DNA of 64,000 nt from Callorhinchus milii (lineage: Eukaryota): contig NW_024704758.1 in NCBI RefSeq assembly GCF_018977255.1, forward strand, positions 14,260,001 to 14,324,000, written 5' to 3'. The notes under the pieces are model-generated. The model was not told the DNA's origin and ran no database searches. It worked only from the letters and a program-made list of their open reading frames with translations. Below, piece by piece: positions 1 to 64,000 of the stretch (the stretch's first letter is position 1; each line of letters starts with the position of its first letter). The position numbers and the translations under genes are program-made.

Positions 1-271
1 TTTAGGATTGGGATCAGAGTTTGGGATATATTGCATAGTTACTGTCGGGTAGCATTAATATTATAGTTCAAGTTACTTTCAGGACTAGAGCTTTACCGTC
101 AGAATCTGGGCCAGGCTTACAATTAGGGCAATATCTATTGTTTCTCATGTTAAACTACATTTTTCAGACTAATGAATACAGTGCTTTGTACAATAAGGGG
201 AACATTGAACATTTCACAGGGCCAAATAATCGTGGCATTGCCCCTTAACAATGGACTGCATCATTGGTGTG

Positions 272-410
272 ATAGGAACATAGGACATAGGAACAGGAGT
301 AGGCCATTTAGCCCCTCAAACTTGTTCCACCATGCTATTAGATCATGGCTAATCTGTACCTCAACTCCAAATATCCACTTTTGCCCCAGATCCCTTGATA
401 AGCCTTCTCA
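272..410 (-). mobile_element. CR1 LINE 3' end remnant
   Basis: ATAGGAAC-type tail repeats followed by GGAGTAGGCCATTTAGCCCCTC, the reverse complement of a CR1 3'UTR end. Confidence 0.7.
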
Positions 411-2685
411 GTAACGGCTGTAAAATTTCATTTAAGAAAATGAACATTTAGAAAATAAATTCTTGGATATAGCTAAAGAGCTGCCATCCCTCAGCTTGTG
501 TTTAAATGGTTTAGCTCATGATACTGATGTGATGCAATGTCTTTTTGTATAAAACTCTGAGTTTCCCACTTATCTCCATCGCAAATCAGCATAACTTCAT
601 TGGTTACACTATAATAAGTTTGGCTGAATCAACCTCTGGTATAAATATCCCCGTCACCCCTTGTTACCCATCAGTGTCTTTTGTTTCAAGCCATATCACA
701 GACAAGTAATAGCATTTGAGCCCTTCAGCACTTGGTGTTTTCAATGAGGGATTTACAGAGTGACAGACAGACCTACGGATTTATTTAAGTGGAGGAGTCA
801 CTGTGCAGAAAGGGGATAACTCCACACAGAAGGTGGAAAGCTATGAGAGATGATTCCTCGTCGAGCCAATGTAATGTGTATCTGGTCGCCTTTCAAAACC
901 ATTTTATTGTTTTTCGGGTTGTAATACGAAGAGAAAGAATTCACTCAGGTTAACATTTGCCTTTGTGTGATTTTTTTTAATACATATAGTTCTGGCTACT
1001 TGTCTTCTGTTGTGGTCTGGTAAATCGCTGTGGGTCAATTGGCCAAAAAAACTGGTACATATAATCGGAAGATGAAATTAGGTGACAAGATGAATAAATG
1101 GATTGGTTGATGAAAAGGCAGCGAGAGCAAAAAGCAGTTGAGGTTGTGTGTGTGTGAGTTGGGGAGTGTGAGGGGGGGAGAGAGAGAGAGAGGATAAGAG
1201 CTAATTTTATAAATGAAATGTCAAGGAGAGAGAGTGGAGAAACTCTCCTGAAGTACGTGTTTTGGGCTGGCACTTCTAATAAAAATCCGGGCCCTGAAGG
1301 AATTAATTACAAAAGCATTACAGCAAGAATTTGTGGAATTGCAAAGCATTGCAAGGCACCGACCAGCACGAGCCAAACTACTGGGAAGGGAGAAAACTCC
1401 AGGAGAGTTTAATAATAATTTTCTGCTCAGATATGAAGGGACATAATAGAAACGCGGACACGATAATGGATAACGCTGTCTAAAGGTACTGATGTATGCG
1501 AGGTGGCATTTGTTTAGCTTTAGATCATTAAAGATACACTAGGTCAGATAGAGGCTGCCGAACACTCGCTGATTTTTTTTTGGATGTGCCTTGTTGCTCT
1601 GTGGTGAGCGTCCTGCTGGAATTAAAATTGAAACTTTTAGCAACTGCTTAATTTAGCCACTTGCTAGCGGTAACTAATGAAAACGCTAGATTTCACAGCT
1701 GTGAGAATAGCAGGTACTGTTTTAATTCATCACACCTCGTGTCACATTTTTCTTCTCTCTGTCACGTCACACAGAGCTCAGTCATCCATCACTGGCCACC
1801 TTGGGAGTTTTCATTTCACCAGTTGAAACTGGAGGTATTTTTTGTTGCTGCACCTCACATCTTTTGTTCGCATTTCTCATGAGCTGCTCCATTTGTCTAA
1901 CTTTTCTGCATCTCATCATTTCACATTTGCCCTTTCGCTGCAGATTCCTCTAATTAATCACTCCATATATAAAAAAAAACACGAATCATCAATCCCATGA
2001 ATGAATATTTGTTTAGAAGCAAGAGTGTTTGAATAAGTTACAATGGCAGAGCATCAGGTTCCCAGTCAGATATCCAGTCATTATGACTGACTGACATTTA
2101 AACTTGGGCCTCACTAAAGGGTAAGTTTAATACTGCCTCAACTGCTGCTTTCTTCCCAGTCAGCCAAACCTCTGGTCTTTTCTCAATCAGATTGCCAACT
2201 TAGCATTAATTCATGCTGAATTCTGAGTTGTCTTGTGCTGTGGACCCCTTTACCATTGGGCACTTTATTGAGACTCCTAAAAATGATTGTATTCTCACAA
2301 CAGAGGAAGCAGCAATTAATTTAGTTCACACACTTGTCTTTGTGTGTGTGTTGCCATTGCTAGTAAAGCATGACATTAAGGTTCACTGTCTCCACCCATC
2401 ATCCATTTTGTTTATTCTGATTTACAGTTCCCTGTTATTTTATTATATAAATCAAAGGCCCAGTAGACTTACTCTCACATGTGCCAGGCTCATTTGCTGT
2501 GGTTAAAGCCTCAGCAAATTTTGATCAGTTGCATTCAGTGTTGCACTAAACTTTTGCTTTAGTACTTTACCCAGGACCTTTTGACCCATCAGGAGACTTT
2601 GATCTATGTTGGCTTTGGAACAGCTACCATGTTTCACGTAGAAGTCCTTCACCAAGATGTATTTTCTCCACAATCAGACAAAGAG

Positions 2686-2733
2686 ACACACACACACACG
2701 CATACACACGCGCATCGACACACACACACACAC
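2686..2733. repeat. Interrupted (CA)n microsatellite
   Basis: Directly visible. Confidence 0.85.
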
Positions 2734-4169
2734 AGACTGATGGCTGAACTGCATTAACTTCAGTTGCCAATCAGACACATGTCAGCCAAAGTGGAATAGT
2801 CTATTTTTCAAAACTACTGGTTTCGTACCCGAGAATCCTTAATGCAATGTTAGACACTGTTGTGTCTGTTTGGTAAGAAAGAAGCACATCAACCTTGACA
2901 CAGCTCCAAGATATAAAATAAAGGAAGAGTTCATCTCTGGGGAATTGTGAGAAAATTGGACATGATACAATATTAAACTCTACTGCAGCATAAATTAAAC
3001 TTGCTCCGAGTCCATAAACATTACAAAAGTTTTTTTGGAAAGAGTTTAATCTTTTGTGAGTTACATTCTGACAGAAAAGCCAGGGATTAAGCCATGCAAT
3101 CGGTGGCAAACAGAACTCTAGGTTTCTCCTGGCCAAGACGAGAATCGTGTGGAAAATTAGCTTTTAGACATATCCACATCAGTTCGAACTGAAGCCAAAG
3201 TATTCCTCTGGCTTGGAGCAAATGTTACACTGTACATTACAGAACCACCATTAAGAGTTACCATGAGCCTGCATTATCCATCTTCAAAAGTTTTACTTGA
3301 AGGACTGATGAAGTGTTTATTAAATATTGTAGTGTTTTTCCTCTTACGAAATTGCTGATTGTGATTTGGGTGTGTAATGGCCAAACCTGGTGCAAGTGTT
3401 TCACAACTAGATACGTTCATCATGACATTTAACATGTGGTGAGATTGATCATATTTGGCAAGTCCAAGGGGAAAAATTAGAAATTAATTTTAGTTTGCTT
3501 TACGTCAAGAATATGAGATCTCGTAAATCTGACGTCAGCAAAGTTTTGGACCGGAACTGAATCAATCTAGGCTGACAAATAGATGTGTTGGTTAGTAACA
3601 ACTGATAGCTGTGTGTCGGTGGTGTATATGTGGAGTAATGTGTCACAGAAAGAGTAGAGATTGAACAGAAAGCAAGAGTTATGCAAGACCTCGGAATTGG
3701 TTTTTTGGGGGAAGGGTGAATTGGCAATTCGTTAACATGCTGATCAGGGACAATTCTTAAGGTTCAAGAAGTTCATTTGAATGACTCCGGCTTATCTAAC
3801 ATGAGCCAGAGTAATTCAAATTAACTTTGAAGGTCTAAAGATTTTTCTGCGTTTCTACACTCGATCAAATCCAGCAAGAGCAGGTTGTGGGTCACGTGAT
3901 GTTTTTGTCAGTTTATCTGAAGTGAAACTGCATTAACTTCCAATGCTGGAAATCTCCTCCCCCAAAGTCTTTCCATCTTAGGGAATAGTTTTCAGGCTCG
4001 GCAATGTGTTTTCAGAATTCTAGACAGATTCAAACACTCAGTAATCCACCCAAATATTCTGTTCACTTTTCTTTTTCATAAAAAAGTATTACGTATTTGT
4101 AATTGGTTTGATTTCATTTCAAATATTTCTGTAGTAGAGTATCCAGTCTGCTTCATGTCCCAATGAGCG

Positions 4170-4393
4170 GGCTTTCAGGCGTTCTACCTCTGTTCTCTGG
4201 AGCTCCATCCTAAAGCCCCTCCGACTTGTTTGTTTCCTCCCCACTTTCAAAGCACGCTACAAGACTCGTCTCTTTGACCACGCTTTCAGTCATCTTTCTA
4301 ACCCCTTCTTCTACTCCCGCGCCGAGCCTGTGTAAAGTGCTTTGAGACGTCCTCCTAATGTGAAATGCGCTATGTAAATCTTAATTGTATTGT
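4170..4393 (+). mobile_element. L2 LINE 3' end
   Basis: CTCTGGAGCTCC...TTTGACCACGCTTTC...TGTAAAGTGCTTTGAGACGTCC...GCGCTATGTAAAT tail, shared with other copies in the window. Confidence 0.75.
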
Positions 4394-5410
4394 AGAGTAA
4401 CAGCATGTGAATTTGTTCTATTTCGAAGCGAGTACTTACTGATTCAAGACGGCCTGATTTAATTTGTGAGTTCTGCAGGTCTGTCAAGAAGGCTGAGTTT
4501 AGACCTGTAACTTTGGGAAACCAAAATAAACTGCAATTAGTTAACACAAAACATCAATCTTCAACACAAGTGAGCACCTGTGAGCATGTATAAAACAGAA
4601 ATGATGGAGTACGAATCAAAAATAATAAAAAATAACGTACAGCAATTATAGAATAATCCAGCTTTCACCATAGAGGTGATGTGATGTCTGCACTGATTTG
4701 CTTTATGAATCTTACCATGGTCCAATCCATCTTGTCCATAAATAAACTTGCTTCAGTGTAAGGTACAAGGAAGAAAAGTAAACCCAGACAGATTGTGTTA
4801 CATATGTCAATAATGTATAAAGGCCCTTAACACTGCATCATTTAACTTCTATTTAATTGTAATCTCTGGGATTGAGCTCAAGAGATGATTGTGAGTCAAT
4901 CATCTGATTGTAGAGGCTGAAGAGTGTTATTGACAGTAGATGCTCCAAATGCTTGTGTCTGTGAATGTCACTGTAGATTGCCTGGAGCAGGAAAACTACA
5001 GATGCGATGTGCTATCCTGATAAACCTGCAGATGACTTGTGAGGGCTTAATTTCTTTCTTTTAAACTCGTAAGCAAGCAAGTCCTGTTTTCTATTGGTTT
5101 GTGTTTTTCCTTTATGACAGCAATGCAAGCAATGAGCTGATAACTGCTGTCAACAAAAGAAAGTACCACTATAAACCTTTTTTTTTGGCTGGTGTTGTGG
5201 GATCTTTGGAACCCGAATTCAGAACACACAGTTCCCTCTTGCAGTGAAAGGCTACCGACCAAGATTTCCAGAGGTCATAATACTTTCTTCGGCAAAGTGC
5301 AAGTTGTTGAATTTCCACCCGATGTAAAGCTGCTACTGAACTGTATATGGTGATTTGTTGAGATTTGGTTAGGGGGCAGTGTATAAACCTTAACATTAAA
5401 ATGAATGATG

Positions 5411-5603
5411 GGGGTCAGTTTTGTGGCATTTCTTAATTAAAATTCCAAGTAGGACTCCTTTTTGGTAACTGGAACTACATTACTCTGAACTTGAGAGAAG
5501 TCGACTCCCAAAATAGATTGAGTTGGAGTGATGTTCCCATGAGACAGGCCTCTTGGATTGCGTACTTAAGAAATCCGTTATGAAATACCGTAAAATTGAC
5601 CCC
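5411..5603. mobile_element. MITE with 22-bp terminal inverted repeats (PIF/Harbinger-like GGGG...CCCC ends)
   Basis: GGGGTCAGTTTTGTGGCATTTC (5411-5432) matches the reverse complement of 5582-5603 (GGGGTCAATTTTACGGTATTTC) at 18/22, all mismatches being transitions. Confidence 0.7.
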
Positions 5604-5658
5604 AAAACTGCAATGAGTGAGAAATTTGAGCATGACTGAGTTCGGTTTGTTCCTGTGA

Positions 5659-6010
<352 letters not shown>

Positions 6011-6108
6011 GCACTTTGAGTGTAAAGATCACCTGATTTCTCACTCTGTTTTTCATACGGAGGGGACAATCATTATGTGGAACCACAATGTTAGCTCGAT
6101 GGTTGTAA

Positions 6109-6330
<222 letters not shown>

Positions 6331-7440
6331 TGAAACAGTTTTTTTCCCTATACTATACTTATTTTCCCTATACTTTACCAGCTAGGCAGACGCTCAATAA
6401 ACTAATAATTGTTTAGCTAATGTGATGCCACAAACTGAACGTCTAACAGTTTAGGAATTTCCTTGTACTAAATGAAGACTGCAGATGGGATTAGAGTGTG
6501 GATGTACCTTATTTTGGGGGTAGTTTAATGCAACCTTTTTGAACACCATTTATCCTTTTGAACCGTAAATCTTTTGCTCTTAAATGTAGATCAGAATTTA
6601 AGTGCTGCATTGTTGACTTCTTGTTCTTGTCCTTATGACCTGGCCAATACAAAAGTGCGGAAATATTACTGAGGTAACATGGATTCTAAGGTGCATTTGA
6701 ATTTTGGAAATACTCATTGAAAAAATCCGCAACCGAGATTAGAATTAATACAGTAATCCCAGAGAATCAAATGTGTGAGTCATATTTAATAATAATCCTT
6801 GCATATAATATAGAGTTTTATCATATGGTTGAAATGTCTCAAAGTGCTTTGCCGGATTTACACAGTAGGAAGTAGGATTAAGATTGTAGGAGTGTAGGAT
6901 AAGCACATTGGAGGTCAGAGAGCTGCGTAGAGCTCTTTTGTTATCATTGGGGTCTAACACCCAAGGGTTTGAATGTGATTGCTTAATAAGGAGTCTGAGT
7001 GGAGACTTATTCCAGCAACAAGCAGCGGGTCATATTGGGGTCAGGGCAGAGATCCCTGACTTAATATGAAGTATTCCCAGCTAAGGAATCCCATTAGAAG
7101 TCATCACATGCTGGACCTCTCCCCACTCCACCCCCCTAAATCTGCACATTGTGTCTCAAACTACAGCCATTGACAACAGTTTTAGTCGTAATTTACAATA
7201 TTTCAGTAGGAAATAGCGGTGAAATGAAAATTGTATTTCCAAAAATGTGGCGTCTCAAAGCAACTTCAACTGAGCTGCAAACCTGGAGTTTTTCCAGTTG
7301 TAAATCTGCTCCCAAGTGTTTTAAGTAGAACACGCCACGGTTAACAATCTAATATGATAAATATCTCCACAAATGAGGCTAACTGGACAATTCACAAAGT
7401 GGCAAAGTTAGGAGTGAGTTACGGTTGCCTTAAGAGTGTA

Positions 7441-7610
7441 GATTGTTCTCCAGGATTTGTGCCAATACGAGGAGATTTAAGACATCTTATCCCCAAATCT
7501 TCTCCATTAAAAATTTGCCGCCAAATATCTCAAAATATTTCACCATTAATTACTTTGAATACAGTCAATTCTGAAATCTTGATCTCCTAAGTAACCTTGG
7601 AGAAAACCTT
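7441..7610. mobile_element. Decayed palindromic MITE-like element
   Basis: Outer arms TTCTCCAGGATT and AACCTTGGAGAA, and inner arms AGGAGATTTAAGA and TCTTGATCTCCT, are nested inverted matches. Confidence 0.4.
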
Positions 7611-10506
7611 GTCTGTTATTTGATGTGACTGGCCAAGAAATATCCTAAATATAAGAGGTCTAGGAGTATTAGAACCATCAAACGAAAGAGCTCTTTTTAG
7701 TGAAACCGTTTTCTGTGAATCATTATTTATATCACTTGTCATTCCAGTCATAATCTGTTAATGAAAATATATCAGAGAAAGAAAGAGCTTTAAGTCGCAT
7801 CACACAGAATTGCTTGATGAGAATCGATGACAGTAAAAGTGATGTTTGGTGATGATATTAGGAGAATAGGTGCCATTAACTGAAGGTAAAGCATTAGAAG
7901 TTATTCTTGCTAATAACTTTGGGTGCAAGTCATAAGAATGTTCCATGATATCCGCACATCACCAAAGTCACTACACTTGTTGGCATCTCCCTTGGCCAGC
8001 CCCATATATCGCCCACAACATATACAGTCAATTCACTTTACAGTATATTCTGTGAAGCGCTTTGAGATGTCTCGAAGATGTGATAAGACACTGTATCAGA
8101 TGCAAGGATTATTATTATGGTTTATAATGTCATGTGAATGAAATTAGGCAGTCTTGTAAATTACTGTCTGCCACCTGCCTTCTCTTGGCTGGAAACAGTG
8201 CGTTACAAAATGTATCATTCTTACACATTATTTTGTGAATCATATAGATATATTATTTCGCAATTAAGAGTCCACAGAAGATGCTAATTCCCTTCTGGTG
8301 AAGTCAGTTGGCTCTACTTGTAACAGCTGCAGGAATGTAAGTCCAAGATAGACAACGGTTTTAGAAAAAAAAACTCCACTCTCCACCGCATTAATACGTC
8401 AGCAACTTTAAACCTTATTATTAAAAGCAACCAGGGGGAATTCTAATATATTAGAAGTAATAGGTTCAAGTGAGGGAGTTAATGGTGTAATTAAGTCTTG
8501 TGTTGGTGCTGCTATACAGCTACAAGAGTTTTGATTGCCCTGCTCCCTTCCCAACATTCATTATCCTCCGTACAATCAATAAAGGGTTTCACCAATCACT
8601 AGTTCTAGAAAGTGATGAGTTTATGGGAATGTTTTTCCGCGCATTACTGGCATTTCCTCTTGAAGCTGTCAGAACGGCATTCCATCTGCTGAATTATTTG
8701 TGACTTTTGACCACTCTCAAACCAATGTTTATTTTTAATTTTAACTGCAAGGGATGATTAGTCCTCCTTGTGTAAGTCATTCTGATTATAAAACAAAAAA
8801 AGTGATTTCACAAATGGAAGGGTTGGTGCAGTGTGAACCTATGGCACCTCATCACAGGGTCAAGGGTTTTTGTGGTTTATGAAAGTTCAGGTTTTATAGG
8901 CACTTGCAAGATCTTATTACTGCTTTACTCACGACTCAGCACCATTTTTCCGCAATTATGATTGTTATTATGAGAACTGCAACCTAACAAATACCCTTGT
9001 AAAACATCTGATCGTTGATGTGGTAAATTGACTGAATTACGTGATGTACAAACTATAGGCACAATTATCTCTCGCAGGAAGTTTGATGAAAGTCACTTGC
9101 AACTGATGGTTCGTGACCTAAACCCATGGGAAATAACACAGCATTAATCTATACAGAGCAAATGCAATCCAGTTCCAGTGATATTGAAAAGACAAATCCA
9201 AATGCTGTTGGTGGTAAGACCACTGGCTGTGCTCCAGTTTCTCAGCCCAATAACTTGAAGGAGAGGGGAATAGAAGGGAATAAGAGCATGTAAGGAATGA
9301 GTGAAAACTCGTGTGGAGTATGAACACTGACAAAGACTGGTTGGGCTGAGTGGCCTGTTTCCATGCTGTGCATGTTATCTTTTAAAACCAGGAGGACAAA
9401 CAGCCGGTTGTCAAAATTGCCCATGTGTCCTCTTTCCTGAGTCTTCATATAAAGTCTGTGCGGGAATCTACAACAGTATCAAAGGAAATCGCCTTACTAA
9501 TTTATCTCATTATGGATATTTTTTTCCTATAGACTATTATGGGCCAATACACATTGACACTCTGTATTTGAATGCAGCTGAGCACACTTGAGATTTCTTT
9601 TAAGCCCATGTTACGTTTATGAAATTGACCTGCAGTTGACATCCAGCTGACTGTGCCTTGGGTTCTGCTGCTGTGAAATGCATTAGAAAAGATGGATATT
9701 TTACAAAAACGCTGTTGACTGTGTAGATGTCTGTTTTGAGGAATAGCTTAACAATGCCAAGCATAACATTTGCCTTTAAACAGATGCCTTAACACGCATC
9801 TAGTAAAATGATGCTTTAAAAATAAAATTAACTTTTGTATTTTAATTCAACGCAAATAAAAATGCTCATCCCGATGCCTAAAACATGCAGCTTTGTGCAA
9901 CTCACCTTTAAAGCTTCAATATGAAGGAGATCTATATTCGAGACCATTTGATTGTAGGAATAAATTTTCAACCTTTTTGTTTTCACTAGCACTTTCTATG
10001 TGTATTCGATATATTACCAGGAGAATTTATGTTAATATGTCAAAGACCGACTGTCCCCCAGAGATTATTTCCTAAAAATAAATGCAACTCTATGGGGGAG
10101 TCGTTGTGGTCAGAGTTTAATTGACCATTTTCAGCAGCTTCAGTCGAATACACAAAATCAATTAAGTTGAATTGACACTGAAATGTGGCAAGACCCAAAG
10201 GTCTTGGGTAACACTTATGGCATAAGTACGTGTGGAGTAAGTTCCCCCTGAAGCAGTAGCACTAGTAAGCTAAACACGAGACTTCAATTTTACTTGCATT
10301 TATAATCAAAGCACTTTGAGACGTCTCGATGAAGTGATAAGGCGCTCTTTCAAATGCAAGGATTATCATTATTATAATAAGGGACGAAAACAGCAGCCTG
10401 TTGGTGCACAGCAAAGTCCTGCAAACAACCATTTGATTTGGGTGGGATTGTTTCTCGGGCTAGTCTCTGCCGCTGCATTACAAGCATGAACTGTTTTCTT
10501 GTCTGA

Positions 10507-10719
<213 letters not shown>

Positions 10720-10971
10720 TGAGCAGAGGTTCAGTGATATTTCTTGCTGCGTTTACACCTGACCTTTTAGCAGTGAATCAATTGCTTCGGGTTTGGCAAA
10801 TCCACTGCCAAATGTGTTACGTGCATGAGAGTTAGTCAGAGCGAATTGCACTGAATCTCACTCCTGACACCAGCTGCAAGGAACAATGTAAACACAGCAC
10901 CAGTGTATTGGTTGTCATGTCTTCAGCCAGTGTATATATGTTTGTGTGTAATTTCTGTTTTTGTTACCTGA

Positions 10972-11103
<132 letters not shown>

Positions 11104-11483
11104 TAAACATTTTTTTTCCACATTTTTTACTTTTCTTGTAGAACGCAAACTTCGATATTCATCACTGCTGCAATGTGTTAACCCTTTGAGTACCGAGTAT
11201 ATTTTTTGCAAAACTTCAAATTTGCGCTCTCTCTTTTCTTTTTTGCTAAATGCTGGCCTGTGAACGGGGAGGAAAAAAAAATTTCCCGGTGAATTTCTCT
11301 CTGGTTTTATCACCACCTGTTGCTTCCACTTTATTTCTCTTATGTTGTTTTGGATTTCCCCTTTGAGGTAGAGCGCCCCGACATGTAGGAGCCAAGCCTC
11401 CAATGCAGACAGCAGGTCGCGCTCAAGTGAGGGATAAGTCCTGAGCACACCTACAGTGATCGTTTCCCAAGAAAAAAAATTAA

Positions 11484-11652
11484 TCACTCAATCCACGACT
11501 GTGTGCGGGACGCTGCTGTGCGCGATTGGCTGCGCGTTTCGTCCACAAAATACACAGTCAATTCACTTTACAGTATATTCTGCGAAGCGCTTTGAGACGT
11601 CTCGAAGACGTGAAAAGGTGCTGTATCAAATGTAAGGATTATTATATTATTA
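11484..11652 (+). mobile_element. SINE 3' part (Deu-like segment plus L2 tail) in WT1 intron 9
   Basis: TCACTCAATCCACGACTG...ATTGGCTGC...AAGCGCTTTGAGACGTCTCGAAGACGTG...GATTATT. Further copies at about 6790, 8005, 10305, 19385, 25590, 28262, 33030, 34730, 48106, 48460, 53803 and 62900. Confidence 0.85.
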
Positions 11653-12185
11653 AACCGAACGGTTTTGAATGTTCCTTACAAGGCAGAACTGTGGATCGTT
11701 TCTCAAATTTCATTAGTCTCCAAACCAATTATTGCAGTTTTGTTACTTTCCTTATGTTTAGCGCAACAACAAAAACATGAAGGCAAATGTGCTCAAAAGG
11801 TTAAAAATTCTGTTCTTCCAATCTTTCATCTCAGTGGAAGAACGTCTCGGATTTGTCTCACTTTTCCCGACAACTTTTATTTCCCAACTTTTGGGATGCC
11901 CAAGCAAATATAAAACTGTTGGGCTGGGTCTTGTCACCAATTGAGTGGCATTCTCTCCCCCTCCCCCCACCAAACAAAATACTCTCAGTCAGTTTGTTTT
12001 TGGGGGGTGGGGGGGTGGGTGGAGGACAAAATTGTCATTTCTATTAAAACAGGCAATTGAAAAACAGCCCATAACTGGTTTCAAATGTCCTGCCTCGTCG
12101 ATTCAAAGAAAAAATCCTAAGAATATCATATCCTAACAAAGTTGCATGAATGTGTTGTCACCTTTTATGTGTAAACAAAAATTAA

Positions 12186-12335
<150 letters not shown>

Positions 12336-13389
12336 TGAATTGGGGGGGAACCTCGTTCAAACAAGAAAAAAAAAGGATGTGACACTGACGGAGAAACAAT
12401 TTTGCTTCTGTTCACCTCGGTTCTAAAATTCAGCAGCTTCGGGAGTCAACAGGCGTGAGCTAAAACGCCTGATTTTTCTATGATTAACCTCACACCGACC
12501 AAAACGTTAGACATACACCACCAGTAATCTGTGGGGTTCGCTGTGCCTCTAATTCAGTCACTGTTGAAGTGTAGAAGGAGAAGTGGGGGTGAAGCATAAC
12601 AGCCACTGCACATGATAAGCATTAGCAATGTAGCCAATGTCACTCACCATTGCACACATAACCTGCGATGATGTTCACACAGGAGTGAGTGTGAGGGTGG
12701 TTTAAATGGCAGTACAGCATTGCTCCATATTGTAAATATAATGTATATAGGAACCTCTTATAATTGAGTACTACTGTATTCAGAGTTTTATTTTGGATTA
12801 AAATCCTTGGCTAATCCAGATGTGCCCTGTGTTGTGTGCAGCTACTAAAGGCCGTTTAATGACAGGCTTACAATGAGGCAATGGGGAATACATTTCATCT
12901 ATCGAGTTAACTTGCCTTTCAGTACCTATAGCAGATGCAGAGATGGGAATAAAATCATTTGGCCAGGGTGAGACACTGTCGTTTATCCATTTGTGGCATA
13001 TTTTATCGAGATCTATTTAGGGAGAGGGTGAGGTTAGCCAGCAATGCATAAACCACTAAAAAAAAAAGACTGTTTCAAAATTGTATGCTATGTATTGAGA
13101 AGCCACACTGGCTTTGTGGCTGATTAGGTGTAACGTTACCAAACATTGTTTAAAATCAAAGGCTGGTCCGTAACTTCGAATAACCATTCCTCTTGAAAGT
13201 CCGTAACTTAATGATTTTTTTTTCTCTATATAATGAAGAGAAAAGTTTTAGTGTAATGGATTGTACTGTGTTGGGGTTTGTTTTTCCTTGTTCATGTATT
13301 TACTGCTACTTTGCCGGAAATTATTATGTATATATCTGATAATGTATTGCTGTGCCTAAAATAGGAGAGTTGCTAAAAAAAATGTAGAG

Positions 13390-13395
13390 AATAAA
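13390..13395 (+). terminator. Candidate WT1 polyadenylation signal (3'UTR about 1.05 kb)
   Basis: AATAAA about 1 kb after the stop, followed by a GT/T-rich tract and (GT)n near 13448. Confidence 0.55.
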
Positions 13396-16300
13396 ACAAA
13401 AGATAAATAGGTATGCCACAGGTTTGGGCTGTTTGCTTTTACCTTGTCTGTGTGTGTGTGTGTGTGTTCATACTGAGAATGTAAAAGCTGAATTATATTT
13501 CCTCGACCATCACCACTGAACTCTCAATTAAAGATGCCCAAAGAGAATCTTAATGAATGTCCAGCAGCTGTTTTATTTCATGGCTCGTATCCGATTTCCA
13601 TTCCTGGGTGTCATTTCGAACATTTTACTAACTGCTTCCAGCTCCGACCACTTAACCCCTCCTGGGCCAGGCTGCAAATGTGTTCACCTCAAATGAATCA
13701 AAAGTCTGGCAACCGCCAGCAACACAGTTCCAGGATCCTGATCCTCAAATGTAATGCGTTTCGACAGCGACATGTGGCTGTGTTCTTTCGCTGGGAAAGT
13801 TGGGGAGACCTCACTCACTCTTGATGTTGCCTGGATTTATTTATTCCCTGAAAGTTGTAGATTTGGTTTGTCAAGTCATTCTTCCACTGCAAACTCGTGC
13901 CTGTCTCGTTCCAAAGCTTTAGCTGTAGATTCAGCGGAGTGTACAGTAACTAGTTCTGGCGTGGAGGACGCTATTTAAATCCAAGTTGTTGTTGTAGTTC
14001 CACCTTGGGCATCTTAAGTGAAAAATCGCGGGTGAACGACGTGGCAGTTTATCTGTGGTTTCCTATATTGTCAATCCAAAAACTAGCTCCATCAACACCG
14101 AAAGGAGACAACACCACATTAACGGTCCATGCATGTAAGCTCAACTGATAGAAAGCTATCCATGGCTGCCTAGTCATGAGGCCCAACATACACACTCTAT
14201 ACCTTTTTTCATATCTGTCACATGCTCATGGGTTTCATCTGTTTCTGTTGTCAGCAATGTCTGACCTTGCAGCCGGTGAATGATGGTGGCTTTTAGCCCT
14301 TCCATTAGCCTTTCATTGGCCTGTGGGTGCACTCTGACAAGAGAGTGAGAGGCTATCACAACCATCAATGTCCGTTTACCAACAAGCAATTTGCAATTGA
14401 TTCCTGGGAATGTTAAGCCACAGAACTAGAATCCGTTTGAACGTACAGTTTTTTCTTCTTCTTCGAATCCAAGTTTAGGAAATCTTCTTGGGAGATTTTT
14501 GGCTTGGGGTTCAGGAAGGAGTAGATGTGAATATCAGCAGAACTTCCTCCAGTCATACTTCTTGCTGTTCCACTTGTTGTAGGTTGAATCAATGTCAATG
14601 TCCCTTGAACATGTGCAGTGACACAGCTGGTAAAAGAGATCAATCTTTACCTGTATTGTGGTAGATACACCTCCTGCCTTTGGTTGGTTGATAGTACCAG
14701 ATTTCTGATGAATCTCGTTGCTTTCAGGAATGTAATTTTGATCAGCCGGGTGTCTGAGACATACATAAACCCATCACCATGCTTAGGAGTATCCAAACCC
14801 AAATCAGAGTTCCCCAAATGTTTGCCATATAAACACACAGAGAAATCTCTCCTTTTTCTGAACAGTATTAGGCACAGAACTGCAAGAGCTAAGGTTTGGG
14901 GACCCCAGAATGTGCATTCAGGTACTGATGGAGGTTAACCAACTGCATCCCTGGACACAGCACTGTATCCCCATGCTAGAGAGAAGTACAGATCATGTAA
15001 CTGTACCTCACTTCACTCTTAAAACCATCCTGGTGTCAAACCGGAAAGTGCAATTGACAAGAGAGGCTTGGATGAAGAGGGTTCTTCGGCCCATTCGTTC
15101 TCATTTTTAAGTGATGGGAATTGACGGGGAACAGAGCAATTCTAAAGAATGACTTCAGGTCACTTTTAACTCTAACCAGCCTGATTTCTTGGGTAAGGAC
15201 TCGATGACTATTGGGGTGAAACATTTGCCAACACTTGTGATGTTATCACATTTTACATTCCGCCACTCCTCCCCATAGCACATAGCTATGTCACTACGTG
15301 CAAGAAGAAAAAATTCCATACTTTAAATTCTGTTACCATCTCCCCTATGTATCGCATGTTTCTGAAGAGGCCCAGTAACATTATCAATGTTTATTTTGCT
15401 GTGAATAACGATTAAACTTCCTGATTTCTCTCAGGTAACTTTTCTTTTGAAGAGTAAATTTGACCTTGCATGCTGCCCGGACACTAAGAGCTTTGGATCT
15501 AGAAATAGGTTACATTTTACTTTGTGCTTCTGATTTTTCTGCAAGAGTTAGGTGTATCTTATTATTATTAATATTATTATTATCTTTTGTGAATTCAGTG
15601 TCATACTTAGAACTGCCAGGAACGTTAAATAGTAGTAGTGTCTATTTGGGTTACACTGTTAAGAATTCATTACAGCATTATGTGATATGGTGCTGAAATA
15701 GGAGACTTTTTCTTTACGCAAGGATGATGAAGTTTAGTCACTCAGTGAACTCAGGGCCTGATAAGAGTGGTGTCTGCTGGTGAGGTTCATTTTTTACAAG
15801 GCCATCTGTATCCATTCAAGAAAAGCTAGGTTCTTTGACCAGTCATTAATCAGAATGAAGCTGATAGAATGTTCCCTTGATGAGAAAGGAAAGACAAAAG
15901 AAACCGAGATGTTAATATACTTCACTCTGGGGTTAAATGTCAGTCCTGAGGTAAACAAACCAATGACGAAATAATATACAGAAGCATCAGGATTACACGT
16001 GTGTTTAAGAAATCACTGTCCCGTTTGCTGCTATCAATGTTGTTATCATGTATTTGTCTTTCTTTTAACTCACGTGTAAATCAGTTTGAACATTACTGTT
16101 TTCTCTTCATTTCGTTTCTGACACTGTTTTCACATCCTTATCACTTGTTTGTGATTGATTCGATCGTTTGCTTCTCATCATCGACAGAGCATTTCATCCC
16201 CAAATTTCCTTTTAATAGTTTATATTTTTATCACCTCGAAAGGTCTATTTAATTTATGGGGTGAACAGGAGAGGGTTCCTCGTGAACATGAGTAAATTGC

Positions 16301-19300
16301 CTTTTATTGCCTCAAACTTGTCCTCTTCTATGTAATTTGATCATTTTTATTTCTGCGCTTTTAACTCTTGAATTTTTGCCTGCTTCACTTTTAGTGAGAC
16401 ATTTAGCATCTTAATTTAATAAAATGTATATGCTTGATTACACGATACAAGTGTGATTTATATATTTAATTGCACCAATCTCTTGCATGTAAATCAATGT
16501 ATTTATTCTAATGGCTTCACATGAATTAAAATAATAAGTTTAAAGCAAAGGAAAACCAGTCTGAATTGTACATCCAGTGACTAATTTCTTCCATTTGAGC
16601 AAGGTTTACCTCATCTTCACCCTCGGGACAGTCTGGTAAAAGACTAACATTATGATTTAACCATGATTTAATTATGATTTCATTTTTATTTTGCAAAGCT
16701 GCATTATAGTTTGTGAGGAATCAGCCTACTGATAAGATAACAATGATGACATGATCATAAGTGAATAACTTGCAATTGCAGAAGACCTCTAAAATGCACT
16801 CAATAAACACTAAGCACCATTAAAGGATTAGTATTAGCCTGATAGAAGCCTTGATTAAGTACGAGGTAAGCAATGGTACACAGTAAATCAATGTCTTTCT
16901 AGATTATTATCCTTTGGATCATGTCAAGCTTTGCCCATCTCCATACCGGTGCTATGTTCCTGCGAGCACATGTATGGTGTTAAAAGGTTAACACTTGATT
17001 GACAGCTTGCCCTTAACCACTTTGCTGTAGAGGTCATTACAAAGCTGATCATTTAGGTTTGAAGCTTTCATCTTTCACAGAACATAAGTTCGTTTGGCAT
17101 TCACTTGGAAGGAGAAATCCTATATTTAAGTAAGCTGAGTGATTAGCAAAAGCACCAATTCTACCAGCATCCACTATATCAGGCCGCAAAAGTTGAGGGA
17201 AATAACTGTTTTATATCTTATTGTTTTACCTGAAATTATTTTCTGAAATGCCATATCATGACTGTTACAGTGATCAATATCTGATACAGATGATCAGTCC
17301 CAAAACAAGACTGAATTAACTCAATGAGCCGTCCCCTTAGCAGGACTCAATTACATTTTAATTTAAAATGCTTGTTTAATTGGATTAAAGTGTATATGCT
17401 ACAGATTTAGACAGCTGTGAAATATTGCCCTCCATCATTGAGCTGAGCAACAATGACCAACCAATTCTTAACGACATTAACTCGCCCGAGATGAAAGAGA
17501 GAGTTCTTTAAAAAGAAATCATTGCACAGTTGACAATTACAAAGCACTTTTCCCGCAGCAAGTTTCCACCAGTGTGTACCATGCAATGACTTCACCTTCT
17601 GACACAGAGGAAGCCCAATGAAAGTACAGACATGATGCAGCTGGCCCAGGCAATTTCCATTGGCAAAGCATTGGTGTCTGAGCACAAGCCTCTGCATCAA
17701 ACAGCCGAAAGAGCTACTACTGTAAAAGCAGTATTAATTGCACACATTAATCATAGGCATTCGGGTCATGGAGGTGAGTGGAGGGTGAGGATAAGTCAAG
17801 AATTTCTGCCATGAATTTTCCTACGTTATTTTTTCGGGTTGCTTTTTCTCAATGAAAGTTGCTGACGGAAAGCCAGGGCTTTTTCTCCTCTGCTCCGCCC
17901 CCCGCCCCCCACCACTATTTATTTTTAAAGGAGTCATATTTCTTAGAGTTAAGCTTTTATTACATCAATGGGCACTCACAAAATAGGATTTCAGAACTGT
18001 TTTGGACTTGGATCAGGTTTGCGATTAACTTCTGGTTTCTTTCACAACTCCAAGAAGGTTATTACCTCCTTGTTTTTTTTTGCTCTGTTCTTAAATTGAT
18101 ACTGATTGTTTTTCCACTTATTCTATGCTGTCCAACTTACTTCCAAATACAGTAGTGGCCGACCAGCAGATGCTGACGACTTAAGTCCCAGTAAATGGAA
18201 ACTGCAATCAAAGCGCGGACAAATAAATAAACTCATGAAATGTAACTTTTCAAATAGAAGCTGCAATTCATAAGATCACAAGGTTACGTGTTCATGAACG
18301 TGCAAAGTTTTTTTTTATGTCGTACTCACGTCAGAATTACCAATCCAATTCAAAATCAAGCAGCTCTGAGTGAAAAAATGGTGTACGGTGTTTCGAGATG
18401 TCCCTTAAAGTGAAGGGTGAACGTACCTCAGTATCACATCATTTCTGTGTTACAGTTATTACACAGGACAAACATCTGCACAACATCTTTCATCACTTTT
18501 CCAAGAATGTAAGTTGTGAATTTCTTGTGGATCTTCGAAGCTGAAAGTCTCAGAGGCAGTCCAAGGTGCAGCAGAATAGCATCTCTCTCTCTCATCCCAG
18601 GAACCCAGCTTCAAGCGACATTTAAAGCCATCCAGACCCCGTGAGTTTATTTCTGAGTGGGCTATTCAGAAACGTCTCAAGTCTAAACTGATTCCCCAAA
18701 GTACAATTTTCTCAACAGTTGCCTTCCGTTGTGTTACGTGCTTCTTTGTCTCATGATGCTTAGGTATTTGTTCGAAGGTTGTTAAGGTTGGGGTGGTCAC
18801 CTGCGTCCACAGGTTTGGTTAATTGGAGGATGAGAGAAATGGACTGTGGGCAGCAATACTGTCCCAGTTTCAAGGTATGGGAATGTGACAATACATCAAA
18901 AGGTAAAGATTATTATTATTATTATTATTACTTAAGGGATATCACTAGAAAAGCAAATGATTAAACACGTTGTATATTTAATCTAATTAAGTAACAACAC
19001 AACACCAAAGCTCCACATTGCAGAAATTGGAATTAAAAAAAGCAGAGAATGCTGGAAATGTGAAGAAAGTCAGTCAGCGTGTGAAAGAGACAATTAGGTT
19101 TCAGGTGCAAAGCTTTATTGGCTTCATCAGGTCAAGGTAGATTTAATGGCCTGCTTTAATCTTGCGTTAGTTGAAATCCTAATGCAGTGGCAGTGTTTGA
19201 CCTTCAACGCACGGAACCTAAAAGTGACGCTGTTAAAACTTTTAAGAAGTTCTAAATCTTTAACTTAAAAATCTAAATCGAAAACATGTTTTTTTTAAAT

Positions 19301-19694
19301 TATTTTAATATATAAGTGCGCTTTCGCTCTTTGTCACCGCTTGGTCCGCAGTTCCACTTACGAACTAATTATTTTATTATTAATTTATTATTATTATTAT
19401 CCTTGCGTTTGATAGAGCGCCTTAGCACGCGCCCCCCCCCACCAGACGCCTCGAAGCGCTCGCCACAGAAATATGCTGCAAAGTGAATGGACTGTTTTTT
19501 TTTGTGGGCGATGTGTTTTAATGGTGACTCAGTTCTCCCCCTCTCCTCCCCCTCACCCTCAAGGCCGATTGACCAGTCTGTGCTGCCAATGGGTCTGTGC
19601 CTCTGGTTCCTCTCCCCCTCCCCCGGACCTGGTGTAATGTAATGTCACAGGAAGATCGAGCAGGTCAGTGGCTTCTGGTGGGTTTGACTGCCTT

Positions 19695-20306
19695 CCCCCC
19701 CCCCCCCCCCAGCCCCCAGCCCCCCCCCCCAGCCCCAGCCAGCCCCCCCCCCCAGCCACCAGCCCCCCCCCAGCCCCCCAGCCCCCCCAGCCCCCAGCCC
19801 CACCCCAGCCAGCCCGCCCCCAGCCCCAGCCCCCCCCCCCAGCCCCAGCCAACCCCCCCAGCCAGCCCCCCCCCCCCCCAGCCCCAGCCAGCCCCCCCCC
19901 AGCCAGCCCCCCCCCCCAGCCAGCCCCCCCCCCCCCAGCAGCCAGCCCCCCCCCCCAGCCCAGCCCCCCCCCCAGCCAGCCCAGCCCCCCCCCCCAGCCC
20001 CAGCCCCCCCCCCCCCCCAGCCAGCCCCCCCCCCCCAGCCAGCCCCCCCCCCCCCCAGCCAGCCCCCCCCCCCCCCCCCCAGCCCAGCCAGCCCCCCCCA
20101 GCCCCCCCCCCCCCCCAGCCAGCCCCCCCCCCCCCCCAGCCAGCCCCCCCCCCCCCAGCCAGCCCCCCCCCCCCCAGCCAGCCCCCCCCCCCCAGCCAGC
20201 CCCCCCCCCCCCCAGCCAGCCCCCCCACCCCAGCCCCAGCCAGCCCCCCCCCCAGCCAGCCCCCCCCCCCCCCCCCCAGCCAGCCCCCCCCCAGCCCCCC
20301 CCCCCC
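19695..20306. repeat. Low-complexity tandem tract of C-runs separated by AG or AGCCAG
   Basis: About 610 bp of variable-length C-runs punctuated by AG, essentially T-free on the + strand. Confidence 0.95.
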
Positions 20307-20991
20307 TCTGCTGTGCTGCAGTTCCCACCGTTGTTACAATGTGCTTCGTTGGTAACACAACATAACATAACATAACAGTGCAACTCTCTGGATACTGTTC
20401 TGGGGTTTGAGATACGTTTCCCGAATCGCCTCCACTCTCCAGTCAGAGGCTGAAGGGGTTTGTGGCTTTCAGTGAATGCTCCAATCGACCCCCACTCACC
20501 ACCACAGGACAAGACACTGCAGACTGTGCAGACCCCCCCCCCCCCCCCCCCCGCTTGCCTTTAGCTCTCACACGCAAAATAGTGGGTTTCACCCCAAATA
20601 TATATATATTTTTTAAAATATTATTGCACATGGTGCATTTGCCTAAACAAGTATTTTTTTTTGGGGGGGTGAGGGGAGGGGAAATGCTAATAATTATTGT
20701 CATAGGAATTATAATGCTATTTATAAGACTAATAATTTTTTTAGTAATTCTAATAACGATTGGAGTTATTAGTCCTGGATTGTTATAATAATGCAAATAA
20801 AAAGAATAATTCATAATATTGTACTAATAATTGTATAATCGCCATTCGATTATAGCCGGGAGGACTTCCCAGGTGCTGACGGGCATATTGTAGATGGCAC
20901 TCATTCTGCCCATTGCTAACCATCTTTGGTGTGTGTGTGTGTGAGTGTGAGTGTCAGAGAGAGACAAACATGTTACCATAATATTCATTAC

Positions 20992-21383
20992 GGAGTCACA
21001 TAATGTAGTGGTCAGCGCACTCGCCTCGCAAGGAAGAGGACTTGGGTTCAATTCGACTCCCGGGAGGGCAGGGCAAACCCTAAGGCAAGTTTCCTTACTC
21101 CACACACACACGCTCGCCTCTGTTTACCTAGCAGTAAGTGGGAACCCACTGTTAGTCGACCTGCGGATCGCTTTCCGGGGTAATAATCCCTTTTTTAAAA
21201 AAAAGTAATTGGTCACTCAATCCACGATTGTTTGTGGGACACGGCTGTGTGCAATCGGCTGCCGTGTTTCACCCACAAAGTCCACTTTAATCCACTTTAC
21301 AATGTATCCTGTGAAGCGCTTTGAGACATCTCGAAGACGTGATGAGGCATTACATCAAATGCAACGATTATTATTATTATTAT
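20992..21383 (+). mobile_element. Near full-length tRNA-derived SINE
   Basis: A-box-like TAATGTAGTGG (21001) and B-box-like GGTTCAATTCG (21045), central GGCAAGTTTCCTTACTCCAC...CTCTGTTTACCTAGCAGTAA, then Deu-like segment, L2 tail and (TTA)n. Confidence 0.85.
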
Positions 21384-22046
21384 CTGTCCTGTGACTGATG
21401 GAGGGCAGCCGAACTCACTTCCTTTCCTGTTCCTGACATGTCTTTGACCAGAAATTTCCCCTCACCCCTCCCAGTTGCATTGTTTTTTTGCGGAAATATC
21501 AGTGTAAGAACTACACCAATTTTCATCGGCGATCTGGGTTGAAAAATCTGTTAGAATAAATGAGAAGATTTTTAATTAAGCCAAATCGTTGTTATACAAA
21601 ATCTACAAAAGGAGCTTTTTCGTTTGGGTCCTCGTCTCAATCGTTTTGTTACTTTCAGGAGGATTTTTGGATCCCAGATTTGGCCCCTTGGGCGAAATTT
21701 ATCTCTGGGAGACATTTTTGGCTTTGATATTTATTGTGTTGGGTTCACAATGACCGAAGAGTGGCACACTCTCAAAGCTAGCCAAGGGATCAGTGCAGGG
21801 CAAACACTATTAACCTTTAATGAGGAAAGTTTGATGGTGGGGAAGAGTCAGTTGATACTGGACTTCCCTGCCAATAAACCACCCTGACAGTAAAAACAAA
21901 CACACAGAAGGGCCATCTAAAGAACAAGCAGATTGCTAATGCAGACTAAGGCAAACTCATCGTCCCTTTAATGCTGGTCTTCTGGCCTTTCTTGCAATAT
22001 GACTTAATAGAAGTGGCTCTGTAGCATTGGTTTCGGGTCAAGACAT

Positions 22047-22126
22047 ATTGAATCGTGGGGAATGTAGTCTTGACCCGTCACCACATGAATACTTATCAGC
22101 TCCATTGAATCACGGGAAATGTAGTT
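22047..22126 (-). promoter_or_regulatory. Two tandem ZNF143/THAP11-type ACTACAnnTCCC motifs (candidate promoter)
   Basis: Minus strand GACTACATTCCCCACGATTCAAT (22047-22069) and AACTACATTTCCCGTGATTCAAT (22104-22126). Confidence 0.45.
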
Positions 22127-23799
22127 TGGATTATTGATTAAATCAGATTTTATACGAATTAAACAAGTTTGCCTGCAACTCGGACTTCGCATAAGTCATA
22201 TTAAATGTTATAATCCCAACTGATACGACTTATGTGAGGTTTACAGCAGTTATATTGTTTAAAAGAGAGACCAGATGGTATGAGTGCATCTTTAAATGCA
22301 TTGATTTAAATCAAAATGACTGTACGATTCTCTGTTGAGTGAACTTTTGGCCTGGTGAATGGTACATTCCTGTGTAAAAGCCGACGTAAATTTAGAATCC
22401 ATAGTTTCCACAGAATGTTCCATATGTCTCGGGAGGTTTATTTTCCACCTTACATTGCTTTGTTGCCCCCTGATACCACTCTGCTGCCAGAACTAACGTA
22501 CTTAATATTTGTACAATGCTGAGCAGATATTTATTTTCTATTATTAATATCTCCAGATTATTTGCAACTCTACAGACAGTAGCAAAAATCCACTTTGGGA
22601 TATCTATAAAAATGCTTTATTTGTGTAGTATCTGCAGACGCTAATGTATTGGTAAACAGTGAAGTTTTCTCTTTAAACAATATTGAGAGTGAATTCATTT
22701 CAAAGCTTCACTTCCAAAATAATTCTGTTTACTTCCCTTCTTGTCATTTCAATTAATTAGTGGCATTTGTTATGAACTTGATGCATGATTGACAGTTAAG
22801 TGGTCAATCGTGTCTGCAAATAGTAATTTCTTAATTTAAAATAAGCAAAGGTAAGAAATAGAGATAAGGATTTTGATGCATTATTTATTTGGGTTTGGTT
22901 GTTGGGTGAAGTATATTGTACTCAAAGGTGAAAAGGGTCTTATCACTGGAAACAAAGGAGATTTTTTCCATATTAATAAAAGCTAAACATTCAAATCTGA
23001 TTGCAGTGCGTTGTTTGCTACAAATGGGAAATGTGTTTTTCAGTCTGTTTACAAACAGGAATAACTTATCTTGCCTTTTATCTAAATACCAATAGAGCAC
23101 AACATGAATGTGTTTATTTTACCTGCAAATTGATAGTCACTACACTTTGGAGAAAATCCTGTGAAGTGCTTAGGGATGTTTCAATGATGTGAGATCATAT
23201 TTAGTTATTCCAACGTTGGGATGGACCAGGTGGACTTTTTCTAACTTTTTTTCTGAATTCTGTGCATTCCTATAATCCTTTACAGCTAGATTCATTTTAT
23301 AAAACCAACTAGGAAATGACAAAAAAAGTACAATACTGCAACATGAAGAGGAACAATCCTGTGACAATTGTGTGAGACTGAAGAGATCTTCAAATGTAAC
23401 TGCAGACAGCTGTGCCCTCTAATGTTGATTTCGTGGATTGCAATAAGTTAGCAACTCGTCTTTTTGAAATTGTCATTCTTTTCAGACATGTATTGAACTC
23501 CACTGGGCCCAGTGTATTACTCTGCTTTTATTTCTTTGTTGCTCCTAGGTTCTCCCTGCATTTTCTATGTGTTCAAGTTCAACACCTTCAATATTGGGGG
23601 AAAAGGGTGGGTTAGGGGGGTGGAGCTCAGAGAGAGCTAGTTCAGGCTAAAAGTCAGTGTTGTTTCTGTAGGGAGGTATGATTCTAGGGGCATGGGAATC
23701 AGGCTTTGGTCCTTGATTTCCTTGCGTACTTTGAGATTGTCATTTTCACAGGGCTTTCCTCTAGCAGAGGTGCATCTGTTTCTATACTACTACCAATGT

Positions 23800-24110
23800 T
23801 CCTTCCATTTGATATAGCACCTTATCATGTCTTTGAGACATCTCAAGGCGCTTCACAGAATATAATGTAAAGTGAATTGACTGTATATTTTGTGGGTGAA
23901 ACACAGCAGCCAATTGTGCTCAGCAGCATCCCACAAACAGTCGTGGATTGAGTGACCAAATTATTATTATTATTTTTGTTTATTTATTTTTGAAGTGATT
24001 ATTAACCCCAGAAAAGCGGGTAATAACCTGACTTACTGCTAGGTAAACAGAGACATGTGGAGTAAGGAAACTGGCCTAAGGTTTTGCCCTGCCGGGAATT
24101 GGACCCGGAA
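23800..24110 (-). mobile_element. Same SINE family, inverted, near full length
   Basis: Reverse complement of the 20992 element, including TTACTGCTAGGTAAACAGAG...GTGGAGTAAGGAAAC. Confidence 0.8.
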
Positions 24111-27064
24111 AGCAGAGCTGTTATGCGTGCAGCATTGTTTCTGCTGTGTGCTTCAGTGTTTATAAAGAAGAAAACATAGTGATTTCCAGATGTTTAATTT
24201 GATTCAGATTGAGCTCTGGCTCAGAGAGCGAGGCTCAGCCAGGACTTGGCCCAAACTTGAAGGAAAGATGTCCAACTTGCCTATGTCTACTGGTAAAAAC
24301 GAGGGCTGAAGATACAAGTGAAACACATCTGAGAGACAAAATGACAGATTATTTCCAGAAGGCGAATTGCCCAAAAATTATAAACCGGTAATACTAAACC
24401 ATTTCTCCTATATGTCTGATATAACTTGACAGAATAAGTACTTTTTGATGGTGTATGCAGTTGGCTCTAATTATCTTGATTCCTGATCCAAGTGTACAAT
24501 TCCAATGGACCAAATCACTTCCTATTCACTTCTGTGTCTTCCAACTTCAGAAGAATATCCTTGACTGCACCAGCTTCCCTGTTCTCATGCAACCCATCCT
24601 CTTTGATTCAGTTTTGTCAATTAGTGGCAAATTACAGGCAGATTAATGATGTGTAGCTGTGTTTATTAGCAACTGAGTTGAGCTAATCCCAGATTTACTC
24701 ATGTAGGAGACTTGCTGCCAGCACAGAAAGTGCACAAATCCAGTCCTTCCTTAGTGCAATCTAAGGAACTCTGACACCAACAAAGTTATCTTAATGTACA
24801 ACAACAACTTGAAGCGCCCATTACACAGGGCAGTGTCTCGGAGCTTGATCTGGAGCCGGAGGGAGGGAGGAGGTTAAGCACGGTCGAAGAGGAAGTTCTT
24901 CAGTCGGGATCTGAAGGAGTGGGCAAGGCGGAGGGATTGTGGGAGAGAGTTCCAAAGCTTTGAGGCATAGTGGCTGAAAGTGTAGCTTCCGATTGTAAAG
25001 CATCATTCAGTCACCGAGTTAAATGTTTCTAACTGGCTTTGAGAGCAACAGTAGACACTCTGCTTTATTTCTGAACTGTAACTGAGAATATTATTTAAAG
25101 GATTTCCAGCATGGCAGCTAAAGATGTTGAAAGTAGCTTTGGGCCCAGTGATTATCTGCGGGGTCGATTTATTTTATTCCACAGGGTCAAAAGCCACAGG
25201 AATGGTACACCATCGTTCATAAGAGAAATATTTTCATGTAAATTTAATCATGTACTTGAGTATAACATGCATGCATGATCCTCTGTGACCTGAACCTCTA
25301 TGCTGTGCTGTGGGAAAACCTTGCTTTGCAGACTTACATGTTTTAATGGATGTGTTCATCAAGGGAACTGGACCTTTTTAAGCAAAGCAAATACAGTGCA
25401 GTAATCCATTTTACTGGAAAGAGAAAAATGTAGGCTTATTTTTTTGTGTGGGCGAATGAGGATAGATAGCATGTCTCAAACGCTCAAAGTTGCGTTCCCT
25501 TCAGTTTTGCAGTAAATAATTTCTTGTATGGAGCATGTTGATCACTTTCTGTGCAGGTAATAATCCCTCCCATCCAAAATAAAAATGTGTGCACCCAATC
25601 CACGACTGTTTGTGGGACCCTGCTGTGCGCAATTGGCTGCCTCGTTTTGCCCACAAAATACACAGTCACTGCACTGTACCATACATTCTGTGCAGCGCTT
25701 TAAGACGTCTCGACAATGTGATAAAGCGCTATATCAAACGCAAGGATTATTATTATTATGTTTCCATGTAGGATGTGAAGATTGAAATCCAGCAAAGAGA
25801 AATTGCTGCATAGTGCAGAGAGTGTAAGCAACTCACCCTCTTTAGCCTCTGGTCACCAGTGGCTAACTATGAGGAATGCAAGTGGGGCCAGGGGAGACCT
25901 TGTTCACACAGGTCTCAGATTGATGATGTAAAGCGATGGACCTTAGCATTTGAATATTCCATCATTGTAGCCTGCAACACCTCAGCTCACTGTTGCAATG
26001 CCAGGCACGGGAAAGTAATGGATTGGGGGGGGAGGGGGGTGGGAAGTGACAACCGGTCTCAGTTACACATTAACATCAATTATACTTTGGAAAACAGTGT
26101 GTCACTGGTGGTCGATTAAAATGTGACCACCATTGTTTGTGTAGGTGAGAGGCTAATTATTTTGACGTTTTTCTTATTTATTAATGGTGGTGGTAAACAT
26201 TAAGATAAAGGATGATCTCGAACAAGGTGACGGATCAAAAGTGCGGACGAAGCAATGGTCAACATGCTGCTAGGGAAACCCATTAATTTGAAATATGGCT
26301 TACCTTTGGGTCACTTTTAGTGATTAGTAACCATGCCAAAGTTTTTTGGGGATTGTAAAGAGCTGGAAAAAATGTTCCCTTGGAATAAGATGAAAGGAGT
26401 AAATGTTAACTTAGGTGAGTATGTCATTGGACTTGCAGCTTTCTAAAGCTTGATGTGTGTGATAAGCCCAGGTGGTCAATGATGAAATTCTCATGCATTT
26501 ATAGCGCATTTACGGGTGAAAAAAGGGGTGATGTGATAAGCATCACCAGTGATAATACGTCGGCATGACTTGCATGACATACATTGGGCTACTGGGAACA
26601 GTCCCTTCCTTATGAGGTTGCTTATTGAGGGACCTAGTACACATCACCCCAACGTGAAGTCAATTTTGTCACGAGGCCGAAACTAATGCACTGTAGGATA
26701 AAATCACGAGCTATTTTTACAATGGTACACTTGCACATCCTTGCATCAAATCTGTGTTAGTTTTTGTCCCATTCCATATGAAGATATAGAAATTCAATAA
26801 ACACCCATCTTTTTGGCAAAAATATGTAGTTGCTGCACTTCACAGTTAAAAAAAATCCTGTGAAGAAATTTGAGACGTTTCAACAACATATGTGTAAGGC
26901 ATAATGGCAAATGCTGGGATTATTAATTTTATTTAATTATTTCCTTTTCTTCTACCACAAGTTCTACTGCAGCATTCTGTAAAATAATGTTTTGTAATAA
27001 AACTCCTCCTTCTAAAATTTACACACGGCTTATTGCATTGTGGTGGCAATTACACTTCCAATTT

Positions 27065-27380
27065 ATTGCATTCCAGCCTTCAGACAAGACGTTAAAAACC
27101 AAGCCCCCGTTTGCCTGTTCAGGTGCTTGCTAAAGATCCCATGGTACTCGTGTATCACAAAAGAGAAAGCAGTTTCTCCTGGTGTCACAACCAACAATTC
27201 CCCAGATAAAAATTGGTCATTCACTTCATGGCTGTTCGGGACATTGCTTTACGCAAATTGGCTGCCACATCTGCCTATCAATACAGTCACTCAAATTGAC
27301 TACAATTACATGTGAAGCTCTTTGAGTCCTCCTCCCAGCGTTATGAGCGGTGTATCAAACGCCAGGATTATTACGATTAT
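27065..27380 (+). mobile_element. DeuSINE (SacSINE1/AmnSINE1-like Deu domain)
   Basis: AAAGATCCCATGGTACTC...TTCTCCTGGTGTC...GGGACATTGCT...AAATTGGCTGCC resembles the Deu central domain as recalled. Confidence 0.7.
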
Positions 27381-30300
27381 TTGAAGCAGCTTGCCTTGCT
27401 CGGCAGATCAGCTGATTTCCTCCTTTGTGTATTTCAAATCATTTCCTGCTGGTGGTGCTCTATGACTGACTTTAACGAGTCGTTGGTGAGGGACGTGCAG
27501 TGTGAAGAACGTTCCCTTGGAGGCCAGCAGTGCTACTGATATTCTGTTGTGCCATTTAGTTTCACATCATCATCACTGTGCGTATTTGCGCCAGGTTGGT
27601 CCTTGCTGCTGAAGCTTTACAGCACGACCCTGTATGCAGTACGACGCTGTATAACTGATTGCAGAAAGGCAACCTTGGACATATCGACAAGTTCTGCACC
27701 AGGCTGTGCTGTTGTGGGTAAAACACTTATTTATACATCCATAGAGTATTGATATAAAACCCTTCGACAACGCTCCCCTGTTGGCTTTGGGAGTTCATTG
27801 AGCGAGGAGCTGTGTTGTACAAGCTGGGGCAGTCTGGTGTTTGATTCCCTGTCAGTGCTGAGTTTACTCGTGCCGCTCAGGGTGGCTCTGCATTTGGCTT
27901 TAATATGTGCAAACGCCTGAGGTTCTATTAATACCTACCGCGCTGCTGATATCACTATGTGAAATAACCACAGTTGACCAGGAGGGGACACTGGATGTAT
28001 TTTTTTGGTCTGCTGCCTGTGTCAGACATCCTAGTGCCGCCTCCTGGTCGACTGTGTGTACATCACTTGTGGATAAGATTGGGGCTCGGTAACAACGTGC
28101 GCATAGCTTGCCAACGCTCACTGTCCGAGCTCCCATACGAATCATTGCCAATTTGACAAGGTTCACCGTGTATAACAATATAAGTTAGAAGGTTCCTTGA
28201 GGGGAGAAGAGTAGTAAATATCATTTTTTAATATTTCTTCTCCTGAACTTTAATATACAATATAATAATCCTTGCATTTGATATAGTGCCTTATCACCTC
28301 GTCGAGACGTCTCAAAGCGCTTCACAGAATATACTGTTAAGTGAATTGACAGTATAATCTGTGGGCAAAATGCGGCAGCCAATTGCGCACAGTAGAAAGT
28401 GTGAAGGAAAGTCTTGGGATTACAAATATATTGTACAAACTTCAGATATGATTCTTTGTCTCTGTGTTCCATAGATTTTTACATAGAATTACATACATCA
28501 ACAACAACTTGCATTTATATAGCGTGCTTCATGGGCAAGGCAACCCTCCTGACACCAGAGTGGAGTATAGTATTGTCTAATTTGCAGTATGTTTTTATTC
28601 CTTCAGACGGAATCTGAATTGCCTAAGTTGAGATCTCTTCCAGTAACCAGAAGTACGACACATTAACCCATGGAATTCCAAGCAATTGCATTAAGAAGAG
28701 TCACAAATGAGAGCTCTGTGTCTTTTACTCTATCATTGTAGACATATTCTGAGGCTCAAATCTTCACATTGTGCTGAATGCAGAGGCATATCTGTTTTAT
28801 ATCTGTTCGATTTAAAAGTATCCCACTTTGTGTATTTAAACACAATCGATTCCACTATAATTTCTCTTTATATTTTGTTTCCAGATTTGATGCCTTTTGA
28901 GGATCACAAGTCTGTGTGTTTATGGGTTTCTTTTTAAAAGCACTAACCCTCTCACCAGCAAGAGCCTACATCTAGGTCGAACAAATGTTCCTCCGGGACA
29001 CCATTAACCTATATTTAGGTCTGTGCTATTTTTCTCTTTATTGTTGTCACTGTATCTCACAGCTGCGCAGGACCCAATTAACGTGCACCCCATGTGCTTT
29101 CAATCACGTTCTTTTCAAACAAATTTGCTAAGGCCATAGCATCCATTATAAAGTATTGAATTACTGAACTGGCTGGTCAATACAACACTGAGACCAGCGA
29201 CAGCCTCAACATTTACTGTACTGCTGACCTGATGATTGCAGTATACTCTAAAACTGTTGCTGAAAGCGCATGGGGTAAGATTTAACTTGCTAAATGCAGC
29301 CACTTTGCCAATACGTGCTTGGAATGGGAAATCCCACTATTAACATACATTGCCAAAGTCACTACACTTAGCAATAAGCTGGTCTGATGCTAAGACATTC
29401 AGTGCTGCACTTGCAGATGGAAACCGGCATAAAGCTTTTGGAGCACAGACAAGTTAACTTATCCGTTGGGATTAGTCTGGTAACTGGCAATGGATACTCT
29501 GGTCTGGTGGGAGCATTTCTTGATTGGAGAAGTAAAAGTGAGACCAAGTCAATCTTCAGCAAAAAGAAAACAGTATAATTAAAACAGTATTCTAAATGCT
29601 TACGTTTCTAGTTAATAGTCATATAGCTTAAGATGTTACTCCTACCCAGTGCTGGGCGTGCACTATATTGCAAGTACAATCTCCCACCCCCAAGCTGATT
29701 GACACTCGATTGCACCTTGTCAATTGACACTGTTGGCAGTGAAAGACAGTCTGGTTCGTGAATGAGGAAATAGTGCAACAGAACATCCCAGTTTGCAAGC
29801 GTGTAATCCAGTACCTCAATGGCATCGTCATAAAGTCCGACCGTTGCCAATGTTTTAGAGGTAGTCATGCAAAATAATGAACCTGGGAGTTGGTCGGAGC
29901 AGTCAGGGGATTTACGTAGCTGTACTTTTGATTGCTACCAGTCTCAGCAACAGGCATCATATGAAAGTGATTGTAACGATGAAATGAATATGTAACCTGG
30001 GCATCAGTCACCAGATTTAGCGATTTCAGATGGCAAGGATTAATGTCTAGAACTGGAAGGGGAAACAGGATTTATATGCATTTTTGAAATGACTGCCGTT
30101 GATTTAAACCCTCATCAAACAGTTGTAGTTCCTCTACTGCACCGACCAGAGAAAAGATTTAGTTCAACTAATTTTGCTGGGGTTGGATAGATAGAGAGAG
30201 GAGGGAAACAGTTTTTTTTTGCTGATTTGAGTTAGCAATTTGGTTGACATGAAAACAAATGCATCTCACAGAGGTAATTGGCTAATGGGCAGGTTAAACC

Positions 30301-33300
30301 CTGAGTTAGGATGTTCTCTGGCTGTTAATGATGCCTCATTTATGCTCACTTACCCTCTGTTCCTTCAGTTTGCTTACAAAGGATGAGACAGTACAGGTGA
30401 CATGAGGAGGAAGGACAAGGCTTTATTAAATTCTTGTGGCCTTCAGAACTATTGTCTTTAACTTGTTATGGTATTTCAACCTCTGCTGTATTCAGTACCC
30501 CCAAGTAAGAAAGTTACATCTCCATTCACGCTGGGACGTCCTCCTGACATGAAAGGCGCTATACAAATGTAATTTGTTATTGTTGTTGTTGCATGTGAAA
30601 TGCAGTGATAACAAATGCTGCCACATTGGTTTCATCAGACGAGATAACTAACGTGTAATGCGGATTATTGAATGGTGCACCTTATAAAATGTAAAACAGG
30701 TCATTACTTCTCAGTGAGCATTGTAACTGCCGTACTATTCACGGGAGAGTACACTAACACTGGAGCGCTGAATCCAATCCAGAAAAACCTGACCCCAGGC
30801 TAATAAATATGTCTGTCAGCCAATTGGAGCCCCTTCATTTTGTCTGGAGCATCAGCAGTTTTTAAAGTCACATTGTCTTACGGTTTAACGATGGAATTTG
30901 ATTGTGTGTTTAATCCTCACCCCCACCCCAAAGAGAAAGCCTGGGTAGTTTCAACTGAGCACTTATAAAGGCTCAGTATTACTGAGTGTTATCTGAAGCA
31001 TGGACTTATGAAGCATTATTATATTACTTTACCTCTTTTTTTTTAGTAGTGTAACTCTGACGTTCACTGTTACTGATGGCACTAATACTTTACAACCCGT
31101 TCTGGTGATTTGCAAGTGAAAGTTTGTTAAAATATTGAAACGTTGAATTCCAAGTAATTGCAGACAGATGGTTTGAAATCATTCGCAGACTTGAATTTAA
31201 ATTTTAGCAATATCCAGGACTGTCATGTGACATGTGAAAATATTAAACGCTCCTTAGACAGAAAAGCCAGAATAACTATTGGTAACACGCATTGATAAGA
31301 CGTTGAGGGTGGCTCGGTGCTGTTTGCATTGTTACTGTGTTCTCCGAGTGTTAATAGTGCCTTATCTTTGCTCACCTAACCCTCTGTTCCTTCAGTTTGC
31401 TTATGAAGGAAGACACAGCAAGTAATTGTAACCTGGGGACAGTGTTTACTGTTAGAAGTTAGCAGCTAACCTGATCCTACAACAACAACAGCAAAATTAC
31501 ATTTGTAAAGTGCCTTTCACGTTGGGAGGACGTCCCAAGGCATTGTACAGACAGAGTTGCAGACCCGAGCTGGGGGTCGGGGTGGGGGAGTGTGGAGGGC
31601 AAAGGGGGAAGCGGGGAGATCGAAAGCACGGTCGAAGAGGATTCTATTCAGAGGTTGGGATGGGAAGTATTTGGTGAAGGTGGTTTGGCTTATACAACAG
31701 ATAAAACATTCACGTATTAGGCAATTGCTTAATTTGGGTGTTGACTGGCGGCCAATGAATCTTTTGAGTTTCTGTAAATTTATTGTAGTCTCTCGGGACT
31801 TCTCGGGGAAGTGCCAGAATTGAAGAGGACTGGAATACTCTCACAGTAACATTTGTTGCTTAAAATGTACAGTCACTACACTTCACAACAATGTGATAAG
31901 GTGCTATATCAAAAGCAAGGATTATTATTCTAATTGTATAAAGGAGGGAGTTGGTATCCTGACTGACCTGCATGTGAAGGTTGTCTGTCATCTTGGGGAA
32001 ATGTACCATTTTAAGCTTCTTTCAAACTAAAAGGTTGACAACCTTGACATTAATATCAAGCAGTCTAATTATCAAGGGTGCCCAAAGGGTTCATGTGCTA
32101 GTTAACCCGGAAAATCCACAAAGATTTGTCAGTAATTTCAGTTGAGAAGGGGAAATGGCAGAAAGTGCAGTTTGTAAAAATGCGTGGTTGGATAAAGTGG
32201 CCCTTCTGTGTGGTTTTCGAGGTGTGCGGTTTCCTTAATGTAAAAGGTCTGAGTAAAATCTGTGTTCTGTGAAGATTAATACATTTGAAACTATGTAAAC
32301 ACATGGCACTTTTAATCTGGAAATGACCCCAGGGCACTGTTATCCAGTCTTTTATGGGAAATCAGTCATCGTGTGGGCTTCAGAGAGGCACGCACTATTC
32401 TGGGAACAATCCACTGTAGTTGGATATTAATTAAATTTATTAAACAAATAACACAGAGGCACAGGGAGGCAGGGGTCCATCTGTTTGCTTTGTGAATTGA
32501 TCTCTGTGGAGATGGATTTTGAATGGTAGTTAAAGTTCAGATGCAAAGCTCAGCAGATGGGCTCGTGTCTCTAGTGGGGAGACTTGGTGGCGATCCAAAT
32601 TCTATTTTCCCTCCAGCTTTTCCGAGACTGGAAGCTGACATCTATATTCCTGTTTTGTTTATCTGAATGATGTTTAAGTCTGATTGATTTGTCAGAGCAG
32701 CACGTCCCGGCTGATTCTGCTTTGCGTCTGTGTTGTAAACGCAAATCGAGAGATAATTAGTAAAATTGAATCCCGTTGACTTTACACCTTTGGCCTGAAC
32801 GTGTTGCTGTGTCTGAGCCTCGGCATTGAATCTGAACGGAAAGTGACTGCGGAGGTTTAACGTCTTATAACAGTGATATTTTTTTCAAAAATATTTCTCA
32901 ACTGTTTGCTTATGACTCGATGATAGCATTTTAGTCTTGAGGTTCAAACGTGCCCGTTTCAAAAGGCATTTTTTTAAGCAAGGAGATTCCGTCCGGTAAC
33001 AATGTAATTGTAATTCGTTGTTGTTGTTGTTCATTCGCCCCACAACACACAGTCACTAGATTTTAAATCCTGTGAAACGCTTTGAGATGTTTCGACACCG
33101 TGATAAGGCGCTACATGAAATGTAAGAATCATTATTTCTTAGTCTATTCGGAAGGTCCTGTGCACAAATGGTTTGGAAGTGGTCAGTGTGACTATATTGT
33201 GTAAACTATTAGTGCCAAAATTATAGTTGTCAGAAGTTAACATTTAGATTGTGTGGGTGAAACATTTTAAAGACAAATCATAGGTTCTCTCATCACTTGA

Positions 33301-34967
33301 ACTTTCTGTCTTCACTTCTCCTGGGGATTTGAGGATAGATGTGTACTGTGTGATCAATAAGGAGCTTTGTATGTTGAGATGAACCAGTTATTCCAAATCC
33401 CCTCAACCTTCCTTAAAAACACGTACAATTGCTATCCTTGAATATTATCCTTTCTCAGCTACTAGGTACGCTGCCAGCTTGCCACCTCTTTGAATGCACT
33501 TTCAAATCCATCAAAGGGTGCATGGGGAATGCTAGCCTCGATGCTCGGTGTTTTATCTGGGAATCTGGGTTGCAAACACTCATTCATTAATGTCCATTGT
33601 AAGTGTACACGAATGACTTTGATAACTGATGAATTAATACTGTGTACTGTAAGTGCACTAAGAAACCACAGGACAGAAGGCAGAAGTGGTACAACGTTAA
33701 CTAGGTCACATTGTTCATTGCAGCTACTTTCGTCAGCTTAAGTGTTAGCATGTGTCGTCTTGATCAAAACAGGAGCCTTGTTAAATAATAGCCACATCTT
33801 GCCCCGATCACTTAAAAATAGCAATATTATCATCCATCTTTACAATTGGGAACCTGTTATGGTGGAAAATGTTATTTTTAGTGATTTGTGTCAAGTGGAT
33901 CCCGTTTTCCCTGATTGTCTTTTAAACTCGATTTTTAAGAATCAGGCATCTCAGTAATTCAATCACAAACTGTGGCCTCCAGGACTGGGTTCTGGGCTCT
34001 GTGTAATTCCAACGTGGAAGAATTCATCTTTCAACTCCCCAGAATTATTTTTCACTGTGCGGGTGACAACATTTTGCCTTCTCTTGCAGTGTTGCTTCAT
34101 GGAGGACAGGTCTCCCAGTGAAAATGGTCCCTGATGGCTTACATTATCCAAATTGATGAGTTGCAAAAATAGCGATATCATGAAGTACTTTCAATAATGT
34201 CTCACACCAGGGTTTATTCTCACATAAAAACTGCTACAGGAAAGCCATTGAGGAAAGCCTTATTCATTAATATCCATCCTTTATTAGTATCCATTATGGT
34301 TCTGTTAAGAGTGAAAGTTTATAGTGTCTCGGGTTGTGTTGTTCTGCAGCATATGTGGCGTTAAGAATTGAGGGCAGAGCATTTTATTTGGGAAAAGGAA
34401 TCATCTTCTCTATTGGTTTGAGAGTGGATGGGGGGATTAAATGTTGCTCATTGAACCACAGTGCTGTAAATTCGTAAGGGCCAGCCTCTTGTAACAAAGT
34501 TATACTATACAGTTTGTGTTGGGTTGACTCAAATTGCATTGAATCGATGTAGGAAAAACAATCAAGTACTGAGCAGAGGTTCTCTTGGTAAATTCTAAGT
34601 AAACTGTGGAAATTTCCTTGAAGGTATTCACTATTTTAATCTTAAACAGTGGAAAGTTTTACTAAGGCATTCACAGCCAAGTTGACCGCCTGTAGGGATA
34701 ATAATAATCTCTTCAAATAAAATAATAGTAACAACTGTTTGTTGGACACTGCAGTGCACAATTGGCTGCCACATTTCACCCGCAATATATTAGAGTCAGT
34801 TCATTTAGCAGCATATTCTGTGAAGCGCTTGGAGATGTCTCGAAGACGTGATAAGGTTCTGTATCAAATGCAAGGATTATTTATTTTGATTATAGATAAT
34901 GGTTTGGGATTCTGCTAATGGAAAATTTGCAATTCTGCAGGATTCAGTTTGCCTGGGGAGATCCACA

Positions 34968-35185
34968 ATGGGGCTGAAAGCACTGAGGTCCTTTGGTATC
35001 ATCGTGAGACGTTCTGTCGGCACAGCCCAAACTTCAGATGGTGAGGATATCTTCAGGCAGCGAGGAATCTATTGCTACTTTTTGCCTATTCAGACCCGTT
35101 GGCAGGACAATGACGCATATGGCCATGTAAACAACGCAGTGTACCACGGGTACTTTGATACCTTAATCAACCACTATCTTCTCAG
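34968..35185 (+). CDS. them7: THEM7-like hotdog-fold acyl-CoA thioesterase, first coding exon
   Basis: ATG in strong Kozak context (ACAATGG). Likely acceptor at ttctgcAG|34941; an alternative in-frame ATG lies at 34899. Encodes [37 protein letters not shown] (4HBT/YbgC motif). Donor AG|GTAAGG, phase 2. Position between WT1 and RCN1 matches mouse Them7 and human THEM7P. Confidence 0.88.
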
Positions 35186-38100
35186 GTAAGGGAACCCTAC
35201 TGTTTCTGCTCCTCACATGTATCTCCAGCTAATGACGCCAGAGCCGGGGTTTAACGTGGCAAAAAAAANTACAGGCTTTATTGCTATCGGTGGCGTAGAA
35301 GGGTTAAAATCCTTTGAACAGTTTATCTCTTATCGGTTGTAATTAAATGTGTTTATAATAAATTATTTGGTGTAATTAATGTAAAGTCCTCTTGCCTGTA
35401 CCGTTATTAAAACCAGATGCTGAAGGATCAACAATATTACAACATGGCAATGCAGCCTTGCCAGCTGTCTAACTGTAATTACTTTAATCTCAGCTTGTTA
35501 TCTAATTATCACCTTTGTAAAGGGAATACTACCCTCTAATGCATGCTGATTGTTTCTGATCATGATGAAGAGTTTAGAACAGCTGTCAGATAGCTGTGGC
35601 CTAGGTGTTTGCATCAGAAATGGTTGAAGTCTAAGTCGGGCCTAACTTCCTTCACACAGGTTCACTAAGCCCGTTTCCAACATCTGTCTTGCCTTCAAAC
35701 GGGGAAACTTAACACTGTCTCTGCTGTTGAGGCATGTGGCTCCGAGTGTTCTTACTCTGAATGGAGCTCATTTGTACTGTGGGGTTCGTTGCAGAAAGAG
35801 AGGGAGATATGTTGGTAAACAACAGCAAGCAATTCAGACATTTTTATAACTCGGCCCAAATGAGAAACAGTTGCTGTCCAGCACAGTGAAAAGCCATCAG
35901 CAAACCAAACAAAACGCAGGAATCAATCAACTGGGAATAAATGTATTTTGCTACGTTGGTGCAAATGATGTTGAATCTGATTTGTTGGGAGTCTTTGAAT
36001 AAAAGCACATTTTGCACACTTTGAATTCAATGCTACTGTACCAGAAAAGATTTATTGGCTTTTTTTTAAAATAAAGAATTCAACATTATTTTGATCTTTG
36101 CCTTAAGACACAAATGATCATAACATTGGAAATGAACGGAACTCTTTGGGAAGCTGAGTAACAGTTGCGAAAAATTACACAGTATTTGTTTTGTTTAATA
36201 CATATATATATATAGAATTCTATAAAACTGACAGAATGAGAGAGAAGTTGCCATATTAGGCTGAAGTGTAGGTTAGGTTTTGGTCCTGTTATTCCCAGCG
36301 TCTCTCTGTTTCCTACAGCCACCAGTGTCAGTTCAATGAGATACTTGCCTAGTTAAAGTGATCTCTGGTTGGACAAAAATTGTTTGAAAGCATTCTGACT
36401 TGTAAAGGATTTCCTCACGTAGAATGTGTAGGAAACGTAAAATGACCCATTGATTTTGCAGTGGAAAGTGGTCCTATGTTGGGTCTGGCCCTGGTTCCAT
36501 TCCATTTCTCTAGTGGCTTCACTTACTCGTTTGCTTAATTCATTAGCTCCGAGCTCATCTCAATGTACATGAAGCTGAGTCGGAGGCTTTTTTTTTTGCA
36601 TAATGAGACATTTATAACTCATTTGTTAAATTTATTGCGCCTTCTACCTATTTCAAATCAAATTTATTGACCACAAAAGTGAAACAGAATGGGATTTCTA
36701 TGCTATTATTTTCCTAAACATCAGGGATGAATGCACATCAGTCTTAATTACTGTAGAGAATTTTTCCTCCTGGGTTGTTGGCTCAATAAATACTTTAATA
36801 ATGTTCATGGGGTTGCACAGTTTCCAGGAATGATGCTGTTTCTCCGAGTGTATTTCATTATGATTACCGTAAGCAAGGTTAGGCTATTTCACGCTCGCTT
36901 TAGAGATTGGAGCGTCACAGGAGAGAGGATCGAGAAGAGAGAGGACTGAATAGAGATGTAGCTGTTCTCCTAATTTAATAAAAATAATGCAAGGGAATTC
37001 AACTTGTCAATTTACACAGAGTGTGAAAATCAAGTCCAAAGGTCACGGGTCTTTTAGGATGTGCTTTCCTTTCGGGATCTCATTTAATTCAGATCACAAT
37101 CAACAGACTCATTGTTCCACTGAAATTAAAGGGGGATTATGATGAGCAGCCATTTAGACAGTCTACTTCATCCAATCATCTCACTTTCCTCAGCACACAC
37201 AATGCATTTTAGCAATCTTGATTAACAACAACAACAACAATTAGCATTTATATATTGTCCCTCACGGGGGGGGGGGGGTGCGGGTAGTGCCCCAGAGCGC
37301 TTGACAGTGGCAGAGCACAACGCCGAGCCAGGGGGAGGGGGAGGTGATCATAGGCACGTTCGAAGAGGAAGGAGGAAGGTCTTCAGGCGCGAACTAAAGA
37401 TGGGGAAGAAAGGGTGCACGGCGGAGGAGCAAAATAAATGGTCTTACAGGCTAAAACTAGGTGGAACTTCAGGCCTCTGGAACCTGTGTGGTCTGAATGG
37501 TTGAATCGGATGAATTGAGTGAGTTGGGGGAGTAAATTGCAAAGTGTGTGCGTGTGCATGTGTGCAGTGGGGAAACTCATTGATTTGTTATGTCACTTGC
37601 GTGATAAGAACACATTTCCAAGTGTCTGCCCTCCACTTCCTGGTAGCAGCCATCAGACGCTTTGGGAGAGATTGGGAATGATGGCACCAGATGATGATGA
37701 TGTCAGGAAGGTACCGGGCATGGACTGTGATATAATTAGAAATGCCACGGAAGAGCTTTCTCAAACTGACAAAACAGAAGGGAAGTTTTTATTAAAGCAA
37801 CAAGATATCTGCCTGAGTTATCATAAACCAAGCAGAAGGTGAAACGAACTGAGGACCTTTGACAGCTGCCCACCCCTCTCCCTCCCCATCCCTCCCTCCT
37901 CTTCCTTTGTCTTGGCTATTTCTCCTCCCGCACCTAGCCATGTCCACCCTTCTGTTCTGAACTCCTGGCTGCACAGGGTTGGTGCTGTCCCTCTTCCTGC
38001 CCACCTGGCACCAGATGTGCTAACAGCAACTCCTGCAGATCCCTCGTCCTCGGAGTGGCAGGATGCGAAATCCCAGGCGACGTTCACCTGGAACCACTTT

Positions 38101-40319
38101 GCCTACAACAGCTGGACCCCCTTGATTGCCTTGTGCATCTCGGCAGCTCAGTGCTGCTGCCGTATCAATCGCTTGTCAATTTGGCTTAGCCGTGCCTTTG
38201 ACTGACTGGGGCTGGGGAAGTGGGGGAGGGGGTGGGGCGGAATGGTTAAAATTAATTGCTACATAAGGAAAAATTGAGAGATAATTATTCCTGGTTTCCT
38301 GTCGGTGCTTGAGGGTAGATGACCTCATTAACTTGTAGCTTGTACACAATTCAATTACTAGGAGATGGAAAATACATTTTTAATTACCTCGGTGGCCTGG
38401 GTTCCCATTCATCTCCATTTGCACGGAGGCTTTTTTTTTCTGCGCTTGTGCTGAGAGATGGGGACGGCGGTCGTGATTTTTTTTTTTTGGAGGGGGGGGG
38501 GTGGGTGGAGAAAAAACACACAAAATTAACCCACCAAAGCGCATGATTTCGGCTCTCAGCTGAGCTCACACGTGTTGCTTTCAAATCAATGTTTATCAAC
38601 ATTGAATTTCTTTGTGCCAGGCTTTGTCAAAAAAAACGTAATGCTTTAACCCTCCCCTCCATGCACACACACACACACACACAAAAAAAAAGTATGTGTA
38701 GTTGTGTGCACCTGTGTTTGTAGGGAGATGTACTGAATGTTGTACATTGCTATCAGACTGAACACTCACAGGTAGATAGATGCCTGTCATACAACAACAA
38801 AATTACATTTATATTATTATTATTTATAGAGCACCTTTACTACAGTTCAATGTTGATTGATAACATCAAGGAGTTTAGCTTTTAATTACTGTGAAGACAT
38901 TTGTTAGAATCCATGAACTAAAAGAACAGTTCAGTTTTTATTCGCTACTGGCTTTCAATCATGATCCTCTTCCCTCTTTCTTTCTTATTCCCCCCTCCAC
39001 CCCCACTGCCCTCTCCAGTCCCCTTTCCCACGTTAGCCCCATATAGCTCTGCTGTAAGCCACAGTCAGGAGGGTGGGAAAGCTCGCAGACATCTCCCTTG
39101 ACTGTGTCGATGTTTCTCCTTGTTTGACCCACTGTGAAACATCCTTAAGCGATGCAGGAAGAGACATGACCCAGCTGAGGCAGGCAGGCAATCTTGTCTT
39201 GTCCTGGGGGCAGAGGAGAGTGAGTGGCAAGTCCCCGTGGTATCAGAACATCAAATGAGCACTTTTGCTTTCAAAACCATTTGTGTATTGGGGTCACTGG
39301 AGTAGCTGTTGAGGTGCTTGGTTAACCTTGCGTTTGGGGGAATGGGAGTGAGCAGAGGTTTGTGTCCGAGGGCTGACTGCTGCCCCAGGCGAGCCTGACC
39401 AATACGTCGTTCTTGGTCAGACAACACTTCAACACGACGCCAAAAAAGACCTTTTAAGTCAAGAGTAAAAATGAACCCAGCTGTCATCCTTGCCTGTGGC
39501 CAATGGGTAGCTTGTCAGTGCATCAGATAGCAACACAGGAAAGTGACTGGCACTGTCCGTCTCCACCTTGATGGATGAGGGAGCGGGGTGGGAAACAAAA
39601 TCAGAATTAAAGTTAGCGTGTATGTGCTGATTAAAGAGCTCGTTCCCCGGTCGGCAGCCAACAGCTGGAACATCTGCATTGCCACTTCCATGATATCACG
39701 GTAAGTGGCAGAGCAGGGCTTTTTTTCAATATAACTGATTTCAGTGTAATGCATTCTGTCGAGTTCTGTTGTTTGACCAACCTTGACGTAATGGTTTGTC
39801 AAATGCTGCGATTTTGTAAAGGATATGTCTCCACTTCCCTCCCCCTCTCCCCACTGTTCCGCCTCCCCCTCAAAGTTTGGATTAGTGCAGATCTGTCCAG
39901 AGCAGGGTCTCCGATGGAACCAGGTTTTTCCAGTGAAACATGGTTTGCTTTCTTCTCCAAGGGATATTTTTAGACGTGGTACTTATTACATTAAAGGTGA
40001 AGGCTTAAATGGACCCACTGGGATTTGTCTTCTAACTTTCGAGCCCCGCGTCCAGTCCTTAACCAACTCAGCCGCCCAGGATTCCCCTGAGATTTGACAC
40101 GTGATAACGTGCCTGAATAATCTGTTAATAATCATGAGACCCTAAATTCCATCTAGTTTTAACCTGCGTGACCATTTTGCCTTAAAACGTTTTGTTTCAA
40201 GGACACGCAAAATTTGCTGGGACTTCTTCAGATCAGCCTTAAGTTTGAAAGCCGTTTTCTTTCCGCACTTCTTAAAAATTTCAAATTTAAGTTTGAATTC
40301 GAGAATCTCCCACAATTTT

Positions 40320-40528
40320 GCTTGACCTTAAAAGTAGTCTCAAGACCCTTCTCTTCGACCGTGCCTTTGGTCTCCCTCCCACCTCTCTGCCTTCCCTCAC
40401 CCCTACACCACCCCTCCCCCACCCCTCCCACATGCTCGGGCCCCGACACCTGACTGTTCAGCGCTTTGGGACGTCCTCCCGATGCGAAAGGCGCTCTATA
40501 AATGTCATTTTGTTGTTGTTGTTGTTGT
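40320..40528 (+). mobile_element. L2 LINE 3' end
   Basis: LKSSLKTLLFDRAF ORF2 end, CAGCGCTTTGGGACGTCC...GGCGCTCTATAAAT and a (TGT)n tail. Confidence 0.85.
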
Positions 40529-40544
40529 AGTCTTAATAGTGATA

Positions 40545-41260
40545 ATCACTATTGCATTTGATATATAGTCCTTTCTCGAAAAGCTTCACAGAATTTATTG
40601 TGAAGTGCAGTGACTGTGTATTTTATAGGTGTATATCAATTTGCACCCATAACAACAACAACAACAACAAGATTCCATTTATAGAGCGCCTTTCACGTCA
40701 GGAGGACGTCCCAAGGCGCTGCACAGTTGGGTCATGACCCGAGCAGGGGGAAATGGTCAGGGTGAGGGGAAGGAAGGGAGGAGCGAGGAGGAGGAAGAGA
40801 GTCGAGAGGGAGCTGAAGGCTCGGTCAAAGAGAAAGGTTGTGAGACCGGCCTTGAAGGAGGAAAGGGAGGAAGCAAGGCGAAGGCACTGGGGATGGAGTT
40901 CCAGAGCCTGGGGCTGAGGGGCTGAAGGCCCGACCACCGATGGTAGGGCGGTTGGGGCGGGGACGTGGAGCAGACCGGAGCCAGAGGAACGGAGGGTACG
41001 GGCAGGTAGGTAGGGGGATAGTAGGTTGGAGAGGTAGGAGGGAGCAAGGCCGTGAATGGCCTTGTAGGTGAGGATGAGGATCTTGAAATCAAGTCAATCA
41101 ATAAGTCTCCCACAAACAGCCAATTTTTTATCTGGGGGATTATTGGCCAGACACTGGGAGAGAAAAACTCCCTTGTCTTATTGAGTAGTAACTTGACGTC
41201 TTCACCGTCCACTTGAATAAGCAGGGGCGGTACTATGGTTTAAACGCCTTATCTGAAGGA
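40545..41260 (-). mobile_element. DeuSINE split by the L2 (parts about 40545-40650 and 41100-41260)
   Basis: Tail and GTGACTGTGTATTTT on the left; the element resumes as TCCCACAAACAGCC...GGCCAGACACTGGGAG on the right. Confidence 0.7.
40651..41092 (-). mobile_element. 5'-truncated L2 LINE inserted into a DeuSINE
   Basis: Minus strand reads DFKILILTYKAIHGLAPSYLSNLLSPYLPARTLRSSGSGLLHV...LRLASSLSSFKAGLTTFLFDRAFS (frameshifted), the L2 ORF2 C-terminus, with a (TTG)n tail. Confidence 0.9.
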
Positions 41261-42432
41261 AGCTAAAACAGGGTGAGATTTTATGCCTCTTATTATTTCT
41301 ACCAGCCGGTCTCTTTTTTCTTATTAAAAAAAAGTATTTTTGTTGGCCAAACCTGCTGGGAACACCGTTAGCTATTAACCTCATTTGTTTTATTTAAATA
41401 AAAATGTTATGGTCCTAGGTGTACTGTCATGAGCGGGTGAGTTCTATGCATGGTGTGGCTCTCACACACATATCGTCCAGCGAGCTGTGATGTGTGCTGA
41501 GCCAGGTGAACTCACCTGGGGCAATGACGTGATCCCTACAAATGGTCTTATCATTCCTTACAATAAAATCCAGTTTGCTGTCTGGTGACTCCTGCTAAAA
41601 AGTGCAAGCGAGTGGACATCAGGTGAGGATGGAGTTCGGGCTCAGGTGCAATAGCCCCCAAGGTCCATAAGCCTCCTGAAGCTCCCTCGCTGTCCTGTCT
41701 CGCACATGCTGAGGTGGAAGGGGGAAGGTGGTATCAGTATCTCTTCTGTTAACAGGAAACTTGTGCTAATGGCGATATGGCCTCTCCACAGACACCAGCT
41801 ATTGCCTGTCCCTGGCAGCAAGAATTCCAATTGGAATCTGCTATTTGGAAGACTTCCAGCCAATCTGTATTTCTTATACAGAGGTTCCACTATTAGTAAT
41901 TTGTGGATTGAATGTGCAGCTTAAATAATGACACTGTAATACTGTAACCCTTTCATTTTATATAACGCTCATATTGTAGAAACATCTCCACAAGCTTTAC
42001 TGTAATTATTGTTGAGTGTGGTGTCTGTGTATTTGCAGGTGAACAAAGCAGCCAATTTGCACACAGTAAAATTCCACATAACAGGCAGGAGGTGAAAGAC
42101 CAATTCATTTGTTTTTGGAGGATTGTAGCAGATCAATAAATGCGGCACGTTATTAATACCTGTATATCGATCCCATGTGTATTTAAATATCATACAACAA
42201 GTTAATCTCAAACAACAAAAGGACTTGAATATAAATTGAACTGTCTACCAGTTCAGGTGGACATTACAGATCCAATGGCACTATTTTGAAAAGAGACAGG
42301 AAGCCCCAGATTAAAATTGTTTGTTCACTTCGGTGCTATTTTGTGGGATATTGCTGTGCGCAATTTGACTACCTTGTTCGCCTACGAATAAACAGTGTCT
42401 ACCCTTTACAATAAAATCCTTTGAGGTGCTAG

Positions 42433-42846
42433 TGTGGGAATGTAAAAGGACTAAAACACGTAAAGTACAGAGTGTCTCGACAATGATAAGATTAGAGTTG
42501 TTTTTGAGTAACTGCTGTAGATAATTAGAGTAGAACCAGTGTCCTTGTACTGTCTGCAAATGTATAATCAATCTTGTGATGATTGAATGCTTGTCAATCA
42601 ACAGCAAGAATTGTTTGAGACATGAGTTAAGCATGAGGTGATTGCAAATAATCATGTATATAAACTAATGGGACTGCCCCATTGGTAGAGGGAGAGTACC
42701 GACTCTTCTGAGAGACGTGCTATTGTATTGCCTCTCGCTTTCCCTCTTCTTGCTGTAAGTATTTGAATAAACTATATTTCTGAGCTAACTTTGTTTGTGA
42801 GTGTTCGTTTAATCCTAGCTATAGCGACTACATCCTGGGTTCGACA
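42433..42846 (+). mobile_element. Solo LTR (414 bp) inserted in a SINE
   Basis: TGT...ACA termini, TATATAAA at 42657, AATAAA at 42766, degenerate 5-bp TSD GCTAG/GTTGG. The flanks rejoin into one SINE (about 42325-42432 plus 42847-42908). Confidence 0.75.
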
Positions 42847-43349
42847 GTTGGAGGCATTCATTGACATGTTCAGGCGATTTATCAAAATGCAAGGATTATT
42901 ATTATTATACATGATTTTTTGTGGACTAGAGTTGATCCTATTCCGTTATTTCACATAAAGCTTGAGTACATGTTGAACCAAAACTTGCCTTTAATATAAA
43001 AAGTGCTACCTGTAATAAAAGTTTCCTTGCTCATCACCTATTCTCCCAAGCACTCTTAGACAGTTTTGGGAGTATAAAGAGCTGCCTCCCTATTAATTTA
43101 TTTATTCTTCTGAATGTGATTTTGGTGTAACTTCCACTTTCTGAAGTACATTTTCGATTCCTTTTCTGAAGCGATATTTTTCGCTGTGGGAAATTGATTC
43201 TTTGATCCAGTTGACAGAATTCAGCTATTTTCCAGAAATCCATATGAAGTTAAATTTGAAGACGATTGGTGTAGGGTTAAAGGTGTGAAAAATTCTGGGT
43301 CACTGGAGGAGTAACGTTATGTGTTTATTGCATTTTTTTTCTTGTTATC

Positions 43350-43565
43350 TGGATATGGGGGTGAATCGGATTAGAACATAACAGCACGAGATATGTTTCA
43401 AACTTTCAAACACAGATTAGATAGTTTTCTTTTAGGAAACAACATTATGGGATATAGTACATTGGTAGCTCGGGACATATGTGCATGTGACTGCCAGGAA
43501 GGTGGAGGGTGAACTAGATGGACGTTGGTCTTTTTTCGTCTAACATTTCTTATGTTCTTATGTTC
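43350..43565 (+). mobile_element. CR1 LINE 3' end
   Basis: GAACTAGATGGACGTTGGTCTTTTTTCGTC followed by (TTCTTATG)n tail. Related fragment at about 23190-23270. Confidence 0.6.
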
Positions 43566-44084
43566 AGATACAATATATGAACTCCATGCCAAGGGAAGGA
43601 GTCAGCATGCCATCTGGATAACAGCATCCTTCATATACATTTACAAGGATTATTAGTGTTTTTTACGCTGCACATTTAGAGTGGTCATTGGAGACTTGGT
43701 GTTTGAAAAGATGACAAAGCACATCAAAGTCAACAAGACTCGTCAGCAAAGGAACTTGGAAAAAAAATACACAAGGGTATTTTCCACCAGGGTAGGGTTG
43801 TAAGGGCATTATTTTTCACGTATTTTTCCACTAGGGTTGGTGGGCGTGGGGGAGAGAAGGAGAGAAAGATATCCAACCTTCTCCATCAATTTTCCATTCT
43901 GAGGAGAAATAAGTTATCAAATCAGAGTTTGCTTTAATTATTGGGGAAAAAAAGGCAACTTAATTCCTTGGTAGTAAAGGTCTGGATCTGTGTAATAAAT
44001 AGTTTGTTTTACATACAGTTGATTTGCTGTTTGTCACTGCATTCGGCCTCACTTACTATGTACATGTAGAGTAATAGCTATAAA

Positions 44085-44200
44085 GGAGTGAGCTACAGAG
44101 GTACGGGGAAAGGAAACGTAAATGGGACTGAAGGGATTGCTCTTAGAAAGAACCAGCACACACGCAATGGGCTGAATGGCCTCATTCTGTGCTGTACATG
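44085..44200 (+). mobile_element. CR1 LINE 3' end
   Basis: ATGGGCTGAATGGCCTCATTCTGTGCTGTA. Related copies at about 9270-9375 and 46100-46165 (-). Confidence 0.7.
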
Positions 44201-46984
44201 CTGTGTGTGCGTGTGTGTGTGTCTGAGTACATTACTTCAGTGAAAATATTTATTAAATGAACATTGATCTGTGGTAAGTGTGTTTGTAAAGTTTACAAAT
44301 TCCATGGAATGGAGAGAAGTTGTTTAATAATAATAATAAAAATAATATTGCTTGCAATTGTTACAGCGCCTTTCATGTCTGGAGGATATCCCAAAGGACA
44401 TACTGTAAAGTGCAGTGACTGCATGTTTTGTGGGCGAAAGTCAGGTGTTTAAGACTAGTTTGTTATTAATTTCACTTCTGAGTAATGTACAGGGAATGAA
44501 TAGCCAGTGATAAATTTAATACACAGAGTAATTGTGTGAAGCCCTGTTACTATGAATTTTGAGCTACAGTGTATACACCCAAATTCACACAACATCCAGT
44601 ATTACACAATGCAATTATTTGGCCTAAGAGGATTAATAGTTTTATTTTGGGTTCTGAACAGTTGTCTGATTTAAAGTATTATCAGTTAATCCACGTCATG
44701 TGAAAATCTCCTTTGCTACTAAATATTCTGGTACAATTAAATTAAACCGAATCTCAAAGTTTAATTTCATAGTTATAAAAATGCATTAAATTATTTTGCT
44801 GTAATACCACAATACTTGAGGTAATCATGTTTTGTGCACATGCATTTTAATTTCCCCAGTGACATGAAAATAAATTTTACTAACATGTTAATTTTGTGTG
44901 TTAATCAGTCGCTCCAGGCTGGATGAAAGGATTTGCTCTGTAAAACTGTTTGATATTGAAACAGGTCCTTTTGACCCTATCAAAATTGCCTTTATTCCCC
45001 TAAAGACGGGTAAAGTTAATTAAGCACTCAATAGGTTTATAGTGTTTAAATTAAAATATATTACCCTCATTGTGTAGTCATCAAATTAAAGTATTCTCCT
45101 CCTGGCTGCATGACTGTCTAATGTGCTTATCAAAATTCATGATGCTATAAGTGGGATTTGTTGTGTTGAACAGGGTCTGTAATGAGTCAGTCAAACAATA
45201 GTTGATGCTGGGATCTGCCACAAGATGGTGACAAATTCCATTGATTACAACTTGAATCTCTCAGACGAGGACGATTTGTCCCTCGTCCTCTCCTCTTGGC
45301 TGGTTGTCAGACTCCGCCATTGTGAAGCTCTCCGGGACACTACCCCGCATGAAGGGCGCTGTATAAATGCAAGGTGGTGGTGTTGTGATAAGGCACTAGC
45401 ATCAAGTGCAAGGATTATTGTTATTCGTGCCCTTTCACATTCTCAAGAGTAAATTCAGAAGTTCAGAGTATGGAAGTTACCGTCACAAATCTTATCTCAA
45501 AAGTTATGTTGTCCTCTCCCCCTCCTTCTTTCGAGATGAAGCTTTGGACTAGGTAGTGTCATCAGTTAAGAAGATTCAGGCCATGATGCCATTCAACAAT
45601 AAGAGTCCATTGAGGGGAATGAATTGAGTCTTTGTTGGTTTTTATTGAGGCCTGACCATAGTCAGTACAAAGCTGTGTGTGTCTTTCTGTCTATCGTTGT
45701 CTGTAGTTTCAAAGAACTGAAGCATCAAGTAAATAACTCTTGCTAATGTAAAGTAGTCACCCTATTTCCCAGTGCCCGGCAATCTCAAAGATAGTCTATA
45801 TAAAATAACACTGGGGCGTCTGCAGATCTGGTGAAAACTGAAATGCATCAGCCCAGGAGGTTGGGCAATTCTTGTACTGAGTGAGCAAATTAGAGAATAA
45901 TAACAGAGACCAAGAGAGATACTGAAGGGAAATATTTCTTTCAAGGGAGACTTTCTCACTCTGTGAGAGTGAAAAAANGAACAGAAAACTTGTATTATGT
46001 GAACTACTGTCTGTATTTCTTAGCGAGAGGATTGCGCTGCCTATGTAGTGTAGTGAATCTTTCGATACAAGCTTATAATGAAATATTGCATTGGATCAGA
46101 ACCATAGACATTCGTAGGACCACAGAAATTTACAACACAAAGGAAGGCCATTTGGCCCATTGCTTCAAAGGTTTGCTGTGGTCAGTGAACGGAGAAGAGG
46201 CATTGAGAGGTGGATGTGCTACTTCTTCATGCATAGCTTATGTCTGTGACTTGAAAGTGTGTGTGTAATGTACATTGTACTTAAAAAGAAGGCCACATTG
46301 CTCAAGGCATGACACTAACTTGGTCAACACCTTGAAAGATGTTAACACTGTACTCTTATCATTTGTTGCACAACATGATTTCAGGCTTATTTCGGGTATT
46401 GCCAGATTTGCCAGCAAAAAGACTCATTTCTAATCGAAGACTAAAAAATGACGACTCCGTTCTACATATTATACTGAAACATGACTTGCTTTTATGCACA
46501 CCGGGCTTACTTTTGTTTCAATCAGATATTTTGGGATGCACACCGCTTGAAACAACTTCGCGCAAAGTTCTCCCTCTGAGCAGCTTTTAAAATAAAACTG
46601 CAATCCTCGGATGTTCCAACGTTACAGCAAAAACAACTGTTTTTTTTTCATTCAGTCACTACCGAGTGACATCTGCCCCGGGGCTCACTGTCGTCTTCAA
46701 TCATGTAAATGGCATTATTTACTTTAAATCTGCTTTTGCCTTTTTTTCAGTCAGATACCAATAGCTCGGAACGAAAGAGTGTTGCTCGTTCCAGAGCCGA
46801 AAGACTTTGTAGCAAGTAAAATCTTGCTTTGTAACACTCGACTATGCGTGACAAGCAAAACAGTGTGCAGGGGAGCGGCGGACGAGCTGGATCTGCAACT
46901 TTGAAAGTAACAGAGTTCCAAACAGCCACAAACTGCATCTAAAATGGGGGCGGAGGGAGTTCAGTTCAGTTCTAGGTTTTCATT

Positions 46985-47330
46985 AATAATAATAATAATC
47001 CTCGCATTTGATATAGCGCTTTTCACGTCGGGAGGACGTCCCAAAGCGCTTCACAGAACACACTGTAAAGTGAATTGACTGTATATTTGTGGGCGAACGC
47101 GGCAGCCAATTGCGCACAGCAATGTCCCACAAACAGTCGTGGATTGAAAATGACCAATATATATTGTTTTTGGTTTTCGACGGATTATTATTCATTCTCT
47201 CTCATACATATATATTTCGCCCGCAAAATATACAGTCCATTCACTTTGCAGTATATTTCCGGGAAGCGCTTTTAATTGTCTCAACAACATAAGGTGCTGT
47301 ATCAATTGCAAAGATTATTGTTATTATATT
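46985..47330. mobile_element. Head-to-head inverted SINE pair (about 46985-47150 minus, 47215-47330 plus)
   Basis: Both copies match the window's SINE consensus in opposite orientations. Confidence 0.8.
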
Positions 47331-49881
47331 GGACCCGTAACAAGCCAAAACGGAAGCAGCATTATGGAAAGGGAGTGTTTTCTGTGAGTTCATTATTATT
47401 GAAGGAAAGCATTGATAAACTGCTTCTATCAGGGCATTACAGGGGGAGAGGGCACTAAATGGATTGCAAGTTGTGCCACATAAACTAGAAGATAAATACT
47501 GAAGCTTTAATTACCAGTCGGGGCGGTTTTGGTGGCATTCCACATTCTGTTTCAGTCGGCCTTATTGTGAAGTGCATTAGGACATGTAAAGTGTACCTGT
47601 TCCTGTTATCACAGGGACAAATGTTGGATTGCGCTGTGTTTTTAGTCAGTAATTGACAGAGCATCATAGCCAATTGTGTGTCCTGATTTTCCCAGGGGAT
47701 CGGAACATGTAGGCATAATTTCTTCCAGACACAAGTGCCACTGTAAGGACTCCTGATGTAATTTGCTGATATGATATTAAAAAATAGCATTAAAGTAATT
47801 AGATTGAGCACGGAGTCATATTTCACTGAGAGGAGCTCGTCCGTGGCTTGCGCTTACGATAACCTGGTCACTTTTAACGGCTCGGAGAAAGCAGGCTAGC
47901 ATAATAGGTTAATGTATTATATGTTCAGTTCATGTCATTAGGTAGAGCTTTTGCTGAGGCTGCCAGATTGACGCTGCGAATAAGAGGACGGGAGGCATTG
48001 GGCGTTAACCCATCACATTCTAAGTACCTTCAGCACAACGTCTGCAGGTTAGGGTTTAATGTTGAGGTGGGTGGGCAGCGGGAAAGAAGCTATCTCCATA
48101 AAAACAATAATAATAATAATCCTTGCATTTTGATATAGCTCCTTATAACGTCTTCTAGACGTCTCGAAGCGCTTCAGAGACTATCCTCTACAGTGAATTG
48201 ACTGTATATTTTATGAGCGAAATACCAGCAATAACTGTTAAAGTCCACCTGGTCAGTGACATTTTCCCAAAATACAAAAGGCAATAAATGAAACTGCAGG
48301 AGGTGAATGGACAGAGGGATCTCAATGGTCTTTTCCAGTCTTGGGATCGCATCCCCTGTGCCATCCCTTTGGGGGTAATTTATAGCTCCCTCTTCTTCCC
48401 TCCCCCCTCCCCCCCCACACACACACACCGACACTGATCCTGGAAACTTCTCTTTATCTGAAATTTTTGATGTAACGCCCTGTCATGATGTTGAGACGTC
48501 TCAAAACGCTTCACAGAATATACTATAAGTGAATCGATTGTTGTTAAATCACTCAAACTAGAAAAAAATACCAACTTCAATAAATCCTGACGTTGTCTTG
48601 CGAGCAGTTTGGCTGTGCTTTCTCGCTGTGAATATGATCCGATTTGATGGCAAAGCTCTGAGCGTGTTTATTCCAAAAGAATTAATACACAAGAACTGAA
48701 ACTCATGCAGATAATATGGCTTTGATGTGCTGCGTTTTATTTTCAGAGATGGTCGTGCTCTGTTGACCTCCGTGCCTCTGACCAAGCCTGCATTGGCCAC
48801 AATATTCATCTGATAACGACAAAGTTCCAGTGGCTCTCGTTACATCAAAACTGGGCAAGAATTCATTTGCAAATGATTTAATTCCATCATAAAACTGCAC
48901 AGTAAAACTGCCTCTCATGTCAGCCGTTACAGTCCTTTCTTATAATGCGAGTGTATCTCACTGGAAAGGCCAAGGTTGGTTTCAGCGTGCAATCAGATTT
49001 TGGCAGTCACATGCCTATTATTGCTAAATAGCCTGAATGTGGACGGGCAATTACATTCACTTAGTCTCAGTGCTTCAATTTGAACTACATCATAACCTGT
49101 GACAATGCTTTTTTTTAAAAAAAAACTGAAAACGAGCATAAGACCACATATATCATCGTTCACATCTCAGTGAAAGTATTTATGCCATTGCCCACTGTTA
49201 CTGTGCTGATGTTCATGCCCCCCAGTGCCATGTTCTGTCATTCAATTATACTATGATGCAGTTTCCCAAAGGGGGTTCTGACTAATAATCCTTCTCAGTT
49301 GTACCGCATGACTTGTTGTATTATTCTGCCCTCAAGAAATGAGAATCTCCAGTGTTGCTTGTTTGCCTGACTGGCAACGTGGTTTTATTTAATGGTCGAA
49401 ACGTTAGGTTTGGAAATGAATGTGTCCAGTGAGGAGCCGTGACAAGGCATCACACCGCTCAGTGTATTTGGGTCCACTGCAAAGTGCCAATCTAATTACG
49501 TGAGGAAATTCTAGATTTAACCGTGCAACCCTCAGCAAACTGTGCTAATAGATTTCGGGACATTGGGGACAAAAATTGGCACCTACAGAATGCACAGTTG
49601 CTACACTTTACGCTATATCCTGTTTTTTGAGACATCTTCCCGACATGTAAGGTGCTTTATCAGATGCAAAGATTATTTAATTGTGTTTCCCTTATTTTTA
49701 AACCTTGACGTTCTCACTGATTTTGCAATCTGCATTCGGCTGTCGGTTTTCTACGGCTTCACCAGCCGTCCGTGAACTAAATCTCGTCTGGCACACCGAT
49801 AACACATGTGAAGGGAATAGTAAATGCAAGTTGTTGTTGGTGAACGTGGCTTACGTGTTACACTTTTCTTTGGGGGTCTAG

Positions 49882-50278
49882 GTACTGTGAATTAAACATC
49901 AACAGCCTGAATTCTTCAATGATCGGATACATAGTGGCTAATCAGTGTTCGTTCTACAGACCAGTGGGGTATCCACAGATCCCACTTGCGGGGATGGCTA
50001 TTGAAAGCATAGGATGCTCCAGTGTGACCTACAGACAGGCTCTGTTCAATCCTCTACCAAGCAGAAGAGCGTTGCCGTTGGATTACGATGTGCTATGCGA
50101 TGGCTGTTTCCCCAGCAGTCCGCTGCTGTCTGGCTTCGAATCCACAGCTTCTACGACCGGGAAGTCCACCCACGTCTTTGTGGACACGGCTACCAAGAGA
50201 CCGACAGAAATACCCACGGTTTTCAGGAAGTGCCTCGAGAAGATCCTGATTCAACCACGGACTATCCATTCGGGTTAG
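49882..50278 (+). CDS. them7: THEM7-like thioesterase, last coding exon
   Basis: tctAG acceptor at 49880-49881, phase matches exon 1. Translates (R)YCELNINSLNSSMIGYIVANQCSFYRPVGYPQIPLAGMAIESIGCSSVTYRQALF...THVFVDTATKRPTEIP...HSG*. Joined CDS is 218+397=615 bp, 204 aa. Confidence 0.88.
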
Positions 50279-51212
50279 AAAACCTGTTCTTGTTCCAACG
50301 TTTTAAGGGGGACCCGGGGAGTGTTCTCACTCCTTAATGGGAATTAATATTTGTGATTTTTTTTGTGACTTAATTGAAATCTGGATAACAATAGATGTTT
50401 TTTAAAAATAATAACATTCAGTGAATCTATAGAACTCCTGCTCAAAGGAGAATATTCTCCGACAAATAATGCTTCAAAATGTAGTCGCTTTTCACAGTTA
50501 AGGGTGCTTTCCAATTACTAAGGATGTAGGTACATGACTGAGAATTGCTTGTGACCAGTGATTGACTAGATCGTAATAGGAATGTTTATGCTAAATAGCG
50601 TCAATTCAATATATTAGTGCAAATTGCTCTCAGATTAAACTCCTCCACCTTTCTTGACACTTATGATCTCGCTGCACAGATTGGGATGTGCGTGGTGGTC
50701 CAGATCATCTAATTCTCTGCTTGAGGAAAGTGGCAGTCTGTGAAATGGTAAAAACATGAGAGTAATGGCCTTACACTGCCCATCCCTCCTCCCCACCCAA
50801 ATAAACTGCACCATAATTGTCGAACCTTTCTACAGGTCTGATTTCTGCCTTTAAATATCCTTTGGGGATTTTTATTAATGCTGCTTTTTAACTTTTTTTA
50901 TCTTCAGGTAAATGGCAACTGGGTGATGTGTGAGTACAGTGAAAATTGAAAATGAATTATGAATGGGTCTCGAGTTGATATAGAGAGTCTGAGTCGGTTG
51001 CTCCTGTTTGCTGATGAATTCTAAGTCGTGAGGATGTTTTTTAGAATCAAATTATATTGCAGTGACTTGCATATTTCAGATTTGCATAGTAGCACAGACA
51101 ATGCTGGGATAAGACACTTCCCTTGGTTTAATTATACACATGTCAAAAATACACTATTTCAAAGTTATGATTATATATAAAAAATTATACATTAACCTAA
51201 TTAACCGCTTCT

Positions 51213-51218
51213 TTTATT
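51213..51218 (-). terminator. Candidate RCN1 polyadenylation signal
   Basis: AATAAA on the minus strand about 1.4 kb past the RCN1 stop. A second one lies at 50871-50876. Confidence 0.4.
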
Positions 51219-52637
51219 GATGGGGGAAGAGAAAAAAACACTTTGTTTTCTCGCAGTAATGATCAATTGTAGTAGTTCAGGAATAGGAGGCACCTGAAAG
51301 TTTGTATAATGGAGCAAGAGACAGATGGTGACTACACTTTGATATGGTTTTCACCCAGCCTTGTCAAACCATCATCCAAATAAATATGATATATGTGAAC
51401 ACAATCTCAAGTAATTCTGTTATTATAGTGAAGGTCAGTTTGCTTATTTCAGGCGAAATGAAACTGCACAAACACTCTTTGTAAATAGATAACATCTCGA
51501 TTATTACATGGAAGGCAGCTGCACTGAAATAATCCTTGGAAACAAGATAACTTGCCGTAACCCAGCAATATCTTATGTTGTTATATTATAGACTCTAAAT
51601 ACTATTTAGTACGAATATCTTTCAACCGTAAGGCTGACACTTTTAGGAGCATGAAAAGGATTTGGAAACAAACTAACAAGTTTTTGTAAACATTTTTTCC
51701 TTTGTTCGATAAAAAGTATTCAAGGGAATCTCAAAGAGATATATTTCTAAACGAAACAGAGAATAGTGTGGCTTTTTCCGAGCTTTGGGAACGCAGTTAT
51801 CTCTTACAGACCCTTTGCGTGTGCGACTCAGGCTGACTGTTCTAAGGAAAACAGTCAAGTAATAAGTGCCGTGGCTCAGATCGTCAGGAGATGCTTCCAG
51901 AGTCATGTAACTGGGAAATCAACGAAGCATTCCATTTGTTCCACACACACGTTCAACCTTCCAGTACCAAATGGTAAGAGCGCAGTGGATGGATGGATGG
52001 TTTTGGCGCTATTTGAAAAGACAGATTGCAGCGAAATTGAAGACAAGGAACATTAAAATCAAACTACATTTGTCTCTCGCACCCTGCATTCACTAAGATG
52101 GGTCCATATGGAGCTCATTTTGGAACAAGGCCAGACAAGACAACTCTTGGCTGCCCCAGTGTGGGAGACCTTGCTGACGTTTCATTTATAAAGCAGACTA
52201 TATGCCACATGTCCTACGTGGGCGGGCAGTTGGTGGGGGAGGGGGTGGAAAGAGACCCCAAATTTGTTCAACCTACAGTCTACAGGTCAAGTGTAAGTAC
52301 GGATTTGTACAGTTTTGGCTTTTTTTTTAAAAACACACACACGCGCACACACACACACTACATATGTAGATCAACACTGCCTTGCAATTGGTGCAAAGGT
52401 ATTAACGGGCACAGTGGCCCCATTAGTTAATGAGGTAAAGTACGTATTGAATTAGGAGGACGAAACTGGCCCAACTTCAGTCACTTTACAACGCGGCAAA
52501 AAAATACTGCAGTCCGATTTCGAAAGCCCTCTTGGCTCCTTTTAGCATCGACGTGAATTTGATTTTTGAAAAAAATGTTTGTTCGGGAAAACCCCCAAAT
52601 CCCTGCAAAATCCCTTTTCTCTTTTTTCTTCTCAGTA

Positions 52638-52745
52638 TCATAACTCGTCGTGGTCCCGTGTGAGATCCTCACCGTAGTTGGTGGCCTGGCTGCCCACAAA
52701 CATGTTCCAGTTATCTAAGATTTCTTGTTTTGATAACTTCTGGTC
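52638..52745 (-). CDS. rcn1: RCN1 last exon (exon 6), ER-retention HDEL
   Basis: 108 bp. [35 protein letters not shown]. Confidence 0.97.
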
Positions 52746-53556
52746 CTGTTTTGAAACAAAAAATTTTTTTAAAAAAAATTAAACACAAAAGGAATTTCAC
52801 TTTGCCAAATCTCCGCCCTGCGTCTCAAGGGTTTAGCTTTAATTCACGCTCCTAAGCCAGTGACACAAACTTTTTCCTGACAATCCAACACTGTTACTTA
52901 GAATAGAAGTACACCAGCCCTTGAGTGCTTAATGAGTTTTGATCGAGTGCAATGCTGGTCAACCCATATCAAGAAGTGGCCTGCCAAACATTTGCACTAG
53001 TCTCGGTAAGTCTGTGTGTATTAAATCAATATTTTGTTTCCAGCAGCTACTGTGTAGCAATATTTATGGCATGACTATCAATCAAGAAACATTCAATCAA
53101 GAAAATTCTTATTGGGTTACCCCACCAAAAAGATTGGTCACCATTGATTTTGTGTGTGCAAAACCCTTAGCTGCGCATCCAGCGCCTTGGGATGTCCTTC
53201 CGACGTGAAGGCGCAATATAAATGTAATTTGTTATTGCGTAGCTGAGCTGTTAGGGTGAAGAGGTTCTGGGTTTGCTGCCTGGTTTGTAGTGAGGTAGGC
53301 AATCTCCTTGTACGACAGAGATCTTGGGTGCATGGAGCATGGGTGAAGGAACCCGGGTGTCGGACTCACTGGTGTGATACGTTTGCGAATCCAGTTGTGC
53401 TTAAGCTATTTTATAATTTGGGGGTTGCTGTAGTCGGCAACTGTAAACAGCTGGAGCTTTGCTCACACGGTTTAATCACCAGTCTGGCACATCCAGTTAT
53501 CCTTCTACTCTCATGTAGCTCAACATGATGTCCCTGCTCATATTTAAAGGCATCAC

Positions 53557-53756
53557 CTTATCTTTGTCCGACTCGTACACCAGGTGTCTGGCTTCAGCCT
53601 GTGCGTGGTCGTAATCTTGCGGGAGGATCCAATGCCGGATTTCAGCTTTATCCATCTTCCCGTCCTTATTTAAGTCTCGAAAATCGGAAAACTGCTCACG
53701 TTCAGTCTGAACCCAGTCAGGTTCTGCCACACCTTCCACGTGGGCGAACATATCAG
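53557..53756 (-). CDS. rcn1: RCN1 exon 5 (EF-hands)
   Basis: 200 bp with AG/GT ends. (A)[66 protein letters not shown]. Confidence 0.97.
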
Positions 53757-55192
53757 CTGGAACAAAGAAAAAAAAGTATTGATCGTAAACTTCCATTCAA
53801 TATTAATAACCCTTGCATTTTATACAGCATCTTATCACGTCTTTTAGATGTCTCAAAGCGATTCACAGGCTATACTGTAAAGTGGAGTGATTGCGTCTTT
53901 TGTGGGTGAAACGCAGAAGCCAATTGCACACATCGGTGCCCCACAAACAGTCGTGAATGTTAACACAACATGAACAAACTATTGTGTGGTTAAGGTCTGG
54001 TCACCTGAATGCACTAGACTTCATGGTTGAGCTTTATTTTGCCTTTTCTTTGCTTTCCTCTCCTGAAATGCGCTGATTCTTTCTGGGATACAATTCAGTG
54101 GGCAACAGCTGTCTCACATATGTAGTCATATGTGAGCCCAGGCAGTGACTGTTGACAGGTTATTTGATCATGGGGAATAGCTTGATACAATATTCACTTG
54201 ACAGTCACACGCATGCACACACATTTTCCATCAGGAAGCACTGGATAGCGATCGGAAGTGGGATCCCTTCCTGATATTTTCCTTACCTCATCCAAGGGCC
54301 CAACACATGGAAATTTCCCTGTGTCTGGAATAGAATGCGCACTCTCTCCTGGTTTACTTAATTCTGGAGAGTAATAGTATTAGACGCAGTTTGGCCAGAG
54401 CCAAGTACGGGGAATCTAAGTCAAGGAGACCATGCACCTACATAGAACTCACTTGTGCTCCGCATAGTGGTAATACTAGTTTATTGAGTAATTCTTAACC
54501 TGTACATAACAGAATTATTCCACCTCCTTCTGCGGGAGCTTTTTTTTAAACCAAGACGTACCTTGATTTTTTTTAACTTGTTTGGTTAAAAGTCCAACAG
54601 CTTCAACGACAAATTACTTAAGCTGAGGCTTTGAATCGAGCAGGTTCAATTTGCTGCTGTATGCTTAATACATTCTGTAAATGCGCTTTGTGTGGAAGCA
54701 GTTATACAAAGGAACAAGTCACCACTGTTCACATATCAGCACATGTCGACAAGTACTTGGTAATTACAGGTAGGTAATGTCATTGAATGGGATTTAATTA
54801 CTGTGAAATTGTACTTGCCCATTGTGTTAGTCATACATAGAGAGCATTTAAGAACTTGGGTCTATTTAGTCAGGCCATTTAAATTGTGCATAAAGCTCTA
54901 CAATTAAGGGGAGAATTGCTGTAAGTGCTCATTGTTATTGAGAGATGCTCTTAGTCAACTACGAGGTGGAATTGCTAAACTATGTGTAATTCAATGATTC
55001 TTTGGCTCTATCTAGATTTTATACATACAACTGCAAAGATACCTATTGAGCATAACAGCAAATGGGTTGGGGGGGGTGGGGGGGTTCCTAATGTCACAAC
55101 CAGAACTGTAATTGGACGTGATCTCGTGCTTCTGCAGTCACCGCAAACGTGAGCAGAAAGTCAAAACTCCGGCCTGGAAGTGGCTGACTTTT

Positions 55193-55245
55193 GGGTCATC
55201 AGGTCATTGTCACAGGGAGAGATGTCAATGGTGACCTGATGACCT
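55193..55245. promoter_or_regulatory. Inverted pair of DR2 nuclear-receptor elements
   Basis: GGGTCAtcAGGTCA (+, 55193-55206) and AGGTCAtcAGGTCA (-, 55232-55245). Confidence 0.45.
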
Positions 55246-55609
55246 GCAACTCAAGCATTTTGACTTCTCTGTACGGGCTAAGTGCAAAAAGAGCCGGTGA
55301 GGGCATTTCAGAATTTTGGGGGGGTGGGGGGGGGAGTAAAAGTCAGGGCCAAGGTTGACTCGTTTAGCTGGGCTTTGTGTTCATGCAAGTCCACAGGATA
55401 CCTGAGCTATGAGTGAAAACACCTTGTAATGAAGCGCTTTATATTGGAGGTTGTAGTCTGCTCAAGCGCTCCCCTTATACATGAGTAGGCAGAGGGTAAT
55501 GTACATTATGCAGGAGAACCCTAATATAGTGACCTCTGGGTGTAGGATATACTGTAAAGTGGATTGACTGTGTAGATAATTACTTGTTATCCAGGGCCGT
55601 TACAAGTTA

Positions 55610-55735
55610 CAGGGCTATGGGGAGAGCGCAGGGAAATGGGATTGATCTGGAAAAGCACTTTTCAAAGAGCTAGCACAGACGCGATGGGCTGAATGTCCTC
55701 CTTCTGTGCTGCATACTTCTACAATTCTATGATTT
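55610..55735 (+). mobile_element. CR1 LINE 3' end in RCN1 intron 4
   Basis: GGGCTATGGGGAGAGCGCAGG...GATGGGCTGAATGTCCTCCTTCTGTGCTG and (ATTCTA)n-like tail. Confidence 0.8.
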
Positions 55736-56569
55736 TGTGGGCAAGATGTGCAGGAAGCCATACTTAAGTTCACTGTATGAAGCTTTGACCAACTCTCCAG
55801 CCTTACACAACTTCCCACTGGTGTGATTCTTCAAATGCTAACACAATATTTGTTTTAATGGCTGCACGAGAGCAATTTTTCTTTTCTTATTGCTCTCTCG
55901 AAATGTTCCTTGGTCAGAAAGGGCAGGGCAGCAGCTGTGAACACTCCCTAAATTTACAGTAACTCCCCCCCCACCCCCCCCTAACCTCCCACGGAGAAAA
56001 GCCGAGACTGACAAAAGTGTGCCCTGCAGGAGTAACCCGAGTGTCATCAAACCCAGAGTCTGAACCCTGGGGCTTTGCTAGGAAGGAATCCCAACACCCA
56101 GCAAGGCAGCTCCGAGCAGCTTGAGAGATAACCCATCAAAAAGACTCACTCGATTCTTTTTTAAAAAAAAGACACAGATGGTCAAGTTACAAATAAGGTG
56201 ATAAAGAAATAAAATCCTTCTCTCCAGATTGACATTGCGCCAAAAAACAATCCAAGAGCCAATCTTATTGCACAAAGCTTCGGCTCAAAGGAAAGGCAGT
56301 TTCAAACATTGGAGGGTTGAAAAGCTTCCCCCCTTCTTGAAAAACAGGCACAGCAAGTTGCACTGGCTAGAAAACAGCCTGTAATTTAACAAGATTTCTT
56401 GTAAAACAAAACGGTCTTCCAGCAATATTTCCCCCATTACTGCAGAAGCCATCGCATCTGTGCTTGTAAGCCTTAAATGGCTTTGCGAAAGAATATCATC
56501 TGATTTCAAGTGAAGCTCTCAGGTGGTATGAATAGGTCAAAGCGAGTGATTAAAATCAGTGTTCCTTAC

Positions 56570-56630
56570 CAATGTACTCATCCTCATCAATGAATCCGTT
56601 TCCATCCTTATCAATGTCTTCCAGCGTTTC
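56570..56630 (-). CDS. rcn1: RCN1 exon 4 (EF-hand)
   Basis: 61 bp, not in the ORF track. ETLEDIDKDGNGFIDEDEYI, canonical AG and GTAAGG. Confidence 0.96.
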
Positions 56631-58797
56631 CTAGGAGGGGGAGGAAAGAAGTTAGATGAGCTATGTTGCAGTTCTGATCCTATTCTTGAAGCTTCTTCAT
56701 TTCAGTTAGTTACAGATTAGATTGTTCAGAACATGCTGCCTGCTTTTTTTTCATGACGATTCTTCAAAGCTCTTCCTACCCTGCAATTAGAACGCATTCT
56801 CCCAGTGTTTGCTAGCTGTCTGGGTGCCCAGTGGGCTGAGAGCGCTGGTTATCAGCATTGATTGAGGATTTGAGGAGGGATTTTCATACAGGCAAAGGTC
56901 ACTCAAGCAACGACGTAACTAATCACGACTGTCGGCTGGCTGTACTTTACCCACAATAATCCGATAACCTCTTCAAATAAGAATGCAACCACTAGCTCGC
57001 GAACAAGCAAATGTATTTGTGTGCTTCGCAGAGTGTTGATACAGAGCAACAGCATGATAAAGCGGTGGTTCTGGGTCTATTCGCTCTCAGACCCCTGAGT
57101 TGAAACAAAGGTCGAAAAATGGCTGATTTCTCGATCATCAGGATCACTGCTGATGCCACTTCCTGCATACTGTACATGTGCAGGAAAGGCCGCTGATGTC
57201 ACTACCATTAGCAAGCGTGCCCAGTGCACAGGAAATAACATCAGTGGTGAAGGGTGCTATACAAATGCAAGTTGTTGTTGGTGGTGATTTCAGCAGGACT
57301 TTCTGGCTTATTCCTCCCATCACCCACCACTACTGGAGTCGTTGTCTGATTCCACTCAACCACGTGCTTCTGAGCTGGTGAACTGGGCTTTTTTTACCGA
57401 AAATGAGATGGGCGTAAAATTCCACATTAATTGGAATTCCCATCATTTCATACCTGGTCACACCCCACAGTTCATCTTACACACAAAGAGACGCGATGGT
57501 CCGTTTCCAATGCAGTTTAAAACAACCCGCCATGTCATATGACCTGACCTATAAAAACTAGCACAGCACTGAACTTTAAAGGGAGTTTGTATTGCTTTCG
57601 CTTGATTTTAAATATCAAGTATTTAACTCTTTGACTGCTAGTAAGTCCAGAGAAACTCCAGTCTCCCTGTGCCAACCAGCTCAAGCACTGTGACACTGAA
57701 AACTTACAGTAACAGTGCAGTATTAAACAAAACTCTGTAAACCTCAGGAATAGGTTCATCACTACAATAGCAACTTGTCCCTTTCCTTCTCGGACAAGGG
57801 GTTGTCTTCTTTTACCCCTTGGAGCTAAGCTTGGCTCCTGGGTGATGTATTTGGCAACAGAATGTCCGAATTGAGCCAGCCGTCTGTGGCTGTCTCGGTA
57901 GTCTGGTTCCTGAGCCAGGCGGATCCGCAGTACTCCAAGGCACTGCCGATAACAAACCAGCCGGCTTGTTATCTCACAGCAGTGATTCTTCCCACTCAGC
58001 TCCTGCTAACCCTGCAAGTCAAAGACCTAACGGGTAGGGCGGTCGGTCCTTGTGGACAAGCAGCGGGAAGCATCCCTGACAATGCTCTCGATGGTAAGCT
58101 GTGTGGTCTTAGCTGGTTAAATTCCAGCAGTTACCCCAACAGACGATCTGGGGTCCACAAGGCTTGTCAACCTGCACCTAATACAGTCCAAAATTAGGTA
58201 AACAGGGTGCATCCCCCCAGTGAGCATTTAATTCCAGACTTAGGGTAATTGCTATGTGTGGAGATGTGCATATGAGAAACACTCATTTTAAGCAAGGTGA
58301 TGGGTTTCTTTATGTGTCCACTATTCCAGTACACTGAGACACTACGTACAGTGTTTTTATGCAATGGTTTTTCACAAAGGTTATCAAACGTACAGCAAAA
58401 TAATACAGCTTGACAGATTGCAGTAAATAAAATAAAGTTCCATCTGATGGTAAATAAGGACGGTGTTTGATGAGATCTGATGTGTACAGACATCTGCTAA
58501 AGGTTAGTGGAACAGGAGCTTACTCAGGCAAGCAATGCTACACATACGGTTTGTGTAGAATGAAAGGCAATGAGCAAAGGTTACCATTCAGTGATGCCTT
58601 TTTAAGGGAGAGAGACTGACTTACAAGCAGTCTTGTAAGACTGCTTAAGCCAGAGGCACTGAAGTATTCAGAGGATGTGGGGAGGGTGAAGGGAGAGATC
58701 AAGGTGCAGAGATGACAGCAAGTTCAGGATGTTTAATTGCTGTCATTTGCCAGGCGAGGCCAACATTCAAATTGCGGTATGGCTGAGGTTTACTTAC

Positions 58798-58976
58798 AAG
58801 GACGACAATTTCCTTCATGTGCTCAAACTCCTCAGGGTGAAGGAAGGCAGTGAACTCTTCCCTGGTGGCCACCAGATCACCATCGATATCCGCCGATTTG
58901 AATCTGCGTTCGTCTCGGTGCAGCATCTTCTTAAAGCTGAGCTGATCAGCGATGTCCTGGAACTCTTCAGGGTTTT
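58798..58976 (-). CDS. rcn1: RCN1 exon 3
   Basis: 179 bp. (E)[59 protein letters not shown], donor GTAAGT. Confidence 0.97.
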
Positions 58977-61066
58977 CTGCGTTTCACAAGAGTCAAGACC
59001 GTCAGTTTAATGAAGCGAGGCCAATTACTGAGTGCCCGAAGACACTATCGTCCATTTGAGATTTCCGTTCTCACATCTTGTGCGCAATTATAGTCGAGAC
59101 TCTGTCTGGCTTTTGGTCTTGATTGAAGTCCACCTGCAACTACTTTGTACCCTTAGCAGTATTTGCAAAGAGACCTACGTCATTTCCTCAGGCTGGTGTG
59201 GATGTTGTTTTGAGCCCGTGTCTCGGGATGTGAAAGGAGAATTTTCCTATGCACAGAGGCCAATGTTTCTTAGTGAAATGAATGTTTATCTATAGCATCA
59301 TTCAGCTTCCTACTTCTCACACTATCCTCCCACCTACAGATTAGCTTTGTCCATATCACTTCTTGTCTACCTGTAATATTTAATAACAGTTCCTCCTGAA
59401 TGCTTTTTATGTGGGTAAGTGACCTAAATTTGTGCCTTTCTTTTGTAAAGAAGTGTCTTTGTTTGGAAGTACAATTACACATTAATTATTGAGGTGTAAA
59501 TCTATGCGCGTATGGGTGTGATGGTGAACATCACAAGACTGAGAAATCCCTGTCACTCAGTGACAATAATAATCCTTCCATTTGATACAGTGGCTGTAAC
59601 ACAGAACCGTATCAAGCCCGAGTTAGCCGAACTAACATTCTCTAAGGATAATCTTTATTTGGTAGATATCTGGAGCATTATTACACCAGCATAGATTTGG
59701 ATTTTTAAAATGAAAAGTCGCTAAGTTTTTTTTTAAAAAAAAGTTTGGTAACATTACTGCAGTTTAAGTGACTGCTATGTGGTCAGTTACTGCCCAGGAG
59801 TCTGTATTCGCTAAAAGCTCTTCAAATTCCCAGGTGGCCTTCGGTGGTTTGGACACAGATGGAGCACTTACTTGCAACAGGAAACACGAGTGGATCAATG
59901 GGAAACCACTCCTCAGGTTTGGTGAATGAGGCATTTCAGTGCCCACACTTCAGTCATTCAGATGCACAAACATTGAGTAGGTTCCAGCACAACCACATCC
60001 AAAAAAGGCATTGACTGCGTTGAGATGAGCATGTGGTTGTTTGCTCATCACCTTATTCACATTACAGACCAGAGACACATTGAAGGCCGTGCTTTCAGCC
60101 ACTACCCTCTGGAACGCCCTCCCTCAATCCCTCAGCCTTGTACCCTCCTTCTCCATTTTCAGACCTTAAGACCTTCCTCTTTGACCGTGCCTATGGTCGC
60201 CTCTCCCTCCCCCAGCTCAGCATCAGGCTTTGCCACTGTTAAGCGCTCCAACACACTACCCTGCGTGAAGGGCGCATATAAATGCAAGCTGTTGCTGGTG
60301 AGACATTCACCTAGTCCAATAAAAGCCACTGTTCACACATCTTAAGGGACAGTATGTTGTTCACATTTTCTAATCAAAAGGACATTTGCAACAAAGATCT
60401 TACTCCCAATTCCAGGCATGGATAATGCAACACTACTGAGAATCCTAGGTTGTGGGTAAACCCAGACTTTTCAGGCCTGCGTGTACTGTTGGCTTTGATA
60501 ACAGCAAATACAGTGACAAAGCATTGCAATTCTTTATGAAGCATAACCAATCAGCTACGCCTGCATTGCGCCTTATACTCAATAAATGGTATTAGGTTGA
60601 CCATACGATGCCAAGGGTGTCCCATCGAGGTAGAGAACGTCGGGAGGATGTCTCAAGGTGCTGGACCTGAATTCTGGCAGCAATCTCTTCTGCCTGTAAG
60701 ATTGTGAACTTCTGCTTATCTGTGAGTTTGTCTCCAGGTTCCAAGCCAGCTAATCAAATCCAAAGGGGACATCCAAAAAGCGAAGCTTTTACAAGGTACC
60801 AATATGCCAGATTTCAATGGGAAATAAGGCTGATGGCCGGCTGATAAGATGGGGAGTTGGGTGGGGTTGAGTCTCTCTGGGCTGTGCTTGCAAAACTCTT
60901 TGTTGATCGCTTATACAGCAGCACTGACAAAGGCCTTAGGAATAGCTGAGGGAGTGGGGGGGGAAGGCAGGTGGCCGAAAGCGCGGTCGGAAAGATAGAT
61001 CTTAAGGAGCGCTTTGAAAGTTGAGCAGATTAACACGGAGAGAACATCATGTGGTTTTAGCCTTAC

Positions 61067-61260
61067 CCAAGTAATATCCGTAGGTCGCTTGCTTGTATTC
61101 GTCCCAGGCTATTTTATTGTCCTTGTTGAGGTCGTAATCCCTCCACACTTTTGCGACGTTTTCATAAATATAACGTTTCTGCACCCGTTTAATCCAGGCT
61201 TTGAGTTCCTCGGTGGTAACAAACTGATCCTTGTTGTCATCTATCCGGTCTACGATTTTT
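61067..61260 (-). CDS. rcn1: RCN1 exon 2 (exon 1 lies beyond the window end)
   Basis: 194 bp. KIVDRIDDNKDQFVTTEELKAWIKRVQKRYIYENVAKVWRDYDLNKDNKIAWDEYKQATYGYYL, two EF-hands, donor GTAAGG. Confidence 0.97.
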
Positions 61261-63419
61261 CTATTTAAAAAAAAGCATATATACATTACACATAAATAGA
61301 TAGATATATGTACACATGTAAACAAATTCAGAGAAAGAAAATGCCCTCGTGGCAAACCATCCTCGTGTCACTATTAGTGGCCGAGCTTTCAGCAACTACT
61401 CTCTGACATCCGGAACTCCCTTGCTCTACCCCTGTGTTTTGCCCTCTCTCGCGCTCTCTATCTGTCTGTCTTTAAAATGCCACCTAGAAAGCTGTGTCGT
61501 TGATCGCGCCTATGGTTACCTCCCTCTATTCCCTCGCTTGGTGTCTAACCCTGCCATTGTGCAGCGCTTTGAGATGCTATCCTGCGTGAAGGGTGCTGTA
61601 TAAATTCGAACTGTTATTGTTGGGAGTAACACATGATATTTGGCTTCATCTACTAACAGGAACCATTCAAACCTAAAAATATTTTTGAACATGGCGCTGT
61701 TAATTCTGTAGCAGCTAGCAGATCTTCTTAATAGCGAGGCTATAGATAGAATATAAGAAGATGAGTCTCAAGAGCTATTTGAAGAACTGGGGTATTACTG
61801 CATTCTAACACATACCTGACTGCAAACTTCTGTGTGCTAAACAATCAGAAAGCATTCAGATATATACCACAGGATTGCTTGTGTTGCAATAGTTTTATAT
61901 CACTAACACCAGGTCCAAATATCACTGGTACTGGCCTGTGTTGCACAGATCAGCAGCACAGAGTTTAGAGCGGTTGATTGACTTTCAAGGGTATCACAAA
62001 CCTACTTATAATCAGAAGAGCTTTCAGGTCTGTGGGTAGGAGAGGAGGGAAAGAGAGTGAGTCAAAATACTGTGCTATCAAAGATTAGAATATTGATTGC
62101 TGAGAGAAAGATCTTTCACCATGATAAAGCTGGATTTAACATCAACTTGCACTTATATAGCACTCTCCACGCAGGCTAGCATCTCGGAGCGCTCGAATAG
62201 ATTCACCTTTAGTAGCTTTATTACATACTATTTCTTTAGAGTTTAAGCCCATGAAGTATCATTACATACAGTATCTTCACACAAATCATCTTTAGGTTAC
62301 GCTCTGCTCTAGAAAAGGCCAAACTAGAGCTAGAAGTTAGCGCAACTTTGAACTGCGTTATCTGGTTTGTGCGTGATTGATTGACTAAGGCACCTACTTA
62401 ATTGGAGAGATGTCTACTGCAAATCCGACGTGTACGGTTAGAAACTTCCTGGCCTACACTACAACAGTGGACGACAGATGCCTTAAACACAAACTCAGAA
62501 GGGAGTGAGGTACATACAGCTTCCCACACCAGGGGTGTCTGCCTGGGAAAGTAGAAAGAGATCTGTCCACCACACCAGGTGAATGATGCTGCCCAATATG
62601 ATTAATGCACCACCAACCTACACATTCTGTCTCTGCTCATCTTCTTTCGTATTAAGCTGCTCGAACATACAATGTAGTGCCAATTCCGTGTGACCCCCAT
62701 TGGAGTTAATGGCAGTTCAGTTATCTTACAGCTCCGGTATCCAGCGTCTAAAAGCAGCACTTTACAAGCACAGAAGCACTTTGTCTTTTAAAAATGTCTT
62801 GAATCATTATTCACAAAATGACTTTGTGTTGTGACAGTTGTTTGTTGGTCACCCCGACCTGTAGCCTTACACCTGTAACATTTATGTTTGATTATTATCA
62901 TAATAATCCTCGCATTTGATATAGCGCCTTATCACGTCTTTGAGACGTCTCCAAGCGCTTCAAAGGATATACTGTAAAGTGAATTCACTGTATAGTTTGT
63001 GGGTGAAAAGTGGCACCCAATTGTGCAGAGGGGTGTCCCACATACAGTTGTAGATTGAGTGACCAAATTACTGTACTAACATAAAACTCCACTGCACTGG
63101 TGCAAGCTTCCCTCTCTCAGATCTGCTTGCGTAAATCTATATTTGCCTAAAAAAAATTATTGTATATGATAATTATTACCAAGATATTTTTATGAAGCAT
63201 AAAAACTGCAAGTTCCTTCTTTCTTAAACACAATGCAGTTTATATTCATGTAAATATCTGGGAGAAGTTTTGATTAACACACCAGGTTTTGCAGTGTGAT
63301 AGAGCCATGACTTGCCCAGCACGGCTAGTAGTGGGTGAAAGGAATTATCAAGTGGCAGATGACTCTGCTGGTAGCCCACTATGTGTGACACATATGATCG
63401 GAGGTGTCTTCATTAGGTG

Positions 63420-63785
63420 TCTCGTCTCTGAGTCAGGTTACGAGTTCAAGCCCTACTTTGAGATTCTGAGCTCATGTCGATGCAGATTCTCCAGCGCAAT
63501 GCTGGTTGGTGTCCTATCTGTCTGCTCAGGAGGATGTTAAAGATCCCATGGCCCTACTCGAAAAGAGAACAGAATTTCTCCTGGTGTCCAGTCCAACAAT
63601 GCCCCAGATAAAACTGATCATTCATTTAATCCATGGCTGTTTGTGGGACTGTGCTGTGTGCACAAATTGGCAGCCATGTTTTGTCTGCAAAATACACAGT
63701 CACTACACTTTACAATAAATCATGTAATGTCCCTTGAGGTTTTTGGCAACATGCTAAGCCACTGTATCAAATGCAACGATTCGAT
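63420..63785 (+). mobile_element. DeuSINE with tRNA-like head in RCN1 intron 1
   Basis: B-box-like GAGTTCAAGCCC, then AAAGATCCCATGGC...TTCTCCTGGTGTCC...TTGTGGGAC...AAATTGGCAGCC and an L2 tail. Confidence 0.75.
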
Positions 63786-64000
63786 ACAATAATGAATTTG
63801 AATAATTAATTTTAATAATTTTTAAAAATGGTACATTTAATAATTGAATAGAGGAAGGTTTCCACCCAAACTTTTGTTGTGACATTTTCAAGTCTTGTTA
63901 ATCTGATGTGCTTCAATTATTCATGAAAAAAGTCAAGTCAGCACTTTGAACTTAAGTTTCCTCTGCTAAACATACAGAATTTATAGTAATGTTGGAAAGT

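Follow-up and report, generated by a model that had tools for sequence, protein, structure and literature searches.

Them7 in the elephant shark: an intact hotdog thioesterase gene between WT1 and an RCN1-type gene, with predicted mitochondrial import and likely vertical descent in eukaryotes

Gene structure, neighborhood and orthology

The analyzed window, a 64-kb stretch of the Callorhinchus milii genome, contains a two-exon gene flanked by WT1 and an RCN1-type gene. The features discussed below are as follows.

5692..12329, plus strand: upstream neighbor, the 3' exons of WT1 with the WT1 domain and zinc fingers
34968..35185, plus strand: coding exon 1, amino acids 1-72 plus 2 nucleotides of Arg73
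34968..35033, plus strand: predicted mitochondrial presequence, approximately amino acids 1-22 (amphipathic, with a net charge of +4, free of acidic residues and of low pLDDT)
35097..35144, plus strand: active-site motif of 16 residues, with the likely catalytic Asp49 (second Asp) at 35112-35114
35186..49881, plus strand: phase-2 GT-AG intron of 14.7 kb, at the same site as a break in mammalian isoforms
49882..50278, plus strand: coding exon 2, amino acids 73-204 and stop
50051..50143, plus strand: animal-type insert, approximately amino acids 130-160, with two short predicted helices; PA5185 and most bacteria are without it
50171..50182, plus strand: HVFV strand, conserved throughout the family
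50634..50805, plus strand: candidate polyadenylation signals (ATTAAA at 50634, AATAAA at 50800)
52638..61253, minus strand: RCN1-type gene, downstream neighbor (EF-hand exon at 61083-61253; HDEL-stop exon, stop at 52638)

Exon 1 opens with ATG at 34968 and ends at 35185 with CAG/GTAAGG, and a T-rich tract and TAG precede the start of exon 2 at 49882, whose stop codon, TAG, ends at 50278. The 35185/49882 junction was the only GT/AG pair found among those scanned around both ends, and it yields an open reading frame of 204 amino acids (615 nucleotides, in frame) identical in every letter to the RefSeq “uncharacterized protein LOC103175045 [Callorhinchus milii].” The in-phase joining of two exons proposed in the initial annotation is thus borne out at the sequence level, as is its placing of an Asp motif in exon 1 and of HVFV in exon 2. 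Only these two exons matched in a search of the C. milii genome, indicating a single copy, and no paralogue was found there at an E value of ≤0.001.

No RNA data set is on record as containing exon 1; word shares were 0.39 to 0.64 in eight runs guessed to be RNA and 0.97 in four runs of unknown kind, and these shares do not count as evidence of expression. Rfam gave 0 matches within the window.

The Them7 gene, its family and its loss in humans are already on record. By sequence comparison, the locus at 34968-50278 is the intact elephant shark orthologue of Them7, as had been proposed from its position, and clade, intron site, single copy and synteny all agree. A rat protein whose cluster is named “Thioesterase superfamily member 7” shares one clade with the shark protein, the vertebrate clade having support of 100/98 in a 44-row tree. 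The two-coding-exon structure is shared, in that six mammalian isoform models have a break or an insertion immediately behind NHYLIR/S, which is the shark exon junction. Like its mammalian counterparts, the shark gene lies between WT1 and an RCN1-type gene, the latter name resting on EF-hand and HDEL features plus synteny as described in PMC3554528 rather than on direct comparison. Identity to the shark protein is 57 to 64% over 94 to 97% of the length in cartilaginous fish besides C. milii and in basal ray-finned fish. Mouse and rat Them7 are ∼50% identical over 84 to 96% of the length and share the intron site, the neighborhood and the type of N-terminal extension, but they carry Gln at position 50 where the shark has Ala, and the mouse intron spans 80 kb compared to 14.7 kb in the shark. 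The mouse cDNA 0610012H03Rik is presumably Them7, a synonymy with which the positions found agree. Logan contigs of ∼1 to 2 kb contain the rodent Them7 open reading frame unbroken, as expected of spliced transcripts.

Family, fold and active site

The shark protein exceeds the Pfam thresholds for both 4HBT_2 (PF13279; 41.4 bits versus a cut-off of 25.5) and 4HBT (PF03061; 29.0 versus 20.6); with the fish identities given above, this speaks against a chance reading frame. It reaches only 29.7 bits against TIGR00051 (YbgC/FadM), below the curated cut-off of 68.7, and is therefore not a member; PA5185-like bacterial genes score 34 to 56 bits against the same model. An earlier assignment to a 4HBT/YbgC/FadM family consequently stands for 4HBT but gives way to a PA5185/YbaW-like type for the remainder. 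The best PDB sequence match is PA5185 of Pseudomonas aeruginosa (E = 1.7e-26), and no mammalian chain appears in the 10 PDB matches by sequence with an E value of ≤1 or in the Foldseek matches listed to rank 49, in agreement with the proposal that the protein is closer to microbial RWxDNDxYGHVNN enzymes than to ACOT or THEM proteins.

The AlphaFold2 model of the shark protein (mean pLDDT, 85.6) contains a helix at 56-74 and strands at 37-40, 86-97, 108-116, 120-128 and 164-174, i.e., the hotdog layout, in which an antiparallel sheet curls around a long helix. Foldseek agrees, all top matches being PA5185 (E value of 1e-15; TM by target, ∼0.92). Taken with the profile matches, this indicates that shark Them7 belongs to the 4HBT clan as a single-hotdog protein of the PA5185/YbaW-like type. 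PA5185 (PDB 2AV9, 2O5U, 2O6B and 2O6T) shares the RWxDNDxYGHVNN motif, the HVFV strand and 34% identity with the shark protein but is without the N-terminal extension and the ∼30-residue insert. E. coli FadM (YbaW, thioesterase III) and YbgC share the fold and the D-x-D-x-x-G-H/V loop but are distant in sequence (YbgC, E = 0.2), and the likeness to FadM serves as a functional model only. ACOT7, ACOT13, THEM4/5 and THEM6, several of which are mitochondrial, probably have the hotdog fold and thioester hydrolysis in common with Them7 but are not among its PDB or Foldseek matches.

All 34 aligned proteins have D47, D49, H53, N55 and N56 without exception, and the D-x-D-x-x-G-H-V-N-N loop aligns gap-free to 2AV9 and 2FUJ. 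PMC2698920 assigns 2AV9 to the YbaW class with a conserved catalytic Asp. By analogy with YbaW and YbgC as treated there, Asp49 very likely activates water against the thioester. The same source gives a tetramer of type TA as a property of the YbaW/PA5185-type family; a homodimer prediction for the shark protein scored 0.29 against a mark of 0.32, which is counted neither for nor against assembly. The Ala of DNDAYGH, despite its bacterial look, is specific to the shark, since Gln occupies this position in 49 of 51 vertebrate proteins.

Targeting signals and proposed function

A result new in this analysis is the distribution of PTS1, PTS2 and basic N-terminal extensions within the eukaryote clade in which the trees described below place shark Them7. 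With consensus patterns that we take to be those of PTS1 and PTS2, strict PTS1 was found in 29 of 102 rows of the clade and PTS2 in 11, and 69 had a basic N-terminal extension; the corresponding counts outside the clade were 1, 0 and 10 of 102. The extension was scored by a composition rule of our own, which the 10 outside rows also satisfy. Many invertebrate and fungal relatives carry PTS1 or PTS2, whereas PTS1 is found in none of 51 vertebrate proteins (the shark C terminus is HSG) and PTS2 in none of the 10 vertebrate proteins in the tree. In all eight vertebrate proteins shown, the N-terminal 22 residues carry a net charge of +2 to +5, as judged by this crude rule rather than a targeting predictor. 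The cleavage pattern tried gave no match in the shark protein. We consider it probable that the 22 basic N-terminal residues act as a cleavable presequence, and the counts point to an enzyme of beta-oxidation organelles that is likely mitochondrial in vertebrates.

The explanation that we favor, with reasonable though not high confidence in its parts taken together, combines orthology, vertical inheritance, mitochondrial import and acyl-CoA hydrolysis that frees CoA. The protein would enter mitochondria through its basic N-terminal region of ∼22 residues, and Asp49 would activate water to hydrolyze an acyl-CoA thioester and free CoA. The ancestral enzyme would have served peroxisomes too, and vertebrates would have dropped PTS1.

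A more specific role can be put forward tentatively by analogy with FadM, which removes stalled beta-oxidation intermediates according to PMC9329746: Them7 might clear acyl-CoAs that stall beta-oxidation and so spare the CoA pool of the organelle. The FadM substrate need not carry over, because the shark protein scores far below the YbgC/FadM cut-off. At 80 bacterial loci, many of them from related Burkholderiales, neighbors include Fe-alcohol dehydrogenase (19), acyl-CoA dehydrogenases (9), SDRs (7), acyl-CoA ligases (5), TesB (3) and MaoC (3), but the commonest neighbors have no link to acyl-CoA breakdown: phasin (20), nitroreductase (18) and deacetylase (14). The literature searched yielded no report of activity or localization for members of the eukaryote clade or for PA5185, and no functional study or substrate of the latter.

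It is possible, but rather unlikely, that Them7 is a mitochondrial thioesterase acting instead on short-chain, branched, hydroxy or aromatic acyl-CoA or on the acyl-ACP of mitochondrial fatty acid synthesis. YbgC hydrolyzes short-chain acyl-CoA (PMC2698920), PA2801 ranges from acetyl- to palmitoyl-CoA (PMC7190597), the shark protein has a weak Acyl-ACP_TE_C match (18.7 bits, below the cut-off of 21), and the Fe-alcohol dehydrogenase in 19 of the 80 loci hints at hydroxy-acid metabolism. The peroxisomal signals in many relatives, however, are easier to reconcile with CoA esters of beta-oxidation than with ACP, because peroxisomes are, to our knowledge, without ACP-based synthesis.

Extending the favored explanation, Them7 could be the hitherto unrecognized equivalent in eukaryotes of the thioesterase-dependent route by which bacteria escape from beta-oxidation, having entered eukaryotes early, with peroxisomal plus mitochondrial targeting in invertebrates (presequence plus SKL), PTS2 in Mucoromycota, mitochondria only in vertebrates and loss in monkeys and apes. 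We regard this wider scheme as speculative and improbable as a whole, but if it were true, humans and mice would differ in how one particular class of stalled acyl-CoA is cleared, a metabolic loss similar to those of GULO and UOX. Them7 is an orphan enzyme, present from fungi to most mammals and absent in humans, for which the literature searched gave passing mentions but no functional study of Them7 or THEM7P. From its targeting signals, a likely location (mitochondria and, in the ancestor, peroxisomes as well) and a function open to testing can be proposed. Should mice hydrolyze a class of acyl-CoA that humans cannot, this would matter for mouse models of fatty acid oxidation disorders and for the handling of acyl-CoA of drug or dietary origin.

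Conservation, loss and descent

Among 51 vertebrate proteins, which range from sharks to mammals, 50 retain the open reading frame and the catalytic motif. Table S5 of PMC2864566 lists the human locus, THEM7P, as a pseudogene, unlike the intact shark copy. The matches listed (at least 120) include proteins of tarsier, loris and lemur but no monkey or ape Them7, and a loss previously ascribed to the human lineage is probably wider than humans alone. Of 84 vertebrate columns that are otherwise conserved, 13 are changed in the shark copy, more than in any other of the 43 proteins, and the lemur protein shows 11 changes at conserved columns, several of them drastic. Faster evolution of the shark copy was considered and rejected, as only 1 of 16 relative-rate tests exceeded 3.84.

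Such departures, the human loss and the ultraconserved element uc329 in the 80-kb mouse intron (reported in PMC1964772) might suggest that the shark copy is under weak constraint as a bystander, the locus persisting because its long intron holds WT1 or PAX6 enhancers and the enzyme being dispensable or decaying. This is quite improbable: the coding sequence and motif are intact in nearly all of the 51 vertebrate proteins, the shark changes are mostly conservative with a significant rate excess in a single test, and a bystander role accounts for synteny but not for protein conservation.

The relatives named among the matches come from amphioxus, a tunicate, a hemichordate, echinoderms, copepods, fungi and one stramenopile, so that the gene is not confined to jawed vertebrates, its nearest kin beyond them being invertebrate and fungal, and the early jawed vertebrate age suggested in the initial annotation is not supported. 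Teleosts, birds, amphibians, insects and nematodes are unrepresented in the named matches listed. BLAST scores against the shark protein are 189 to 271 bits for vertebrates, 124 to 160 for the named invertebrates, 117 to 132 for fungi and 122 for the best bacterium; the best identity of bacterial homologues is 37 to 40%. The eukaryotes form a clade with support of 99/94 (64 rows, one long-branch Hellea row included), 97/98 (44 rows) and, under a mixture model, an SH-aLRT of 93 (47 rows). Shark Them7 is nested in this clade, not among bacteria, in all tree settings, and the order within it (stramenopile, fungi, copepods, deuterostomes, vertebrates) matches the species tree. The insert, defined as a motif spacing of 41 or more (bacterial median, 26), is present in 10 of 10 vertebrate rows and in 35 of 35 measured other rows of the animal clade but in 2 of 169 measured rows outside. 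Gln50 unites vertebrates with other animals and with most of the remaining eukaryote rows and occurs in only 4 of 191 outside rows.

Them7 was therefore likely inherited vertically from early eukaryotes. Horizontal transfer from a bacterium to animals or to vertebrates, as earlier suggested, is very improbable given the breadth of relatives, the single eukaryote clade in three tree settings, the animal-wide insert and the sharing of Gln50, despite a bacterial nearest solved structure, the bacterial identities, the patchy named matches and an AU test in which grouping vertebrates with bacteria lowered lnL by 21.9 (p = 0.188; 146 columns). Transfer is thus disfavored, though not formally rejected: the phylogeny with bacterial, fungal and invertebrate homologues recovered a eukaryote clade, but the AU test rejects no vertebrate-only acquisition.

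A bacterial origin at the early-eukaryote stage may underlie the family. The bacterial branches, which lack resolution and mix taxa, show neither an alphaproteobacterial (mitochondrial) origin nor any donor that could be named. Two Hellea loci (L016 and L070) were placed within the eukaryote clade by FastTree and LG+G4 but outside it by the mixture model, and their membership was rejected as a long-branch or composition artifact. One eukaryote protein, Diphylleia P0351, was placed among bacteria in the trees.

Structure and identity of the Them7 locus

The elephant shark gene, previously annotated as an uncharacterised protein, is an orthologue of Them7. Its coding sequence is delimited by the following features, all read from the sequence:

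34968, + strand: start codon ATG
after 35185, + strand: donor CAG/GTAAGG
before 49882, + strand: acceptor, T-rich tract plus TAG

The joined exons (615 nt) encode a predicted protein of 204 aa that matches the RefSeq entry LOC103175045 (Callorhinchus milii) at every residue. The 35185/49882 junction was the sole GT/AG pair found within the ranges scanned, and a genome search returned these two exons and no others, indicating a single copy. The splice sites and the RefSeq identity confirm the two-exon, in-phase 204-aa ORF of the initial annotation. The placement of Them7 between WT1 and an RCN1-type gene is likewise borne out by the neighbours: WT1 exons precede it on its own strand, and a gene with EF-hand and HDEL features follows on the opposite strand. 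Its identity as Them7 is supported by a rat cluster that includes a record titled “Thioesterase superfamily member 7” and by six mammalian isoform models with a break or insertion precisely at the shark exon junction, which follows NHYLIR/S. Excerpts of PMC3554528 report that mammalian gene order is kept in this shark region, and the thioesterase is unmentioned in the text searched there.

An acceptor-like ttctgcAG at 34939-34940, 27 nt 5′ of the ATG (within 34899-34967), suggests a non-coding upstream exon; an in-frame ATG just 5′ of 34968 would be intronic if this acceptor were used. Between WT1 and Them7, a C-rich low-complexity repeat of ∼600 bp (19695-20306; CCCC/CCAG units) yields spurious poly-Pro and poly-Gly frames. 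The WT1 zinc-finger 3 exon (11023-11100) ends in HTGKTS before its intron, so that the KTS alternative donor of WT1 appears to be kept in the shark.

Family membership and fold

The shark protein scored above threshold for Pfam 4HBT_2 and 4HBT but fell below the NCBIfam YbgC/FadM cut-off (29.7 versus 68.7 bits); the 4HBT part of the proposed family assignment therefore stands and the YbgC/FadM part does not. An AlphaFold2 model from a 34-row alignment (mean pLDDT, 85.6; N terminus of low confidence) contains the hotdog helix (residues 56 to 74) and two additional short helices (141 to 146 and 153 to 157). Pseudomonas aeruginosa PA5185 was the top PDB match by both sequence (E = 1.7e-26) and fold (TM by target, ∼0.92), and no mammalian chain occurred among the 10 PDB sequence matches at E ≤ 1, in agreement with the suggestion that the protein is closer to bacterial than to mammalian thioesterases. 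Its structure, 2AV9, is assigned in excerpts of PMC2698920 to the YbaW subfamily, whose catalytic Asp is conserved. Neither Asp of the D-x-D loop varies among the 34 aligned rows, and D49 is the putative catalytic residue by analogy with YbgC D18 and from ungapped alignments, with a deduced numbering offset.

Identity is 57 to 64% to other cartilaginous fish, bowfin, and paddlefish and ∼50% to mammals. Of 51 vertebrate proteins, 50 retain an intact catalytic motif and 49 carry DNDQY; the shark DNDAY is a change peculiar to its copy.

Distribution and origin in eukaryotes

The human loss is already in print. Neither the pan-eukaryote history nor the organelle signals turned up in the open-licence literature searched, whose supplements may list the localisation. 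Named animal relatives occur in Branchiostoma, Clavelina, Glandiceps, sea stars, a brittle star, sea cucumbers, crinoids, urchins, and two copepods, and named non-animal relatives occur in Mucoromycota, chytrids, a basidiomycete, Hondaea, and Diphylleia. Neighbouring ESM Atlas clusters, a lead only, are mainly from Chordata, Ascomycota, and Streptophyta.

A eukaryote clade was recovered in every phylogeny: 104 rows with support of 99 by FastTree (295 rows and 143 columns, with unnamed proteins required to have 125 to 270 aa and both motifs); 99/94 by IQ-TREE with 64 rows, including one long-branch Hellea row; 97/98 with 44 rows (omitting Hellea, Diphylleia, and 18 more), with nested stramenopile, fungi, copepods, deuterostomes, and vertebrates; and 93 for 25 rows under a mixture model (47 rows), which moved Hellea outside. 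The phylogenetic check thus favours a single eukaryote clade, but Diphylleia rotans (P0351) branched among bacteria in every tree including it, and an AU test did not reject grouping vertebrates with bacteria (44-row set; lnL 21.9 lower; P = 0.188). Two independent characters favour descent within eukaryotes. The insert is present in 10/10 vertebrate rows and all 35 measured rows of the 37 in the other animal-clade group, in 7/44 other eukaryote-clade rows, and in 2/169 outside rows; at position 50, Gln is the residue seen most often in each of the three eukaryote groups, against 4/191 outside rows that have it. Read as an acquisition at the vertebrates, the proposed transfer is unsupported; these comparisons indicate a gene that belongs to a bacterial family but has long been present in eukaryotes. 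Its ultimate source could be either the mitochondrion or another early transfer, the bacterial side of the trees being unresolved.

The Hellea homologues (bacterial loci L016 and L070, both 4001-4405) form a long, compositionally odd branch that groups with the eukaryotes when the model is simple and drops out of their clade under the mixture model; genes for acyl-CoA dehydrogenase, SDR, ligase, and MaoC lie next to them. Diphylleia P0351 has a basic N-terminal extension and a C-terminal AKL despite its bacterial placement, which would be explained by an independent acquisition or by a slowly evolving member that the trees misplace.

Losses are also suggested. We take mouse 0610012H03Rik to be Them7. 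Its position next to RCN1, WT1, and PAX6 in excerpts of PMC1964772 and a THEM7P/WT1 table row at chr11:32.3 Mb in PMC8374389 both fit that reading. Loss of the human copy, as initially proposed, has been published: 0610012H03Rik is listed as the gene lost at chr11:32.09-32.31 Mb, shared with Zhu et al. 2007 (PMC2864566 Table S5). Among the 120 matches listed, tarsier, slow loris, lemur, colugo, and tree shrew are present, whereas monkeys, apes, teleosts, birds, amphibians, and marsupials are absent by name. Within those matches this suggests anthropoid and other losses, but some unnamed fragments look like turtle or bowfin sequences, so that absence from the matches listed need not mean loss. 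The rodent ORF is unbroken in several Logan contigs of 1 to 2 kb. Eleven changes at conserved columns hint that the Lemur catta protein (P0331) is decaying, and with drastic changes at conserved sites in a bat (Pteronotus P0323, W45C) and a pangolin (Manis pentadactyla P0322, G166R), they suggest repeated decay in mammals. Excerpts of PMC1964772 place the ultraconserved element uc329 within the mouse Them7 intron, which may be why the locus stayed in place, though not why the protein is conserved.

Organelle signals and predicted function

Beta-oxidation occupies two compartments, mitochondria and peroxisomes. Among 102 full-length proteins of the eukaryote clade, 29 carry a strict PTS1, 11 a PTS2 pattern (both consensus motifs), and 69 a basic N-terminal extension by our own rule, versus 1, 0, and 10 among the 102 outside rows that were full length and scored, a set that excludes 89 trimmed locus rows. 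Extension and PTS1 occur together in amphioxus, tunicate, sea star, brittle star, and crinoid proteins. PTS1 was found in 0/51 vertebrate proteins, and the vertebrate extension has a net charge of +2 to +5 in 8/8 proteins shown.

Most likely, shark Them7 would be imported into the mitochondrial matrix, form a hotdog oligomer as its family does, and use Asp49 for acyl-CoA hydrolysis; the insert seen in animals may influence the form of the substrate pocket. FadM, the best-studied YbaW protein, clears intermediates that stall the cycle, according to excerpts of PMC9329746. Neighbours at 80 bacterial loci include Fe-ADH (19), acyl-CoA dehydrogenase (9), SDR (7), acyl-CoA ligase (5), TesB (3), and MaoC (3), but phasin (20), nitroreductase (18), and deacetylase (14) are found there too, and many of the loci come from related Burkholderiales. 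These neighbourhoods lend modest support to the proposed mechanism. The main rival reading has a short-chain, hydroxy-acyl, or acyl-ACP substrate.

PTS2 carriers are mostly Mucoromycota, in which six proteins (P0341, P0345, P0348, P0352, P0355, and P0358) have N-terminal PTS2-type nonapeptides in place of PTS1; the predicted peroxisomal signal type thus switches between lineages of the Them7 clade.
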